In this document: piece after piece, positions 1 through 64,000 of the stretch
Layout of the letters: each line of letters begins with the position of its first letter
How positions within the stretch are numbered: the stretch's first letter is position 1
Notes under the pieces: model-generated
Databases searched by the model: none
What the model saw: only the letters and a program-made list of their open reading frames with translations
Told to the model about the DNA's origin: nothing
Assembly: GCA_964036045.1 (NCBI GenBank)
Contig: OZ038378.1
Coordinates: 198,772,001-198,836,000 of the forward strand
DNA from: Eutreptiella sp. 'Long Island Sound 2002'
Taxonomy: Eukaryota > Protista > Euglenida
Direction of reading: 5' to 3'
Length of the DNA stretch: 64,000 bases
Translations under genes and position numbers: made by a program

Positions 1-59
1 GCGGCGCACAGTTTGGGTAACTATACCAGAATACGGGCGGAATAGTGCCGCATACATAG

Positions 60-2330
60 ACACATTTTTTACATACCATTTACCCCCCCCCCCCCCCACA
101 CCACTTTTTTCTCCTATTTGATTGACATTCCCCTTTTTGGGCCTCTATCTTTCCCAAGTGGTGCATTTGATTCCGTACCCAGTGCGGTGTGGGCCCACAA
201 GATGGTAGTGGTCGAGCAACCACCTCTGATTTTGTTCCCCGGCTTGACATGGGGGACCCCCAAGACGGCAAAGGTCATGTAGCCATTCCGCCCCCTTTTG
301 GGCCCCTGAGAAGGGAGGGGTGAGGTAACCAATTTTGATTCTCTCCCCTTATTGGGGACCCCCGACAAGACAGGTGTTACTCGAGTCTTACAAGCTTTGT
401 TAACCTTCCGGTGCTATTGAGGAAACCGGAGGGACTCTCAATCCACGCTTTATTGCGTGGCCCCTTGAGTTGAGGTTAGGGACTCGCAATCCACGCTTTG
501 TTGCGTGACCCCTTGAGTTGGGGTTAGGGACTCGCAATCCACGCTTTGTTGTGTGGCCCCTCGAGTTGGGGTTAGGGACTCACAATCCACGGTTTTTTGC
601 GTGGCCCCTTTAGTTGGGATTCGGGACTCGCAATCCACGCTTTGTTGCGTGCCCCGCGTTGTGTCAACGGAGCCCCTGGATGACTTGTCCGCTGTCCCGG
701 ACACGGGCTGTTGCGCGTGCCGTTGAACAGGTGCATCCAGATGCACACTCCGAGTCCATGCTGGGTTTGCCGACTCTAGCACTGACTTGAGCGCGCTGGG
801 GTGTGCATCTGCAGAATAATTTTCCTCACAGGGGCTTCTAACATCCACAATGATTCTTTCCCGTTTTTCCTTTCCTTGTTCTCCTTCTACGCTCCGCACC
901 GTTTTCAGCGAGCGCGGTTTGCCCTGTCCTGTTACCCTCCTTGGTCCGTCCCTTTCCCCCTGCCCAGTTGCTTCCCCGCCCTCTCCATTCTTGGTGCCCT
1001 TGCATTGGATGGCGGGGGTGCGTGTTGCTGTAGGGAGGGGTTACAAGAGGGGGCGGGGGAGCGGGAGTGGGAGTGGGTTTGTCTCTCCCTTCCCTATCCT
1101 TCCCCTTGAGGAGGGAGATCCTGGCTCAATGGGGCTCCTTGTTGGTGTCGGTGTGCTTGGTGCGGGTGGTTTTGGCCACTTGCTTCTGTTGGCCCACATA
1201 TCCCAGTCTGTCCTGGGCGTAGTTGCATGCTGTTTGCTGGCATGATGGCCTTAGTGGGCGCGGCGGTGGTAGACCATGCACGTAGCCCGCCGTTAGTAGG
1301 GGGGGGAGGGGTACCGCTCCCTTCGAATGGGCCAAAGGCATTCAGCGTCCTTGCACAAGGGGGAGGGGTGTACCAATTGTGGAATGCAAAGTAACGGAAC
1401 ATGGTTTGTTTTTGTTTCTCATTGGATGGCGTGCCGTAGTGCCGATGGTGTAGCATCACTCCGGGGGGCGTTTGCACGTCCTCCTAGTGCCGCGCCGTTT
1501 GTCGCTCAAGTGTGTGTGTCGTGCTCAACTTAGTGTTTGAATTTCAGTCTCCATGGGCTCACCCCTGGTCTACTTTGCTTGCTCTACCACAATGCCCGCA
1601 AAATGTCCCGCCAGGCCTTTTGATAGCACCTTGGGATAGCAGCTGCGATGAGTATTTCCCGAGCCAAACCGAACGTCACCCCATCCCATGTCCACGCGTG
1701 CCATCCCCCCCCCCCCCTCCCGCCACGCCACTCGACGGCGCTTGAGTCCGGCCGCAAGTCCCTCTTGTGCGCTTGCTGGCGCGCACACTCAGTTGTGTGG
1801 TTGAGGGTGTTAATTGGACAGTCACATCTTGGGAGTGGGACTAGAGGGAGCCCAGCTCCACGGCCCATGTTGCCATTGAAATGGCATCCCATTTCACACT
1901 GCGTGGACAACAAACTGTGTCACTTGCCCTGCACACCACCTTTGACCTCCACCCTCTTGTTCCTCCTGTTGAAGCACATCGGCAAAACACACTGTCTGAA
2001 ACCAAAGTGCCGGAAACAAAAAAGAAAGACTCTTGAGTGTCATGTAGGTATGTGTTTTGGCATGAAATGTGCCCTCTTCAACCTAAAAGCAAGCATACGT
2101 AACAAAGGTGCTTGGGACGTCAAGAACATCCTTGGGATGGGCAGTGCGAAATGGGATGACATTTCAATGGCAACATGGAGACTGCCCATGGGCCAAGGAA
2201 CTGAGTTTGCTCTGTCGTGGCGTTGCTGCTGCGTCACGGCCACCTCAAGTCAACACCTCCGACATTTTCTTGGGCTGCCCAACGCCAACGACTGCCGCGT
2301 TGGAACTGGAAAATCTCGCCATAAGTAGTC
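60..2330 (-). mobile_element. Decayed interspersed element with gag-like minus-strand frames, inside an ITPR intron
   Basis: Broken long minus-strand frames (1477-450). 245-460 is recognisably similar to 55925-56150 (GGGGACCC..AAGACGGC, TTGGGGACCCCC, AATCCACGCTTT..GC.TGGCCCCTT). No catalytic motif seen. Confidence 0.45.
431..657. repeat. 48-bp tandem repeat, about 4.7 copies
   Basis: GGGACTCGCAATCCACGCTTTGTTGCGTGGCCCCTTGAGTTGGGGTTA starting at 431, 479, 527, 575 and 623, without spacers. Confidence 0.95.
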
Positions 2331-3428
2331 GGGCACATTCATTGCAGACCCTACAACACAGCACCAACAACTTGTGTTCCGTGCAGTACAACAAACTCCG
2401 TGTGCTTCTAACCAGGGATGGCATAAGAATGGGTTTTTTGGGGGGTGGGTGGTGGGGGGGTTAGCTATCTGTCACTTAGTGACACATGGAGAGTGACAGA
2501 TAGGTGGACTTTGTGCTTGAGTGACACATGGACACAATGACAATCAGCCACAATTCCAACACCGAAGGTGCCTGATGGAAATAATTCTGTCTAAAAGAAG
2601 GAGATGATGATTTTTTTTTCAACCCAACTTGTGTATACCCAAAATGCTCAGATTTTTGTGGAGAATTCAAATATGCATGAAAAACGTGAACAAAATTCAC
2701 CCCCCTCCTTTCCCTCACCTGGTCGGGTTCCTCTTGTGTCACTCGTCACTCGTCACGGGGGGGGGGGGGGGGGCTATGTCCACCACTGCTTATCATGGAG
2801 TGTCAACATGCTTCCAATACTTCAATGTTCGGGTTTTGCTTTGTAATTGAGAAAACCTTAGCGCACGGATGACGTCCATTGGACGTGTGGGGGCTCACGT
2901 ATCGGATGGTGTTCCACTGTCCCCCCAAATTTTGCAGCCGCCTCCAATCGTTCGTCCCCCATGGCGGCTGAAGCATCTGTGGCGGCAGTTCGGGTTAGGC
3001 CATTGCTACCCCCCCGGGGGGGGTGGGGGTAGCTTGCCTGCCGGCCCACCTGCTTGTCATAGCAGAAGGTTCAAGGGCGAGAGGCCAATAGGCGCCGCCA
3101 TAGGCTAACAGAGCCAACCACCAAGGCCTTGTGCCAAACGCCCCTCCCTCCCCCGGGCTGGTGGGTGGGTGGGTGGGTGGATGGGTCAAGCGCCAAGAAA
3201 AGTTTGTGTACTTTTCTGATGTGGAGGCGTGGGCCGCCACTGGCCACAGCGCCAAATGCCCCCCCCCCCCCCCTCCCCACGCAGTCCATACACAATGGCC
3301 CGGGGGGGGGGGGGCATGTGCAGCGCCGATAGGTGACCAACCGAGTGCAGGATGAGGGTTTGAAGGGCTGTGGGTTGTGGGGCTGGGCGGCGACGGGCCT
3401 GCGCCCCCCCCCTTCTGCCCCCTTCCAG

Positions 3429-3776
3429 GACGACTTCGTGGGTGGGGAGGGCGTGTGCAGCAGCCTCCTCGACTGCTTCGCCTTTGGGCTGCTCAACGGC
3501 CTCCGCGCCGGCGGCGGGCTGGGGGACCTCCTGCCCGGGAACCGCGGGCGCGCGGTGTTCGACTTTGCGTTCTTCCTCGTGATCGTCGTGATCATCCTCA
3601 ACATCGTCTTCGGGATCATCATCGACACTTTCGCGGAGCTTCGCGACGAGAAGCAGTTCATCGAGAAGGACAACAAGAAGAGCTGCCTCATCTGCGGCCA
3701 GTCCGCCAACTTACTCGACCGCTACATTCCGGGCGGGTTCAGTGTCCATGTCCGGCAATCGCACAACATGTGGCAG
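3429..3776 (+). CDS. ITPR: IP3 receptor (ITPR-type Ca2+ channel), internal exon: pore helix, selectivity filter, last TM helix
   Basis: Translates to ...NGLRAGGGLGDLL...FDFAFFLVIVVIILNIVFGIIIDTFAELRDEKQFIEKDNKKSCLICGQ...HVRQSHNMWQ, matching the IP3R/RyR GGGxGD filter, IIIDTFAELR and CxxC/HxxxxH motifs. Acceptor ttccag at 3423-3428, phase 0. Earlier exons lie upstream of the window. Confidence 0.95.
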
Positions 3777-6700
3777 GCATCCAGCCCCCCCTTTCAGTCC
3801 ATACTTTCCACACCTTTCTTCTCTGCCTTCTCCCTCCCCCGGCCCCCCAACGCCCGCCGGGCATGTGACGCCTCCCAGCGCCTGAAGGGGAGGGGACGCC
3901 GCCAGGGCATGGCACGCAGTCCACTCTCCCCACCAAACGCGCAGTGTGGTGCCCGACCAGCGTTTGCGGAACACCTCGCCTCTATTGCATCCGCACTCCC
4001 GCCCCTCTTTGTACTCCGTCGCCCCATCTCTTCCTCCCTCCCTCGTCCCTACCTCCTCCAAAAGGTCTTTTGGCTGCTGGTACAGTGCAACAGCATTTTT
4101 TCACCACCGCGGAGAACTGGCACCGTGCACCCCGGGGCCGAGGTGCCCAGTGCTAGGACCTGGTTGCCTCAGAGACATGCGTGAGGCGGGGGGGATAATG
4201 TGTAGTGGCATCCTACAACATCGTGGGATTGAATCAAAGTGCCGGCAAAATGCAGCGGTGTACAGGTGCGCAGCACAAACGTTTCCGGCCTGCCCCTTCA
4301 CCAAGTACTAATGAGCAGGGATGACTGGTCGCAAGGTAACACTGAAGGCTGGATGGCAGCCACTGCGACGGTCCTTGGGCAGGCACTTGCGCGTGGCATG
4401 CCGTGCTTCTGTCCCACTTCAACTCAGACCCCCTCCCCTGCCCCCCAGATTTCAAGCCACCGGTGGCCGTGGGCTGGGGTCCCCTTTCAGGGCATGGACT
4501 GCATCACTGCACCATGCCCAGCATACAGTGTTCTAGAAGACTATGCCATACCACCACGTCCATGGAGAGTTATGTGGTGTGCTCAATCGAAATACATACT
4601 GATCATTTATCTAGGACATGCCCAGCATTGGAGGGCTTTAGTGCAAACCCGACGACATAGGGCATGGAAATCAGTCTAGCAATAGAGGGCAAACACACCG
4701 ATTGCAAAGCACAACGGCGCATGCACAACCGTACAGTTTCGTGCCGCTCTAGTAATGCAGTCATGGGGTGGTTTTTGTTTCTTGGTGACCCTCCCGCATG
4801 ATCGCACAGGTCATCGCTGCTCTGGTCATGCGGCCTCGCGCTCGTTGCTGCCCGTGTCTCTCTATTTCTGCTATCTGTTGCTGTGGTGTCCTCACTGTCT
4901 TCTTTCTTTTTTTTTGGTGCGCATTTCATGTTGGTTTTCGTTTGTTGTGGTTGCTCCTGTGAGGAAAACAGGGGGATTCTGTGCACCCCATGAGTGGGGT
5001 GAGAATGGGTGGTTGGGAACACAGAGACCCAAAGGGGATTTGCTGCTCTCGGGAGGGTTTCCAAGTCAGACAACACAGTCAAACGTGGGCAGTCAAACGT
5101 GGGCGCAAAGAGCGTGGCGCATAACCCAACCCAAAGTCAGTCCCCCTTTCAGCTCCAATGATCACAGTGGGAAGATCTCCCCAATGTCTGGGGGATGTGG
5201 CACACAAGGGACCCGTGACGCAGAGAAGAGGAGGCTACGGCTCGGGCCATCACTACACGTGTATCCAGGCTTGCCCAGCCAGGCACTCTCTGGAACCCGC
5301 AGTCATGTCGGCCTTTTGTCCTAAGTCCAGGGTCTTTGCTTGGGCTTTGGACATGCCCAGTTACTTGGTGTGTGACCCCGTCCACCCGATTGCTTGTGTT
5401 GTACAGATCCTGCCCGGAGTGTAGATGGGCAAGGCGCGGAAAATTCATGTACCGGGATGGGAGGCGGGGGTTCGTATCAACCTAGTCTGGAAAGAGGTCT
5501 CATAAAATCGGAATTGCTGCACCATGAGATACCTAAATCAGTGTGTCGTGGGGCTCATTTTCAGTGGTATATGTTGGAGTTGGACTTGCAACCAGCATAC
5601 ACCAGCTGAGACATTCTCACAAATAGTAGGTAGGGTCTTTCTGAGTTGTGCACTGGATGTAGTATTTCTTTCTGAGTTCCATGTGTAGTAGGAGCAAGTC
5701 TTAGCTAGTGGCACATGACACAAGCATAATTCCTACCAAAATGTTGCTGCAAGCTCGGGGCAAGTCTCCACCCCCACCCCCTGGGCCCTCCGAGACTAGT
5801 TTGGGGGCTTCATTGTGGGCGCCTCTTTTGGGGATGCCTTTGCACGCACTGCACATTGCAAAGTTTTAGTATGGCCAAAAATATTGACGCCCTGCTTTGA
5901 ACCTTTTTTCACCGCCGGGAGCAAATGGGGGCCCAGATATATGTTTTATGGTATTCCCCTGTGAGAATTTTTTATCCAGCCACATCACTCCCCTCCTTTT
6001 TGGAGACTAAGGGTTACACAGCCATCCACAAAGCCCCAACTAGCTGGAGTATTTCACCAACACAGAAGATAGACTCGAAAAACACATGAAAATACGAATG
6101 TGATGAAGGGTGTTCATTATGTCACACATGACAGGGCATGAAGGCGATCAAGGTCTAACTTGGAATTGCAGTGAGAACAGTACTGCTAGGTTTCCTAAAT
6201 GTGGCGAAGGCAATGCTATATCTGAATGTCGCACTTGCCATTGAAATATGTGAGGCCTGCGTCGTGTTCATGCTCCTTTGGAGCCATAATATTTCGCACT
6301 GAACCAGCAGGAGATTGATTGGTTCTGGGATGCCTTTTACGCTCGTGCATTGTTTCATGCTCTCAGGAGGTCACGGTCTTCATGGACATGAAATGTGGTT
6401 TCCAGTGTCAAATGTGCACACAGCCCAACATTCCCCTCATTGAACGTTGGAGGGGGAGGTGTCCCGGAAAAGGGGCTCGAACGACCCCCCCCCCCCCCAC
6501 CAAGCATGTGCAGCCGCAGCATGCCGCAGCACCCGTTTTTTGGAGCTGCACATAGGGGTTTGGAAGCATGCCGCAGCATCCAATTTTTTGAGTTCATGTG
6601 TCTGTCTGCCTGTTCCTGCTCTGTCTGCACGGGAGACATTCTGCCTGCCCCGTGTCTCCCCGGTTTGTTTTTATTTGTCTTGTCATGAGTCAGTCATCTG

Positions 6701-6874
6701 CACCAACAACATCCAGTCAACAGCCAACACCAAGCACACCCATTCGGCCCAACAGGGACCGCACATGCTTGCCCCCCACCTCCACAAATGAATTGCCCTC
6801 GACCCCTGCCCTCCATGGGCCGACCCCGCCGCCTCCCCCGCCAGCCCCCTGCCCACCCCTCCCTCGTTTCTCAG

Positions 6875-7379
6875 TACTTATATTTCATGGTCTACCTGAG
6901 CCAAAAGGACCAAGACGAGTACACGGGGCAAGAGTCATATGTGAGCGCCAAACTGCAGCAACATGACATCTCCTTCTTCCCACTGCACAAGTCTCTGGAT
7001 GCCGAAGGCCACGCCCCGGCCTCGGCCGCAGCGGCCGCGGCCGCGGGATCGCCCCCGGTCGCCGCGCCGGAGGAGCGCCGCGAGAGGCCCGAGACCCCGT
7101 TGCTCCGGAGCGAAAGCGCGAGCTCGTTGCGCGAGAGCACGTCGCTCACCAGCGCGTCGCTCAACGAGTTCCGCGAGACGTCCACGTTCTTCCAGCGCGG
7201 CGAGACCTCGTTCTACCCGCAGGAGGGGCTGTACCAGATAGACCCGCTGCAGAGCCTCAGCGAGAAGGTGGTGGAGCGCGTGGAGTACCTCGACTCGAAG
7301 CTGGAGACGCTGGAGAAGTCCCTTGGGAATTTGGCCCAGAAACTGCCAGCCACTCCCTCTGATCCCGTGGCCCCGCCCG
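6875..7379 (+). CDS. ITPR: IP3 receptor, penultimate exon
   Basis: Acceptor tttctcag (AG 6873-6874). YLYFMVYLSQKDQDEYTGQESYV continues HNMWQ|YLYF as in IP3Rs. Donor G|GTATGT at 7380, phase 1. Confidence 0.92.
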
Positions 7380-7420
7380 GTATGTGCATCTGCTGGTGGT
7401 GGAGTGTTGACTCTAACTGC

Positions 7421-7585
7421 GACGGTCTCCCGGCCGAGGGGGGGGGGTCGCCAAGTGACAGTCTCCTGGGGTGGGGTGGGGTGATCATGAGAGTATTTCA
7501 AGGCAAATTGTGGTACCGCCACAGCCTCTAGCCTTGAGAGTTGGGCGCTCTCATGATCCACCTGAGTGACCCCACCAAGGCGTAT
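7421..7585. repeat. Short interspersed repeat with an inverted copy at 22837-23010
   Basis: TCTAGCCTTGAGAGTTGGGCGCTCTCATGATCCACCTGAGTGACCCCACCAAGGCGTAT is present as the reverse complement at 22837-22896. The adjoining module 7630-7700 resembles 3076-3145. Confidence 0.9.
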
Positions 7586-7809
7586 AACAACCGCCCCCCG
7601 CCGCCCCACAGAGGGTCAGAATGAGCAGTGGCGAGAGGCCAATAGGCGCCGCCAAAGGCCAGCAACCTGATGCCCAGGCCTTGTGCCAAACCCCCCCTGC
7701 CCCAACCCCCTCCCCCCACAGCCCCCGCACCCACACTCCACGCCCACTCGCAGGGGTAGCAGTGCCTCCAAGGCCCCAGGGCATTCTCCGTGCTTTTGCC
7801 AAGTGCCGC

Positions 7810-7910
7810 GCCATACCACACCACACCACACCATCCTGCGATGCCATGCCACGCCACGCCACACCGCACCGCACAGCACAGCACAGCACAGCACAGCACC
7901 GCACAGCACA
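7810..7910. repeat. Pentanucleotide microsatellites (ACACC/ACGCC/ACAGC)n
   Basis: Directly visible. Confidence 0.9.
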
Positions 7911-8471
7911 GCCCCCTGCTGGGTACAGGCCCCGAGGGACTGGTTGCCGGGCCTGATATGGCCATACCAGTCCGCGGTGATCCCAGGGCGGCCCTGAACT
8001 GAGGACGCCGTCCGCGGGGAGCCACGGGCCCCCTCGCCTTTGGTGCGCACCATACCACACGCAGCGCGCGCTCAGACACACAGCCCGCCCGTTTTGCATT
8101 ACCCGTGTGCAAGACATCCCGGCCATTGCCTTTTGGTAACAACGCCTTCTGCACACCGTGCCACACCACACCGCACCTATCACCAATCCATCTTCTTTGG
8201 TAGCCACAAAGCCAGCCCCCCTCCCCCGGACCAACACACGCACACCGTGCCGCCCTACACCCTACGCTCCTTACCACCCCCCCCCCCCCCCGCCCCTTCC
8301 AACACACCCCAAGGTCCAGGTCTAGTAACTGGGTGGCCCTGCCGCCAGGCTCAGTGCCGGTGCTCCTGCATGTCCCTCCGTATTGTGTGGTGCTCCCCCG
8401 TTCCAACACACGCACACACGCACATACTCTTCCTTTGCCAAAAACCCCTCCCAGCCCCAACTTTGGATTTA

Positions 8472-9051
8472 CAGGGGGGGGGGGGGGGGCTTCGCCAGGA
8501 GACAACTTGGTTGGTGACGAAATTTTCCCCGCGTAATTTTTTTGCGCAGTTTGACAGTTGGTTGACAGTGACAGTGACAGTGACAGTGACAGTGACAGTG
8601 ACAGTGACAGTGATAGGTTGTCTTGCTTGTCCCATCTCGGGCTCTCTCTGATGCGCCAAATGGTTTGCTTCCCTGACTTCCTCAAGTGTTACCTGCCTAT
8701 GGCTTCTGTGTTTTTAGGAACAGAGCTATGGCACTATGCAATTTGTTTTTTGTCCCAGCCATTGCATTTCGGGCAGCTGTACGCTATGACATGTGTATGA
8801 CATCACGGGTGATGAAATGAAAAGAATGCGGGGCCACCGCAAAAAATACCCAATTGCACACCTGAAAAGATAAAGAGCAAGGCCCAGGAACTCCATATTG
8901 TCCACAAGGAACCAAGGGTTGGGGATGTGACGAAATTGTCCCCTCCAGTGGCCCTGCATCAAAATTGGCGGTGTGACGAAGTTTTCCCCTGACGAAGTTT
9001 TCCCTGTCGAAGTTGTCCCCAGGCGAAGTTCCCCCCCCCCCCCCCTCCCTG
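8472..9051. mobile_element. MITE, Tc1/mariner-type termini
   Basis: TA|CAGGG(G)n-CTTCGCCAGGAGACAACTT at the left end and AAGTTGTCCCCAGGCGAAG-(C)n-CCCTG|TA at the right. TA at 8470-71 and 9052-53. Internal GTGACGAAATTTTCCCC subrepeats; carries a (GACAGT)n array. Confidence 0.8.
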
Positions 9052-9913
9052 TATCACTCTTTCATGTCTGTTGGGGCATGCCAGGACGGCCTTTACCGGC
9101 CAACTATGAATATTTTGCCAAAATATCTAATTCCATAGTGCTTTTTTCTGAGCGCAAAAAAAACAAGAAACGCAAAATTTTTAAATAATCCTGCCTGGGA
9201 GACAGGATTTCGCAAAAAAAATAGGTTAAATAAGTAATTTGGAGAGTGTAGGGTTGGTACTGTTTGTGAACAATCATACAGGTATGATGCAAGGACCCTT
9301 GTTGCTTCACCCATCTGCCCCGACCCTTTCCGCCGACAGCAATGTTCTCTTTGCATTCTTAATGCATAATGCATTCTTCCCAACTTTGCCCTCTGAGGAA
9401 GCCATTCGACGGCGGCAACAAGCTTTGTTGTGCATGGAACACATTTATTTCATCAGGTAGACAACTGCAAGACAACTGATAAGTTTGGTCCCTGCAAGAT
9501 TTGAAGCAAACGGCAGCACTGAGGACACAATATCAAACGCAAAATGGTAGTCGGACAAAAATTAATCGCAAAAAATAAATTTATTTTATGGGTGGAATAC
9601 ACAGGTTTTGGCTCGCAAATTCAAAATAATCGCAAAAAAAAATTATTTTTTGGGCTTTTTAGTGGCAAAAACAAAAATTTTGCTAAATATTAATTGTTTT
9701 TTTTCGCAAAATATTCGTATTTTACAAATATTCGTGTTTGCCCGGTATCAGCGGAGTAGGATCCACTCCCCGAGTCCATGACGGCGGTGGGGCAGGCCCC
9801 CCACCATTCCAGAGGAGAAGGGGGAGGCAGGGACGAGGGGGTGCAGGGTGTAGCCCCGTGCACCCCCTGCCCCGCGAACCCCCGCACCCGTCCCTCCCTC
9901 CCTGCAGCCACAG

Positions 9914-10695
9914 GCCCCTCCGTCAGCACCGCCCAAATCGAGCGGCTGGAGCGCATCATGAGCGCCCTGTCTCCGGAGCGGCTGGAGCGCCTCGAGTCCG
10001 TCTTGGAGCGCTTTGAGCACGCGGCCCCGGCCCCGCGGGCCCCGCACCCAAACGGCACCCCCCCGACCCCAGCGGACCTGCCCAACGGCGGGTCGGCCAA
10101 CGGCAGCTTCGCGTCCGCGAGCTTCGTCTCGTCGCTGGCCGGGTCGGGCCTCCTCCACCGCGACACCTTCATCGACGCGCCCGACGTCGCGGACCTCTGC
10201 GGCCCGCGGCCCAAGCGGCAGACCGTCCGGATCTCCGCCCCGGCGAACGGCCTCCCGGCGCCCCCCCCCGCCCCCCGCGCCGCCTCCCCCCCGCACAGCG
10301 CCGCGTCCTCCCGCAGCGCCACGCCCTCCCGCGGCCTCGGCGGCGGCAGCCCGCCGCCGTCGCGCAGCGCCACGCCCGCGCGGAACGCCAGCACCCCGAC
10401 GCTCCGGGCCTCGCACTCCCCCCCGAAGGCCCTCGCCCCCCCGAAGCCCCGGCCGGGCCCCCTCGGCAAAGCGGACGTCCCGCGGCTCGTCGCCGGGAGG
10501 GCGGGCCCCGAACCCGCGGCGCCCCCGGCCCCCGGCCCCGCGGCCACCCTCCGCCACCGCGTGACCCGGGCCCGCTCCCTCAGCGACGTCCCGGTCGGCG
10601 CGCGGGCGGCCCCGGCCGCGGAGGCGAGGGACCGGGTGTACGTCGGCCGCGGCCACGCGGGCGCCGCGGGGCCCGGGGGCCGCGACACGCGGTAG
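9914..10695 (+). CDS. ITPR: IP3 receptor, probable last exon (Pro/Ala/Ser/Arg-rich tail)
   Basis: Phase-1 acceptor ccctccctgcagccacag (AG 9912-9913; second in-frame AG 9906-9907). GC-rich codon style like exon 6875-7379. Ends at TAG 10693-10695. No recognisable domain, so the assignment rests on phase and composition. Confidence 0.7.
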
Positions 10696-12899
10696 TCCGG
10701 GGGCGCACGCGACGCACGTGTCGCGCCGCGGGTCTGTCGGCCCCGGAGGCGGTGCTGCCCGGGACTTGGCAGTGGACCGGCGGCGGCCGGTGCGGATTCG
10801 ATGGCTGTGGGCACTTCGGCGGCGGCCGTGGCGGTTCGCCGGCGATGGAGTTGAGGGCGGACGGAGCCCAGCAGCCCCACTCCCCCCCCTCCCCCGCCGC
10901 CGCCGCCGCTGCTGCTCCGTGACATTCGACGTCTCTGCCTTTGTGCGAGTTCCCCTGCCCTTTGATCCCCCCCCCTCCCCCCGCCCCCCCCGACGGTGCA
11001 GCTCAGCACCGCTGACTCTGTCCCTCGTCGGGCGCTGGCGCTCTACTCGGGGCTGCGCAGCGGCAGCGCCCCCCCCCTCCGTCAATCGGGTGGCCGTACA
11101 AGGCATCGCTTAGTGGCCCCTTTCCATTGGACCGCCGGCGCACTTCACGAAGGTCTTGTCAGTCACTTCCCCCGGCGTCTCTTTCACTCGCCCAAACTGC
11201 AGTCGTTGCTCCAGTGCACTATGGCCCAGGGATGGATCTAATTTTCGCGCCACTCTGGGGGGGGGGGGGGGGGTAGTGAATCGTGACTTGTCACGATATA
11301 TATAAAGGGCCATAATGGGAAATGACTGGTTCGGAAGATATTGTGACGTCCAAAGGGCTCCATGGTACTTTTTTGTGACGGATATTGTGACACTTTGTCA
11401 CAATATGGGGAGGTCGGCTGTTGGGGGGGGGGTGAGGGGGACCCACCCCCCCACTTCTATCCATCCCTGCTACGGCCCCGTTCGCCCCCCCCCCCCCCCC
11501 CTGCCCCGTTTCCCCTGTTTCCCTGCGTTTGCTGCGAATGCCCCACCACATTTCCCTCCCTCCGTTTGTCCCACATTCCCGATGTCAGTGTCGCCCGTGC
11601 CGTGTTGTGAGGTGCAGAGCGCTAAGCCTCAAAAGGGGATGGGATTGGGGCTGGGCGGCGAGGGGGGGCTGGGTGTTTTGGGGGGGGGGGGGGCTTGGGG
11701 AAGGTGGGCTGTGTCTGTACCATTCCTCTGCAATCCATCCCCATCAGGCTATCACTTAAGGAGAACCCCCCCGGGGGGGTGGGGGGGTCAGAGGCCGAAA
11801 AAAAGTTTGTGTACCCAAAATTGGCCTCAAATTTCCGGCCCCCTTAATAAATTTCATTTTTTGCCGGAGGAAAATTTTTCTGATGTGGGGGGGTGGGGGG
11901 GTCGGCCGGGGCTGGCCAGGGCCCCGAACAACCCCCCCCCCCCCCCCGACCCCGGGGTCAATACGCAATAGCCTCCCCCCCGTTTCGCCCATTTCTACTC
12001 CATTTTGCGGCTCCAGCACAGGCGATGGTATCCCACGTTTACAATGAACGGAGCGCTGCACTCAGACCTGCATCATCCTTCCGATCCGGCAACTTCATGA
12101 GGCAGTGTTACTCCATCAATGCCTTTGTGGCTCTTGTGCTCCTTGTTCTGGGGCTTCGACCATTGCCCCCACTCCCCGTCTGGGGCGGTTGTGTCGCAGT
12201 CACATGACGGGCCCTCTTGCTGACCCTTGCCTTTTCCCGTTGCGCATTCACGGGTCTGTCCGTTCCCGGGGGCCCGGGAGGTAGACTGCACCATTCTTGA
12301 ACCAAAGAATTCCATGTTTCTGCTCCGACCCGGATGCGGTGTTTGCATGCCCTTTTGGTGGCTTAGGCATTTTGTGGCTGTTCCATCGTCACCCTGGGCG
12401 GTGATCCACACAGGGAGTCAGCCTCGTTCCAGTCTGCGTGCACTGAGTGTCCCACGGAAGGGGCGGATCAACCGCAAACGTGTGCTGTTGATGAGCAAAC
12501 GGGCAGCAAATGTGCCTTTTTTGTTGTTTCGTTTTAATTATGGTTCGAAAACAACGTGAGCCCCCCCCCCCCCCCGACTCATGTTCTTGCTCCGTCGACT
12601 GAGTGTATGGTCCGTCTGCATAACAGCCCGAGTTTTGTATGGCATCGTCCGACTGCTGAACAGTGCTGGTGCCTCTTTGGCGAGAAGGAGATTATGGCCT
12701 GCACCTCTGAGACATTGCCGGTGGCAGCGCCGGCGCTTATGCTGCAAATCCATGATGAGGGTGTAGAAGGGGGTGGGGAGGCCCATTCTCATGTAGACCG
12801 GCCGCAGTTCTACTGCAGTGCACATGGCTTATCTGTTTTTCCTGCTGTTATACATCCGCGATTACAGCCGTCCCCAGTTTCTCTGGAGGTGTGGCTGCG

Positions 12900-12904
<5 letters not shown>

Positions 12905-12953
<49 letters not shown>
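12905..12953. repeat. (CTG)n microsatellite
   Basis: Directly visible, about 16 units. Confidence 0.95.
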
Positions 12954-12955
<2 letters not shown>

Positions 12956-13749
12956 GGCGTCAAGTCCTCCGTGCAGTCAATTGTAATTGTTTGTACATAT
13001 ACACCGGCAGAGAACTGTGGGCCACTTCTCCGCAAAGTTTATGCGAAATTTGGATTTTGCCGCCAACACTCTGCCCTTGTCCCCCGCGAAGAATTGCACT
13101 GACCCAAACCCCCCGTGAGCGCATCGTCCAAGACACGGCGAACCGGTGCCGCCCCGCAGGTGTACTCGATTTGCGCTCGATGTACTGTGAGGAATGGTGG
13201 GGCGGTTTGGGAGGGTCACCGCCACCGTCAGTAGTATCTTCAGGACACCGCATGGCCAAGTGGCAATGGCCGGACGCATTGCAATGCCTCGGGCCGCAAC
13301 AAGTGCATTGCAGATTGTCGGGGTCTGGGCATGGTCTGTGCTGCTGTGGCCCTGGTACGTGCGCAACGTTCCATCCAAGCCCCCAACCAGGGCTTCTTTA
13401 GAATAATTAAAAACCAAGGGGGGGGGGGGCGACCCCTCCCCCAAAACCCCCCTCCCCCCCTCCCCAGACCAAAGTGACCATAATGCGAAAAAACGAAATT
13501 TACAATAGGGAAAATCTGGTCAGGCCATTTTTGGTACACCAAGTTTTGGGTCCAAAGCCCCCATCCCCCCCTCCCCCCCCTGCTGCTCAAAAGAAGCCCT
13601 GCCCGCAACCCCTTGTGCACACTTGTGCACGGAGCGCCATCATTTCGCCCCGGGAGCATCCACCTTTGGTATCCCTTCAATGGATTCTTCCTGCCGGTTG
13701 GCGTCCCTCAGGGTCCTCAGGGAGGCCTTGATGCCCCCCTCACCTGCAC

Positions 13750-15250
13750 CTCCTCATCTGCACGCTCCCATTCCGTCCGGCTTCAGTGACTTCTTACTGC
13801 GCTGGGGCCTACCTGCCGCATAGTGCGGCAGACCTCCCAGAGGACACACGGGGCACGCAATACTGCGGATTCCACAAGTCTGGGCCAAAGCGGGCAGTGA
13901 GCGAGCTTGTGGTACTCTGGTCCCCCCTGCTTCTCTCCATCCAAGGCCCACATACACCACAACCCAGTGGGTGGGCACCCCAAACTTGGATACTTGCGTC
14001 ACAGCGGGACGCATGATGGCGGGGTTTGATGGGATGTATGCGCTTTCTCAGTTTGAGAGGCTGGCGCCGAACCCTGGATGCTTTGGTACATTTCTACTGC
14101 AGGAACTGGCCACTGCATCCCACAGCCGTCTGTATTGTTTAGGTATCACCCGATTTGCTGATATTTCATTGGCATTTGTTGAATTTGCCTCAGAAGCAAA
14201 GCTGCGGCAGAATCGCTGATTGAGTAAGTGTTACAGTCTTAGGAGACGGTGAGCACTGGTGACTCCTTTGATTCGGTTGGTCTAGCAGACTTTGGAACTG
14301 ATTTCGTGTGCAGAAGAAGTCTTCCTCCACTCCTTCCACCGGGGGGCATGATATTTGATGTGTGTGTGCCATGTGCCGCAGTGCAGACAATCTGTAGAGT
14401 ACCTTCCCAAGTAGTGCTGCGAAATGTAGTGGCGGTGTGGTTTAGGATATTGGCAGCATTGTGCACCATCTGTTTGTTTTGGATACCACTGATTTTAGTC
14501 CTTTCGGCTTCGTTGTCCCAGTTTCGGCAGCTATTGCTACTCAATATGAAGAATGCCGTTCATGCAATGCCCACATGATACAAGCTTTTGGAACCAAAGT
14601 GCCTACTAAGACCTGTATGAGGCCTTGTTACATCCCTTATTGCCCATCGCCATCCTTTTCTTGGCTTGCCCTTGCAGCACTACACCATGGTGTACAGCAT
14701 GCGACCTAACCGGCAGCAGCCACGTGAACGCACGGGGCATGGCCAGGCTACCACTGAGCAAACATGACCTGAGTCAGTTGTGGAGCCTGTTGTTCTGTCG
14801 GCGCCGAAGGCACCCTGCGACGCGACCCCGGGGGAAGCAACGGTGGGACTCAGTGCCCTCAAGCCCATGGCCTATGCTTCTAAATATGCACACACTCACT
14901 CTCTCTCAATTCTGCATCCCTTTCTTGACCATCCCCTTCTTTTGTTTCCCGACGCATTTTGTCATGTCCTTCAACTCTACAAGTCCAAGTCCACCTGCAA
15001 GAGTGGATGGTGCTGTGATGAAGGAGACAGTAGATGCCCATCTTGATTTGGTATCGCAAGTGCCCATTTTACAACCACAACCAGATTGGTCATGCTACCC
15101 CTGGGTGGAGGCTATTGCTTCAACTTGCACACCTCTGTTGGAATTTTGCCCCTGCCACCCCGCTTGCTGCCCATTTGCATTCACTGGTCGTCACACAGCT
15201 GACACAGGTGATCTGCTTTTGATGAGGTAGTCAAATACCAGCTATCTACT
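13750..15250 (-). mobile_element. Possible decayed non-LTR (LINE-like) 3' region
   Basis: The minus strand gives ITAPSTLAGGLGL (14995-14981; post-RT GGLG-like motif) and, about 1.1 kb downstream, ACPVCPLGGLPHY (13855-13844; knuckle-like). Many stops; no RT core seen. Confidence 0.35.
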
Positions 15251-17339
15251 TTGTGGTGGATTTTTGGGCAGTTGACGCTGGATTGCACTGGATTTGAAAA
15301 ATGTGACGCTGGATTGGCTGCTGGATTCGCCCTTCCCCAGACATCAGTTTAAGCTAAGAACGCTCTGTTGCACAAATCTAGCAGCTAGTGTTCTTAGTTC
15401 AATTGGTCTGCTGTCCAATTTTGTTGCCCACCAGGTCTGTTCTCCAATTTTCACTCTCCTCATGAAAGCAATTTGCAAATGTGGTGTGAGGGTTACAGCT
15501 ACAGTGATGGTGACATGTTACTGGGGGCGGCTAGGAGGGGTTGAATGTGGACTACATTCAGTGAGTGCATGCACATCATAGAGATGAGACGTGGTGTCAA
15601 CTGACACTGTGCACTCTGCAGAACGTGAAGAAACCGTTTGCAGACGCAGCCCACGCAGTTCGAGGAGTCTGGATATTGTGCATGTTGCCCATTCGACAAT
15701 GTACATGACCCCTCCACAGTTTATTTTTTCTGGGGTCAGCTGCTGCCCGATGTATGAACCACTGCTCTTGCTTCTGGCTGTATCAGTTGTATCTGTGGGA
15801 TTCTGTGAGATTGCACAGTCACGGCAACGCAAGGCATCGGAGGCAACAAGCAGTAGTTCCCGTAGTACGACACAGGGTACCGACACAGGGTACCGCAGCA
15901 GCAAGCAGTAGTTCCAGTAGTACATCTCAGGGCAGGGCAGCAGCGCCTACTTTGGGCAGTTCGAGTCATATAACAAACCCTCCACTGTCAGCACCAGGGA
16001 TCCCAACACCAACACCAACACGACCAACCAAAAAGCCGAGGAAGCGGACGTTGGCTTTCAAAACCCCATCCCCTTCGCCGAAAAAGAGGTCCAAGGTCAG
16101 TCCCAGTGCCTTCTGATGCTTTGCACTGGGGCCTTTATCTTGCATGCCTTCTCTCACGTGAATGTCCTTTTCCTCTCATAGAATTCCCTTGAATTGACCA
16201 TACTTGCATCCCGTTGCCCTGCTCATCCAACATGACCAGCCTGTATCATATGAACCAGAAGTGCTTTCGAAATTTAACCCACAGCTCCATCTGACTGATG
16301 CATCCTGTTTCCATGCTCGCACATCCTGTCACTGTATGCCTTGATTGCTTTTGAGTCGGGGCATTGGTTACAGCTAGATGCTGTGAATCCTGGTGTTGTC
16401 CATTAATTTTCATTACAGCTGGCATCCGCATACCCATGCAGTTTGTGAAAGCATCCTAATCCATTTGCACTGTTTGACAATACCGTTCACCAAGGGGCTT
16501 TCCTCCTGATTTTCGTTGTGCAGTGTCCCCGCATACCTCTGTGGCTGTGCCCTTGCCTCTCGTTTTTGCCTGACCTGGCTGTGCAACAGCCTTCAATCCC
16601 GCCTGCTGCCTTGGCCAAATTATGATTATTGATGAAGAGCATCACCCTCCATGGAACAATCGAAACAGACAGTTCAGAGGAGGGGTTTTTCTCACAACAA
16701 CTGCCCGGATGCATCAGTATATAAACACGTATATATGCCTATCTACATCCAGTCCATGCATGCACATCATTTGTGTCGAAGATTGATGGCTTGATGGCAA
16801 AGGTGATACAGAGTCCACAGGGGTCTAATGTCTCTCTAGCATGGTCACCCTCTACACCTCTGGCACAATTATGCAGCATCACAATTCTGCATGAATTAGT
16901 CCCCTTCTGTGTCTTTGCCACTAATGCATTTGTGTGATGTCGCGGTTCAGCTTTGCAAAGTGACGTTGTCGTAGTGGTTGTTGCAGAGATGTTGGCTTTG
17001 ACTGCTGCGCACACCTCACAGCAAAACCTCTACAGTATTTGCAGCAAATAGAACGGAATGCAGCGCACCGGACACCAGAGGCGCCAGGAGGAAGTACTGT
17101 CCCATCCAGTGAGGTCTTTGTCAGCCGGATTGCTGTTGGACACCCAGGAGGTAACAGTACATGCAGCCGCATGAATATGTCCGACAAACTGTCAACACGG
17201 AGGGTCAACATGCCAGGCACCCTCGAGCATTTTTGGCAGGAGCACGCACGAGGGTGGAAGGTGCACATGAGCCAGCATTCTCAACTCATCGAGGCGGAGA
17301 TGGAGGTGGTACAAGAGTACAAGAGACGAGGCCAGTTAG

Positions 17340-17580
17340 GACTGGGGGGCGCACTTAGCGCAGTGCGTGCACAGTGCATTTGGGCCTCTTGCCGCACTAG
17401 AAACCAATATTTTGTGGTACTAGGGGAATCCTTGGTGTTTGATAACAGGTATTTGGATGCTTCTTCTGCATAGGGGATTTGCTATGCTTGGATTTTCACC
17501 CAATTTCATCCACTTTCACCTATTTTCACTCACTGTGTCTTCTGCTTTCTAGGTTGATTTCTCCTCCCTAGGCAGCCCTC
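17340..17580. repeat. Interspersed repeat with a same-orientation copy at 63683-63945
   Basis: Both begin GGGGGCGCACTTAGCGCAGTGCG and share TACTAGGGG, GGATTTTCACC and CTAGGTTGATTTCTCC. Confidence 0.88.
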
Positions 17581-18559
17581 AACGTGGGCACTATACAGCA
17601 GCCTCCGTTGATTCGCATCCTGCATAGGATCAATTGTGGGGTTGAAGATGAGCATGCAAACAAGCCTGCACGTGAAGATCAACCATCAGACAAAGAGTAG
17701 CCCAAGGATCAGAGGATGCATGGTGGGCATGGGTTGCGTGCCATTTGCCAGTCGCGCCATGTGACTTGGGCACACAACTGGCTTGTGGAGTGCCCAGCAT
17801 GGGAACGGGAGTGTGGGTGGAGAGCCGGGGACCACGGTCCACATCAAAGGAAACGTGGTATAACCAATCAACCCCAGAGGACACGTAGAAAATGAGCAGG
17901 CTACAAATACTTGAATCCTTGGTTGGGAGCTTGGAACAATCCCTCAAAAGGGAGCTACGGCGACACATGGCACTGCACCAGCATCGCATGATGTGGGGTC
18001 GGACAGCTCCCTGGCCCTCCGAGAGAACGGGACTACGGTGGCACTTCCTTAGTCCCGGCCATGCATGGCGCATTATGGGCATGGAAGGTGAATCCCCAAC
18101 CCCAAAGAAGAACCTTTTGGACCAAGTGGGTTATTGTCCACAAAAGTTTGCCATGGGAAAAGGACCCAACAAAAAAACCCAATAAGACGGACAAGGTGAT
18201 GCACGGATACAAAAGAAAATTCGGGCTTTGTTGCTAGGGGTACCCACTAGAACACGGAAGGCACAACTACTCCGCATGTTGAATCCAATACCGCCAAGAC
18301 CATCAGGTGCTGCAAATGTACGGATGGTGATCTCGGAAGCGGTGGAACCCAGGTGGTGCCTCTTGTTTGCCCCTAAACTGCACCTGTCTATGGGGTGTAG
18401 AGAACTATGAAGGACACACTTCAACTCATAGAGGTAGATGCAAAGTGGATCATTGGGATGAGACATGAAGTGCCCCCCCCCCCCCCCTGCAATCTACCAC
18501 CCCTTGCAATCCCCCCCCACCTCGGAGACCGTCACTACCATGTTTTTCTAGTTAAATAA

Positions 18560-21500
18560 TGTTTAGCAATAAACAATAGTTTAAACACAACAACAGCAGA
18601 CCGGGACATTGTCTGTTTGAGGGGTGGCTAGGGACCTGCATTGGGGAGGGTTTGTGGGACCCCTTCGCTTTGTCATTGTGCAGTTTGATGATTTTAGCCG
18701 CCAATCGGTATTGCAATTGATTGTAGCTGCTTTGTTCGCTCATTAAGGAGTTGGAGCAGTGTGCCCCAAGCTAAGAAGCGCAAAATTGTTTTTGCTGTGG
18801 ATTCCGAAATGCCAGATGCCAATACTGATCAGTATCGTCAATGGCAAGATTGGCGTGACAAAACGGGAGCCACTGATGTGGATGTGTTGCCAATTGATGA
18901 GAGGGGCATTATGGCAGCCTAGTTTCATTCGAATTTGATGTCACATGGGTTGGACCTACAAGGTATCGACCTTTTGTTGGATGGGGCTGCCCCTGAGTTG
19001 CCAGAACATGAAACTCCGCTGTATCTAGCCATGTTTGAGAAGGCCCACTTGTGGTCTGCCTCAGGTCCGGCTTGTATGGACATTGGGGACGAAACTGCGC
19101 TGTAGGCCCTCCCGGTTCTGGATTGGACGACCATGATTGTGCTGAGCCGCTTGGGGATACGTTGTCCAAGCCCTCGACCGCCCCGGGTCCTGTGCCGGCT
19201 GTTCAAGTTCCCGGTCCTCACCGTCGTGGAGGTTTTACGCAAATTGGGTCCCAGATGCTGTATACCGCCTAAAGCACATGGTGCACCTACGATGCCTCGG
19301 GCCCACCCCCGTACCCCTGCGTGAAGTGCTCCCAGATGCATTGGTCCTGGCAAAGATGTAGTGGTGGTGACCGCAGGGCCTCGACCAATAATGCTCCTAC
19401 TCAATCCCAACAACCCCCCTCACAGCCCCAACAGCCCCAACTGCCCTTGCCGTCCCAGCCGCCCCAGCTGCCCCCGCGTCCGGGGGGGGGGGGGGGAGCA
19501 ATGTGGGTGACGTCCCGGAGCAAGGGCCCTTTGACACGGGCGTCCTCGCAGGGCCCTGTGAACAGGCCGACTCCTCGGATCAAGTTGGCTTCTTCGGGAC
19601 GGCCGTCCTTGACGCCAAATGTGCTGACCCCGTGGACTGTGACCAAGCCTTAGCACTTGGGCGCTAGGCGCCGGGATCACTTACCACGTGGATCCGTATG
19701 CTGCGGGCACTCAACAAAACGGCCACCGCCTATCCGGAGTTGTCCAGGGCTGAGGCCCTTGCACAACACGTTCGACTGCTCGCAGCCGCATGTCGCCGGT
19801 CCATCACGCTCCCTGGCGTGCCCAGTGCAGTCCGCATGTGTGAAAAAATCGGGATCTTCCCCACTACTTTCCAACCCCTCCATTGGGCAATGGCGGCAGG
19901 GGCAGACAGAGTTACCCCAGAAATGTTGGCGCACATGGCAGCCAAAGTGGTGTGCTTGGGGGCTCTTCGGGGAGAACATAGTCTAAAAGTAGCGCGCAGT
20001 GCAAAGACTCCCCCTTTATCACTCCAAACGTGCAGGGCGCTAGGTAACAACTTCCCTTGGGGCATGGGGAGAAGCGTGGCGAAGCTCTATTGCTAGATCC
20101 CCACAAGTCCAAGCCCGGTCCCAGTATTTGCCGGCAGCCATTAGTGCACGGGCATTGCAGGCCTCCCTAAGGCAATTGCTCTATGCATCTGGATATCATG
20201 ATGCCGGGTGGCACTGCTGGCGCCGAATGGGTGCCGCCCTCCTCGCTTGGGCAGGGGCCGCCCTCTGGGTTATTGCGAGGTGGGGATGCTGGCACAGCGA
20301 ACACCAGGCCCAATACTACTCATCCCCGCCCCTGCATTGGAGTGTATCCTTCCCCATCTTGCTTCCCTGGCTGCTGCGAGAACACAAAGTTGAACACAGG
20401 TCTACGGCCGCCTTCCAAATCTGGCGTGAAAACCTTGTATCAGTGGTCCAACACCCCCGCCAGACACTAGAGGTCATCGTCTTGGACGGGAGTGAGTCCA
20501 TTGAAGATTGGTCACCCACTAGCCCCCTGCCTTACCCCAGGGTACTAGGGCTTGCTTGCACATCTCGTGGAGTATGGGCAGTCAAATCGGTTTGCCGACG
20601 ATCAACCCACTGTGACTCTGTCTGGGTCCCTGAAAAATAACACAGGCTGCCCCAGGAAAATCCGGGTACCAATCAGGCCACGTTGCCGCCTACGACGACC
20701 CCTGAATTGGTCTCCAAAGCCACTACCGTGTCACAGCACTACTCAAGCACCAGAGCCCATGCAGCCCGCCGTTCGCGAGGCCCTACAGGTGCTCACCCGT
20801 CTGGAGAAGTGTGTGACCTGCGGTTTCGACTGGGGTGATCACTTTTCTGAAGCTGCTCAGCGATTCACCCACCTGTGGAGGCTGCCATATGGCACCATCC
20901 TTCCCCTCCTACATTCCTACATGTGTGGTGGTCAAAGACCCTGAAATGGGTTTGTGACAGGCCTGATGATGTTTCTGCTGTTAGGGAATGTGAGCTTGGC
21001 TTAGCTGAGGCAGTCCTGCATCATCTTGCTATGTTAGGACCACCGGATTCCGCCAGTTCCCCAGAGTTGCGCCAGCCGGTTCCGCCACTCAGATGCTGAT
21101 AGAAGTGGCGCAACGGGGTATTGGACCTAGGTCTATCTTTGTGCCCCGAGACCTGTGGTCGGTGTGGTCGGACCCACAGTTTCAATGGGCTGGCGTTCAT
21201 GCACCTTCGCAGCCTCCTTCGCCCCGTCCTAAGGCTGCCGCCATGTTAAAGGCCTTGTTTGCGGAGGGATTGTTAGCCCGCACCTGTGACCCTGCCAATG
21301 CCTAGGTCTTTGTTGAACAGAAACCTGCCGAAAAGGCGGCACTCATGGTAAATATGGTTAAGTTGAATCACAGTTGTTCCTATAAGGCGTGCCTGTTTCG
21401 CCTTCCTACTCTTGAAGGCCTCTGCCACACCCTCCGCTCTTTTTTTGGCGAGGCATGGGCCTTTAGGTTGGATTTGCAGAATTGTTATTGGTCCATCCAT

Positions 21501-22550
21501 TTGCCGCCACCGCTTGTGAATACAATTCACGTTGCTGCTGGTGTTGATCACTATGCTATCATTAGGGTCCCATTTGGATGGCACCAGGCCCTTGGCCTGG
21601 TGCAGCATCGGATTGCGCGGGTTCTAGACAGCATAGATAGTGAGTCTACTGTCATTGTACAATATTTGGATGACTTGCTTTTTGTTGGTCGGCATAAAGT
21701 TACAATGGGGGCGGTGGCCCACCGTGCTGCTGCTACGCTTGAAAGGGAAGGGTATCTTATCAGTCCCAAGAGCCAGTTAGACCCTGTACAGAATGTTTCT
21801 TGGATGGGCAAGCAAATTTGTTTGCCTGCACCACGAATTGCCCCTTCAATTCCCTTTGTGGCGGACGTAGTTGCCAAGTGGTTGAAGCTGGCGGTCCGCC
21901 CTTACAATTACAAAAATCTACGCCGCCTTTCAGGCAAACTGGTTTGGCTTGGTAGACCTAGGTCGTTGGCGGGATCTTTTTTGGCAGGACCACATGCATG
22001 GCTTAACTCAGGCCCATATACTTCAAGGAAAGTGCCGTTTGCTATGGTGAGGGCGCTTCTGGAGGCCTTGGCCTATTCTTTTCGTGGTTGGGAACGTTCC
22101 CCTGCTGCCTCCTCTCCCCCTGTTCGGGGTTTTGCTGATGCACCTCCCGATCCCCGTCATCTATGCTACTTTGTTGTTGGGTTGTGGTCTAAGTTCGGCA
22201 CGACCATTCGCCGTTGTTGTGGCCCTAGATGAATTTCATTTTGTTTCCTGCCCCCATTTGCAGTTAGTGTTAGATAACATGGGCACATTATCTCAATTGC
22301 TTTGGGGTCGGGCGAAAACACACCTCTCCCCACGGCACCGTATTTTGCGCAGGTTGTGCCATCGGTTGCGTTGGAGCGGAGCACTGCTCAGTTTGTGTGG
22401 AGTCAGCATTTAACGCAACTGACCCGGTTAGCAGGACATTTGATTTTGCTTCAGGTACAGAAGTAGTGATACAAGTAGGAGCGCGTGCTTGCTTCTATGC
22501 GGCGTCGGCACACACCTGATGGGGTCATGTGGCGGATAAGACGGGGGGGG
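18560..22550 (+). mobile_element. Decayed tyrosine-recombinase retrotransposon, gag-YR-RT-RNaseH order (VIPER/TATE-like)
   Basis: Broken gag-like frames with CVKCSQMHWSWQRC (19318-19359). YR motifs GALRGE, HCWRRMG (20212) and RWGCWHS...YY (20314). RT DLQNCYWSI, VPFGW, YLDD (21663) and SPKS...WMGKQ. RNase H FAD, LDN and NxxDPVSR (~22410-22432). Several stops and frameshifts; ends approximate. Confidence 0.88.
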
Positions 22551-25092
22551 GGGGGCAAATGGCGATTTTAAACATCTATTGCACTAGTTTGTGTTGCCCA
22601 TCTGCTTTACACATGGCCTTGCATTGCTTTCCCATTACTTCAAATCAACTTGTGTGCATTTTGTGATGTTCTCTCTCCAAAGGTGTTGTATGGGTGTACT
22701 GTGTTGCTATTTCGGACCCAAGATGTTTACTTCCGGTGACTGTGTACAATACCACTCGTGCACACTTGATGCACATGTGTCGGCCACTGTCGTGGGCCCT
22801 TCACCAAATGGGCCACAGTTTTGCCACATTCGGTACATACGCCTTGGTGGGGTCACTCAGGTGGATCATGAGAGCGCCCAACTCTCAAGGCTAGAGGCTA
22901 TGGCGGTACCACAATGTGCCTTGAAATACCCTCACAATCACCCCACCCCACCCCACCCCAGGAGACCGTCACTTGGCGACCCCCCCCCCCCCCTCGGCCG
23001 CGAGACCGTCACACGCTAACTTGGGAGATTGCAAGGGGGGCGGCGGGTAGGAATTGCCATGGTAGATGTTGTGCAATTGCTATGGCTCGTGGAACGGTGG
23101 TGGCTGTACCACTCTCAGCAAATGTATCGTGCGAGCCGCACAGATTGTTTAATTACCCACTAGGTGCTAACCCCATGTCTCTACCGGATTTAGTCAACCA
23201 TATTCCCGACTCGATCCCACCCTAGCTTGTTAAGCTAGTGGACTGCTTAGCACTGGGGGTAGGAACTATACTGAGATCGCCCGTCCCCAGCTAGGCACAA
23301 AAGGTGTCACATTGTCGTCTCTCTTGGGCCACCGCTACCCTGCACTTGTAGAGGTTAGACAACCTTTTCTCTGCTTCACGTTATCCCTTAGATTTTGGAA
23401 ACCCCTATTACGTAAGGTTCCAACCATGTAATGAGAACGTGAACCCATGAAGCAAACAACTGTTTGGCCCATGGCTGAACAGTTGTTTCCCTAGGAGACC
23501 CTCGAAGCATGACACTGTGTGATGCCCTTTGGGGTTTCTAACCTATCAACTTTTTGCATGTCATCAGGTCCGATTTACACTACCGGTAGCCCGTTCATAC
23601 GCCACGGGGTGACAGCTGTATTGTCTTCAAATCGAGCCGAGCCGCAGCTTGGTGAAGCAAATGGCGGGTGATCGGGGCCCACACGGAGGCTTGGAGTTGG
23701 CACCGTGTGCGCGTTTGTCGCCCGAAGCGTGGGCCCGTAAGTGAGTCACGTCCAGCACACATATTATGGGACATACTGCACAGGGCCCTGCCACTCTGGT
23801 AACACAGTCATTGGGTGGTTTGTGTTTCTTGGCGGCCCTCCCGCATGATCGCACAGGTCATCACTGCTCTGGTCATGCGGCCCTACGGCCCTGCACGTTG
23901 TTGCCGTCCCTTGAAACGGGACCGCGGTCCACGGCTGCTGGTGGCTTGAAGGGGACTTGAGCTGAAGTCAAATGAAAGCGCGTTATGCCACACACATGTG
24001 CCTCAAACATGGGCCGGGACCAGAGAAAGTGGGGCTTCAGACGAGGGCTGCGGGACCAGTGGGGACCCGGGGGTGGCGTAACGCATCTCAGTCTTTAATG
24101 CAGCCTTCCCATCCGGCATCGTCAACTCAACCAGCCCCGAGGCCCACTGCCCTGTGTTTTGCGGGTCCTCAATGAGTTGCGCAATAGGCTGCACAGAGGC
24201 CCCCTGTTTTCCTCACAGGAGCAACCACGGCGAACGAAAACCAGCATGACGTGCGCACCGAAAACAGAAAGAAAACAGTTTCACTGTCGCCTGTGGGCAA
24301 TGTCACGACGCCGAGTAAGCCCTATGAAGTGCCCGATGCATGGCTTACATAGATGCCCAATTGCCCGCTGCAAGCACGTTGTCCCGGTAAGAAGGATGCC
24401 TAATTGCCTGTAGCAAACACACGGTTGGCGTGACGCCCCCCCCCCCCCCCCCAAAGAACACTTCAATGCCCCGAGCTACTCACTATTTTTCGTCGTGCGA
24501 GACGACATGTTACAGCAATGGCTGTTACAAACTGTATTAGCTAGAAGTTGAAATGCAAATTGGTTGACTGCAATACACCTTCCCCATGAACGCATCCTTG
24601 CGTCGCCCCCCCCCCCCCCGCGCAAGTACACCGTTATTCTAACACAGCAACCCTGTGTTTCTGCACTTTTTGGGATTTTTTGGAATCATTGTTTTTGCGG
24701 TTCCAAGTATACGGAAATGTGGGTTGTAGGTTTGTGCAGGCTGTAGGAGTGGTTAAGTTGGGTGTCACAGTGTGGGTGTAGCTGGAATTGCATGTGCTCT
24801 TGTGTTGTGGTGTGTATGCTGGCCTGTTGGGCACCATTCTGTAGTCATGAGCAATTTCATTTTTACTGCCAGGGTACCCGTCACATACTAGCGGTACACG
24901 AATGATGTGTTTGTGCCTGCTCAAGTTTTGGGTCACACAGGGTGAGCAGTGTATTCACGGTTCGTCTGAGCGCAATGGTGATGAACAAGAGCATGATGCC
25001 CCCTTGGATCATGTCATTCGATCACCACCACCCTCAAATTGGGAACCCTCACTGCCTGCCGCGCCTGAGCGTGGCCAGTCCCCCGTGTGCAG

Positions 25093-25194
25093 GTCCCCCA
25101 ACGCACTCCTGTCTAGCACTCACGGCCACTCTGCCAATGGGTTGGGAGTTGTGCATAACAAACGATGACATTCCCTTCTATGTGGACCATGAGG
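25093..25194 (+). other. Orphan exon-like segment encoding the first part of a WW domain
   Basis: TLPMGWELCITNDDIPFYVDH fits LPxGWE...YVDH. Bounded by gtgtgcag| and G|GTTATG (phase 1-1). No partner exons identified. Confidence 0.4.
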
Positions 25195-26884
25195 GTTATG
25201 CTGTGTATTGTCATGTTCGGAGGGGGTGGGCGATGTCAAAGTGTGTTCCATGGTATGTGTTGCGCGCAAACATGCCCTTGTGTAAACATTGCAGCTCAGT
25301 GTTTCTGCACTTTTACTGAGCCTGGCTTGTGTTCGCGCAAGGGGGGGGGTAAGGTACTCATACGAGAACGATTCTGTATCAATGGTGACCATTGGTCTGG
25401 CTTAGAGCAAGATTTCAATCTGTGGTTCAAGTGCACACTGAAAAGCTTGGCTTCCGTGTCTCTTGTCTTGAGGAAATTCAATCGTGTTTCAACAAAAGGT
25501 GCTTCGATACACCTTTTGTAGCAATTCAACAACACAAGTTGCGAGCCCCCAGCCCCCCAGAAAATGGCACTACATCCTGTTTATTGATAAACCCAAGTGT
25601 TAACGTCAGAAAGCATTGGAGTTCTTCGCCCCCCATGCTTTGCTATGAGGGGCGGCATTACAAACCCGCAAGCGATTGCCAGTGGGTAGCTGGGTATTCA
25701 ATGCACAAGACAAAATTGGGAAAGATTGCTGCATGTGTGGAACGATGGCGCACAGCCAATGGGTGGCATATGCATCAAACCCCTAGGGTGCACAGCGATC
25801 CAGCATCTTCAACATGAGATGACTCATGCACAGGACCGTTGGCTTGCAGTGCAATGCAAGAGCATTTTTTTCGGGCGCAGGTGCGCAGAGCTGTAGTATT
25901 CTGTGGTTCAGATTGTGGTGACAGTGGTTCTCCAGAAAAGCCAAGAAGTCTCAGCACATGTGCTGTGGCTGGCAATCTTCATGCAGCGCACACAGTGCAT
26001 AGTTTTGTTGTTGGCAAATATGTGAACCCTAGTTTGGCCCTTTTGTACAGTTTTTTTTTTGTGTAAAACGAGCTTGATTCTATTGATGGCATGTATTACA
26101 TTGGATTTTGTGTGAAAACGGGTATAGAAAGGGTGTTGGGTCACAGTTGAGGGGACCGGCAGACACAGTATTCACACAGCTGCTTTGATTCGTCCTTGCT
26201 TCGTGAGCTGGCAAAAATTGATGTGGCGGGTACACGGGTTGAGTTACCTCTACTGCTGTTTGGGTAACTCCCCCTTTCCCCTTTGAGCGTATTGTTGGAT
26301 TGACCAGCCACCAGTGCCAAAACATTGCCATGCTGCCATGCATGTACCAGTGCAAACAACTAGTCTGGAGCGAGGTGGCAGCAGTATGCAGACAGCAGGC
26401 AGTTTGCAATTGCAAAGCAGCGTCACACAAGGATCCACTAGGAGTACTACTACTCGTCGATATTCTGCATGTGTTGTTTCTACACTTGGATTTAAGAACG
26501 AATGTGTAGACATTGAGTCCCCAGAGGCGGCCGGTTCGGACGGGCATCACCTGCATAAAGCCTGTGGCTCTGGTTGCAGCAGCTGCACATACATTAGGCA
26601 CTTGCGCCCACGAGTGCCTGTTTGTTCATAGTGATCAACATGTGCAGTGCTGCAGTACAAAACAAAAGCATAATCGCAGAGAAATGCGGTCCGTCAGAAC
26701 TGACCGCCATTAAGCCCCATAACCGTCACTTGTAGCACAGCTGAAGGCTTTGACCAGGGTTTTGCGGTGGACGCGGGCTGGCGGTCAAACGGCCGTAGCT
26801 GATTGTCGACCGACGCCGCTTGGCCCTGAGCGGACGGCCATTGTTGGTCTGCCAGTGCTCTATTGCCTCCGGGCCGAGACCGGC

Positions 26885-26932
26885 AGCTTCTTTCTTTCAT
26901 TAAGGACTGCCCTGTTCATTCGTGCCATACAG
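26885..26932 (+). promoter_or_regulatory. Candidate SL trans-splice acceptor of the SDR gene
   Basis: CTTCTTTCTTTC tract, then AGs at 26903-04 and 26931-32; the latter is 12 nt before the ATG. Confidence 0.45.
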
Positions 26933-26944
26933 ACCGCCTTGCGG

Positions 26945-27301
26945 ATGGCAGACGGTGCTCTCGACTGGGGCTTCACTGAGGAGGAGCTGAACAGCTGTCT
27001 GAAAGTGGTGGGCGTCTTGCGGGAGAAGCCTCAGCTGTTGTTCGAGGACGAGCGCATTCATGCCACCGAACTGTACCGCTACATCAACCCCCGGAAGGAG
27101 TTCAAGAAAGCCGTCAAGAACTTCGCTGCGGAACGAAACAAACATGGCAGAGCCCTAGCGAAGCAGAAAGACCAGGCCAGAGTGGCCAAGACTCAGATGC
27201 GCCGTGACCGAAATGCGGCCCTAGAGCGCATCTTGGCCGTGGAGCAGAGCGCCGTCCCCATGTTGGAGGATGCGGCCTCCTCCAGCACCAACGCGATGGA
27301 G
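26945..27301 (+). CDS. Atypical short-chain dehydrogenase/reductase (SDR), exon 1
   Basis: ATG 26945 (MADGALDWGFTEEELNSCLKVV...), coding-like composition, donor GAG|GTCGCC at 27302 (phase 0), compatible with the acceptor at 29954-29955. Confidence 0.8.
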
Positions 27302-28479
27302 GTCGCCAGGCCCTCCCCTGAATAACTGCTTGCCCCTCCGCTTGAGGTCCCCCGCGGACTTGGTACCGTTTCCCTCCTGGTTCCAATGAAGCCTGCGATT
27401 GCGTCCCCTGGAACACCCCTCCCCCCCCACCCCTAAGACAGGTTGGCCGATCGAGTGCCAGCACACTGCAAGCGTGTCCAGCCGCCTGTGGACCTCAACC
27501 CCCCCGTATAGTGACATGCAGGCTAGAGGTTTTGGCCGACAAAACACGGCCAGAAGAGGGTAACTAGGCAAACACAAGTGCTACCTGTACATAAGCTGAT
27601 GTGCTCGTGGACCCATCTTATCAATGGAACTGCCGAACATTGCTGCATATGCATACCAGGACGTGCATGTGTGGAGCGCTTTGTTGACCTGCTTGCGGCC
27701 CCCCACCCCCCGTTGCCCAAGCCAGCATACCCAACATTTGATAGCCCAATACGGGTGCACTGAAGGCGACATTCAGTGCTGGTTTTGGAAGAGCGATGGC
27801 CGTATGGCCTCTGTCACGGGGGTCATAATATTATGTCAGCTCAGTACCCTTTGCTTCGCGGCCCCCTGGCAAGCACTGCCCTGGCGCAAGCACCAGGACC
27901 GGGTGAACCCGTCGTTTCCTGTGCCGTTGGTGGTGCCTGCGCAAGGGGGGGGGGGGGGACTAAGGCCTGTTTGGCGGCTTTCGACTCTTGCCTCTGATCA
28001 AACGTTTGCCTCCCTTTTCCATGGGTGGGTGCCCCGTGGGCATTGCAGATGCCACGCTGTCATAGGGGTGTGTGCTCTGATGAGGGACGAGAGGACACCT
28101 CCGAGGGCAGTCAAAGGGCAGGGCCCCCGCCGAAGGGACAACCGCCACGATATGACGCTTTCGTCAGGGACGTTGTGTCCAGCAGCAGAGGCGCAGAGAG
28201 GTGCATCGGGTGGGGCATGGGGGCGTGCACTGCCCGCTCCACGCGCAGCCCGTCTCCTGCACTCATTACGGCGTGGGGCGTTTGGTGGGTGGGGGAGTGT
28301 AGCGCAGGACATGTAATGTCTTAAGGCACGGCGACTTTGGGAGGGCTTTGTGATCATAAGCTACCGCCACTTACACCCCTTGCCCACGTCCCCGGGGGGG
28401 TGGCCCGGGTTAGGGTTGGGGTCACCGAGCTGGTGGAACCAGTCTTGGTTTTATAACCCTCTTTAGTGTCTAGGGTAGA

Positions 28480-29750
28480 CCTAACAGATTTAGCAAGCAG
28501 CAAGCAGCAAGCAAGCAAGCAAGCAGCAAGCACACGCGAAATGGGGAAAAATCACAGCTCCGTCGTGGTGCTTCGGATTCAGCCAAAATTGTGGTGGATG
28601 CTACCTATGGTTGTGAGGGACAACCACACAAAGTATGAGCCAGAAACTCAACGGTGGCGGCCGGGAACGTGCGTCGCAAGTACCGGACCTCCATTTCAAA
28701 ATCTGCAATTTAGGGCCAAAATCAGCCTTTTTTTTTGTTGCCCAAAACCACCCTAGAACCTGCTGAAAACGGCCAAAAGAAGGGAAATAGTGGCTACTCT
28801 ACACATGCAGCTAGACTTCCCCGTGTTGATGGGCCCTCTAGGGCCCTCTAACTCCACAATATGTTCCGCAAAACGCCCCCAAAAGGCCCCCAAAATCCCC
28901 AGTATTTGTGCACATTGGCCGCCGACAGCCCCAAACCAAAAATAGACCATATCTTGGGCTATGTGGCTCAAAAAGCGATTTCGAGCGCACCTAATCCACC
29001 CGCAACCACCCACTTTTGGTGGTTTCCACCCCTCAAAATTGCCCTAACCGACGCCTAGACCCCCGGCTGCGGCAAGCAGCAAGAGGTAGCCCAAAGAGGT
29101 GGGTGCCAAAATGGGTCAACAAGGTCCACCCGGTGCAAAAGAAAGATTTTTTTCAAAAATGATCCTGGACCACATGGAATGCCAAAACAAGTGTTTTTGG
29201 CGCGTTTTGAGCTCGTGGTGGCCTGTTTTGGCCGTCCTAAAATCCCAAAATGCCTTAAAAATGGGCTGTTTTGCGACCAAAAATGGGTCAAAAATGGGTC
29301 AGAAATGTGTTTTTCCAAAAATGATCCTAGACCATTTGGGGTGCACAAACAAGTGAAATGAGCCATTTTTGAGCCCATGGCAAGCCATTTTGGCCACTCC
29401 AAAGTCACAAAATGCCTTGAAAATGGGCTGTTTTGGGACCAAAAGTCAGCCAAAAATCGATCAAAAATGTGTTTTTCCAAAGATACTTTTGGATTATTTG
29501 GGGTGCACAAGTGGAATGAGCCCATTTTGAGCCCATGTTGAGCAATTTTGGCCCCTCTCAAGGCCGAAAGGGCCTTGAAAATTCAGCCAATTTGGGACGA
29601 CAAATGGCTCAAAAACAGGTCAAAACCATGGTTTTCCAAAACTGATCCTAGTCTAGTTGTGTTGCACAAACAGATGAATACAGCTCTTTCTGAGCCCCTT
29701 TTAAGCCGCTCTCATCCACTTTCCAGTGTGTACCTCATTTGTCGTTGAAG
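28480..29750. repeat. Interspersed element with internal ~120-bp direct repeats
   Basis: AAAATGCCTTRAAAATGGGCTGTTTTG.GACCAAAA...TTTTCCAAAAATGATCCTAGACCATTTGGGGTGCAC repeated 3-4 times. A reverse-complement fragment occurs at 63580-63680. Confidence 0.85.
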
Positions 29751-29955
29751 TCTCCTAGACGATGTTCCTTCCCCCACCAGCTCGGTCCCAATATTCAATC
29801 CTGGTTAGGGTAAGGGTAAGGGTTCGGGTCCGCATACCCATCTGTTCGCCCCCCGCCAACAGCCCCCCTCCCCGATACCACCCCAGTTTTCGACGGATGG
29901 TGGGTCGCATCGGGACCGGTTGTAGCCGCCCCCCCCGTGGCCCACGTCGTATCAG

Positions 29956-30162
29956 GTCTCCGTGGACCAAGCCCCAGCGCAGCCAACTGAGCCCCAAGTC
30001 TGCGACGGTGTGGCAGACATCGAGTGTGACGATGCCGACATGACTTTGGAGACGAAACGCATCAAGTGCCACATCTGCAAAGAGTGGTACAGCAAGCTGC
30101 ACTTCTTTTACTGTTCCCTTTGCCCCGACTGCAGTGAGCTGAACTGGAAGAAGCGGCATCAG
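29956..30162 (+). CDS. Atypical SDR, exon 2 (CxxC...CxxC Zn-finger-like segment)
   Basis: Acceptor tatcag|GTC. KCHICKEWYSKLHFFYCSLCPDCSELNWKKR. Donor CAG|GTCTGG at 30163, phase 0. Confidence 0.88.
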
Positions 30163-30189
30163 GTCTGGGATGCTTGGGCCTGCCTCCAT

Positions 30190-30565
30190 GGAAGTGACCT
30201 ATGCATTCCACAGGAGAGACTCGTGCATTGCACAGAGGAGGCTTGTGCGTTCCATAGAAAAGGCTTAGGCATTCCACGGAGCAGGCGTATGCATCCCACA
30301 GAGACGACTTGTGCATTTTGTGGAGAAGACTTGTGCAGTCCATGGAGAACAATCGTGCGTTCAATGTAGAAGAACTGTGTATTCCATGGAGAAGTTTTGT
30401 GCATTGGACCATTTGTATTCCATACAGCAGACTTGTGCTTTCCATGGAGGCAACTTGTCCATTCAATAGGACAAGACTTGTGCATTCCAATGGCGAAGAC
30501 TTGCGCATTCCATAGAGAAAGCTTGTGCATTCCATGGGGAAGATATGTGAACTGCACAGAAGAGA
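30190..30565. repeat. Degenerate ~22-23-bp minisatellite filling SDR intron 2
   Basis: GACTTGTGCATTCCATGGAGAA-like units, about 15 copies. Confidence 0.9.
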
Positions 30566-30626
30566 CGGCCTACGCAAGGTCCGTGGCGGCAAACAACGCC
30601 CCTGTACCCTCTTTGTCCGCCTGCAG

Positions 30627-31020
30627 ACGGCCGATCTAACGGGCAAGACCGTGTTGCTGACTGGCTCCCGCATCAAAATCGGGTACTACATCGCCCTGTC
30701 GCTGCTCCGCTCCGGGGCCACGCTGATTGCCACGTCCCGGTTCGTGGTGGACGCCGCCGCACGCTTCAAGAAGGAGGAGGACTACGGGCAGTGGGCCCCC
30801 CGGCTGCACCTCTACCGCCTGGACCTGCGGAACTTGGCCCTGGTCACCGCCTTCTGTGACCACGTCTGTGCGAAGTATGGGAGGCTCTTCGCGATCGTCA
30901 ACAACGCGGCGCAGACTGTGCGCCGCCCGCCGGCATACTACGACCCGCTGCTGCGCCGCGAGCACCTGGGCACCCCCGAGCCTCTCATGGCCCCGGATTG
31001 GACGCCCAACGGAGCCCCAG
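30627..31020 (+). CDS. Atypical SDR, exon 3 (Rossmann fold start)
   Basis: Acceptor ctgcag|ACG. DLTGKTVLLTGSRIKIG, LDLRNL and IVNNAAQTVRRP SDR motifs. Donor CAG|GTGTGG at 31021, phase 1. Confidence 0.93.
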
Positions 31021-32199
31021 GTGTGGTGATGTCGCAGTCTCACCCATGCAAAATGCTCCGCAGTGGCTTTGGACAGGCGATGTAAACATGTGATTCCCGA
31101 AACCCCAAACCAGTGCCTACATCCGGCAGCACCAAACGGCACACTTACACAGCCGTCATGGCGACCCCCCTCAATGCACTGCTCCCGCTTACAGCCCCCA
31201 GGGTTGCCCCGACGATGACTGTCAAGCAGCGTCCCCAGTAGCCACCCTTGCTTTACGAGCCCATGCCCAAAGGGTACAGCACGTGGAATATTGTCACGAG
31301 GATACGATCATTGCTGAACCTGCGGTCATTTGGTGCATTGGCATGCCCGACCCTCGGACAAGCACCACGACCAGTGTGTTCAGGGGAGCTCAGAGCAGCC
31401 GATACTGAAAAGCATCGGGGTGCCACAAAAGGGGTGAACCCCCACTGCCCCCTCTTTTTCGATTGCCTGTTTGTTGCACCAATTAGCACGGGGTCATGCC
31501 ACGGTGTCTTTGGAATAATTAACCCCCCCCCCCAGACCAAAGTGACTTGGGAAATCGTGTTGGGCCATTTTTGGTACACAAACTTTGGGGTTCGTGACCC
31601 CCCCCCCCCCCCCGCTCAATAGACGCCCTGGGTCATGCTATGTAGCACTCCCCCTCCCCCTTTCCCCTCCCCAGTGCCACCCCTCTTTCAGGGCGTCCTA
31701 AGGCGGACAGAGGTACCCACCCCACGGGCAGGCTCAGCCCCGCGGATGAGGCGAAATATACCCCGGCACCCAAGCGGCTTACCACCAGGGGACAGGCGCC
31801 CGATCCACGACGACCACCATGGGCCCGTCCCCGCGCCGCGCGGCAGCCACAACGGTTGCCCAGGCGTTTCCAAAACAACACCACAACATGCGGCAACACG
31901 CACCAGAAGTGGCACACTCCTGGAGGGCGGTCCCAAACCCCGCTGAAGGGAGCACCGTGAGCTTACACGGTGGGTAAGTAGTCGCTTGGGTAGCTGGGTG
32001 TCCAGTGCTGAGCCTGCATGCCACTGGAAGGAGGGCGTCCTCCGCCCAGCAACCTGACCCTGCAATGGTGCAACACGCCGCCAATGGGCCAGTGCATGTA
32101 TCCCGACCAACCACACGCGGCACTACGCGACGCCGCGACAGCGCACGGCAGAAAGGAGTGGTGTGCGCGCCGAGCTAAACCGCGAGCCCCGCATCACAC

Positions 32200-32860
32200 A
32201 CGCAGTGTGTAGCAGCAGCAGCAGCAGCAGCAGCAGGGTGCAGCGCCCCCATAGCCCCTTGATTGGTAACGGGGCGGGGGTAGGCTGCAGTGTGCAGCAG
32301 CACGAGTGTAGCAGCACTAAGACAGCTGCAGCAACTGCGACAGGTGTGCAGCAGCCGAAATGCTGCTGCTCACCAGCTGCAGGTGCAACTGCAGCACCAG
32401 AATGCAGCACCCCCACAGCCCCTCGATTGGTAACGGGGCCGGGGTGCTGCTGCAGTGTCCGCTGGTTACGGACTGCGACAGGGCTGATGCAGGAACTGCA
32501 GCACCAACTGCAGTGTGACTGCACCAGGCTGCAGACGACTGCAGACGACTGCAGCATGCTGCCGATGACTACCGCTGAGCGCAACCGGCTGCAGGTGAAT
32601 GGCTGTGGCCCAAGGGCAGTGGGCAGAGGAGGGCATCCTCCGTAGCCCCACCAGTGGCGAGGTAACCAGCAGGAGGGCGTTCTCCAAGCGGACCCGCCGC
32701 GAGGCACCCAGCGCGGGGAGGCACCAGGCCCTTGGCGTCAGGGAGCCCGGTTGCCCCACGCGCGGAAGCCAGGCCCAGAGCCACGACCTGGCCACGCAGC
32801 CACGCAGCAGCACTGAGACGGCTGAGCCCCAATAGTCCCTAGATTGGTAATGGGGCTGGG
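32200..32860. repeat. CAG/TGCAG-rich low-complexity tract with three copies of a ~40-bp motif
   Basis: CCCCCATAGCCCCTTGATTGGTAACGGGGC-like motif at ~32245, ~32408 and ~32827, amid GCA repeats. Confidence 0.8.
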
Positions 32861-33177
32861 GCACACCGCGTGGTGGCACATGCCCACCGCAAGGTGGCAC
32901 CACACAACGCAACACAGCGCGGAGCACAACGAGCGCCCGCGGGAGCACGGGGAGCGCACGGAACACACGGCGGCCGCACACACCACACATCACTCCGGGG
33001 GGGCGAAGGGTAACCCCCCTTGGGTGTACGCTGGCGGCGGCTCTCAACCGGCAAGGCCTGAGGCACACCTCAGGTATGCCAATAGCGTACGGCCCCTCAG
33101 AACGAGAACCAGAATCCCCCTTCCCCCTGCCTGTGCCCCCCCCCCACCCTCTGATCCTGTGTCCCCGATCGTTTCAG

Positions 33178-33624
33178 GGGAGCTGCACTATCTGTCTCCT
33201 GTGTTCAAGCTGGAGAGTGACCAGGCCCCCGCAAGGCCCCCGGACACAGACGGGGGCGGTAGCCCCGCCGCCCCCGCGGCCGCGGACTCAGACCGCCCGG
33301 AGGAGGTGCACAGTGCTCAGGCGGACCCACATGGGCCAACGGAACTCCCCGGGGGCGGGGCTGGAGGGGCCGGCCCCGCCGCCCTGCGTGCGGCCGATGC
33401 CGCGGGGTCGGGGGGCTGTGCCCTGAGCCGCATCGCCGGGTCGGAGGAGGCGTGGTACGATATGTACGACACGCTGCAGACGCGGCTGGACAAGCGGCCG
33501 GAGAACTCGTGGACGGCGAAGCTCGCGGACGTTCGGGGGGAGGAGGCCGCGGAGGTGCACGCCATCAATGCCCTGGCGCCGTTCATCCTGAACTCCCGCC
33601 TCAAGCCTCTGCTCGTGGCGCAAG
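33178..33624 (+). CDS. Atypical SDR, exon 4
   Basis: Acceptor gtttcag|GG (phase 1). Low-complexity insert followed by NSWTAKLADV...EVHAINALAPFILNSRLKPLL. Donor AAG|GTCCTC at 33625, phase 1. Confidence 0.9.
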
Positions 33625-34559
33625 GTCCTCCCCTGCCGCGCCCCTGTCGTGCACCCGCGACGCGCTCGCACGTGCACTGCGCTGAAACCGGGCCCGGACC
33701 TGTGGCCCCGGCCCATGGGGCCTCCGCAGTCCATCACCGTGTCACGAACGTACCCCCCGTGTCCAACGAACACTCCTGTTCGGATCGTATTTTGGGGTGA
33801 CCTGATTAATGAGGTAGTGAGGGACCTAATTAGGTACAGGGCTTCAGAACCGAGGTTTCAGGGTAAAGGAGTGGGGACTCCAACAAGGGCTTCTACTCTG
33901 AAAAGTGCCGATTGAAAGCCTCCATGGCATTGTGCTTTGAATGGGCTGGGTATCTTGTGCGTCGGGATGTGTTACAGCGTTTCGCAATATTGTCGCGCGC
34001 ACCGAACGGTGTGTCCAACGAACACTCCTGTTCGAACCGCATTTTTTCAGGACCTGATTGGTTGTTGGGGGGGGGGGGGGTACAATGGGCCGGTGCTGTG
34101 CGGGCGCTTCCCCGTGACTACGTGCCGGTCATGCGGTGTCCTTCTCTGCGCCTGGGACGCGTAGATGACGCGCCTGCCAGCGCGTACCCGGCCCCACTGT
34201 GCACCCACCACTGCGCTTGCGATGCGCCCACGCCAGCCCTTCTTCGCGGACACTTTGCACCAGGGCTGTCCTTAAAAAGCCAGATTTGTTTTTTTTTGCC
34301 AATTACACCCCTTAAGGACAGCCCGCAGGGACCACGAACCGCCAGCCGCCAACGCCAACCGCCACCAACCGCCAAGCACCAAGCGCCGCCAACCGCCGTC
34401 AACCGCCAACCGCCACCGATCTCCAACCGCCAACCGCCGAGAAGGGTCCATGACCATGAAGCAGACAACGTCCCCGTTCATGTTGGCGTTACGAAAGTCT
34501 TCCTTTTTCATCCTTCTGGACAGGCCTGCTCTGCACGTGCCCGCGGGTTCTGTTTGCAG

Positions 34560-34909
34560 GGGCCGACGAGCGGAAGTACATAATCAACGTCTCTGCGATG
34601 GAGGGGCAGTTTTACCGCTACAAGAACACGACGCACCCGCACACCAACATGGCGAAGGCGGCGCTGAACATGCTGACGCGGACCTCCGCGGCGGACTATG
34701 CGCAGAACAAGATCTACATGAACAGTGTGGACACGGGCTGGATCACCGACGAGAGTCCGCTGCCGAAGCAGAACCGCAAAATTGCAAAGGACCAGCTGTT
34801 CACTCCGTTGGACGAGCAGGACGCGGCGGCGCGCGTGCTGGACCTGATCTACACCCAGAGTGAGGTCTTTGGCAGGTTTTGGAAGGATTTCCAGATTATT
34901 CCATGGTAA
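34560..34909 (+). CDS. Atypical SDR, exon 5 (last)
   Basis: Acceptor tttgcag|GG. KYIINVSAMEGQFYRYKNTTHPHTNMAKAALNMLTRTSA...MNSVDTGWITDE...RFWKDFQIIPW, then TAA. The five exons sum to 1755 nt, an uninterrupted 584-aa frame. Confidence 0.95.
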
Positions 34910-35042
34910 ATGTGGCACCGTGTGTGTGTGTGTGCTTCTGTGTGTGTGTGTATGTGTGTGTTTTCCTGCTTGCAGGGGTGGACACGACAAGTGGACCGCC
35001 CCACCCGTTGGTGCCTTCTGACCGTGTACCTGCTGTACTACA

Positions 35043-35118
35043 GAAAGGCGCCTAGCCGCATGCTCTTCCACTCCATCTTCTACTTTCTTACGGCCTGACG
35101 AGATTCGTTAGCGACCAG
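35043..35118 (+). ncRNA. Hammerhead ribozyme core, type II permutation, unit 1 (acceptor-containing form)
   Basis: GAAA 35043-46; palindrome AGGCGCCT 35046-53; CUA cleavage triplet (after 35054); stem I GCCG 35055-58/CGGC 35091-94; CTGACGA-G 35095-35102. Preceded by CTGAC and a CAG acceptor (AG 35042-43). Confidence 0.7.
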
Positions 35119-35174
35119 TGCAGTGCTCTGTCTGTCTGCCTGTTCGTCTCGCTTCAATCGTGTGTGTGTGTGTG

Positions 35175-35199
35175 TTTCCGAGTGTCTAATTGTTTTTCG
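35175..35199 (+). other. Genomic relic of the euglenid spliced-leader exon
   Basis: TTTCCGAGTGTCTAATTGTTTTTCG versus the Euglena SL as I recall it (ACTTTCTGAGTGTCTATTTTTTTTCG): about 3 differences over the 3' 24-25 nt. Joined directly to AAAGGCGCC, where sibling copies have CAG|AAAGGCGCC. Confidence 0.85.
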
Positions 35200-35263
35200 A
35201 AAGGCGCCTCGCTGCAATGACAACCATGTTTTCTATGGGGGCCCGACGAGTTGTTTTGACCAG
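35199..35263 (+). ncRNA. Hammerhead core, unit 2 (SL-joined form, core mutated)
   Basis: C-GAAA 35198-35202, AGGCGCCT, CUC (after 35210), short stem GCT/GGC, inner stem CCAT/ATGG. The core reads CCGACGA (35243-49) instead of CTGACGA. Confidence 0.65.
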
Positions 35264-35878
35264 CCCGTCTGCGATCTTCAGTGGGTCGGTGTTCTTGGTC
35301 TCGTTCACTACAGTAGTGTTGTGTAGTGTGTGTCAGGCCTTTGCTTTGTGGCTGGTTGATACTATACCAAGGGGGGGGGGAGGGTCTGAGGATGGTGGGT
35401 GGGTTTTTGTCTGGGTTTTCCCCGATTTTGGGGAAAATGCAGGTACCCCCCCTAGGCGGGGGGGGTGTCCGCTTTTTTGGGTGGGTGGGTGGGTCGCTGA
35501 GCTTGGTAGACCTCCAAAGTCGTTCATGGGCCGAGGCACATTGTGCCACATGGGGATGCTGCCACTTTGTTCAGACCTGTTTTGCTTTACACTTTTTCAC
35601 TTCAGTCTGTACATGATCAGGGACTGTCAGTGACCAGTGGAAGTAGCACAGGTCAACCAAAAGAAGGGTGTGAGTACAAACCCTGTTGCGCACATTTTCA
35701 GCACCTGCTATGGAGTGGTCAACCTGAATTTGTTTCATCCGAAATTGCTCTGTGACCCCCCCCTCAGGGTATCCGGCAGGCGGGCGGGTGGGTCTGAGAG
35801 TGGGTGTGGGTGGGTCAGCCAACATCCTGGGAGGGCCAATTTAACCCCCCCCCCACACTATCACTAAGCAAAGGCCTG

Positions 35879-35915
<37 letters not shown>

Positions 35916-36634
35916 CTCCAGGAATTCTATGGGTCTGGGGAGGGCAGGAGGGGGTGTTACTGCACTTATGCACGCCAGCACTCCGTCGCACTCCGTCCAA
36001 CTGCAACGTACCGCAGGACGGCTGGGGCTGCTCTGCAGCTCCTGAGGGGGTTCCTCCATCCGGTTTTCTTGCGTTGTTCTTGTCTCGCAGTTCTCAACAT
36101 GTGTGTGTGTGTGTGTGTGTGTGTGCGTGCGTGAACAAAACAAGGTACGGTTAAGGCAGTTTACTGTATGAGTTACTCGATGCCTGTGAAGAAGTGCATC
36201 ATTCTTGCTAAAGTTCAAAGCTGGCTAAAGGAAAAGGCGGCATGGCGGGGAGGTGAGTACAGTTCGTGGGTAGGGCCACAGAATGCAGCGCTGCACTCAT
36301 ACTCCCCTGTCTGGAATGATGATTTTGCGGCGCTGGAGGTACTGCGTGGGGCCTGTTGTACACAGGCCGACTGTGTGCGTGTATCCCCCCGGTAACGGGT
36401 GGTATGAGTATTACTTGCTGATTTGAACCATTAGATTTAGTTGGTTGGGCTGGGAGAAGTACAGGGACCTGAGGTGAGGGCTCCAACACATTCCCGCAGC
36501 CAGATGCGGCGCTTAAATGTCATTTCACTCTGTCCTTCACAGGCCCTTGGCTTAGCGCTCAGCGCGGCTGCCGAGGGCTGAAGACGGTAGAGATCGGGTG
36601 CAGGATGTGCCTCTTCCTCTCACCCTGTACTGCA

Positions 36635-36710
36635 GAAAGGCGCCTAGTCGCTGATGGTCATGTCTTTTGTTTGACTGTTTGCGGCCTGACGAGAATCTAC
36701 TTACGACCAG
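36635..36710 (+). ncRNA. Hammerhead core, type II, unit 3 (acceptor-containing form)
   Basis: Pyrimidine tract + CAG (AG 36634-35); GAAA 36635-38; AGGCGCCT; CUA (after 36646); stem I GTCGC 36647-51/GCGGC 36681-85, inner GTCA/TGAC; CTGACGA-G 36686-93. Confidence 0.75.
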
Positions 36711-36999
36711 TGCCTGTGCCTGTCCTGTTCTTGCTGGTTCTGGGCTTTGGTCGCTTTGCGTCATCCACGTGTGTGTGCGTGACTGGTCGGTATCACAAGC
36801 CTCGGTGGGCCTGAAGCAGGGCAGGGGAGGGGCAGGGCCTGACTTTCCCAATTTACGCATGTGACGAGCAGAAACGTTTAATTGTTGCTCTGTCCCGTGC
36901 GGGCCTCTGGTCCAGCGCAGCTGCCTGGGGCTATCCTCGAGTTCGAGGCCATGGTGGTGGGTCAGGATGCGTGCCTCTCTGCCCTCCGCCTGCTCTGCA

Positions 37000-37076
37000 G
37001 AAAGGCGCCTATTGGCGGCGAACATGCTTTGTCTTGTTTGACGACCCAACTGACGAGGATTCTGACACTCGGAAAC
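37000..37076 (+). ncRNA. Hammerhead core, type II, unit 4 (acceptor form with perfect anti-SL arm)
   Basis: Pyrimidine tract + CAG (AG 36999-37000); GAAA 37000-03; AGGCGCCT; CUA (after 37011); stem I TTGG 37012-15/CCAA 37046-49 (fully covaried relative to units 1 and 3), inner CGAACA/TGTTTG; CTGACGA-G 37050-57; GACACTCGGAAAC 37064-76 is the reverse complement of 35174-35186. Confidence 0.8.
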
Positions 37077-37333
37077 CGCGTTCTGCCCGTTTCTCTTGCA
37101 ATGTTGTCTGTGTATGTGTATGTGTATGTGTGTGGGTGGGTGGGTGGATGGGTGCGTGTGCGCGTACACGTGCAGTCCCCACTGGTGACAGACAAAGGGC
37201 AGGCAAATGCGGGCCGTCCGAGTGCGATGCAGGTTGCGATGGCTGATGCGGTCCCTGAGGAGCCATGATCGCTAATGGGCACACTGTTATATATGATCCA
37301 CGACAATGAACGGAGTCGGAGGATAGGTCAGTG

Positions 37334-37334
<1 letters not shown>

Positions 37335-37400
<66 letters not shown>
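37335..37400. repeat. (GT)n microsatellite
   Basis: Directly visible. Shorter GT tracts occur at 34920-34960, 35160-35174, 35885-35913 and 36100-36127. Confidence 0.95.
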
Positions 37401-38856
37401 AGTGTGTGTGCCTGTGCGGGTGCGGGTGCAGGTGCGGGTGCGTGTGCAGTCGCAGACAGTGGTGGCTCGGCGGCACAGCCGGCCCACCACCCATTTCCCT
37501 GGCGATTGTAAAGTTTTGCATAACAATTGTTTTATCGGCCAAGAATGCCGTTGCCAGCCCCGCAGCTGCTGCCTCTCGTTGCCCAGTTGGACAACTGCAC
37601 GTGCCTGTTGATGTGGAAGTGTTTGCTCGCCTTATTGTCATACAGTTGACGGAGACAGCTTTGAGTCACAGCAGGATTCAAGGGCATCCCAATGATCCGT
37701 CCATCGAAACAACACCCAAAAAAACCCACAAAAAATGCAACGGTTTTTTGACTCCAGCACAACCGCAATAAAAAGGCATTTCGCAAAAGAAGACCCCATG
37801 GCGACCAGAGTTGGTTTTGGATAATTGCTAAAGAATTTGCGTTCAACACGCAAAGTAGTATCCTGCAAATCTCTGATATCCACAAGGTACGCAGCGCATA
37901 CATCAGATCCTGATCCTTCACACAGCTACAGTCCGTCCATGCAGCGCCAACGAGGGTCAGAATCAATCATTTCAGCTGCGGTGTGGTATTGGCGCGCGGC
38001 TGTAATGCAGCAGCCCAGCCGTACACGGCTACCATGGGCATCGACGTGTGCGCTGACGGTTCCCCAACTGATTTCTCACCCCTTCTTCGGAAGCTTCCCT
38101 TTGTCCTGAACCCCCTGTCCATGTCCAGGGGGGCGGTGGAACGTTGAGCGAATGTCATAGAAGTGCTGCCTGTAGATAACAGGCCATGAAAGTGCATCGT
38201 AGCAGAAAGAAGAGGAGAGGCATCATGAGGATGTTTTTGAGGAGCCGCAGCCTAGTGTCACCTACTCACCCCCGGCGACGGGGGCTGATGAACATGGGGC
38301 ACCCACCAAGTAGCGGCAAAGACCTCCCACCTGTGCTTTCTTGTCATCCTCCGGTCGTTTCAGCTGTCCCTGCTCGGAAGCAGTACTCCTGTGTGCCCGC
38401 TGGCGTTACAAGGTGGCTGCTGCTGGCATTCGGTGACGGGGTGATGTGCTGCCCCCTGGTTTCCCTCAGGGTTGAGGAGGCCCCCTGTTGCTGATGGAGC
38501 CTTTGCACTGACGTTCATGCCCTAAGCACAGCCCCGAGAAGTGCACATGATCAGGCAATGACGGGCATGGGGAAAGTGGTTGGGCTTTTACCCCAGATCT
38601 AACGGCCAGTTTCCGGGGGTTTCCGCTCCGTTTGACTTCACCATGACTGTGGATGTCAGCTGCCAGAGCACGGTCATCTTTACACTGAGGCCCCAGTGCA
38701 CCCCTCTCCTCTGCCCATGGAATCTGGAGTTCACACGCATCTGTCTCCAGACAGTAGTTACCAGAAGGGGTTATCTAATATACCCAGGGCCTTTTGGACC
38801 GGTTTGAACCTGTGTGCGAATGTGTGTGTATATTTGAGTGAGAGTGTGTGTGTGTA

Positions 38857-38871
38857 TGAGAGAGCGAGAGA

Positions 38872-38934
<63 letters not shown>

Positions 38935-39090
38935 TGAGTTGATGGGTGGATGGATGGGTTGGCAGGCCGATGACTGAGTGCGTGTAGCGAGCTGGGGAGT
39001 GAGTGAGCAAGTGTTTGAGCTCATGAGTGACTCGCTCGTTCTCTCTCTCTCTCTCTCTCCCCTTCTTCTTCTTCTTCTCTCTCTCTCTCT
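38857..39090. repeat. (GA)n tract followed by a (CT)n/(CTT)n tract
   Basis: GA run 38857-38931; CT-rich run 39040-39090. Confidence 0.95.
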
Positions 39091-41771
39091 GTGTGTGTGT
39101 GCTTCGTTCTGACCGTGTGTGTGTGCGTGGGTGGGAGGGTCGGTGCTCGGGTGGGTGGGTATGTGGAGGGATGAATGGGTGGCCTGCCTTGAGACCGACT
39201 GGGATTGTCGGGCATCCATATTCGCAGGACGCAGTCTGCCACCTCCCAGCACTCTTCATCAAATCGTTCGATGTTGACAGCCTTGAGGCTTAATGGCGGA
39301 ATGGCACGGCAATAGTCCAGGGTAGTGCCCGAACCGAAAAGCCATGCTCATGGTACATGGGGGCAGACTGTAGCACCCCGCATCAACCACAACAGCGATG
39401 CCAAGCGTTGTTTGGAGTCCCAAGTTGAATGATGTCGTTTCAAAGCTCCAGGAATAGTGCTGAAGAGGGGATGGGCGTAGCAAATAGGGAGGAGCCTTGG
39501 TACAGCACATGGGAGGCTGGCTTCCCCAGGGGTTGTGGAGTACCATTGGGCTGCCAATGCTCTCTTTCACTATGTAAGAGGCATGTAAGCAGCGGCCTCG
39601 AGATTGGCATGCAATGTTCTGCTTTTTTTTTTATACAGCTTTTAATTGCCAGCGGACCTTGAATTGGTAGACCGAGGACACTGACGTTTGTCCTACAGTC
39701 AAATACATGAAACGAATTTGGGACAGTTTGACCACCAACTCATGTCACTGTACTGAAGCATACTATTTGTGAGCCCGCACCCACTGTCTGCTAACCGCCG
39801 ACTGCCGGTGCTTTAGTGCCAGCCACAACTGCCCTCTTATGGTTCCAGCAACATGCCTGCCTGTGTTCAAAGTGGGCGTCCTGTTACGCAGATTTGTCTG
39901 CATGGGATGATTTGCCAGTGGGGCCGTTCCCCGCGAGGAGGGGTTGTCCTGCATGAAGCGCACTGGGCGCAGGTTGGGGGGCAACGCCCGGAATGCCCCC
40001 GTCACGACAGGTCCAGCCAACGTTCAGCGGAACTCTGGCTTTCTTTCTGTGATTCTTTTTTGTTAGTTACCACAGCAGCCGAGTGCCATCCGTTGTGGCC
40101 TCTGTGCTCAATGAGCGTGTGTCAAAGGTTGCGTGACGAACCCAACCCGGAATGCCCCTCCACCCGCCCCACCACCGAGGGGGGAGGCCAGCATATCTCC
40201 CAGCTTCCATCCATTGCACACTGTACAATGGGATGCACAATGGTGTTGAACCCTTGTTCCCAATTCGCTTGGTGCAAGGGAAGTCGAGTTCTCACTTGCA
40301 GGGGGGGGCAGGTCGATAGAGCCCCCGAAAACCGGTGGACGGGGGGAATGGAAAGGGCTCAATTGACAGGACCATTAATCAGTTATTTGAAGTTCGGCAC
40401 CGAAGGCGCCGCATCTTTTTTGAGCATTGAAAATGGTCAATTCTTTTTTTGCACCAAATACATGGCAAATGATGACTTTTCCTCGACACACTGATTACAA
40501 AAATCCCATTTTCAGTTTTTGCCGAATTTGCCTCTTGAGCCCCTTCTGGGGGGCCCAAGCCAGAGGGCTGTATCGACCCCCCCCCCCTGCGCAATCGAAA
40601 GCCCGGGCACCCCAACAAAGAATCTCACACTTCAAGGTTAAGGTCTTATTTCACAAGTGAAGCTGACCCCACCTGCCACAATAGCCTCACCACTGCACCT
40701 TTGCATTGCAGAGAGCCACCTGAGCATTGTCCCCTTTGGTCTCTGGGTTGACCTTGCTTCTCCCCATTGCGCCTACACGTGTGTGAAGGCGATGCCATGA
40801 CACGTGCCATGCACCAGCATGTGGTAAACACCAGTTCGTCACCCCCCCAATCTGTCAGGGGTGCTTGGGAGTAAAGGCTGCTGGACTATGATGCACAGCA
40901 TGCAGCACATACGGTGAGCTTATCAACAAAGGAGTCCTGATTTGCGACAAGTATGATCCAAATTGAGGATGGCGTCTTTGCACGATCTGTGTTCAATGTG
41001 TGCACGCCAAGCCGAGGGGCAGGAAATCATCAAAACTGAGTGAAAAGTGGTCTCAGTGGTTTATTTTTGCTGGTAAATTACTGACACCAAATTAGGGCAG
41101 CAGCGAGAATGGAGAAAGCAGCTTGCTTTTTTCATTAATTTCAGCTGGTAGATTTCAATCCCAACCCCTGCCCATTGACCCTAATTCCCACCCATTGACG
41201 CCTCGTAGAAGCCCAGACCCCGTCAGCCTTCCTACGAAAATGTCCCCTGTCTAGCAACCCAACAATCACTATTGCTTCTAGGAGAGGTGTCAGATGTCGC
41301 CCCAGAAAGTTGAGGTACTCCATGGGTTCGCAGGTACTGATGTTACAGAGCGATTGCATTCTCAAGTGTGCAAGAAGGAATTGCAAAAGGGAAGTCAGCA
41401 AAAGTGAGTGAAATCAAAAATTGTGAATGTGTGTAAAATTCAAATAAGGGTGGACGAAGTTCAGCAGAGCTGAGCAAAGCATGTTGTGTCAAGGACACTT
41501 ACTACACCCATTTTTCGCTGGTTTACCAAAATTTGCTGCTGTCACCAAGAATTGGTTTCTGTCTGTTGTGGCATTTCAAAAGGGTTATTTGGCTGTTGCC
41601 ACACATTGGGCCATCAGACTGTATTTGACGTGCATCCTTTATGGAACCACTGGTCCTCCCTACGCAGTAGGGGTTGCGAAGTTATCTAATTTGGTGAGGA
41701 CATGCCACGGAAGCATATGGGACATTTAAGAGTCATTTCAGTCAGGAAGATTAGCACAGTGGGGGCTCAAC

Positions 41772-43920
41772 AGCGACCATTCCCGGGTTTTAGCGGCCAT
41801 TCCCAGTTTTTAGCAGCCATTCCAGGTTGTTACCAGCCATAGCCGCCTTTTCGCGACCATTCCCGGTTTTTAGCGACCATTCTCGGTTTTTAGCTGGGTT
41901 TTAGTGACCGTTCCCGGTTTGTAGCAACCTTGTCCTGGTTTCTAGCGAGCAATCGTGGTTTTTAGCATGCATTCTTGGTTTTTAGCTACCATACCTGGTT
42001 TATAGCGACTTGCGGCAAATTCGCACCCCTCACAGAGGCATGCCTTGTACACCACCGCTCCCCGCGGCTGTTACGGCGGCACACCGGCACCAAGGGGGGG
42101 GGGGGGGGGGCAGGAGAAGTTATGTGCAGGATGCACAGCTGGCCGTGCCGGGGGACCCCCCCCCTCCCACTCCTCCACGAGAGTGTCGCGCAGGAGTGGG
42201 GATTCAAGGGCTGCTGCGACAGAACCCCTCGCCTCCTTTCTTGCCGCCGGTGACCCTCTCCACGCGATGGTCACCGGCTATCACATCCAGCTGGTACTCT
42301 AGGTGGGCGTCTCCGATGACGGACTGGTGGCCGGCGTGCACTTCATGGGAAGGAGAGGATGACATTCAGGACTCCCTACTGCCGGTTGAACTAGCGCCCA
42401 TGTTTGCGGCTACCGCTGCTTCCCATGCCCCTTCCCCTCCTCATGTATCCTCCTCTGACCCCACGCAGTTGTGTGATGAGAATGCCGATTTATCGGAATA
42501 CACGGTGCATGTGGAGGCGATGCCAAGGTCGCCTAGTCCTATGACCCCTGGTTCTGGGCCCAGTGACCCCACCGAATTTGAAGTCCCGGTGGCAGAGGCG
42601 ACGTTATGCAACCGAGGACTTGCCCCGTCGGGGCTCTGTGTAGAAGACCCGCCGGCACGGCGGGTTCGCAGCTGCGTTGAGCTGCCAGGCTATGCTAGGG
42701 GCCGGATCCCCCTGCCTTCCCCTTCACATTCGGCTATGCTGTATACTATGATGCAGGTAGACAGGTCCCCGGAGGACCAGGTGGTTCATGGCCGAGCATC
42801 CACTAAGCAAGCATAAATTGCCCTATGCAAGGAGCCTCATGTCATACAGGGTCCAACTAGTCTAACCACCATGTTGACCTGTTGTCAGTGTCAGATTAGT
42901 TGTAGATATGGTGATGGCCCCATGGACTATAGTTCCTTACAATGATTTCCTTTCTTATAACGACCTTTCCCTGTTTTTAGCGACCGTCCCAATTTTGTAG
43001 CGACGGTCCACGGTTATGAGCAATCATTCCCAGCTTTTAGCGACCTTTTCCGGTACCTAGCGACCATTCCCGCTTTCTAGCGACCATTCCGGGAATGGCT
43101 TTATACACCGGAAATGGCCGTTAAGAACCGGGAATGGCCCCTAGAATCTAGGACTGGTCGCTAAAACCTAGGACTGGTTGCTAAACGCTAGGAATGGTTG
43201 CTAAACCCTAGGAATGGTGGCTAAAGACCGGGAATGGTCGCTGAAAACCGGGAATGGTTGCTAAAAGCCACAAATCATCGCTAGAAACCGGGAATGGTTC
43301 CCAAAAACCGGGAATGGTCGCCAAAAACCGGGAACGGTCGCTAAGAACCGGGAACGGTCGTAAAAAACCGGGAATGGTCGCCAACAATCGGGGACAGTCG
43401 CCAAAAACCGGTAATTCTTGCTAGAAACCGGGAACCGTTGCTTCAAACCGGGGACGTTGCTAAAACCTACGAATGGTCACAAAGAACTGGGGATGGTTGT
43501 TGAAAACCGGGAATGGTCACTAAAAACTGGGAACTGTTGGTAAGAACCTGGAATGGTCATTAAAAATTGGGAATGGTCGGTAAAAAACCGGTGGTCGCGA
43601 AAAAACAGGAAAGGTCTCCAAAAAGGGGGATTGGTTGCTCAAAACCGTGAATTGGTAAAAGCGGGGAATGGTCGCTAAAACCGGCAATGGTCCTTGGGAA
43701 GCTAGAAATGGTCACTAACAATTGCGTGGTAGCTGAGAACCGGGAATGGTCGCTAACAACCAAGAACGGTTGCTAAAAACCGGGAATTCTCGCCAAAAAC
43801 AAGTTTTGGTCTCTAAAAAGGGGGAATGGTCACTAAAACCCGGGAGCTGTCACTAAACCCGGGAGGAATGGACGCTAGAAACCAGGAATGGTCGCTAAAA
43901 ACCGGGATCGATCGCTAAAA
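41772..43920. repeat. ~20-bp minisatellite (ACCGGGAATGGTCGCTAAAA)n that inverts at 43090/43091
   Basis: Reads TTTTAGCGACCATTCCCGG at 41772-42009 and 42955-43090, then AAACCGGGAATGGTCGCTA at 43091-43920. A ~0.95-kb unrelated insert lies at 42010-42955. Confidence 0.93.
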
Positions 43921-45199
43921 TCTTGTTGCGGGATGGCCATGCACGCCCCCTGTGCGTTGCGAGTGATTGTCGTGGTCGCTTGCACATCCGCAAGCACGGT
44001 CCCCATGCTCTGGACATCTTCACTCATCACCAGCCGCTGGTGGCCCCTCACCTCAGAGCCAGAGAGCCTGAAGCGACTAGGAAGTTGAGCCTGAAAAGGG
44101 TCCATCCACAAAGAACCGCCGGGACGAGAAGGCAATGGGCGTACCAATGGGGGAGATCTGCATGCGGTGTCGCCCGCTTGCAAACCATGTTGATGGACAT
44201 CACACAAGAGGCACCAGGTACAGTGCTCCTGTACCGCAGCAACACGTACGGGACCGTGGACCTCAGTGGATACCGGGCGGCGATACGCCAGCAGCTGAGA
44301 GTGATGACCAGCACCTGGCGAGATTTGGCGGAATGGGCGGTGTTGAGATGGTTCCAACACGCCCTGAAGCGAGAGAACGCAACCCAAAGGGAGCCCTAGA
44401 GGCGATGGGTGGGAGATGGTGGATGCGACGAGGCTCCCGCGTGAAGATGTAGGATGTAGGAACCGTGGAGAGAGTGGGCCCAACACGCCTGTGGCGCCAA
44501 GGTGGCCATCTACACGAATGCAGAGGCTATGCAGGATCCAGTACCTGCCCTGGGCAGCGGACTGCCCTGGGCAGCGGACTGGGGCTAGTATAAGGATAGC
44601 GGACCGTTGGTGGGAAGCGGCAGTCCTGCTGGAGCCGTGAAGGGTTACCACGATAGGTGAGCTCCTGGGCATGGCCGTGGGTAGACGCCCAAGCGGCGGC
44701 AGCACTGGCGGAGCCTCTGCCCAAGCGCCAAAGCCACCGACTGCCGAGAGCACTCCAATGGGTAGTAGAGCAAGCGCAATGTCACCTTGATCTCCACGCC
44801 ACACACCATGACCCCTTTCCGAAGGGCGTCTGCTGTCACCTTGCTGCACTCGATGTCCTCACGTCCTTTGGTGTCCTCCGGCGGCGGCGTGTACGTGTCC
44901 CCGAACATGAGGTCCCAAAACTAGTTGATGTCTATCACCTTGACGCCGCATCGGATGGTGACCTCCACCGTGTCTTGATACCCCCGTGTTGCCTTGGGGT
45001 CGTCCACTGTGGCCTCTTACTCTTGTCCCTAGAGAGCTACACGAACGGCCAGCAGGATCTGTGCTGGCGAAACCTCGTCTTGTCGAGGACCACATCGATC
45101 CAATCCCTAATTTGTACTCAAACAATTGTTTGCCTTTTCTTTGTAAGGCAGTCTTCTGTCCGGCCACGGCATCAACAAACCACTGGGCAATGCCAGCAC

Positions 45200-48030
45200 G
45201 GTAGTCTTCTGACTCTTATTGTGTTTTTTGTGTGGTCCTTTGCGTGTGCACAAGCCAGCATGGGAGACGCCGACAACGGGTCGGGAGCAGACATGCTCCG
45301 CATGGCGGAAGCAGTGGAGGCACAGGCGAAGGAGATCGAGAGACTCCGCATGGAGCTGCAGCGCACCAACATCAAGGAGAAGGACGGCATACCAGAACTC
45401 ACGCCGGGGTCACTGGAGGAGTTCCTCCGGGAGGAAAGGGTGACCCAATGGATGCGCCTTTGTGTCGGTGCTATGAAGGAGTTCCCCAACAAGTGGGGGC
45501 GGGGGGGGCTACAACGGCCGGTGGATCGTGCGGGGGCTGGCAGAAGTGGGGACGCCCCCCCGAGAGATCATGTGCTCGCCTAGCGGAGTTGGGAGGTCCT
45601 GTGCAAGTCCCATACCGCCCACCATGTATATTGCTAGAGCAGGGCAGGAACCGAAAGGAAGGTCACCATATGGATCCCTGCATGAAGCAGCTCTGGGCAA
45701 TGATTTCCACTAGGAAAATTTGCACTTCCGCGAAGTGGGCGGGGTGCTGAGTGGGCGAACCCGAGCTGGAGAATGGATCCCTTTGGAATCAGCGCGTGTC
45801 GCGGATTGCAGGAGATCCGTTCAGAAGGGGGCTGCCTTGCCATCAAAGCACTGGCACTTCCAGTGTCCCCATTGGAGCTGAAAGCCGGCAGTGGGGTGAG
45901 GTATCCGGTGCCCTGCTCCATGCAACCACGAGAGCCGGTTGCACAGGTGAGGGCGTCAGCCGCAGGGGAGTGTGAGCGCTCTTATCGCTGGATTTGGTCT
46001 CGTTGGTGCATGCTAGGGAACGAGGACCAACCCAGCGGTCCTGAAGCTTGGGCCAGCCGATCTTGGAGGGCTGGGACTCGCAAGGCATGCCCAGAAGCTT
46101 GCCAAGATCGCCGCGTTCCAGGAGGCCAGTGGAGAGACGTCGCTGGTTGGGTTACTGGCAAAATTCATGGCAGCCAAAGCCGAAGCTGGCGAGCGGCAGT
46201 CCACCCTGCGTGGGTATAATGAGGCCGTGTGGGCCGCTAAAGACCTCGGATGGATTGGACCCGTCGTACAACAAATCCACAAGCGCATTGTGCAAGCGGC
46301 ATCCCGGGTGGGCTTCTAGCCCTGGTGGCCCCTTGAGGGGCTGTGCGTCCGGTTTGAGAGAGTTGAGGTGCATCTCGGACCGTCGCCAATGGCATATGTT
46401 GCTGTCCTTTGTTGGGTCATGTGGCTCAGGGTTGGCAAGGTCTTTGGCCTCAGCCTGGCGGACGCATCGTTGCCCCCCTGACTGTAGTTCTGAAACTCGA
46501 AAACGGGGGAGAATGGGTGGCAGTTCAGACCCCTCTCCCAGTGGACGGACGGGTTCCGCGAGGCCCTGTTCCGTTGGGGCGCGGCCAGGGGCCTGAGAGG
46601 AGACGACCACCTCTTCCCTGGAGGTGGTGTGTGGCTAGAGCAAGAGATCCTGTAGGTCCTGGGCCCAACGCCTTGGAGGTGCTGCCAATGGCATGCTTTA
46701 CGTAGGGGTGGCAGCGCTACGTGCTACACTCGCCACCCCCAGATGCAATTCTTCCTATGGTGGGGAAGATGGCGCAGCGTCGGCACGGCCCTACGCTATG
46801 CAACGGCGTTCCAAGACGCAGCGGTCGTGGGCCATCTTCGACTGCCTCGGGAGGCCGGCTCACAAGGGGGGGGGGGGGGGCGGGTTAAGGAGTTGTCGCA
46901 CCTAGAGATTTGGGCTCCCAATATTTTCCTAGCAGAAGCGGAACCGCTCGCCCCTGCTGCATTCTAGCCCCCCCCCCCCCGCGTGGGCTGATGTCCTATT
47001 TGATCCCCACCCGCCCTGCGACCAGGAGGTAGGGGGGGGTCTGCTCCCGACACGACTACCGGCTCCCACGCCACTAGCGCCGCCTCCCTGCCTGCACCCC
47101 CCCCCCCCCCCAAGGCCCCCGGGGGATAGAGGGGTCGTCAACGTTGATTTCAGTGACGTCTCCGGATGACGGGGAGGGAGGGCGGGGCGATCGAGCGTGG
47201 TCAGCAGCGGGGTAGTTGGCATTCACCCTCGGCTCCCGAGCCCGACCCCCCACGCCCAGGTCAAAGTTTTAGGGGCACAGAGGGGAGGGGGACCCATATT
47301 GATTTAAAGAATGCCTTCTGGAGTTTTGGCTTGCCTGAGTCCGCCAAAACATTGTTCCGTCTGAGGTCGGGTTGACGCGGGTGGTGTGGTCCCACGAGGT
47401 AGCCCACCTGCAAATGTTTGTGGCGGTTTGGCGGTCTCAGAAAAGGGTCATGCAGTCGTTTTCGGGATTTCTACACTGGCAAGTGCGGCCCCGTGGGCTG
47501 GCGTGCCCCTTTGCGGTAGGGGCCTGTTGCTGGCTTATCAGGGATATGGGTGGGCATACCCCTCCGGCGGTTTTGGACTCCCTGGTGGTATTACAGGTAA
47601 AGGCGGCGGAAGCTTGGTGTGCCCCATGTGCGGATGTGCAGACCATATGTCTCAAGTTGGGTTTGAGGCGCTGGTGGGGAAATGGTGGGAGGGCCCGGGG
47701 TTGGTTCTGTTTGTGGATGGAGCCCATGATGGGCCTTTTTGGAGAATCGGAGGAATTTTGGAGCATATAGGAGTCAGGTCTGCAGTCGCTATGCGTCTGA
47801 GATCCCAAGAGTCGGTAGCTGGTGGAGCTCCAGTCGCCTGGCGATTGCGCCTGGCTGTTGGGTTGGGATATGCTTCTGACCCTGGTCACTGACTCGGAAG
47901 TCGCCATTGCCTAGCTGCTTAGGATAAGGGCTAAGAGCGTGCTTAGTGCCTAGCAAGAAGGTGTTGTGGGGCCTGGTTCGACGCTTGGTCTCCTCCAGGA
48001 GTCATCCACTGTGTTTGTCAGCCCCCCCCC
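45200..48030 (+). mobile_element. Second decayed YR retrotransposon (gag-YR-RT with internal deletion-RNaseH)
   Basis: Gag-like ORF from ATG 45260; WLRVGK; WHALRRGG (46689) and WWGRWRS...RY; RT start IDLKNAFWS (47301) runs into post-RT sequence with no YxDD; RNase H LFVDG (47710). Confidence 0.82.
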
Positions 48031-48039
48031 CCCCCGCCC

Positions 48040-49260
48040 TCTGGCAAACATCTCCTAGCTCCGCCGCCACACGGACACGGAGGTCGGGTGGGGCTGCCAC
48101 AGAGTCTCGGATCGCCCTTGGGAGGCATCCACGGCCTCCTCCGCGACTTTCCTTCCGAGCTTCTCCTGTGGGTGCTGTCTCTATGGGGCGACGGCAGGTT
48201 GCGCCGCCATGTCCCCTGCTTGCACAGCTGGCCTCCCCGGTCGGGTTGCCCATAATGCTTGGAAAAGGCGGCGCGCCGCCACCGGATACATGACCTCTTC
48301 TTCGTCATTTGCATCTTAGTCGACGAGGTTTGCGTGGCTCTATACCACCGTCGGTTCTCCAACGGAAATCCCATCTTGGGCGTTGAGTCTTGCTGCCACT
48401 ACATAAAGGGCAACCGTCGCCATCGTGTGTTGCCCCTCGACCGTCATGCCCTTGTTGGGCGGGAAGTGTCATGCCCCCGCTATCAGGAGCTTCGCGTCCT
48501 CCTAGGTGGAGGGTTGCATCTTCTTGTCGAACAATTCTGCTTGCTGCAGCAGCGCATTCCCTGTGTTACCCCGTGCCTCGTTCCATCGTCGCGCCTCAGC
48601 CGCAACGTACTCTGAGTACTTTGGTGCGTGCGGCTCTCGCCGAGCCTGCATGTGCCCGCTCTATCCCCGGTGTCCTTCTAAGGGGCACTGTCTATGCCTC
48701 CCATGGGTCCTTCATGGTGAGGGTAAGCCATAGTATCTTGTATTGCACTAGGAAGGACGCCGGCACGTCCGTTGCTGGCCTGCCTAGTGAGAGGGTGACA
48801 TCCGCAAACACGCCGTCCTGTTACCCCTCGTGTGCCCCAGCCCATCTCTCGTGTCAGCTGGCTGCTTGTTCTCAGGTGCCCTCACAAACTCTCAACTCTC
48901 GATGGTGGGTGACCCTGGTATCGCGCTGCCGGCCTCGTGCCGGTGCACCAGGGTCTTTCGCTCTCGCTATGGCGTAGGTTTGTAGTGCCCTTCTGGGGGC
49001 TCTCTCGCTGTCCATCAGTGCTGTCACCTACCACACGGAGGGCACGCCCCTGTTCCTTAGGCTCGTCTAACTGTGGCGCACAAAGAGGCACAATCAGAGG
49101 GTCTCGGCCGGCGCACTGACCCCGTTGGGCACCAGCCGTCTGCCATAGCATCTTCTGCATTCTATTGTGTCATGTTGTGTCGTGTTGCGTCGGCTGCACT
49201 CCCATTTTGAGCAAGTTGTGGGTTGTAGTCTCCGCTTCCTCACGCGGGACCGTTGACTGG
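48040..49260 (-). pseudogene. Decayed minus-strand ORF, possibly gag-like
   Basis: Long protein-like reading (EYVAAEARRWNEARG...MYPVAARRLFQALWATRP) interrupted by scattered stops and frameshifts. No motif recognised. Confidence 0.4.
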
Positions 49261-49289
49261 GGGCCTTTTACAGGCTTGCCCGGTGTAAT

Positions 49290-50350
49290 TCTCTTCGTGC
49301 ACTCGGGGCTTCCTGGGACGAAGGATGGGACACATAGCCAAGTGATTGCAACGAAACTCCTGGCAAAGACGATACACAGGTTTGACATGCCCAACATATG
49401 GCTAGAGCAATCCGTCGAGGACATTTTGGCGTCCGGATACGACAGAGATCGGGTCCCAGAAGTGGGGCGCAGGTTATGGGAGCTGTTGGAGATGCATGGC
49501 TGGTCCGCGGCCCAAAATCGCAATTAGAGCTGACGACAAGCATGGAATGGATGGGAAAGCAATTTTTGGACGGCAAGAGCTAGAGCATTGAGTCATCAGC
49601 CGGGTGTGCCGCGGGGATGATGACATTGTGGGTACACTTGGCGACCCCGGGATAGTGCCAACAGTTACTACGTAGGCTGCTCGGCAAGCTAGCTTGAGCG
49701 GACCGGCTGGCAAGAGAAACGAGCCAACATACCAGTGGGGCAAATGTGTGGTTGATGTGGGGGCCAACAAATGCGAAGTAGACCCCACCCAAGGTACTTA
49801 AGACGTTGGCAGAGGCCAACGCCACTGCAACGGGACCATCCATGGCGTGCAGGACAGAGGTGCCATAGGGTGTGCACATGTGCGTGGACGCTGCGGGCCA
49901 CGAGGAGACATATGTGGTGGGAGTGTGGTCAGACCAAGCAAGGGCTCGGGTGTGGCAAGCCCCACCGGTGGTGTGGAACCAACAAGCGGCAGAACTACAT
50001 GCAGTGGATAGGGCGGTCAGGCCGGCGGCGCAGAGAGGCATGAAGGAGTTAAATTCGGGAGTCGACAAGTTGGCGGAGGTGTGGTCTATACTGAACAAGA
50101 GGACCAAGATCCATCACAGGGACAGCAACGATGGTGCGATGGGTAGAGCTGTACATGGACTCAACGGTGAAGAATTCAGAATTGAATGAATTGGCTATAG
50201 AGAGGCAAGTTGGAGACGCAAAACGGACCGCTCACATTGTTTACCCGTGCACCACACCAAGGCGGTCCGTAGTCTATGGATGCAGAGTGCCCCAAGTAGG
50301 CGTGGTCTGCTAATTGTAGACACTGCTGGCATGTTGTAGACACAAAGTCC
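49290..50350 (+). mobile_element. RT-RNaseH fragment of the same YR retrotransposon group
   Basis: HSQVIA...SVEDILASG (decayed xxDD, 49414), PKSQLE...EWMGKQF (parallels SPKSQLD...SWMGKQI in the 21-kb element), CVDAA (49884), NQQAAELHAV, VDK(N). Confidence 0.78.
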
Positions 50351-50576
50351 TTTGGCCCATCCTCCTTTCCGTGGTTTATCTAGCGCCGCGGCTCCCGTGC
50401 TCACTCACGCCGCTCGGCAAAGCTAGCTGTGCCAGTGGAGTCGCTATCCCACCGGCTACTATTTTTGGAGGGTTTCTCTGCTGTTGCCAGGTCACCAGTA
50501 GGGGGAGGGGGGGTCTGGACAAAAGGGGGAGGGGGTACACCGCCACAGAACACAAGAAGTAGTGGACACAACCATG

Positions 50577-50703
50577 GTGATGGTATGGTATGGTACGGTA
50601 CGGTACGGTACGGTACGGTACGGTACGGTACGGTACGGTACGGTACGGTACGGTACGGTACGGTATGGTATGGTATGGTATGGTATGGTATGGTATGGTA
50701 TGG
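50577..50703. repeat. (GGTAC)n/(GGTAT)n pentanucleotide array
   Basis: Directly visible. Confidence 0.95.
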
Positions 50704-51364
50704 TTAGAGGGAGGGCAAGGGGAGGTTAGGGGAGTTGTGATGCTTGGCCTTGGGGGCATGCACGCCCCCCCCAGCTCAGTATCCAGCGCTTCATTCCCCA
50801 ATTAATCCCTCTTGCCCCCCCCCCCTTCCCCCTCCCCAAACCCCTCTCCTAGCCCCCCCCCCCCCTCCCTAGGGAAATGTCGGCCAACAATTGGGGGGGG
50901 GGGTTAGTCAGCGTCGAAACCTGAGGGGTCGCCCCCCCCCCCCCTGTGCAGCAACGTGTGGTTGTTCATGCAGAATGAAAAAAAATTGGGTGCCCGTAAC
51001 AGACGATGTTGGAGTGGATCCTTGCAGCAGCAGAGAGGTCTTCCCTCCTCCATCTTAACCCAATTTTGAATTTGGTGCATGCATGGCGTTCCACCCCCTC
51101 TCTGCGCAGAGCAAGGTGAGCATAGTGGCCAAATTGTCTTGCGGCCGCCTGACCAATCAACCTAACAGGGAATGACCACTTCGTTAAAAGAGTCTGTTAC
51201 AATAAAGGAGGAGACGTAAAATGACACAACCGTCCACATAAATCCAGTGTTCCTTACGAGTTACAGCTGGCCCCAGCTGCTTTATGTACACTACAACCAA
51301 TAAAACAGTACAAAGGGCCACTGATGCCTGTAGATTGCTTTGACATGGTCACTTGGCCCTGGCG

Positions 51365-51385
51365 CCACATTCCTTACCATTGCAG
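51365..51385 (+). promoter_or_regulatory. Candidate splice acceptor (trans or cis) before the ARL16-like ATG
   Basis: CCACATTCCTTACCATTGCAG with AG at 51384-85, 17 nt before ATG 51403. Confidence 0.45.
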
Positions 51386-51402
51386 AGAATGTCATCTTAT
51401 TG

Positions 51403-51515
51403 ATGTGTTGCTGCTCCATGCCCTCCAAGAAGAAGAAGAACTTCACGCAGTGTGTGAGTGCTGTGATCCTTGGTCTTGAAGGCTGTGGCAAGACCACTCT
51501 GGTCAAGCAGTTCAG
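51403..51515 (+). CDS. ARL16: ARL16-like Arf-family small GTPase, exon 1 (P-loop)
   Basis: MCCCSMPSKKKKNF...VILGLEGCGKTTLVKQFR (GxxxxGKT). Donor CAG|GTGTGT at 51516, phase 2. Start codon uncertain. Confidence 0.8.
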
Positions 51516-53458
51516 GTGTGTCATCGCAGGGGGTAAGTGGTGCAAATGCAGAAAAGGGTGCAGAGACCGCTCATTGCCACCCTTGACAAGGGGTGGGGGG
51601 TCCTTCAAGAAGGGTAGTCAAAAAGGAAGTTTTGGTGATGGCTCGGAATAGGGCCATGAATCTGTCCATGCATTGAGCCCTCGAAACCTTTGTTCATGCA
51701 TGGTGTCTGACCCTGTTGTCTCTTGGAATCTCTGATCCTCACGGACCCTCCAAATGTGACTCAACTGTGCCTGCGGCTAGGGTGAAGGGTAACACAATAT
51801 CTCTCGGGGACATTCATAATATGCCAACTTTGTGGGTTTTGGCACTTTTCGGCATTTTCTACAAGTTTTGCTTCCATGTGCAAATATGTCGTCACCTAGG
51901 GGGGGGGGGGGTTGTGTATACTTTTTGAAATCTGCAAAAAAACGCCATTTCAGAAATGTATGGGTTTGGGAGGGGGTCACATTTTTCAGCATAGCACAAC
52001 ACATCGGACGGTGCACACAAACATGGCACTGCACCGTTCATCCATTGTTATTTTGAATCACTGTCATTGTCAGCATTCCCTTTTTCAGGCAGGGCTGGGA
52101 CCCCATTAGGGCAGACATCCCCCTGTTTGTGGACAAGGACATATTTCTTCAATTTTTCCCAATCCTGCAACCTCCGTGCCTTCACTAGCACCCAACCTTC
52201 GTTAAGGGGCATGGCCCACAGGCCATCGGTTGTGAGGTCCACATTTCGTTGTTTGGTCAACCCCACCTTGCGCCTTTTTGCCTTCCTGCCGGGCTCATCC
52301 CGAGACACGTGCACCCAGTTTACACCCCCAGAGGGAGCCCTTTTGCGCGTCAAAGGCTTTTGTGGTGCGTCCGGGGAAGCAACAGCACGTGGCGTGGATT
52401 TGTATGAAGACATGGCAGCTGCCTGTTGACAACAAGAGGCAGCAAACAACGCAAGCATCGTCCAAAATGGACGAAAATCTCAGACATGTCGTCAGTCCAG
52501 CATGCAGACCTGGGGTGTTCCAAATGGCCCTTTTCAAGGGCTTTCCAAATATACCCCACAAACCCCTACCTCCGGAACACTCAGTTGGCACAAATGAGGC
52601 AACAATGGCACCGACCCCCGAAAACCCACAAAGTTGGCATATTCCCCAACGTCCCCGAGAGATTTTGAAATGGTCCATGTTGCAGTTTTATGCTCCTCCC
52701 CATCATTCATCATTCTGAACATGTCTATCACACGGTGCCGGATGTCATAGCCAATCGTGCAAGGTTTTCACTGAACGGCGCTCGATGACGCAACTCTCCT
52801 CATTGCTTAATTGCAAGAGTCTTGTTCTGGCAGAGGTCTATGGGCAGGAATTTTGGTGTGCTACTGTTGCCTCATGTGAGGTGGCACCTGTGGGTAGGCA
52901 TGTGAGCTCACCAACCGTTTCGCAGGATCGATTTGGGGGCGGGGTGTGTGCCCCAGCATGTGCACGTTCCAACACCCGCAAGAATGCACTGATCGCTTTT
53001 GCGGTGTGCAGCACTCAGAAGAAAGGCATCGCAAAGTTGCCGTCTGACCTGCACCTCTGCCAGAACAAGACCCAAAGAAGCAAGGCCGGGATGTATCCAC
53101 ACCCGGATGCCTCCCGGTACATCATAGATCACGGGAAAAACAGGGGAAACAGGGGAAACGGGGGGGAAACGGGGAAAACCCGGGGGGGGGGGGGAAGCGG
53201 GGGAAAGCGGGGGAAAAGGAGGAAACACGGGGAAAGGGGGGGCGGGGGGGGGGGAGAGGTGAGATACCCATTTCCTGGCTGTTTTCTCGGCGCCAGTGTT
53301 GCTGTCCAGTGCCTTTCTGTGAGGGTCCGTTGGGTGTAGCCCTCTGAGGTCATGAAGGTCAAGAACATGTCAGAGAGTTGCAGGCCGTTTGCAAACGCAC
53401 GTGCTGCAGTATAGTTTGTCCTTCCTCCCGTGAAGTGACACTTGCTGACGTTCTGCAG

Positions 53459-53639
53459 GAAGTACAGCCTTGATGGCAGCTGTGGGGAAGGCGGCAGTAT
53501 AGAAATTACCCCGACTGCAGGGGCTGAGATGGACTCTTGGGTTGACAAGGACACGTGCATAAAAATCAAGGATGTAGGCGGCGTCTTTGTCCCATCATGG
53601 CCAAAATATTTGAAGGAGTTCGATGTATTGATATACGTG
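53459..53639 (+). CDS. ARL16: ARL16-like GTPase, exon 2 (switch I/II)
   Basis: Acceptor ttctgcag|G (phase 2). ITPTAG (G2), IKIKDVGG (G3), WPKYL...LIYV. Donor GTG|GTATGT at 53640. Confidence 0.88.
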
Positions 53640-54625
53640 GTATGTCTTTGTCTGTCAGCCAGGGCAACCCGAAGGGATGGGGAACAGCCCCTTCCCTTTG
53701 CAGTCCCCCTTCCGAGTGTGCCCCTATGCCCAGTTTTGCGGGGTTCTGTGCTCCCCTTGCGTGGCCTCCTGGTCCTCTTCCTCCCGTTTCCACGTGCAGC
53801 AGAGCCAATGCAGTACACCTCAATTTTTGGGGAAGCCATGGTTTTGTCCCTGCTTTCACCCTTGTGCCAATGGGTTTCCTCCCGGAAGCAGAGCCGGGTG
53901 AAGCTTTTAAACAGGATGAAGACTGGGGAGGAAGGAAGAACACAAGCAGGGTATGGCGCGCTGGTGGATGGCATTCTGTAGGGGAAAAGAAAGGGGGAGG
54001 AAGCCACAGGAGGGCCAACCTGCCATTGGTTGGCAAACAATAGGAACTGGCGACACCACCGACAAGCAAAAGCATCAAGTGTCAAGGACTGTCATCGCAA
54101 CTCTGACGCTGAGGACTCCGACTCCGCAGTCTTCTTCTGTGTGTCACCGTCCCCACTCACCCTAAACTGGAATTTGGCCGCAGTGTTCTCAGCCCCGTAG
54201 TGAATAGTGACCAGCTATGCCTGAATGCCCCCCCCCCCCCCCCTTCTCTCTGGTACTGATATTGTATGCAATACAACCCGCTGATTCATCTCAGCCTTCA
54301 GTCTTCACACCGCTGTCTTTTTCAGCCGACAGTTATTGTGCCTCATGCACACTGGGAAGCCTACGGGCGTGGCAGTCTCCCACTGCATACCCTGGTTTCA
54401 GACTCAGCTAATCCTCACTACGTGTCAGATCCGCTATCACAGCCATTGTGGGATCATCGTAACACTGGACAGCTCTGAACCTTGATTCCGAGAGGTCATC
54501 TCGAGTACCGTAAAGTGAGTGGGCTACGCCGGCTCACCTTGGTCTGCGCTTCACAAAAAAGCCTTGTAAACAGGATGAGAATGAGGAGATGGTACACAAC
54601 ATGACCCTGCCGCTGCATCCTGCAG

Positions 54626-54784
54626 GTGGACATGTCGGATAGTACGCAGCTTGCCAGCACTTGCATCGAGCTGTACAATCTGCTGAACCTACCTAATGTG
54701 AATGGCAAGTCTGTGTTGCTATTGCTCTCCAAAGTTGACATGCCTTCCCTGTTCACGAGAGCCACCTTTCAGCAGCTGTCACAG
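54626..54784 (+). CDS. ARL16: ARL16-like GTPase, exon 3 (G4)
   Basis: Acceptor cctgcag|GTG. VDMSDSTQLASTCIELYNLL...VLLLLSKVDMP resembles, from memory, ARL16 DASDPTQLSASCVQLLGLL...LFNKIDLP. This exon is absent from the ORF track. Donor CAG|GTCTGA at 54785. Confidence 0.85.
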
Positions 54785-55189
54785 GTCTGAGATCATGTAG
54801 GGGCTTTCGTGTGTGTGCGCTCAGGCATTTGACGCTTGTAAGTACTGCGAGAGGCACTATTCGTGTTTAGAAGGCCGCTGCGGTTCTGGTGACGTACTTT
54901 GGAGTCGTTCCATTAATGCTCTCTTGGTGTAGCTGGGTGCAGATGCCCTGTCTGCGCGCTCCAGTACCTCTTAACCCCAATGCTGTAGCTGCGATGAAGC
55001 AGTCTTTCGCTGAAGGTCCCTTTTTTTCTCTTATTGTTCATATTATGTGTGTCATGCCAGAACAGCCCAAATGCATTTCCAGTTCCGCCCACAGCAGAGC
55101 CATTTCACTGATCCTTTGTGGCAGTGCATCTGCTCAGTATTAGGCTGTTATGAGGGACAAATTGGACTTTGATGATTTTCATGGAACGG

Positions 55190-55720
55190 ATGGCAACTGT
55201 GTAAGAGGAAGGATGTTGTGATGAGGATCAGTCTTGTAAAGACGACTGAAGGGTTGTTGTTGTGAGGAGAATCAGTGTCGTGAGGAGGATCAGTGAAGAG
55301 GGCCGGCATTTGACTGTGTTTGAAGGACATCAGTGTGTGAAGAGGATGAGTCTTGTACAGAATCTTGGTGTGGTGAAGAAGATCGGTGTCGTGAACAGGA
55401 CAGGTGTTCGAAGAGCACAACACCGAATAGGGTCAGCGTTGTGAACAGGATCGGTGTCATGAAGAATTTCAGTGCTGCGAATGGATCGAGAATCAGTGTT
55501 GCGAAGGGGATCGCTGCATGAAATGATGTGTTTGTTAAGAGGACCGGTTTGAGAGAGTAGGATCACTTTTCGAAGAGCTGGTGTGAAGATGCTCTGTGTT
55601 GTGAAGTGTACAACGGTGTTGTGAAGGGGATGGGGCGTTGTGGACAGGATTCGCATTGTGTAGATGATTGGTGTTGTCAAGAGCATTGGTGTGTTAAGAG
55701 GATAGATAATGCGAAGAGGA
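55190..55720. repeat. Degenerate ~20-bp minisatellite (GTGAAGAGGATCGGTGTT)n
   Basis: Many diverged units. The reverse complement recurs at 58733-58826, and both orientations occur at 59398-59595. Confidence 0.85.
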
Positions 55721-55829
55721 TTAATTTTTTTGGTGGGGGGTTCCTACGAAATCGGATGTCTCGACCTGGTTTAGGACAACCTCCCCCTGTTTTCTAAATG
55801 TGCATTGGGGGGTGAAGGGTATTTGACAA

Positions 55830-58500
55830 TGCAAACCTACTTTTTTCTAGATAATGTCTATGGTGACACAATTTTCCATCTCCGTTGAGGGCCTTGGGAC
55901 CCTAGGGATTATGTAGGCAATTTAGTGTTCCCCCTCCTTGGGGACCCTAAGACGGCATGCAGCCACTTCCTCCCCATCTTGACAACCCTGCAACAGGAGG
56001 GTTATGTGTAACTTTGGTGATTCATGTCCACTTTGGGGACCCCCAAAACTGAAGGCGGGGAGTGTCAGTGTGCGAGACGTGCGCTGGGCATCTTTTTGGG
56101 CCATTTTTGATACAGACCCCTAATCCACGCTTTTTGCATGGCCCCTTTCCAATTGGGGATATGGACTAGCCCCTTTCCGGTTTGGGATATGGACTTATAA
56201 AGGCCGGATTCATGTCATTGTGTCATTCATTGGAAGAAAGAATGGAATTTTAACGGCCCGGCAACGGTCGTACAATGATGTCCATGGGTGGTATAGGGCA
56301 CGCATTGAGCATTTGTGTAGAGAGTTGTGGCATTGGGGTTTAGTTAGGAACATCTAGTGTGGCATCCCTAATGAGTTGCACCAGTCCGTTGTGTGTGTTG
56401 TTGCATTTCACACAATTTTGCTTTCGGGGGTAGGTCCGTCACCCTCCTTATGGACCATGGGACCATGACCCGCCTCATGTCTGGACTGATAAAAGCAACT
56501 CGGCTGCCATGTAAGATGAGGGAGATGGTAAGGTAGATGTGTGTGCCTTGTGTTGTCACAAGCACTCCACCATCAGCTTGTGGTGAGTGCTAGGACCATT
56601 ATTGTGACGAATGTATTGATGCCCACACTTGTGGGGAACAGATTGTTTTTTCGCCAATACATAAATAATACAAATTGATGTTGAAATTCTCCATTTTGCC
56701 TCATGCAGCGTGCTTTGTAGGGAAGGTTTGCGGTCCACTCTGGTCGACTTGGGGTGCTCCTCTAGGGGAGGGTGAATCCGACGTTGAAGTCAGGATAGTC
56801 AATACAACAGTAGCGCACCGGGCAAACACACCTGCGGCACTTCTCATTCTTCCCCATAATAGCGGGCCAGGACAGCAAGAGTTATGTGGCCCTTTATATT
56901 CTTTCCCACTTTTGGGCCCCTGAGAGGGTAGGCTAGAGGTCGAGGAAACTCTTTGCAAGATTGTGGAGGTTGAATTGTGTCATGCCTTCAACTTAAAATC
57001 GTGTCGCAAAAACAAGACGTGCAAGTGCAATCCGGTAACCACACCCCTAGATTGAGGTCATCTACAAGCGGCATATTAGAAGCCCTTTTTCATCTTAGTG
57101 CAACCCTTTTTGAAACCTTGCCATGTTCATTTGCTGCTTGAAAAGGGGAATGAAGCCATAGACACCACCAAGCATGAAACAAATGGATACCAATGATCCC
57201 ATGGATCCTTCTACCCTAGAGTGTTAGGTACTTTGCCATGGTCCCAACTGGAATGCAGCACATGTCACATGCAAGATGTGGCACATTGCCACCACTGTAA
57301 TAGAGAAGCAAATCAACGGCAGCCCACCACAAACAACCCACGGTTTGGTCATCCTTCCTCACCAAGTGGCCATGTGAGGGATGATGCATTCACTGTGCAC
57401 TGTTGGTCTTTTGTGGTGTGATGTTGATGGTGCATGTTTTAATCGTACCACAAACGATGCACGTGCAAGAACATGCAATCCCAATCTCCGATTAGTTTTG
57501 ACCTCAGCCAATGACAAATGACCCTAACATGCTGCAGTGGACTAGGCATTTTGGTATACAATGTGTGCTTCGGTGTCAGTATGTGCTATTTGTGATGCCA
57601 AAGTGAATGCACGCAATTGTTGGATGATCTAAAATGAAAAGGGAAAGGCCCTGCTAGCAAGCAAACAACCCATTACTAGCCCAACCACCCCAACCAGCCC
57701 TGACCATGTTGCAAGCCCGCTGTAGGTTGGCCGCCAGTGAGCCGGCTCGTTTCCAGAGCACCAGTAGTGGTTGTGGTCTTGAGCCTTTATCCTAAAGTGA
57801 GCAGCATGTAGAGACCTTAGTGTCACGCCAAAAATACAAACAGTCAAAAGCGTTGGATTGTTGTCGTGGTGCCTCAACAGGTACGGTGTAACATACTGTG
57901 ATGGATGCACTGCTGATGAGAAAAGCGCACATGATTTGCTAGGATCCCGGTGTGTGGGGCCGGGGGAGCTTGTAAAACCACTCGATTTGGCCAATGGGCA
58001 GTGCTACAAAGCCATGCACATGCAAAACAAGGGGGGTCCGATTCTGCTGCAAATCGACAACATGATAGTTCTCCAAAACTACTCCCTTTTCCACCCCCCC
58101 CCCCAAGCCTTAGTTACAAAACTATTTCCACATTAAATAGGTGAATGGAAGCACTGCGCTTTCCATGCTTGTTTTTTTTTTTTTTTTGCATTTTTGCCCT
58201 TTGTGCATTGTGTTTGAGCAACCCATTGGGTTTGCACCTCTTCAATGGGCTCGTTTGCTACTGTGGCTACGAGATAGGGCGCCAAGCTAGGTTGCGATGC
58301 CTGTCGCAATGGAGGACAATTTCCATGAGTGCCCCTCCCCTTTTCTCCTTGCATGTGCAATCCAAAGCCAGAGGCACAAAATCCACCACCAAGCAAGGAA
58401 AGAAATAGTGTCGCTGACAAGTATGGGTGAGCATGCATTGCTGGTGGCCATTGAAATGGCCGGGTGCCGGCATGGGGTCCGCAGCAGATTTGGGGCACCA
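55830..58500 (-). mobile_element. Diverged second copy of the element at 60-2330, in ARL16 intron 3
   Basis: Shares the motifs listed for 245-460, with a single diverged copy of the 48-bp unit at ~56120. The right boundary is a guess. Confidence 0.4.
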
Positions 58501-60402
58501 CTTGACAGCTAGGATGAATTTTCCCATCCATGCGTGCATCCTTTGAAAAAAAGGGTAGTTTTGAGTGTTTTGGGGGGGGGGGACAGGGGCGGGGTTAGCC
58601 AAAAGAAGCGGGAGAGGATTGGGGGGGGGGGATTGCCCAAAGGTGGGTGGGTGGTGTGGAGGGGGAGGACGGGGGGGGGGGGGGCAACTATAGAGCCAAC
58701 ATGAGTGGTATTTATGTTCAAGGGCACAACAACGATACTGTTCACAATGCCGATCCTCCGCTTGCCTTATCATTTTTGCTTCTCTTCACAAAATCGATCG
58801 TTTTCACAACACCAATCCTCTTTACATATTCACCTGGGAAGGGGGGGGGGGTTCTGGGAAAACAAATTTTGAAAAATGAGGGGTTCGGGTGTGGGGGTTG
58901 GCGAAAAAGTGACTGGTGGCACACCTCAATGTTTGGGCAAGGCATCTTTGACCATTCCATAATCCCCAAGGGGATGCCCCTCGGGAACGCTTTTCCTCCG
59001 GCACGCCCTGCAGCGCACAACTGGGGTCATTATCACATATCAGCGCATAGAGGGTGGTGCATGCATACAGGCATTTTTACATAGCGGATACCTCTATCTA
59101 TGATTTGTTTCACATTTATTTGCTACATTCTCTCTTTTGGCGCTCTTCCTCTCATAAATGGTGCATTTGTTGCCCATCCCCAATTCGGTATTGGCTATGC
59201 AGCCACTTGAATCCTCTCTGCTTTGGCCAACCCAAGAGGCAGGGGTTCTAAAGCCATTTTGAGCCCACTCCGCTTTAGCTATTTTGAGTCATTGGCCCTC
59301 TGGCCTGAGGATATGGAGCCACAATACATGGTGCAAGGGGCAATTCCCCTTTGTGGCAAATGATGCTGCAGCCAACATAGTGCCCAAACCCAAACCTGCA
59401 TTGTGAAGTGGATCGATGTTGTGAGGTGGATTGGTGTGCTGAACCCCTTTACACACAAATCAGAATTTGTTCCCCTCCTCTTCGCATGTACCACACAAGC
59501 CAATCCCCTTCACAACACCAATCCACTTCACAGCACTGATCCATTTCACAACACCGATCCATTTCACAGCCCCAATGCACTTTACAACACCATGTTATTT
59601 TGGGACCGGAACCATCTCATTTCAGATCCACTGAAATAAATAAGGGCCATTTTCTGGATGCATTATTTCCTCAATGCTTAGCAATGAAAGGGCCATTGGA
59701 CACCTCAAAATTACCGTGCAGGCTTCTTTGCTCAAATGTACTCATGTCAGCAGGCAGAATCCGTGGTGTTTCGACGTGCACCCTCAGCTTCAGCGCAATG
59801 GACAGCTTGTCTTAGGCCTCAAGATGGGGGGTACCTGTTGCACCCGTTTTCAATCGAAATCTGCAACTAATGCACCATTTCCGCTAGGCTCCTCCAATCA
59901 AAATGAGGATCAACGCGCCATTGACAAATAGGCAGAACCTATGGGGGGTAGTGACGGGTCTGGCTACACCCCAGCCCCTAACCCCCCTCCTTCCAGACCC
60001 CCCAGCCTCCGCCAATGGGGAACAGCAGGCATCAATCGGGGACACGCAGCAGGCATCGCCAGGTGCCTTCGCTGGTTCATTTGTGTGTCTCCTGGAGTAC
60101 CCTATTTTCTTTCACTCATGGTGAATGACCCAATTGGGTCTTACCCCCCGACTTGTGTATATCGAAAATTCTCAGAATGAGACACGGAATTCAAACATTC
60201 CCCAAAACTGGGGGAAAGTTTGACCCCCACCACCACCCCAACCCCTCCGAACCCCCCTCCTCATGCCGTGGTGGTTGAGGTCCAAAACTGAAATGAATTA
60301 CCCCTATTGTTGCCACCACCTCCACAGCCACCAAAACTAAGGACGGGTTCTTTTCTTCTGGGGGGATTTGCAGCACACGACATGGATCGCACATGTTTGC
60401 AG

Positions 60403-60537
60403 GTCGATAGCATCTTGAAGCACAACCCTCGACTTGAGTTGCACATTCTTGAGGTCAGTGCGTTTACTGCGCAGAACGTTGACAAATGTGTGCAATGGTT
60501 GCTGGACCACAGACGCCCAGCGACGGCGAACGATTGA
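60403..60537 (+). CDS. ARL16: ARL16-like GTPase, exon 4 (G5, last)
   Basis: Acceptor tttgcag|GTC (phase 0). ILEVSAFTAQNVDKCVQWL is a typical Arf C-terminal G5/helix. TGA 60535-60537. Confidence 0.85.
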   Translation, partial: VDSILKHNPRLELHILEVSAFTAQNVDKCVQWLLDHRRPATAND

Positions 60538-62586
60538 CCGTCAGGCAGCAAGTGGCTCTTCAGGGCTTCAGCTTCAGTCAATGAGATGTGTCACGTTTTC
60601 CATTCGTTCGTTTCCCTGCTTCATGTCATATTTATTTACCCTCCCTGCGAGAGCAACGCCCTTGCCAGAGCAGCGGCAGGTGTTGTTTCCGCAATTTTTG
60701 AAACTGGGGACTTTGGCGGTTCCATTTTCTGGCGGTCCATGAGTATCCAGCATTTGCTGTGGTCTGGGGCTAGGGACTGTACTTTTGTGATACTGATTGG
60801 TGTCCTGACACCGACCTTCACCCCTGGTTGTCGTCTGAAGGTGGAGTTTGGGGAATCCCCTCACGAATAGTGCATTCATGACGCAACGGTCACCGCTGTT
60901 GTCTTTATGCGATGCACGTGAACAACGCCCTTGTCAGAGCACGAGATAGTGTTGCTCTCGCTAAGGGGGCGGGTAGTTTGGAGGGCTAACCACGGCTCAA
61001 GTTGAGTTACAGTGGCTGATGTCGTCTGTTGACACCTGCATTGCCAGAGTTGGATTGTTTTGAGTGCAGCAGATTGGTTTCCTCAGGATGTGCCTGAGTG
61101 GACGGTTGACATCCACTGGGACCTCCGTCCACCGCTAAAGATGGGGGAACGAGGTTTTCGTTTTCAAACGTTTACTGATGTTGACAATTCACATTCAGGC
61201 CAATATTGGAACGGGATCAGACCTTTGCCTCAGTTGAGGTACACTGGAGCTGGTTGGGGCTGGAGGGGGCACTAGGTGAGTGGGTTGGGTTGCCTCCGGC
61301 CAAGTGTGCCCTAAAATGCCTACTCTGCCCTTCCTGGGGCGGTGGGGGGGGGAGTTATGACCCACCAGGTTGCGGTCTGATTTGAGGGTTTTATTGCCAT
61401 GATCACCCAAGACGCGAAACAACAAGCAACAATACACTCAGAACAGTAAGAGCCTCAGCCTGAAGTGGGTCACACTCATGTTCAAGACAGAGATTTCATG
61501 TGCGGAACCTCCACAGGCCTAACCTCCCATACATTCACCCTCTCGCTCTGCCCATCTGTCAAGTCATTTGTCAGCAGTAGAGCTGCTGGACCGGGGTTAA
61601 ACGCCATATGGCATGCAAGTTGTTGGCATGTGTTCGTGCTGTGGTGAGGCTTTGATTTGGTGAGGAGCATCCCCCCTCCTTGATCTTTATCCAAGCTGCC
61701 CTGGCCACCTGACCTGTAGGTACCGTATATTTTGCACCAATTTCGGTAACATTTTCTGTATCACCGTCAGCGGCCACTTTTTTCCTGGAACTCTCCCTAC
61801 CGGGTCAATGTCAACCGTCATTTTAATTCCATTCTACAAGCTTACTGCTTACCACTAGCTCGGTGACCCGAACCTAGAGTAACCAATACACCAATAGACT
61901 AATACACACAAATAACAGGCACCTGCTGTTTGGAAATGTGTCGTGTGTGCATACCCTTGCATAAGATCCATTCATAGATCCCAATACTGCGCAGCTGCAG
62001 TGTTCCAAGCTGAACCTACCAGTCAACATTCTTGTCAGGAATTGCGCAGGTTGTGGCTACGCGTTGGTAGGGGGGTAGCGGGGATGCCTATGCAGGTAGT
62101 GCAAAATTTAGTACCGGTAGCACTACCAGGACCCCATTTCTAGGTCTAATCCAAATCACTGTTGGCATCTTGTGGACTTGCAGGTACTCCGCCAGGACTG
62201 ATGTTGCCAGAAGTGATGTCGCCCCAGGCCTCTGACAACAGCATTGATCCTTTTGCCACATGGAATGCCTGTGAACATAGAATGCTTGTGAACATTGTCT
62301 GTGCATGGCTCAATTTGCCCTTGGGACAGTTAGGAACGAGATATTTCCATTTTCTGTTTTTACGACGGACAGCCCGGAGTTTATCGGTGGCAGGATTCGG
62401 TTAACCGACGGCGATTTGCGCCTGGCCGCCGGCGGTTGGCCGATGACCAACTGCAGGTACTCGCCGGCTGGCGGTCTGTTTGTGTCGCATGCAAGCACAG
62501 GCTTGTCTAAGCACGGGATGGGCATTGAACCGCTGTTTTGCTTGGACTTTTGGGACCGCGGCCGTGCTTGCGCAAGTGGGGGGGGG

Positions 62587-62876
62587 TTAAATACAAATTG
62601 CTTATTGATTCCGACCTTCGCAATTGATTTGAGAAGCCCCCAAAACTTGACCTCAGGCAAAATCAACACAGTCAACCACGAAGCAAATGGAATCTCTTGT
62701 GTCCCTCGATGTACCGGTTTCAACTCTACTACAGAGTCCTCATCAGCTGCAAACGGAGGGACACAAAAGATTCCGTTTGCTTCGTGTTTGACTGTGTTGA
62801 TTCTGATTGAGGTCAAGTTTTGGAGGCTTCTCAAATCAATTACAAGGGTTAGAATCAATAGGCAATTTGTATTTAA
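62587..62876. repeat. Imperfect inverted repeat, 121-nt arms with a 48-nt spacer
   Basis: 62587-62707 (ttaaatacaaattgc...gtgtccctc) is the imperfect reverse complement of 62756-62876 (gagggacac...gcaatttgtatttaa). Confidence 0.95.
62707..62756 (-). ncRNA. Type I hammerhead core, partly decayed, forming the loop of a long hairpin
   Basis: The minus strand reads CTGATGA-G-GACTCT-GTAGT-AGAGTT-GAAA-CCGG-TA. Core at 62746-62740, 6-bp stem II, GAAA 62721-62718, palindromic ACCGGT stem III, GUA cleavage after 62712. Proximal stem I has two mismatches and stem II has an extra G. Confidence 0.7.
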
Positions 62877-64000
62877 AAATTCGGAGTGCAACTCAAGCGT
62901 CGTGACACGGCCCAAGAACCGCTGGGCGCAAAACCCTGCCACGACCCATGTTAAAAAAATGACATCACTTTTCGCTTAAGCATGGCATTTCTCTGTGCAT
63001 CGATGGTATACAGCAATGCTGCTGAACATAACGCAATTGGGCTAGGGGGGTGCCATCAGCTCCTCTTTAGTTTGCTGCACTGCAGCCCTAACCCACATAC
63101 CACATGACCTGATGTGACTCACATTCCGACACCTGAGCAAGGTTTCATAATCTGGAGAATTCCTCAAGCCATTTCAAAGTGACTGTGCCTGGCCGACAGG
63201 TGGAGGAAGGGGATGGGCGATTATTTTTGGCAAATTGAAGGATCCGGTGGGGAGTTGATGCCAGCCGCCCAGAAAGTGCTGGCTTGGGCTAACCATGTGT
63301 GTCTATTGTACCTGAGCACACCTGCCTTTGTTTCAACATCATTGCAACGGCAGATGTTGAACTTTCAAAGGAAGTTGCAGAATATTTGGGACGCCCTCCC
63401 ACTGTCACGATGCATAGAAACGTGGGAAGTATGCACGTGCACCGGCACAAATGCACACGTTATGAGCATGTGCAAATGTGGAAGGTTGGACCATGTGAGC
63501 CTGTATTATGGGATTCTCTGTTGCTCTGAGCAGTGTAGGGTGCCTGCACTGAGTAGTTCAAATACGATGGCGGCATCATTTTTGGAAAAACGCATTTTTG
63601 ACCCGTTTTTGGTCCCAAAACGGCCCATTTTCAAGGCATTTTTGGAGGGCCAAACCGGGCTACCACGGGCTCACAGTTGGCTAAGGGGGCGCACTTAGCG
63701 CAGTGCGCGCGCAGGCGTGCAAGCGCAGTACAACTATTTGGGCATGTGGCCGTACTAGAGACCCATACTTTGTGATACTAGGGGGGCATCATTCTTGTTT
63801 GAGAGTACGTTTTGATACTTCTTCCACATTGGGGATATAGCATTTTTGGATTTTCACCTAGTTTCACCCATTTCCATTTTTTTTCACTTTTTTTTGCTCA
63901 TTTCCACCACATCCACTCTTTCCTAGGTTGATTTCTCCCCACCATGGGACCTCAAGAAGGCAGAGGTGATGTATCCTTGTTGTTAACCCCCCATCATGGG

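Follow-up and report, generated by a model that had tools for sequence, protein, structure and literature searches.

Hammerhead ribozymes occur in several eukaryotic repeats, among them the Schistosoma Sm-alpha SINE, newt satellite 2, plant and animal retrozymes and Penelope-like elements. All of these belong to type I or type III, with all strands supplied in cis. Martick et al. reportedly described, in 2008, a discontinuous hammerhead in mammalian Clec2 3′ UTRs. In the same year, Slamovits and Keeling are said to have found relict spliced leaders (SLs) in dinoflagellate genes, originating from retroposed trans-spliced mRNAs. The known examples of the third permutation, type II, are bacterial or archaeal and encode both strands of helix II (PMC3088659; Rfam Hammerhead_II). 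Stem II of natural hammerheads often has 2 bp and can be as short as 1–2 bp, palindromic stems III give dimers, and double hammerheads are cited for ASBVd and newt transcripts (PMC3088659). A search of the literature found no report of Euglena hammerheads or of euglenid retroposons carrying an SL.

The window, a stretch of 64,000 nucleotides of euglenid DNA, contains four related units having the same element order and core consensus as the type II hammerheads. The 5′ strand of helix II, encoded by the bacterial and archaeal examples, is replaced here by a splice acceptor. Further differences from type II hammerheads are the lack of a detectable pseudoknot between loop I and the 3′ tail, present in most type II members, and the lack of an Rfam match. 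For the pseudoknot, the best complementarity was 3–5 bp in 13 intact copies, no better than with shuffled tails. With the models Hammerhead_1, 3, II, HH9 and HH10 considered, no hammerhead was found in the whole window at the gathering score, and none in 34900–37200 at E ≤ 10.

A sequence-only reading of this DNA had taken the four units for a candidate new system. They are related, as it said, and do not form a local system: they belong to a clustered, high-copy repeat with ~300–1000 copies, as estimated from DNA depth. In the DNA run X7 the units had a summed depth of 3000–9400, against a unique depth of ~9, and their similarity boundaries lay between CAG and AAAGG and at (GT)n. From a related assembly we recovered 30 further copies (named below by contig and position in that assembly), which together with the window's four gave 34 DNA-verified copies. 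The copies are short and non-coding, are spread in clusters over >10 contigs of the related assembly, and form >10 clades that are ~75% identical to one another. A (GT)n tail was found on every copy, and the 5′-truncated copies L016:7818 and L022:4584 begin within the unit, immediately 3′ of a (GT)n array. The element ends in (GT)n and inserts beside (GT)n arrays, and such insertion leads to clusters of copies. No conserved ORF was present in the family, the “proteins” found being frame-dependent ORFs across the repeat, and the antisense ORF of unit 4 gave no match as a protein query. A head derived from tRNA, 7SL or 5S RNA, with an internal pol III promoter, was looked for as well, and neither a tRNA nor an Rfam family was found. 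Transcription of the element probably takes place via read-through and trans-splicing. The units represent a euglenid retroposon that is short, non-coding and SINE-like and exists in several hundred copies. It resembles the hammerhead-bearing eukaryotic repeats in that the motif lies in a clustered, short, non-coding retroelement of high copy number, whose stem III, short and palindromic, points to dimeric action. It is unlike them in its type II order, the absence of a cis helix II, the (GT)n tail and the trans-splicing inside the core.

All four units lie on the plus strand. The upstream part of unit 1 (34910–35043) starts with a (GT)n array (34920–34961), followed by a 5′ module, a pyrimidine tract and CAG (AG at 35042–35043), and is homologous to the upstream parts of the unit-1-type copies L016:10433 and L021:10085-. 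The hammerhead-type core (35043–35102) consists of G12AAA-GGCGCC-U, stem I with GCCG/CGGC (35055–58/35091–94), CUGACGA at 35095–35101 and G10.1 at 35102. H17 is an A at 35054, and cleavage is predicted after this base. The 3′ domain (35103–35176) carries the CGACCAGUGC motif and a (GT)n tail (35161–35176), and has no arm complementary to the SL (anti-SL arm). Similarity to other copies stops at 35175–35177.

The (GT)n tail of unit 1 is directly followed by the SL-like 26-mer GTTTCCGAGTGTCTAATTGTTTTTCG (35174–35199), the sole such match within the window, with 0 expected by chance. It is fused to unit 2 at the exact point occupied by the acceptor AG in the other units. Unit 2 (35200–35335) is a diverged copy with AAAGGCGCCU, a C as H17 at 35210, stem I reduced to GCU/GGC and an inactivated core, CCGACGA, at 35243–35249. 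A single DNA contig of run X7 covers the SL junction of this unit, from 35148 to 35292, with 0 differences.

Unit 3 begins with an upstream part (36495–36635) that has a covarying hairpin (GCCCUUGGC at 36543–51 pairing with GCCGAGGGC at 36570–78), a CAGGAUGUGCC motif, a pyrimidine tract and a CAG acceptor (AG at 36634–36635). In its core (36635–36693), H17 is an A at 36646, stem I has GUCGC/GCGGC (36647–51/36681–85) plus 8 more pairs, CUGACGA lies at 36686–36692 and G10.1 at 36693. The 3′ domain (36694–36792, boundary at 36781) has a CGACCAG...UGGUCG hairpin and a degenerate (GT)n tail, again with no anti-SL arm. In unit 4, the upstream part (36860–37000) comprises a hairpin (36903–10/36924–31), CAGGAUGCGUGCC, a pyrimidine tract and a CAG acceptor (AG at 36999–37000), and the similarity of other copies to this unit begins at 36995–36998. 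The core (37000–37057) has an A as H17 at 37011, stem I with UUGG/CCAA (37012–15/37046–49), CUGACGA at 37050–37056 and G10.1 at 37057. It is followed by an arm (37058–37076), in which a proximal GAUUCU precedes the anti-SL segment GACACUCGGAAAC (37064–37076), and by a tail (37077–37160) with GUGCCCGUUU...GCAAU and a degenerate GT-rich end.

Exact copies of AAAGGCGCCT were found in the window at 35044, 35200, 36636 and 37001 of the plus strand, and of CTGACGAG at 35095, 36686 and 37050. The reading had assigned CTGACGA to all four units; unit 2 has CCGACGAG instead, so that the consensus core is present in three of the four. Singly, neither AAAGGCGCCT nor CTGACGAG was commoner in the window than in shuffles. 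What makes the motifs significant is their fixed register together with covariation, confirmed by the 30 further copies.

The type II order was read directly in all clades: II-GAAA-III-H-I-CUGANGA-II, in which stem II is the open one and the other two are closed. Across the 34 copies, GAAA, U16.1 and H17 (A, C or U) were conserved, and the CUGANGA consensus was present in 26, with C (22 copies), U (3) or A (1) at N7. Where the core was otherwise consensus, variation was mostly at this position. G10.1 was a G in 32 of the 34 copies, position 10.2 was a purine in 32 as well, and the A15.1-U16.1 pair was maintained in 18 of 20 aligned copies. The stem I pairs given for units 1, 3 and 4 by the sequence-only reading were all found, and the covariation it saw there holds on an alignment that includes further copies (alignment A2). 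In this alignment 96.4% of the stem I cells were paired, with changes on both sides in four of the five pairs. The covariation score was 0.461, compared with 0.171 for shuffles (0 of 500 reaching the observed value) and 0.03–0.05 for slid controls. A scan of metagenome contigs with the DNA pattern GAAAGGCGCCTA...CTGACGAGR gave only 13 bacterial chance matches, which served as a null set; in nine chance metagenome matches to both motifs, stem I had only 0–3 bp. A type I or III reading was rejected, there being no stem II hairpin with GAAA 3′ of CUGACGA, and the GGAAAC of unit 4 not being conserved.

These results bear on the explanation that there is no ribozyme at all, the units being a conserved first exon or 5′ UTR, or a multicopy small-RNA gene, with a hammerhead match by chance. 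The short motifs, not enriched singly, would fit this, as would the C-box-like and D-box-like strings of unit 3 and the elevated depth of the units in RNA-type libraries. However, the C-box-like string is missing from the other clades, there is no tRNA, Rfam family or conserved ORF, the chance double-motif matches lack stem I, and 11 core positions in register with a covarying helix in >10 clades are far beyond chance. No processed, stable small RNA whose ends bear no relation to H17 was seen, and no conserved coding frame. We consider the explanation without a ribozyme very improbable. A box C/D snoRNA reading of unit 3 (UGAUGG...CUGA) was rejected in particular, its C-like box not being conserved elsewhere. 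Judged by conservation and covariation, the hammerhead-type motif in this SINE-like element is real.

Stem III is formed by AGGCGCCU, an 8-nt palindrome. Within one molecule it gives 2 bp and a 4-nt GCGC loop; it is invariant and so carries no covariation signal. An intermolecular helix is possible: the AGGCGCCU of two units would probably pair as helix III, giving a double hammerhead. In this the family resembles the double hammerheads of ASBVd and newt, since stem III and its loop are palindromic and two copies would form one long helix III. It differs from them in that dimerisation would not supply the missing strand of helix II.

YAG after a C/U-rich tract precedes G12 in ~25 of 26 copies. 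As had been noted, the pyrimidine-tract CAG of units 1, 3 and 4 provides the G of GAAA, which puts an A at 11.1; the same base was found there in ~25 of 26 copies, in the DNA or unspliced form. No upstream strand pairs with 10.1–10.4. We looked for a cis helix II by eye, with RNAduplex (each copy's own 45 nt upstream against its arm) and with RNAalifold on 18 full-length copies, and none of the three found a consistent one beside G12. The YAG before G12 thus entails that there is no helix II in cis, in line with the earlier claim that stem II cannot form there. The G10.1-C11.1 closure appears only in the modelled or retro-copied SL-joined form, with ...UUC-G before AAA. As read from the aligned copies, the missing helix strand coincides to the nucleotide with the trans-splice acceptor.

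The units could alternatively be working hammerheads in which helix II is supplied otherwise than by the SL. It could come from two units of a cluster transcript joined via AGGCGCCU, from the arm and its own upstream CAGGAUGUGCC, or from a tolerated G10.1-A11.1 pair. Cleavage would then process read-through or multimeric transcripts, as it does in other retroelements with hammerheads, and the AG at G12 would be coincidental or serve capping only. Constraint on core and stem I is indeed seen in every clade, even where the anti-SL arm is lacking. Stem III is a perfect palindrome, copies lie in clusters, and there is precedent for double hammerheads. Eukaryotic repeat hammerheads normally act in cis on long transcripts (PMC3088659). 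Moreover, in some copies the arm pairs better with its own upstream CAGGAUGUGCC than with the SL, the upstream-arm duplex reaching −23 to −26 kcal/mol in L015, L018:10062 and the window's unit 4. This pairing is not conserved, however, being poor in L017 and L014, and RNAalifold finds no common long-range helix. No strand pairs beside G12 in any clade: 11.1 is A, and 11.2–11.4 mismatch 10.2–10.4. A dimer requires helix II as much as a monomer does. Such a hammerhead would also leave unexplained the retention of YAG at 11.1 alongside an unchanged G10.1, and the broken state of all five SL-fused copies. We regard it as quite unlikely.

These five genomic copies are unit 2 of the window, L016:6363, L022:~4440, L024:10215 and L025:10245; in them the SL, or a decayed version of it, directly adjoins AAAGG or what AAAGG has decayed to. 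Because they carry the SL fused exactly there, the genomic retrocopies show that trans-splicing occurs at this AG. That unit 2 is an SL-bearing retrocopy, with the SL-like 26-mer in place of the acceptor, is thereby upheld. The sequence-only reading had made its case depend on 35175–35199 representing the organism's real SL. The organism's canonical SL differs from 35175–35199 at a few internal positions and has the UUUUCG end in common with it, so that the reading is not refuted on this point. The canonical SL of E. gracilis is available as a primer sequence (PMC5654406). In RNA-library contigs, which cannot show rare forms, neither a junction of SL and AAAGG nor a cleavage end was visible; contigs from the RNA-type libraries X5, X12 and X4 pass unspliced across the AG. 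Among the loose ends listed, those at 36995–36998 were other genomic upstream sequences and not SL. Degenerate SL relics were also observed upstream of some copies.

The core was intact in none of the five SL-fused copies and in 19 of the 26 acceptor-type copies (Fisher p = 0.0047). This is the outcome expected if intact SL-form RNA self-destructs; the SL-fused copies may also simply be older, which would leave the same broken cores. As with the relict SLs of dinoflagellates, an SL at the former acceptor of a genomic copy records the reverse transcription of a trans-spliced RNA. Unlike there, the host is a euglenid, the RNA is non-coding and SINE-like, and a ribozyme core is defective selectively in those copies that bear the SL.

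We consider it plausible, if somewhat short of an even chance, that addition of the SL completes the hammerhead of the element. The core is arranged as G12AA-A15.1, GGCGCC, U16.1-H17, the predicted cleavage site, the stem I hairpin, C3UGANGA9 and G10.1 R..., with the 5′ strand of helix II missing ahead of G12. With A at 11.1 and no helix II, the primary transcript should be inactive. Trans-splicing would remove everything through the AG and join the SL end ...UUUUUUUUCG to AAAGGCGCC. The SL would thereby supply G12, as well as C11.1 to pair with the near-invariant G10.1, and its U's would form pairs with the 10.2 and 10.3 purines. The 5′ half of the SL would, in the largest clade, also pair with the 11–12 nt anti-SL arm located just 3′. 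With helix II assembled in this way, cleavage after H17 would follow, giving a capped 37-nt SL+AAAGGCGCCUH fragment and a 5′-OH body. We infer both the closing of helix II by the SL and the occurrence of any cleavage. The fuller proposal, which we hold only tentatively, is that only trans-spliced retroposon RNA cuts itself, shedding the capped 37-nt leader, and that the SL-fused retrocopies with core-killing lesions record this. Like the Clec2 hammerhead, such a ribozyme would have non-contiguous parts and lie within a pol II transcript. The Clec2 halves share one transcript, whereas here one strand would come from another RNA via spliceosomal trans-splicing.

The fit of the SL varied among clades. 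In the unit-4 clade, a major clade and the largest, the anti-SL arm after the core has a run of 11–12 bp. GACACUCGGAAAC is complementary to UUUCUGAGUGUC of the SL, perfectly so in the unit 2 variant and with a single G-U in the canonical SL. When exact Watson-Crick runs were counted between the arm and the full SL, the tail of the null distribution was inflated by A-runs and arms, and the comparison was redone with the SL 5′ half. The run of the unit-4 clade then had P ~0.0015–0.003 per 45-mer. Three other clades had runs of 7–8 bp, at other registers. In the clades of units 1 and 3, with intact cores and no anti-SL arm, the SL would pair over just 2–3 bp. Through inheritance, the anti-SL arm amounts to a single event, at the ~1e-3 level. 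In silico, the SL form folds with the SL wrapped round the element. Its hammerhead-compatible fold lies 10–13 kcal/mol above the nearest-neighbour MFE, a difference made uninformative by the model's neglect of core tertiary pairs, and a shifted UUUUCG/CGAGGA pairing competes with it.

A further explanation is that the hammerhead is inactive today, as a relic or through exaptation, in a family descended from a hammerhead-bearing element. What is conserved as YAG-AAAGGCGCCUH-hairpin-CUGACGAG would now serve another purpose: it could be a cassette acting as a strong trans-splice acceptor, a structure recognised by the partner reverse transcriptase, or a site for protein binding. Instead of forming helix II, the anti-SL arm would then recruit the SL RNP to the acceptor or mask the capped leader. 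The absence of an Rfam match and of a cis helix II, a stem III too short for a monomer, the lack of visible cleavage or SL junctions in RNA contigs and a hammerhead-compatible fold far from the MFE all agree with this, and an arm complementary to the SL 5′ half would equally be needed by an SL-recruiting element. A relic does not, however, predict N7 variation (C, U, A) in otherwise consensus cores, a near-invariant G10.1 with a maintained A15.1-U16.1 pair, or the exact register of UH, stem I and CUGANGA across ~75%-identical clades. We also know of no case in which base pairing recruits the SL in SL trans-splicing. On balance, we think a relic or exapted motif unlikely.

The proposed completion of a hammerhead by leader addition is new and testable. 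If it is true, an RNA-processing step would switch the ribozyme on. Spliceosomal trans-splicing would then be tied to RNA catalysis in a new way, and nature would offer a design for ribozymes that are split and assemble conditionally. This family would be the first eukaryotic repeat with a type II arrangement and, as far as a full-text literature search shows, also the first hammerhead-type element found for euglenids. Even with a dead ribozyme, it is a defined and abundant retroposon that targets (GT)n, an annotation marker for a very repeat-rich genome, and direct evidence, at the level of the genome, for the retro-copying of trans-spliced non-coding RNAs in a euglenid.

The last exon of a short-chain-dehydrogenase-like gene (ORF at 34598-34909) is found upstream of the region at 35010-37080. 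Across the 64 kb of the window, the motif AAAGGCGCCT had four exact matches (35044, 35200, 36636 and 37001), each of them on the plus strand, and CTGACGAG had three (35095, 36686 and 37050). On direct reading, units 1, 3 and 4 (cores at 35043-35102, 36635-36693 and 37000-37057) consisted of a pyrimidine tract with CAG, immediately followed by AAAGGCGCCU-A, the stem I hairpin and CUGACGA-G. The stem I pairs claimed for them in the sequence-only reading, GCCG/CGGC, GUCGC/GCGGC and UUGG/CCAA respectively, were all found. Unit 2 (35200-35335) started like the others; the earlier description of four related units was right about the motifs and their positions and wrong about the unit 2 core, which is CCGACGA and lacks the consensus. 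The spliced leader (SL)-like sequence described upstream of AAAGG in unit 2 was present, as GTTTCCGAGTGTCTAATTGTTTTTCG, which occurred once in the window against a chance expectation of zero. The four units aligned over ~150 nt with a mean column identity of 62%, and nhmmer and BLAST detected no further copies in the window. The inactivating U4 to C change (CCGACGA) was common to three copies from three different clades: unit 2 (35243), L016:10433 and L023:10788 (here and below, contig of a related assembly and position).

Contigs from four public runs were compared with window positions 34450-37300. Run X7 has the character of genomic DNA, with a depth of ~8-11 on the gene, intron and unique spacers and a summed depth of 3000-9400 on the units, indicating several hundred to ~1000 copies at a minimum identity of 90%. 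The similarity to other copies started at 36995-36998 (CAG/AAAGG) and ended at (GT)n (35175-35177; 36781). In two small RNA-type libraries with a related label (X5 and X12) the units reached a summed depth of 30-300, while the gene and other nearby high-copy repeats were essentially missing, so the units seem to be transcribed. The contigs from these libraries were unspliced across the AG. The sequences between units 2 and 3 (35314-35600 and 35698-35890), rich in G-runs and C-runs, were also very high-copy, with a summed depth of up to 8600 against ~9 for unique DNA, and were nearly missing from the RNA-type libraries with the units. A 151-nt contig from an estuary metatranscriptome (runs X1-X4) was identical to window 36941-37091, spanning unit 4 and 60 nt of unspliced upstream sequence, and places the organism, or its nucleic acid, in that sample.

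Further copies were found with protein queries representing ORFs through the repeat, followed by retrieval of the encoding contigs from one ENA long-read assembly and one JGI contig. Profile searches gave 30 further copies, or 34 including those of the window. Copies were typically clustered, with up to six per few kb, and each terminated in (GT)n. New copies lay immediately 3' of an older copy's tail, and some were 5' truncated right after a (GT)n array (L016:7818, L022:4584). By its behaviour the family is a SINE-like retroposon integrating at (GT)n arrays, in high copy number, and is no local system. Neither a tRNA-like head nor an Rfam family was found for the repeat. Full-length copies had a hairpin in common, situated ~60-110 nt 5' of the acceptor and with a further YAG ahead of it (window 36543-36578 and 36903-36931; upstream modules in L017, L019 and L023). 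Its arms covaried, for example GCCCUUGGC/GCCGAGGGC, GCCUCUGGC/GCCAGAGGC and GCCUCUGC/GCAGAGGC.

The copies formed more than 10 clades, with an identity of only ~75% outside the conserved block. Stem I directly adjoined H17 at one end and C3 at the other (hammerhead numbering), and showed compensatory substitutions from clade to clade: UUGG/CCAA, GCCG/CGGC, GCCA/UGGC, GUCGC/GCGGC, GUGC-U-GUGUU/GGCAC-U-GCAC, GUGCGGUCA/UGACUGUGC, GUGCAGG/UUUGCAC and GCC/GGC. The proposed stem I covariation held in a 20-copy alignment (A2), where 96.4% of the cells were paired and, in four of the five pairs, both partners had changed. The covariation score was 0.461, versus 0.171 in shuffled alignments (0/500 reached 0.461) and 0.03-0.05 with the partner slid by 1-3 columns. 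Nine chance co-occurrences of both motifs in metagenomes, used as a null set, gave a stem I of 0-3 bp. CUGANGA copies keeping the other six positions varied at N7 only (C 22 times, U three times, A once), and a paralogous pair differed within CUGANGA at N7 alone (L016:6851 CUGAUGA, L023:10370 CUGACGA). Position 10.1 was G in 32/34 copies and H17 was A, C or U. These constraints are those of a hammerhead, and other functions would be hard put to explain them; a chance resemblance is very improbable. Against full membership count the Rfam hammerhead scan proposed earlier, which returned no match, a stem III that as a monomer has only 2 bp and a GCGC loop, and the lack of a helix II in cis. The stem III sequence AGGCGCCU is perfectly palindromic, and palindromes of this type form dimeric hammerheads (PMC3088659). 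An ACAUG/CAUG palindrome in the stem I loop, kept in nearly all clades (e.g., window 37024-37028 and 36660-36664), might mediate loop-loop contacts between units.

Contigs with further copies contained the canonical E. gracilis-type leader TTTCTGAGTGTCTATTTTTTTTC, in agreement with the published SL primer ACACTTTCTGAGTGTCTATTTTTTTTCG (PMC5654406). In ~25 of 26 acceptor-type copies, the base 5' of G12 was the A of a YAG following a pyrimidine tract, so that position 11.1 is unable to pair with the invariant G10.1. Inspection, RNAduplex and RNAalifold found no upstream strand pairing beside the core, in line with the claim that the genomic form has no stem II. An SL, intact or decayed, was fused at the acceptor position in five genomic copies: unit 2, L016:6363, L024:10215, L025:10245 and L022:~4440, the last with a near-perfect leader and without a 10-nt stretch over A13-H17. 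All five are retrocopies of trans-spliced RNA, which bears out the AG as a working trans-splice acceptor. With the AG removed together with the outron, the spliced RNA reads UUUUUUUUC-G joined to AAAGGCGCC, C11.1 and G12 being provided by the leader itself.

Relics of the SL in which an internal (TG)n had expanded were found at L022:4380-4470 and L014:195-225, for example TTTCTG(TG)nTCTATTTTTATC beside a perfect SL, which suggests that some unit-flanking (GT)n arrays derived from the GAGTGTC part of retro-copied leaders. The leader was also fused to genomic sequences other than this repeat (TTTCTGAGTGTCTATTTTTTTTCCGATTTCC and TTTCTGAGTGTCTTTTCGTTTGG; L018:19399-19425 and L014:383-400), indicating that trans-spliced RNAs are generally retro-copied in this genome. 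At three SL junctions the end was TTTTCC in place of TTTTCG, and at two it was ATTGTTTTTCG, possibly from variants of the SL RNA.

We tentatively predict that the spliced leader completes the hammerhead-type core. G10.1 is conserved despite A as its cis partner. Position 10.2 was a purine in 32/34 copies and 10.3 was often A; their pairing partner would be the U run of the leader, and a 2-bp stem II is often enough in natural hammerheads (PMC3088659). The largest clade, that of unit 4, carried GACACUC(A/G)GAA(C/A) 7 nt after A9, an anti-SL arm with 11-12 contiguous pairs to the leader 5' half (chance ~0.0015-0.003 per random 45-mer of the genome, a null raised by the presence of the arms in it). 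In three other clades, 7-8 bp could form with the leader, in different registers. In the predicted fold of the modelled SL form, the leader was clamped round the element. The core was intact in 0/5 SL-fused versus 19/26 acceptor-type genomic copies (Fisher one-sided p=0.0047). The lesions of the SL-fused copies hit G12, U4, G8, A9, A13 or U16.1 or deleted the cleavage site. Self-cleavage of intact SL-form RNA, preventing it from being copied at full length, would give this result. About 30 further acceptor-type ORF copies, when translated, mostly retained PTDED, corresponding to CUGACGAGGA.

Several points count against completion by the leader. The core was kept in the unit 1 and unit 3 clades, which had CGACCAGUGCC where the anti-SL arm would be. 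Completion by some means other than the leader is unlikely. The arm is a single inherited event, in some copies it paired better with their own upstream CAGGAUGUGCC, and a loop I-tail pseudoknot was absent. SL-fused copies may simply be older. The hammerhead-compatible fold was less stable than the MFE structure by 10-13 kcal/mol, and a UUUUCG/CGAGGA register competed with it. The RNA data, in the form of assembled contigs, showed neither an SL junction nor a cleavage end. That the core, with its conserved G10.1, is a relic or exapted motif appears doubtful. Directly after the anti-SL arm, at window 37077-37100 and in all unit-4-type copies, we found the SL-like CCUGAGUUGUG (compare CUGAGUGUC in the leader). 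Pairing of this string with the arm is possible (GAG-U-UGU with ACACUC) and could keep the arm sequestered until the real leader is attached.

A second hammerhead-like site was located on the minus strand at 62690-62765, at the tip of a ~290-nt inverted repeat. It reads GUUUGCAG-CUGAUGA-GGACUCUGUAGUAGAGUU-GAAA-CCGGU-A/CAUCGAGGGACAC, a type I-like layout in which the short stem III is again palindromic (ACCGGU). Rfam gave no hammerhead match here, only a weak miRNA-precursor-like match for the long hairpin.

A literature search found no report of Euglena hammerheads, nor of trans-splicing completing a ribozyme. Type II hammerheads occur in bacteria and archaea, and almost all hammerheads in eukaryotic repeats belong to type I (PMC3088659). 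The element would work in the manner of a type II hammerhead and is a putative ribozyme; because the encoded RNA lacks helix II and activity is predicted only, we do not class it as a proven hammerhead. It resembles the SINEs, satellites and retrozymes with hammerheads that are known from animals and plants, and very probably carries a hammerhead-type motif under selection, be it SL-completed, otherwise completed, or an inactive or exapted relic.

Follow-up and report, generated by a model that had tools for sequence, protein, structure and literature searches.

The window, that is, the whole stretch of 64,000 nucleotides that was analysed, belongs to a genome of 2.28 Gb whose host relies on the euglenid spliced leader (SL). 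A short-chain dehydrogenase/reductase-like gene has its last exon at 34598-34909 of the window (stop codon at 34907-34909), next to a (GT)n microsatellite that hosts insertions. The segment 34558-34765 is matched with 0 differences by a contig from an estuary metatranscriptome. Downstream of the stop codon lie four related units, which were recovered with the pattern GAAAGGCGCC-N(26-56)-CNGANGA as its four matches in the window (at 35043, 35199, 36635 and 37000, against 0 expected from shuffled sequences). The units share a common layout, in which a G abutting AAAGGCGCCU is followed by the position-17 residue, a hairpin of 30-50 nt, CUGAYGA and then G, a tail of 60-90 nt and (GT)n. Units 1, 3 and 4 are directly preceded by a pyrimidine tract and CAG, and their core reads CTGACGA. 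In unit 1, an upstream outron of approximately 82 nt ends with the CAG at 35041-35043, the body starts at 35044 and the core lies at 35095-35101. Unit 4 possesses an SL-complementary arm at approximately 37057-37076, the duplex of which with the SL has an energy of -18.4 kcal/mol (z = -5.2). The features of the locus are listed in Table 1.

Table 1. Units, microsatellite tracts and insertions downstream of the dehydrogenase-like gene (positions in the window).
Feature	Position	Strand	Basis or remark
Upstream part of the insertion-hosting (GT)n microsatellite	34920..34961	+	just past the dehydrogenase-like stop codon
Unit 1, young acceptor-form copy	34962..35159	+	motif match; 98.6% identity over 217 nt to L039, a copy elsewhere on the same contig
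(GT)7-8 tract between units 1 and 2	35160..35174	+	
SL relic of unit 2, 25 nt, without its 5' end	35175..35199	+	sole such match in 64 kb
Unit 2 body	35200..35312	+	alignment to 29 relatives
Degenerate (GT)n 3' tail of unit 2	35313..35333	+	siblings end in (GT)n at the same position; tandem-repeat call
Later MITE-like insertion, 545 bp	35334..35878	.	arms 35334-35350 and 35862-35878
Unit 3, acceptor form, core CTGACGA at 36686-36692	36636..36775	+	motif match
Unit 4, acceptor form, TTGG subfamily, core at 37050-37056	37001..37100	+	motif match

Unit 2 differs from the other three units at both its 5' end and its core. The 25 nt at its 5' end show 3 differences from the canonical euglenid SL, with 0 chance matches expected; this relic begins with TTTCC, so that the 5' (A)CAC of fuller genomic SL copies is missing, and it directly adjoins the (GT)7-8 tract, which is either the 3' tail of unit 1 or a remnant of the microsatellite that once lay 5' of the SL relic. 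In hammerhead numbering, the last SL base, G35199, would correspond to G12, and C35198 would correspond to C11.1. The body opens with AAA (35200-35202) and the palindrome AGGCGCCT (35202-35209), and C35210 occupies position 17, with the predicted cleavage site between 35210 and 35211; the helix I hairpin (35211-35242), the core CCGACGA (35243-35249) and the tail (35250-35312) follow. The arrangement G12-A13-A14, A15.1-U16.1 and non-G17 is therefore present in unit 2 (G35199, AAA, U35209 and C35210), but the hammerhead core C3-U4-G5-A6-N7-G8-A9 is broken by C35244 in place of U4, where the other three units have T. Its helix I retains only G-C, C-G and U-G pairs. The (GT)n tail resumes at 35879-35914 beyond the 545-bp element, which possesses terminal inverted repeats of 17 nt (94% complementary) as well as internal G-run and C-run inverted repeats. 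Because contigs from independent runs of the same organism reproduce 35148-35302 with 0 differences, the sequence of unit 2 is not an assembly slip. An earlier sequence-only reading of this DNA had described unit 2 as the only unit with an SL, as the only one with the core CCGACGA, and as having an SL that lacks its 5' end and is fused to a (GT)n tract. This description is correct in all details: the window contains one SL-like 25-mer, the other three units have a CAG acceptor in its place and read CTGACGA, and the relic starts at 35175 next to (GT)7-8.

The four units belong to a large repeat family. Acceptor-form junctions, in which YNCAG is immediately followed by AAAGGCGCC, were found 4,055 times genome-wide against 39 times in a reversed-pattern control, and exact junctions of the SL with AAAGGCGCC were found 337 times against 1. 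The 337 SL junctions are spread over all large contigs and many subfamilies. Because exact anchor words were used for these counts, better-preserved copies are sampled, and the family comprises at least 4,000 copies. Similarly, GAAAGGCGCCT-N(25-60)-CTGANGAG has 2,722 matches in the genome and 0 in a reversed control. The family is SINE-like in that at least 4,055 acceptor junctions are dispersed over the genome, the units measure approximately 140-430 nt, and nearly all inspected copies have a (GT)n 3' end.

In hammerhead numbering, the family motif consists of G12-A13-A14-A15.1, the palindromic AGGCGCCU in the place expected for helix III, position 17, a closed helix I hairpin, C3-A9 and G10.1. 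Covariation identifies helix I as a genuine feature of the family. In a set of 54 non-identical units, the first three pairs of this helix are present in 93-98%, compared with 54-75% when the partners are shuffled, and one pair type replaces another from subfamily to subfamily (GC/UA/CG; CG/UA; CG/GC). At position 17, 44 of the 54 units have A, 4 have C and 6 have G. Helix III is formed by AGGCGCCU only, which gives 2 bp and a tetraloop within one molecule and could give 8 bp between two molecules. Intermolecular pairing of this kind has been proposed for dimeric hammerheads, in that hammerheads regarded as acting in dimeric form are typified by a helix III that is very short and palindromic (PMC4209133). 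Four identical units were also observed arranged in tandem, one every 192-196 bp (G000:C1:166773849-166774490), which would permit dimeric helix III pairing within one transcript. Near the 3' end of many unit tails, a conserved CUGUUYGUC-like box was observed that can pair with the core GACGAG; it may represent an alternative structure that masks the core or a recognition site for a reverse transcriptase.

A search of 34000-38500 and three related loci with the Rfam hammerhead models gave no match at E up to 10. This blank is weak or uninformative since the models likewise passed over a minimal motif at another locus, L005 (G000:C2:84023380-84026399), that looks like a textbook case. There, on the minus strand, an SL relic is followed 9 nt on by what looks like a minimal type I hammerhead, which comprises CUGAUGAG, a GGC/GCC helix II and GAAA; its helix III is a single pair capped by a 4-nt loop, and its helix I has 4 bp. 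This motif, just 3' of the SL match at a locus offset of approximately 1500, drew no Rfam report. Two other readings of the family were rejected. A box C/D snoRNA, with CUGA as the D box, is disfavoured by the lack of a conserved C box and by the clear hammerhead-type covariation of helix I, and the short open reading frames vary between units.

The origin of the SL in unit 2 can be approached through its 30 best relatives, which are 77-89% identical to it, the nearest copy at about 83-89%. Among them, 14 are SL-form, 13 are acceptor-form with CAG, and 3 are 5'-truncated and fused to (GT)n. In the 14 SL-form relatives, the SL is joined at the exact base where the 13 acceptor-form relatives have CAG, and the approximately 290 nt of upstream sequence that the acceptor-form relatives share, starting right after a (GT)n run, are absent from the SL-form relatives. 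The SL exon thus stands at the 3' splice acceptor of the paralogues, with the upstream outron lost, as in an SL-tagged retrocopy. In the subfamily of unit 2, this upstream region contains a short, pyrimidine-rich stretch bounded by GT and AG, and it may hold the promoter of the element. GT-rich sequence precedes 13 of the 14 SL-form siblings, and nearly all of them end in (GT)n; the missing 5' end of the SL is the rule among these siblings and not a peculiarity of unit 2. Unlike mRNA-type retrocopies, which have a poly(A) 3' tail, the copies end in (GT)n.

Target-site duplications were found at two SL-form siblings, namely at least 40 nt with 3 mismatches at L066 (G000:C6:131154372-131157529) and approximately 16 nt at L067 (G000:C22:30559274-30562413), and both are unusually long for a short retrocopy. 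At unit 2 itself, a target-site duplication is unreadable because both flanks are (GT)n, and no empty site was found among other loci, homology with which ends at the (GT)n tracts. Taken together, the shared junction, the lost outron, the (GT)n context and the duplications point to reverse transcription of a trans-spliced RNA and integration preferentially in (GT)n. The proposal that the family is trans-spliced at the CAG preceding AAAGG and retro-copied is thereby borne out by the 337 SL junctions, the junction common to SL-form and acceptor-form siblings and the two target-site duplications, and the view that unit 2 arose as a reverse transcript of a trans-spliced RNA and was integrated is strongly supported by these sequence comparisons. 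Three sequencing runs, represented by their contigs, include the stretch; their depth is even across gene and spacer, so that they look like DNA. In the contigs of one RNA library, the estuary metatranscriptome, only short unspliced contigs of the unit-1 type were present, and nothing on unit 2.

Two further observations concern SL relics elsewhere in the genome. At L062 (G000:C19:17790942-17794104), a second SL relic lies right after the (GT)n tail of a first SL-form copy, approximately 190 nt 3', which suggests that SL-tagged retrocopies pile up at the same microsatellite. In addition, a second SL-tagged class was observed at L003, L006, L010, L017, L021, L027 and L030, in which the SL is joined 2-11 nt upstream of GAAAGGCGCC (junctions, for example, SL+ACCG or SL+UG) and helix I is a very short hairpin. 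In this class, the SL is mostly preceded by a poly-G run just upstream instead of (GT)n, which may be a different integration signature or a cap-related non-templated addition.

Based on these comparisons, unit 2 (35175-35333) is very probably an old retrocopy that was dead on arrival and has decayed neutrally. A transcript of the 'GCCUCAAUGAC' subfamily would have received the SL at its CAG acceptor and would have been reverse-transcribed nearly to its capped 5' end, presumably by an enzyme of LINE type that favours (GT)n, and the cDNA could then have been integrated into the (GT)n microsatellite downstream of the dehydrogenase gene. Without the approximately 290-nt upstream region, the copy was presumably unable to propagate further, and it would have decayed neutrally to approximately 16% divergence, with the T-to-C change in the core among the decay changes. 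To judge from relative divergence and nesting, insertion of unit 2 into (GT)n would have been followed by insertion of the MITE-like element into the tail of unit 2 and, finally, by insertion of unit 1 into the (GT)n in front. This late arrival of unit 1 would have created the adjacency that suggested a composite ribozyme, which is considered below.

The core change itself requires no special explanation. Outside the core, unit 2 is 16.5% diverged from the subfamily consensus, a measure that serves as a rough clock only, and at this divergence at least one change in the six core sites is expected by chance (P = 0.66). The 3 changes in the 25 nt of the SL relic match the decay of the body. Within the subfamily of unit 2, six of the 14 SL-form copies have a changed core, and five of these six rank in the top seven of the 14 by divergence (non-core divergence of at least 15.5%); an acceptor-form copy, L086, carries the same T-to-C core change independently. 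Non-core divergence in this subfamily is 12.2% for SL-form and 8.7% for acceptor-form copies, and the core rates are lower than both, with 6/84 and 6/78 changes per site, respectively.

If, as the sequence-only reading had suggested, unit 2 could be captured with its SL because its core was dead, core mutations would be enriched in SL-form relative to acceptor-form copies. No such enrichment was found overall, in the TTGG subfamily, which has a strong SL-pairing arm, or in the subfamily of unit 2. In the whole family, CUGANGA is intact in 223 of 337 SL-form copies (66%) and in at most 2,588 of 4,055 acceptor-form copies (64%, an upper bound, about 5% of the rows being double hits). The corresponding counts are 26/35 (74%) and 549/752 (73%) in the TTGG subfamily (Fisher p = 1.0), and 8/14 and 9/13 in the subfamily of unit 2. 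Most SL-bearing copies thus possess an intact core, and do so as often as acceptor-form copies, which is the very result that the sequence-only reading had named as its refutation. The fallback that had been offered, in which the mutation post-dates insertion, fits the non-core divergence of unit 2. The T-to-C change is in all likelihood a product of ordinary decay that was not required for capture.

A broader role of the SL in ribozyme formation was also considered. In 45 of 54 units, G12 directly follows the A of the acceptor, and no pairing between outron and tail that could form helix II was detected in 47 acceptor-form units, the subfamily of unit 2 included (mean z of -0.1); on the sequence evidence, helix II is not encoded in the family DNA. 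In the TTGG, CTGG, CACC and other subfamilies, the tail contains 9-12 nt complementary to the SL (duplex energies between -12 and -19.5 kcal/mol, with z from -2 to -5), and the minimum-energy fold of a natural SL-joined copy, L059, is closed by the duplex between the SL and this arm. Once joined by trans-splicing, the SL would supply C11.1, G12 and, in arm-bearing subfamilies, a helix II of 9-12 bp. SL-form copies are approximately two-fold rarer in the TTGG subfamily, the arm of which has 12 nt complementary to the SL, than in the rest of the family (SL-form to acceptor-form counts of 35/752 versus 302/3,303; odds ratio 0.51, p = 8e-5). This deficit could reflect SL-dependent loss of RNA or, equally, subfamily age, expression or splicing efficiency. 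It is conceivable, albeit unlikely, that the family is a split hammerhead completed by trans-splicing, in which case the TTGG deficit would be the footprint of SL-triggered self-cleavage, unit 2 and its 336 SL-tagged relatives would be uncleaved fossils, and cleavage would be partial, slow or in need of a dimer.

For the subfamily of unit 2, little speaks for cleavage of this kind. Helix II between unit 2 and the SL would be limited to the pair G10.1-C11.1 and hence falls short of a hammerhead helix II, and its subfamily's tails show less SL complementarity than shuffled sequences do (z of +1.4 to +2.3), the tail of unit 2 itself being outside this scoring because its core does not match the scan pattern. 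Since the subfamily possesses neither an SL-pairing arm nor a detectable helix II, there is no reason to expect cleavage even with U4 in place. None of the copies of the subfamily starts at the predicted cleavage site; two truncated copies fused to (GT)n start 4 nt further in.

Alternatively, the C may already have been present by chance in the source gene, so that unit 2 would be a faithful copy of a mutant master. Mutant templates do exist, as approximately one-third of the acceptor-form copies have no intact core and L086 shows the very same change in acceptor form. However, no close relative shares this change together with the other private differences of unit 2, and the high private divergence of unit 2 makes a change after insertion the simpler account, which renders a mutant master improbable.

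Still less probable is the capture scenario in its strict form, in which SL-joined RNA would cleave itself 11 nt behind the SL junction and only a core-dead U4-to-C variant would be copied whole with its SL. U4 is indeed among the conserved core bases of the hammerhead (review PMC6155905), no unit in the window other than unit 2 is in SL form or has a mutant core, and the two-fold deficit of SL-form copies in the arm-bearing subfamily would fit some SL-dependent loss of RNA. Against this scenario stand the mostly intact cores of SL-form copies, at a rate equal to that of acceptor-form copies both overall and in the TTGG subfamily, and, in the subfamily of unit 2, core hits that are no commoner in SL-form copies, a tail with no SL complementarity, the absence of an outron-encoded helix II in the 47 acceptor-form units, and the lack of copies that begin at the predicted cleavage site.

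It had further been suggested that CTGACGA-GA of unit 1 could pair with TC-GAAA of unit 2 to give a type I ribozyme across 35091-35214. In a working composite of this kind, CUGACGA-GA would come from unit 1, and UC-GAAA, helix III and the cleavage site from unit 2. Such a composite is very hard to credit. As far as the letters go, a helix II of 2 bp (GA/UC) and a helix I of 4 bp, one of them G-U, are possible, but this helix II would have to close a loop of approximately 95 nt, and the structure is absent from the predicted minimum-energy fold of 35085-35225. The Rfam hammerhead models, which are a weak negative here given the missed L005 motif, did not match it at E up to 10. Moreover, no other locus shows this juxtaposition, and the copies that it brings together differ greatly in age, the nearest copy being 98.6% identical for unit 1 and about 83-89% identical for unit 2; as unit 1 is a much younger insertion than unit 2, the composite would be an accident of adjacency. 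Finally, it is scarcely plausible that the SL-like 25-mer derives from a fragment of an SL-RNA gene, or matches the SL by chance, and was joined to the unit as DNA: SL-RNA genes are multicopy in euglenids, but the unit follows the SL exon directly with no SL intron starting with GT, the junction recurs 337 times on all large contigs and in many subfamilies, and the expectation for chance matches is 0.

Neutral decay of an SL-tagged retrocopy thus remains the preferred reading, and unit 2 itself is an ordinary molecular fossil; it is informative as a member of its class. The 337 SL-tagged copies are DNA-level evidence of trans-splicing exactly between the core positions G12 and A13, and they indicate that SL-joined, full-length RNAs with intact cores were common enough for hundreds of reverse transcriptions. 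Because core integrity is equal in SL-form and acceptor-form copies, any SL-dependent cleavage would be inefficient, conditional (for example, dimer-dependent) or limited to certain subfamilies. A retroposon family that is both (GT)n-tailed and (GT)n-targeting would, in addition, contribute to an explanation of how this 2.3-Gb genome came to be rich in microsatellites.

Compared with known systems, the family motif shares with the minimal or dimeric hammerheads of Penelope-like elements and with metazoan type I hammerheads the CUGANGA and GAAA core, a conserved G10.1, a palindromic sequence that could pair between two copies and would give a very short helix III, a covarying helix I and its presence in many retroelement copies (PMC4209133). 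In contrast to those hammerheads, the motif is circularly permuted, with helix I as a closed hairpin and helix II open; the 3' strand of helix II and G12 lie across the trans-splice acceptor, so that the DNA never encodes a complete ribozyme, and unit 2 in particular lacks a partner for helix II and carries C instead of U at position 4. Schistosoma Sm-alpha and the retrozymes of plants and animals are likewise short, non-autonomous retroelements with thousands of copies and a hammerhead motif (PMC7229834, PMC7761336). However, they contain complete type I or III ribozymes that are active as monomers or dimers and form circular RNAs, and SL-tagged copies are not a known feature of theirs. L1Tc and NARTc of Trypanosoma cruzi resemble the family as euglenozoan retroelements with a small-ribozyme motif at the RNA's 5' end in a genome with SL trans-splicing (PMC3383444). 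Their ribozyme differs in being HDV-like, complete and experimentally active, and their transcripts are described as unspliced, with no SL-tagged copies reported (PMC3383444). Overall, the known systems that come nearest on the ribozyme side are hammerhead SINE-like elements, retrozymes and Penelope-like elements, all with complete ribozymes and no link to trans-splicing.

On the side of the SL relics, the closest parallel is found in dinoflagellates, where relic SLs are often 5'-truncated and are taken as proof of reverse transcription of mature RNA. Slamovits and Keeling are said to have described such relics in 2008 in retroposed dinoflagellate genes, as a result of processed cDNA recycling. 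A literature search found no report of SL relics in retroposed DNA or of SL-tagged retrocopies for Euglena or other euglenids. The euglenid copies described here share with the dinoflagellate relics an SL exon that stands in the DNA directly before the post-acceptor sequence and that is often 5'-truncated. They differ from them in their host and in their template, which is a non-coding, SINE-like unit of approximately 140 nt instead of an mRNA, and the family has a (GT)n 3' end instead of poly(A) and resides in (GT)n microsatellites.

Follow-up and report, generated by a model that had tools for sequence, protein, structure and literature searches.

Type II hammerhead ribozymes (Rfam Hammerhead_II) are mostly bacterial and metagenomic, and in the known examples both strands of stem II lie on one transcript. 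A discontinuous hammerhead was reportedly described by Martick et al. in 2008 from the 3′ UTRs of mammalian CLEC2 genes; its two halves are said to sit in one pre-mRNA, hundreds of nucleotides apart, with activity conditional on the RNA context.

Penelope-like elements (PLEs) and retrozymes carry dimeric minimal hammerheads (Cervera and de la Pena 2014, cited in PMC8557442; bioRxiv 10.64898/2026.07.22.740005). These ribozymes are of type I with a closed stem II hairpin, have a very short palindromic stem III that implies a dimer, and occur in high-copy non-autonomous derivatives. PLEs of Chlamys are biased towards insertion at (CA)n, and the EN-minus elements Athena and Coprina bear reverse-complement telomeric repeats beside the hammerhead, which anneal to telomeric DNA overhangs and prime reverse transcription; surveys of PLEs with an N-terminal endonuclease reported canonical hammerheads to be lacking (PMC8557442). 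In trypanosomatids, an HDV-like ribozyme (L1TcRz/Pr77) occupies the 5′ end of the L1Tc and NARTc retrotransposons; its presumed role is to release their RNA from polycistronic co-transcripts (PMC3185411, PMC4035085). Our literature search found no paper that combines hammerhead ribozymes, spliced leaders (SL) and Euglena, and nothing on Euglena PLEs.

The window studied here, i.e. the whole 64-kb stretch of DNA that was analysed (64,000 nucleotides), contains four units that match GAAAGGCGCC-N(30-60)-CYGACGAG, all on the forward strand, at 35043, 35199, 36635 and 37000; none is expected by chance. The units and the tails that follow them are:

35043–35102, forward strand: unit 1 (A1 type), stem I GCCG/CGGC
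35159–35174, forward strand: (GT)n-like tail after unit 1
35199–35250, forward strand: unit 2, a retrocopy headed by the leader, with C17 and the core CCGACGAG, in which U4 is replaced by C
36635–36693, forward strand: unit 3 (A type), stem I GUCGC/GCGGC
36769–36782, forward strand: (GT)n-like tail after unit 3
37000–37057, forward strand: unit 4 hammerhead with G12 AAA, palindromic stem III AGGCGCCU, A17, stem I UUGG/CCAA, CUGACGA and G10.1
37109–37137, forward strand: (GT)n-like tail after unit 4

The strands follow in the order G12-A13-A14, A15.1-GGCGCC-U16.1, A17, the cut, the stem I hairpin, C3UGACGA9 and G10.1. In unit 4 the cut is predicted between 37011 and 37012, and the loop of stem I has 33 nt. 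As read from the letters, this is the order of a permuted (type II) hammerhead, namely GAAA, stem III, cleavage site, stem I and CUGANGA, with stem II open. The type I topology is absent, as the family has no hairpin between CUGACGA and a GAAA.

The units resemble the PLE and retrozyme hammerheads in their retroelement-borne core, their very short palindromic stem III and their high copy number, and they share with Chlamys PLEs a microsatellite bias, here for (GT)n. They differ in their type II order and open stem II; moreover, the element lacks the 3′ strand of stem II, and its G12/A13 boundary is a trans-splice junction. Unlike the known type II ribozymes, the family has no Rfam match. With the CLEC2 hammerhead it would share two separated segments and a dependence on RNA context, but here the missing strand would come from a separate molecule, the SL RNA, attached by trans-splicing. 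With L1Tc and NARTc the likeness is that of a euglenozoan retroelement with a putatively self-cleaving 5′ module, which in trypanosomatids is shared by non-autonomous partners; the trypanosomatid ribozyme belongs to another class, however, cuts at its own 5′ edge, needs no leader and sits on transcripts described as unspliced. Finally, a short complement of an abundant cellular sequence stands directly beside the hammerhead as in Athena and Coprina, but it matches an RNA leader, lies in the middle of the element and accompanies insertion at (GT)n.

The window is nuclear DNA of Euglena, and its units belong to a high-copy non-autonomous, SINE-like retroelement family of roughly 150–300 nt that inserts at (GT)n. 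Further copies were obtained through the translations of units 4 and 3, which matched spurious ORFs (P0002–P0009) of a public Euglena assembly (ENA ERZ25074135); eight 20-kb loci (L121–L128) were taken from the contigs of these ORFs. A pattern scan of the window and the eight loci tabulated 23 copies (19 in the loci), to which a scan for the loop motif added one A copy with a truncated stem III block (L126:10057), giving 24 in total. The most frequent branch in this sample is A, with 8 copies, and unit 3 has seven near-identical copies in the fetched loci. A pattern scan of metagenomes returned at least 120 loci, which we rejected as chance bacterial matches; those listed had neither (GT)n nor similarity to the family.

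Read depth was evaluated with contigs of three runs from the same species over positions 34400–37320. In run X1, the summed word depth was 7,000–26,000 over the units versus about 34 for the neighbouring single-copy exon. The family comprises hundreds of copies at an identity of at least 90%. The depth of the B type is about 500–700 times that of single-copy sequence, with matching pieces that run through the arm described below and then diverge, and contig matches end at (GT)n. Copies are often clustered, and nearly all are followed by a tail rich in pyrimidines and GT and then by (GT)n. Upstream of them lies either an element segment with the acceptor or (GT)n with a leader relic; target-site duplications are unreadable inside (GT)n.

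Several features of the surroundings were recorded. Tight clusters of units of subfamilies A, B1, B2, C and D occur at L128:8500–10200 and L125:5600–10550, where the units sit in or beside each other's (GT)n tails, which suggests repeated insertion into microsatellites made or extended by earlier arrivals. A few kilobases from units in L127 (11277–12101) and L123 (2660–3373) are ORFs with RNase_H and PIF1 Pfam matches that may be other mobile elements. In the window, exons of a short-chain dehydrogenase/reductase (SDR)-like gene extend over 30525–34909 on the same strand as the units. The first (GT)n and unit 1 follow directly after its stop at about 34909, which would allow the gene and the units to share a transcript. 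A long inverted repeat lies at 62587–62876; its tip on the minus strand (around 62700–62770) reads CUGAUGAG...GAAACCGGUA/C and looks by eye like a type I hammerhead with a palindromic stem III, while an Rfam E-value scan of the repeat gave only a plant miRNA-precursor-like hairpin match and no hammerhead.

In the alignment of the four units, the invariant columns are essentially the two blocks GAAAGGCGCCU and CUGACGAG. Units 1, 3 and 4 have both CUGACGA and GAAA, as do most of the 23 tabulated copies, and point mutations of the core are found in individual copies (unit 2 CCGACGAG, L121 CUGCCGAG, L123 CUGACAAG). The arrangement GAAA-GGCGCC-U-A was found in 21 of the 23; position 17 is C in unit 2 and G in a decayed copy. 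In 18 of 23, GGCGCC shows no change. Stem III (AGGCGCCU) is an 8-nt palindrome that as a hairpin would leave a loop of 2 nt. It cannot close in this way, so only a duplex between molecules or between units is feasible. The Rfam scan found no hammerhead at the gathering threshold or at E values up to 10, as expected if one strand is missing from the DNA.

For stem I, the bases after position 17 were compared with those before C3. They form 3–6 consecutive in-register pairs in 22 of 23 copies, and the number of consecutive pairs is 99 in register versus 8, 18 and 11 with the register shifted. The count was anchored on the conserved blocks and not on the MAFFT alignment, because MAFFT gaps misplace stem I partners. 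Pairs 1–4 each occur as at least 2 Watson-Crick types, and double compensatory changes are seen across six or more subfamilies:

Subfamily A, stem I: GUCGC/GCGGC
Subfamily A1, stem I: GCCG/CGGC
Subfamilies B, B1 and B2, stem I: UUGG/CCAA
Subfamily C, stem I: GUGC/GCAC
Subfamily D, stem I: GCGCAG/CUGUGC
Subfamily E, stem I: GCCA/UGGC

The covariation is good evidence that the fold, and not just the sequence, is maintained in master copies. It agrees with the first-pass annotation of this DNA, which had doubted that the cores are just decayed relics: the conserved blocks are the core and stem III, and the changes in stem I are compensatory.

Upstream of the core, two features bear on how the units are processed:

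35175–35199, forward strand: SL relic at the head of unit 2, with (GT)n in front of it, leader nt 3 as its first base and C at leader position 7
36984–37000, forward strand: 3′ (trans-)splice acceptor of unit 4, a pyrimidine tract and CTGCAG, conserved as CTGYACTRCAG

Each unit's acceptor reads CAG followed directly by AAAGGCGCC, and in the unspliced RNA the G at 37000 is G12. Units 1, 3 and 4 are preceded by the pyrimidine tract and CTGYACTRCAG; unit 2 has the leader relic instead. This relic, TTTCCGAGTGTCTAATTGTTTTTCG, occurs once in the window and directly abuts AAAGGCGCC, joined exactly after the acceptor AG. The leader is fused exactly at the CAG/AAAGG boundary in three independent retrocopies: unit 2, L127:10056, which is headed by a canonical leader, and L126:7903, which is headed by a decayed one. 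These fusions place the trans-splice junction between G12 and A13 and demonstrate use of the acceptor. The three leader-headed copies among the 23 tabulated indicate that spliced RNA of the family is sometimes retro-copied. Elsewhere in the window, at 9691–9707, TTAATTGTTTTTTTTCG resembles the 3′ part of the relic (CTAATTGTTTTTCG); it lies in an AT-rich stretch and is probably a chance likeness.

Downstream of the core, unit 4 carries a stretch complementary to the leader:

37057–37063, forward strand: G10.1 and the spacer GATTCT; in a forced-register fold its GGA can pair with UUC at the leader 3′ end
37064–37076, forward strand: anti-leader arm of unit 4 (B subfamily), pairing with SL nt 3–14

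Here CUGACGAG ends with G10.1 at 37057, and the arm starts 7 nt after G10.1. The arm, GACACTCGGAAAC, occurs exactly twice in the 64-kb window, at 37064–37076 on the forward strand and as its reverse complement at 35174–35186. The exact match reported in the first-pass annotation is thus borne out by a window-wide search. The G at 35174 is part of the preceding (GT)n, and the last C of the arm matches only this base adjoining the relic; the real complementarity to the leader is 12 nt (SL nt 3–14). It is perfect against the relic and amounts to 12 bp with one central G·U against the canonical leader, taken as the published E. gracilis sequence ACTTTCTGAGTGTCTATTTTTTTTCG (PMC6242988). In a simulation that permitted at most one G·U, a fraction of 2.5e-5 of random 30-nt arms showed at least 12 contiguous pairs with leader nt 1–16. 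A chance origin of the B arm match is excluded, even allowing for about 9 subfamilies. We also considered the arm as an antisense leader relic or a product of 5′ inversion and rejected this, as only leader nt 3–14 are matched and the flanks are sense hammerhead.

Two other pairings were noted around the arm. The B spacer and arm, UUCUGA-CAC-UCGGAA (37059–37073), can fold on themselves into a hairpin of -6.8 kcal/mol; the spacer UUCUGA equals leader nt 4–9 in sense and might act as a leader mimic in cis, to be displaced by the real leader. An inverted pair at 37058–37071 and 37951–37964 did not exceed chance level.

Across the family, the 30 nt from G10.1 were scored for duplex energy with the leader against random genomic 30-mers. 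In B (unit 4 of the window, L121 and L122, all with an identical arm at 37064–37076 or its counterpart) the energy with the canonical leader is -18.4 kcal/mol, and for unit 4 it is -20.6 with the relic (p about 0.002). Four B1 copies, with GGCACTCGGAAC-like arms, reach -14.6 to -17.5 kcal/mol (p 0.003–0.016). With the canonical leader, C (L126, GCACTCAGG) gives -13.1 kcal/mol (p 0.04), and C′ and B2 about -10 kcal/mol (p 0.17–0.18). The arms of A (8 copies, including unit 3), A1 (unit 1), unit 2, D, E and C2 give -3 to -7.5 kcal/mol, a level of leader pairing that random DNA also attains (p 0.5–0.97). The match to leader nt 3–14 is 11–12 bp in 7 of 7 B/B1 copies and a weaker 8–9 bp in the C, C′ and B2 copies. 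Only two base substitutions occur in the B/B1 arms, A to G opposite U and C to U opposite G, and both keep the pairing.

The arms of all subfamilies fall in the same columns of the family alignment and form a graded series: GACACTCGGAAA, GGCACTCGGAA, GCACTCAAGG, GCACTCAGG, ACACCCAGG, GCAAACAGG, GCCAGAG and GACCAG. At its lower end are the blocks of units 1–3, whose positions are as first annotated:

35113–35118, forward strand: GACCAG block of unit 1, homologous to the anti-leader block but not complementary to the leader
35258–35263, forward strand: GACCAG block of unit 2, aligned under the anti-leader block, leader pairing at background
36705–36710, forward strand: GACCAG block of unit 3, aligned under the anti-leader block, leader pairing at background

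GACCAG had been interpreted as GAC(ACT)CAG minus 3 nt. As homology this holds, since the intermediates GCACTCAGG, ACACCCAGG, GCAAACAGG and GCCAGAG align with it. As pairing with the present-day leader it fails, because the GACCAG arms of units 1–3 pair with both the relic and the canonical leader at background level, in free and in forced register. The block looks like a decayed homologue of the anti-leader block and not like a working arm. The broader proposal that the element encodes an SL-recognition sequence is partly supported in the same manner: it is right for one abundant branch, B/B1, in which 7 of 7 copies keep the arm, and wrong as a family rule, as copies of the A, A1, D, E and unit-2 branches lack SL complementarity at this position (p 0.5–0.97). 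Among the B copies, which are about 90% identical overall, the arm is conserved no more than the neighbouring sequence, and the same is true of the arm against its flanks between B and C. Selection on the arm is therefore not demonstrated.

The A-type arm CGACCAG (36704 in the window; A copies of L123–L128) can pair with UGGUCG about 35 nt downstream (36748–36753 in unit 3). As read from the sequence, a local hairpin downstream of the core would thereby take the place of pairing with the leader.

Leader position 7 also varies among the three relics that head units:

35179 in the window, about 7883 in L126 and about 10036 in L127: position 7 of the leader relics heading units

This base is C (TTTCC...) in two of the three, and the third is canonical (TTTCT...); opposite position 7, all seven B/B1 arms carry G, as against A in the arms of C and B2. 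There may be a C7 leader variant (TTTCCGAG), which, if real, would make the B helix fully Watson-Crick. A literature search for this variant found nothing.

When unit 4 is joined to the leader and the pair G10.1:C11.1 is forced, the predicted stem II consists of 3 bp GGA/UUC, an internal loop with 4 nt on the arm side and 8–9 U-rich nt on the leader side, and a 12-bp helix. This reproduces in silico the fold that had been drawn from the sequence at first. The forced-register energy is -16.7 kcal/mol when the relic is attached and -15.4 kcal/mol for the canonical leader, values reached by only 0.3–0.5% of random genomic 30-mers, and among the four units of the window only unit 4 stands out. In the minimum-energy, unconstrained fold of the leader and unit 4, the 12-bp helix closes a three-way junction. 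Across the family, stem II with the leader forms in silico in B/B1, forms marginally in C and does not form in A, A1, D, E and unit 2.

In the unspliced RNA, the A of the AG acceptor occupies position 11.1, and there is no G10.1-C11.1 pair. The search for a cis stem II partner of the arm in the upstream outron/leader region returned background levels for all units. As position 11.1 is A and the strand after CUGACGA has no pairing partner upstream, the unspliced RNA would be incomplete. The leader ends in CG, so C11.1 would be created by trans-splicing.

From the observed anatomy, the covariation of stem I, the use of the acceptor, the retention of the arm throughout the branch and the non-random complementarity to the leader, we infer how the parts might work together; formation of stem II, cleavage and the purpose of both are predictions. 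The reading that we favour, to which we give a probability of about 0.45, is that in the B/B1 branch the leader provides the strand that stem II lacks and that the hammerhead is assembled on leader-spliced RNA. It follows from the arm, which begins 7 nt after G10.1 in the right orientation, from the junction between G12 and A13, and from the CG at the end of the leader.

The 5′ module would then be a trans-splice acceptor fused to a circularly permuted hammerhead with an open stem II. Trans-splicing would swap the upstream RNA for the leader, whose last two bases would become C11.1 and G12. The B/B1 arm GACACUCGGAAA would pair with leader nt 3–14 and clamp stem II (GGA/UUC, the U-rich internal loop and the 12-bp helix), so that only leader-spliced RNA, or transcripts of retrocopies headed by the leader, would yield the assembled ribozyme. 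Before splicing, the cis leader mimic (UUCUGA on UCGGAA) may hold the arm until the real leader displaces it. Two units or two RNAs would pair through stem III (AGGCGCCU), as in dimeric hammerheads, and the cut, 11 nt after the junction, would remove the capped leader. This self-removal may give the retroelement a defined uncapped 5′ end or may destroy mis-spliced junk mRNA. That the hammerhead exists only as a product of trans-splicing, with an element-encoded arm that captures the leader's stem II strand and with leader addition that triggers removal of the capped leader, is possible and a shade more tentative.

Some features of the copies fit leader assembly weakly. Long-form copies, derived from unspliced RNA, keep the whole hammerhead, and the leader-headed copies inspected belong to types whose arms are poor or whose cores are mutated. 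Contigs that start at 37010, directly after (GT)n and a T, number 3–4 in the three DNA runs. Such (GT)n-preceded starts are 2 nt upstream of the predicted cut, again a weak fit; among the loose ends listed, equivalent starts near the cut were absent for units 1 and 3.

Other observations speak against leader assembly. The helix with the canonical leader contains a G·U at its centre, Rfam finds no hammerhead, and the arm is no better conserved than its surroundings. The A, A1, D, E and unit-2 types were amplified and kept their core with neither leader pairing nor a detectable cis stem II. Leader pairing is thus not needed for spread, and conservation of the core may have another cause. None of the 24 copies in the window and the fetched loci starts at the predicted cleavage site. 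A B unit that is neither spliced nor cut occurs in one RNA contig. The matches listed, which are contig-level data dominated by paralogues, include no RNA joined to the leader. There also seems to be at least one B-type genomic copy headed by the leader, with 35187 joined to 37001, and some spliced B RNAs would thus escape cutting.

The anti-leader stretch may be a historical accident that arose once in an ancestral master, by chance or as a patch copied from leader-containing cDNA, and then hitch-hiked and decayed neutrally with no function today. The graded series of arms in the same alignment columns would be its natural outcome; A-type copies thrive without an arm, the arm is conserved only as well as its flanks, and the relics and the arm match both end at leader nt 3, as expected from a reverse-transcribed leader. 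We nevertheless regard such an accident as somewhat unlikely, given the probability of a 12-bp match per arm (about 2.5e-5) and the good preservation of the arm in one of the most abundant branches. Furthermore, only the 5′ half of the leader is matched and the orientation is that of the hammerhead sense strand, which no simple product of retroposition or 5′ inversion predicts. Alternatively, the complementarity of B/B1 (and weakly of C) may be real and selected for a purpose other than ribozyme assembly. The arm might tether the SL RNA or its RNP near the acceptor 64 nt upstream and so favour trans-splicing out of host co-transcripts, or it might sequester the capped leader and block translation or export. 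Such roles would suit a non-random complementarity in an element that depends on a used acceptor, and the equally good conservation of the core in armless branches suggests that core and arm are functionally separable. A tether, however, needs no such geometry as an arm placed exactly at the site of the stem II 5′ strand in the right orientation, next to a leader whose last bases supply C11.1 and G12. Before splicing, moreover, the 5′ half of the leader is expected to be engaged in a stem of the SL RNA itself, which counts against tethering. A purpose of this kind seems unlikely to us.

It is also conceivable that the units are not ribozymes at all, and that the GAAAGGCGCC and CUGACGAG blocks and the hairpin between them form a module recognized by a protein or reverse transcriptase, or a splicing signal, with a coincidental likeness to the hammerhead. 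The lack of an Rfam match, a stem III that cannot form a hairpin, the lack of stem II in most branches and the failure to find cleavage-derived copy ends in the window and loci all agree with this. Against it, the units have 11 of 11 core nucleotides, A15.1-U16.1 and a non-G17, and no positions are better conserved than these; the covariation of stem I is in the right register, and a palindromic stem III is familiar from dimeric hammerheads of retroelements (Cervera and de la Pena 2014, cited in PMC8557442). We therefore consider a coincidental likeness very improbable.

Even if the arm is non-functional, the family presents a covariation-supported hammerhead whose G12/A13 boundary is a used trans-splice site. 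If the B arm works, ribozyme activity would be gated by SL trans-splicing. Such control would be a novel form of conditional self-cleavage in RNA and would connect the mRNA processing of euglenozoans with the biology of their retroelements in a new way; permuted, dimer-type hammerheads would also be extended to a SINE-like family of a protist. Should the hammerhead indeed exist only as a trans-splicing product, it would be the first natural ribozyme built by the spliceosome from two separately transcribed RNAs.

Follow-up and report, generated by a model that had tools for sequence, protein, structure and literature searches.

At positions 62587-62876 of a 64,000-nucleotide stretch of the genome of Eutreptiella sp. 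'Long Island Sound 2002' (contig OZ038378.1; the whole stretch is called the window below) lies a 290-nt rod-like inverted repeat that carries a hammerhead motif at its tip. We read this locus as a pair of dead retrocopies, both truncated at the 5' end, that belong to one low-copy retroposon family without coding capacity and are placed head to head with their 3' ends outward. Some 125 nt before its 3' end, the RNA of this family would have a minimal hammerhead of type I. With a palindromic helix III that has no loop, two such RNAs would have to pair for cutting at GUA/C (the slash marks the predicted scissile bond). A reverse transcriptase would copy the RNA from its fixed 3' end by target-primed reverse transcription, which would give rise to variable 5' truncation. 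Use of the 3' cleavage product as template would generate copies of 125 nt, and use of both target strands as primers would generate head-to-head pairs, as described for Penelope-like elements (PLEs). The likeliest mobilisers would be elements with a GIY-YIG domain first and a telomerase-like reverse transcriptase (RT), which are abundant in this genome. To the explanation as a whole, namely dead head-to-head retrocopies of a family with a hammerhead-cut RNA mobilised by PLEs, we assign a probability of about 60%.

Anatomy of the locus

The locus had been described as imperfect arms of 121 nt around a 48-nt spacer with TTAA ends, and both coordinates and fold agree with this description. The two arms of 121 nt each are 89% complementary, TTAA forms both outer ends, and the rod fold is possible on either strand, reaching -190.9 kcal/mol on the minus strand (z = -25 compared with shuffled sequences). 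The features of the locus, in window coordinates, are:

62578-62586, no strand: (G)9 run that adjoins copy A at its 3' end, from reading the sequence; its meaning is uncertain, as G runs are common in the genome
62587-62707, no strand: left arm of the inverted repeat, from an inverted-repeat search
62756-62876, no strand: right arm of the inverted repeat, from the same search
62587-62753, minus strand: copy A, a 5'-truncated retrocopy of 167 nt, collinear with single-arm copies elsewhere (query 3-163)
62754-62876, plus strand: copy B, a 5'-truncated retrocopy with the 3' tail only, from local alignments to 12 references
62740-62746, minus strand: CUGAUGA box (C3-A9), intact in 7 of the 13 copies holding the region
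62739, minus strand: unpaired G between A9 and helix II, a G or A in 13 of 13 copies
62722-62738, minus strand: helix II hairpin GACUCUG-UAG-UAGAGUU, from the predicted fold; 92% of cells paired over 13 copies, without compensatory change
62718-62721, minus strand: GAAA box (G12 A13 A14 A15.1), identical in all 12 copies that retain it
62713-62718, minus strand: loopless palindrome ACCGGU, helix III only as a dimer; self-complementary in 9 of 12 copies
62711-62712, minus strand: predicted scissile bond GUA/C (A17 = 62712, C1.1 = 62711), from the hammerhead numbering rule

Read on the minus strand from 62746 to 62711, the sequence is CUGAUGA-G-GACUCUG-UAG-UAGAGUU-GAAA-CCGG-U-A/C. The near-exact hammerhead core that had been noticed here is in fact canonical at every core nucleotide: it is complete at 62746-62712, with C3-A9, G12-A14, the pair A15.1/U16.1 and A as H17, so that the cleavage triplet is GUA. 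The view that this copy is probably decayed does not apply to the core, which is undecayed.

The surrounding helices deviate in part from the original prediction. Stem II, proposed as a plain helix of 6 bp, comprises five Watson-Crick or wobble pairs, extendable to seven, after the one unpaired G (the equivalent nucleotide is A in the L033 copies), and the pair at 10.1/11.1 in the window copy is G.U, not G-C. Helix I has one G-C pair at the core, then an internal loop and a distal helix. Beyond the G-C pair two mutually exclusive pairing options exist, either two mismatches followed by four in-register pairs or the register of the arms, which is offset by 5 nt. The two proximal mismatches reported earlier thus hold for the in-register option, and the extension of stem I by the arms is an alternative to it and not an addition. 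Helix III lacks a loop, so that pairing is possible only between two molecules; its palindrome also occurs as ACUAGU, ACUGGU and AUUGGU, and the count of self-complementary copies given above covers these variants together with ACCGGU. The minimum free energy fold of the 83-nt core region places the core in an alternative pairing and is uninformative for the hammerhead.

A low-copy family of non-coding retroposons

The whole 2.28-Gb assembly was searched with the 290-nt window sequence and then with a 344-nt copy from another locus. Both searches, which carried out the genome-wide hunt for copies that had been proposed, led to the same set of about 26 loci. Every other family locus has a single arm, and none is an inverted repeat; in about half of them the spacer adjoins the arm (query 3-163) and is followed by a shared interior. 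For C4, C8, C27, C2, C5 and others, cores and ends were taken from BLAST coordinates only. The 35-nt core of the window copy finds its own locus as the only exact match in the genome and four matches at up to three mismatches; there is no large family that carries this core.

In the hammerhead sense, all copies have a precise 3' end in common, which occurs as two subfamily termini, ...UUUGUAUUUAA (the window's, and the tail end of copy A) and ...UUUGUUUUUGGAA; the TTAA-bearing terminus reads ...TTTGTATTTAA and that of the other subfamily ...UUUUUGGAA. The 5' ends vary widely, lying at about -930, -460, -370, -300, -265, -215, -167, -125 and shorter. The long form measures about 0.9 kb, with a 5' region of ~550 nt that is seen again in about 8 loci and contains no noteworthy ORF, and no ORFs were found in or adjoining the family copies. 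Poly(A) or microsatellite tails are absent from the copies, and the flanks of five short copies revealed no convincing target-site duplication. A precise 3' end, variable 5' truncation and the lack of coding capacity together point to a non-autonomous retroposon and not to a MITE. A box-B-like sequence, GGTTGGAATCA, can be recognized by eye near the 3' end of the element. ARAGORN found no tRNA in 62000-64000, and a tRNA-derived SINE was rejected on this result.

A MITE-like unit with a ribozyme interior was among the readings originally put forward. Such a MITE, or a different DNA transposon whose terminal inverted repeats measure 121 bp and whose target duplication is TTAA, would explain why TTAA stands at both ends of a long, perfect-looking hairpin, and the sole Rfam match of the locus is to a generic hairpin, the plant family MIR6440, below threshold at 45.9 bits compared with a gathering score of 95. 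We regard this as extremely improbable, however, as the other members are single-armed and 5'-truncated and have only the 3' terminus in common. The TTAA itself is part of that terminus in one subfamily, whereas the other subfamily ends differently, and the sequences outside the TTAA are unrelated and show no duplication. The TTAA at the rod ends is therefore the element's own 3' terminus and not a target duplication.

Evidence for cleavage at the hammerhead

The question whether the motif acts as a ribozyme can be approached by comparing the copies among each other. A consensus built from the family has an intact hammerhead core, and all 13 invariant core nucleotides are found both in this consensus and in the window copy. 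Among the copies retaining the region, U16.1 is kept in 12 of 12, an allowed H17 in 11 of 12 and C1.1 in 12 of 12. The 12 strictly required core positions are 4.0% diverged from the consensus, compared with 10.4% for the 3' tail (Fisher p 0.009) and 13.6% for the remaining motif positions (p 0.001), which are small-sample values like all statistics on this family (about 26 copies, 13 with the core) and ignore shared ancestry. The hammerhead had been staked on conservation of its core above background in other copies, and this is what the family displays.

The strongest evidence is independent of any fold and comes from the 5' ends. Five copies with unrelated flanks start near C1.1, at +1 (L009), -1 (L013), -1 (L019), +2 (L024) and 0 nt (L027), and the right arm in the window starts at +4 to +6. 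About one fifth of the genomic copies thus start at the predicted scissile bond. For at least five ends to fall within 4 nt, the binomial probability is about 1e-5 if the 26 copies were truncated uniformly across 340 nt. The simplest reading of these sequences would be that the RNA is cut at GUA/C in vivo and that the 3' product is then reverse-transcribed up to its new 5' end. On this comparison of genomic copies, we consider cleavage by the hammerhead in vivo probable.

A spliced-leader acceptor at these 5' ends was also considered and rejected: no spliced-leader sequence stands upstream of the cut-site ends, and there is no AG before the site.

The main competing view of these data holds that the motif is non-catalytic and reflects chance or degeneration. 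The cluster of 5' ends would then mark an RT stop at a three-way junction or a module boundary, in the latter version between an upstream part and an independent 125-nt unit joined to it. Several observations are in line with this. Neither at the gathering score nor even at E<=10 did any Rfam hammerhead model match the window copy or the six further copies scanned, so that the Rfam scan that had been recommended came back without a hammerhead. Over 13 copies no significant covariation was observed: the signal did not exceed that of shuffles, and no pair had changed at both of its positions. In helix II and the palindrome 90% of cells are paired, compared with 24-50% in slid registers, which lends weak support given that one of these very sequences served to derive the structure; a palindrome-preserving change from ACCGGU to ACUAGU was noted by eye in L035. 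Further, position 10.1/11.1 is G.U in 11 of 12 copies, and proximal helix I is a single base pair in most copies. Among known systems, the minimal hammerheads of metazoan PLEs cleave poorly in vitro (PMC4209133), and Anolis RNA-seq contains no reads that end at the PLE hammerhead site (PMC11167929). Yet a non-catalytic motif leaves unexplained why the full set of invariant nucleotides is present and the core better conserved than its surroundings, and why 5' ends fall within -1 to +2 nt of a site that had been fixed beforehand by the model, without any leader sequence to account for them. The version with a separate module meets the additional difficulty that variants of the short copies recur in copies with the hammerhead (GGGCUG, for instance, in L009, L013, L024 and L032), which means that the short copies are no separate lineage. 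We therefore consider a non-catalytic motif rather unlikely and retain cleavage in vivo as the preferred reading.

Origin of the head-to-head pair

If other loci are single-armed, what made the rod in the window? Copy A consists of 7 nt of the 5' strand of helix I (UUUGCAG), the complete minimal hammerhead and a 3' tail of 125 nt; the same UUUGCAG precedes CUGAUGA in L034. The homology of copy B starts 4-6 nt downstream of the predicted scissile bond, and it is 91-94% identical to other copies. The two opposed 3' tails form the rod of 121 bp, with the core of copy A at its tip. That the locus represents two head-to-head retrocopies is very likely. The rod is a by-product of two dead copies that stand head to head and not an evolved retrozyme- or viroid-like rod.

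Similar arrangements are found elsewhere in the family. A second abutting head-to-head pair occurs in L033, at 4664-4850 (minus) and 4857-5291 (plus). With about 26 loci in 2.3 Gb, chance nesting cannot account for two such exact pairs, so that pairing appears as a product of the insertion mechanism. In L032 (G000:C15:2846001-2856000, at about 5020-5790) an inverted internal part (-757 to -250) is joined to a direct 3' part (-276 to -28), which looks like a twin-priming-like 5' inversion judging from its sequence. L031 contains two direct copies 1,494 nt apart, with unrelated DNA in between, and at 6142 to about 6315 an inverted family fragment that abuts the 5' end of a long copy. This fragment may be a copy of the 5' cleavage product, with its far end near ACCGGU, in a region too diverged for certainty.

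How were the two copies in the window brought together? One possibility is a one-step snap-back, in which a cDNA folded at helix I, primed itself and copied itself. In both copies the junction falls within helix I, at positions that almost face each other (2.7 in copy A and about 1.4 in copy B), which is where such a process would place it. It would also produce arms of equal divergence, but private changes number 11 in the left arm and 2 in the right (binomial p about 0.02), and copy A is 10.6% diverged from the family consensus compared with 3.3% for copy B. This inequality indicates different templates or different times and argues against simple snap-back of one cDNA. In the L033 pair, moreover, the junction is far from helix I on one side. 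We consequently give snap-back little credence and favor two templates or two events. The complementarity of helix I may guide the joining of two convergent cDNAs into head-to-head pairs.

The pairs could also have arisen if the family were a SINE-like passenger of a LINE or another non-PLE RT, through twin priming or nested insertion. There is no shortage of such enzymes, as a genome search with Pfam RVT_1 gives >61,000 first-look candidates and is swamped by other retroelements. The classical form of a twin-priming inversion is present in L032, the unequal divergence of the window arms is compatible with two separate events, and the family has no sequence match to the sampled PLE-like loci. 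Twin priming, however, yields an inverted upstream segment with a direct 3' segment and not two copies of the 3' terminus as in the window and L033, and the two exactly abutting pairs speak against nested insertion by chance. The copies also lack the poly(A) or microsatellite tail of such a passenger, and minimal dimeric hammerheads are known from PLEs and their derivatives. A non-PLE passenger is thus an unlikely though sensible alternative, and we continue with PLE-type insertion as the preferred reading.

Some further details of the insertion sites deserve mention. A 13-nt miniature of the 3' end of the element, ATTAGTTTTGGAA, is located in L013 about 15-20 nt upstream of the 125-nt copy, whose 5' end falls at the predicted cut site; 4 nt separate the two. 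This miniature may represent a 'tail' of the PLE type or the product of abortive priming. At 63977-63992 of the window, 1.38 kb away from the left junction GGGGGGGG/TTAAATACAA, the sequence TTGTTGTTAACCCCCC mirrors this junction, perhaps by chance or perhaps as the remnant of a terminus beside a C run. Homopolymer runs of G or C occur at or near several insertion junctions (window 62578-62586 and the flanks of L004, L007 and L024), and such runs are common throughout the genome. Chlamys-type PLEs are reported to favor (C)n.

Relationship to Penelope-like elements

The minimal hammerheads of PLEs, as described by Cervera & de la Pena 2014 (PMC4209133), provide the closest comparison. In these motifs A9 is followed by an unpaired nucleotide, helix II is long, helix I is short and ill-defined, and helix III and loop 3 are palindromic, which implies dimeric action; they mostly occur solo in truncated copies and sometimes as two close to each other on opposite strands (PMC4209133). 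The Eutreptiella family shares the order CUGAUGA - helix II - GAAA - UH, a single nucleotide left unpaired between A9 and a long helix II (up to 7 bp), a palindromic helix III that forms only as a dimer, a weak helix I, and the mainly solo occurrence in truncated copies, with occasional close pairs on opposite strands. Its differences are the G.U in place of the conserved G10.1-C11.1, the fact that no copy lies in an ORF-bearing element whereas the PLE motif resides in the pseudo-LTR of an element with RT and GIY-YIG, and its host, a euglenid and not a metazoan, in which it amounts to only about 26 loci.

The manner of insertion bears a resemblance as well. PLE insertions are 5'-truncated, partly in tandem, and often adjoined by an inverted 5'-truncated copy, which results in inverted repeats (Craig et al. 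2021, PMC8557442), and a PLE protein has been found to cleave and extend both target strands in vitro (Frangieh et al. 2024, PMC11167929). In the same work cleavage by the hammerhead was not needed in vitro. Strong 5' truncation and an abutting inverted 5'-truncated copy, in the two pairs of the window and L033, reproduce this signature in our family. Unlike PLEs, the family encodes nothing. PLEs also have a partial tandem that forms pseudo-LTRs, and a 30-40-bp 'tail'; in the family, the two direct copies of L031 are separated by unrelated DNA. Canonical hammerheads are reported to be mostly lacking from Naiad and Chlamys elements (PMC8557442, PMC11167929).

Metazoan non-LTR retrozymes and the Sm-alpha-type repeats of Schistosoma are likewise short and non-coding, with a type I hammerhead and an unstable palindromic helix III, and are regarded as non-autonomous derivatives of PLEs (bioRxiv 10.64898/2026.07.22.740005). 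In contrast to retrozymes, whose tandem arrays give rise to circular RNAs, our family is dispersed, in single or head-to-head copies, and is known here from genomic copies. Core conservation and the PLE-type architecture thus lend support to the Penelope- or retrozyme-like terminal structure with a hammerhead that had been proposed for this locus. The more specific claim, that in a non-autonomous Penelope-like retroposon the dimer-type hammerhead cleaves in living cells and the resulting 3' product is reverse-transcribed and integrated, is suggested by the sequences and put forward tentatively, at somewhat less than even odds.

Candidate mobilising machinery

Which enzymes could have mobilised a family without coding capacity? 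A genome search for GIY-YIG produced 611 first-look candidates; open frames of 1,100-1,200 aa contain many of these. ORFs that begin with GIY-YIG are abundant and about 1,160-1,200 aa long, and three of them were sampled:

L055, 1446-5066, minus strand: GIY-YIG-first ORF
L056, 4123-7617, plus strand: GIY-YIG-first ORF
L057, 4055-7534, plus strand: GIY-YIG-first ORF

All three contain GIY-YIG in the N-terminal third, followed by about 700-760 aa. Sequence searches of Pfam and PDB found nothing for this C-terminal region, and only unannotated paralogues in ENA are related to it. An AlphaFold model of the C-terminal 760 aa, made with 8 paralogues (pLDDT 68), was compared with known structures using Foldseek, and telomerase RTs took the top 13 places (E 1e-5 to 3e-4), followed by the RTs of LINE-1, group II introns and retrons. 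Its Atlas neighbours, which are leads only, include GIY-YIG and RVT_1. The modelled fold would mark these ORFs as endonuclease-first Penelope-like elements with a TERT-like RT in a euglenid. An invariant QFRDN at residues 521-525 of L057:5252-7531:+ is located at the beta-hairpin where RT motif C (xxDD) is expected, and the second catalytic Asp is apparently Asn in all 8 paralogues (35-92% identity).

It had been proposed to look near other copies for PLE ORFs with RT and GIY-YIG; none was found, and no family locus is close to a GIY-YIG match. With no shared sequence between the family and the sampled PLE-like loci and no proximity, mobilisation by PLE proteins is inferred from circumstantial evidence, and we consider the chances for and against it to be about equal.

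A second hammerhead family in the window

The window contains another set of hammerhead-like sequences. Several permuted hammerhead-like retroposon units (GAAAGGCGCCUA ... CUGACGAG) lie at 34900-37420 between (GT)n tracts, and a leader-like sequence precedes the unit at about 35160-35200. Both families are short retroposons of the dimer type, with GAAA directly before a palindrome and UA. They differ in order, which is GAAA-GGCGCC-UA ... CUGACGA (permuted) in the family at 35-37 kb and the standard type I order in the family of the 290-nt locus. The former is associated with spliced-leader addition, whereas the latter has no leader at its 5' ends, and the flanks of the two families have no sequence similarity. 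The earlier judgement that the two are unrelated in sequence and topology is borne out, and the window does hold two hammerhead systems in the form of two different hammerhead-type retroposon families.

Implications

As for the locus itself, it is a dead relic without evident function today. Its lasting interest would lie in the evidence for cleavage in vivo that the sequences of the family provide, and in the extension of such elements to euglenids. The poor cleavage of minimal PLE hammerheads in vitro (PMC4209133) and the Anolis RNA ends (PMC11167929) raise the question whether these motifs cut in cells. A family in which so many copies start at the scissile bond offers a simple, testable system in a culturable protist. 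If our reading is true, it would supply evidence from living cells of a kind that PLE hammerheads have so far lacked. The family would extend hammerhead retroposons of the standard type I order to euglenids and be the first standard-order hammerhead retroposon family in Euglenozoa.
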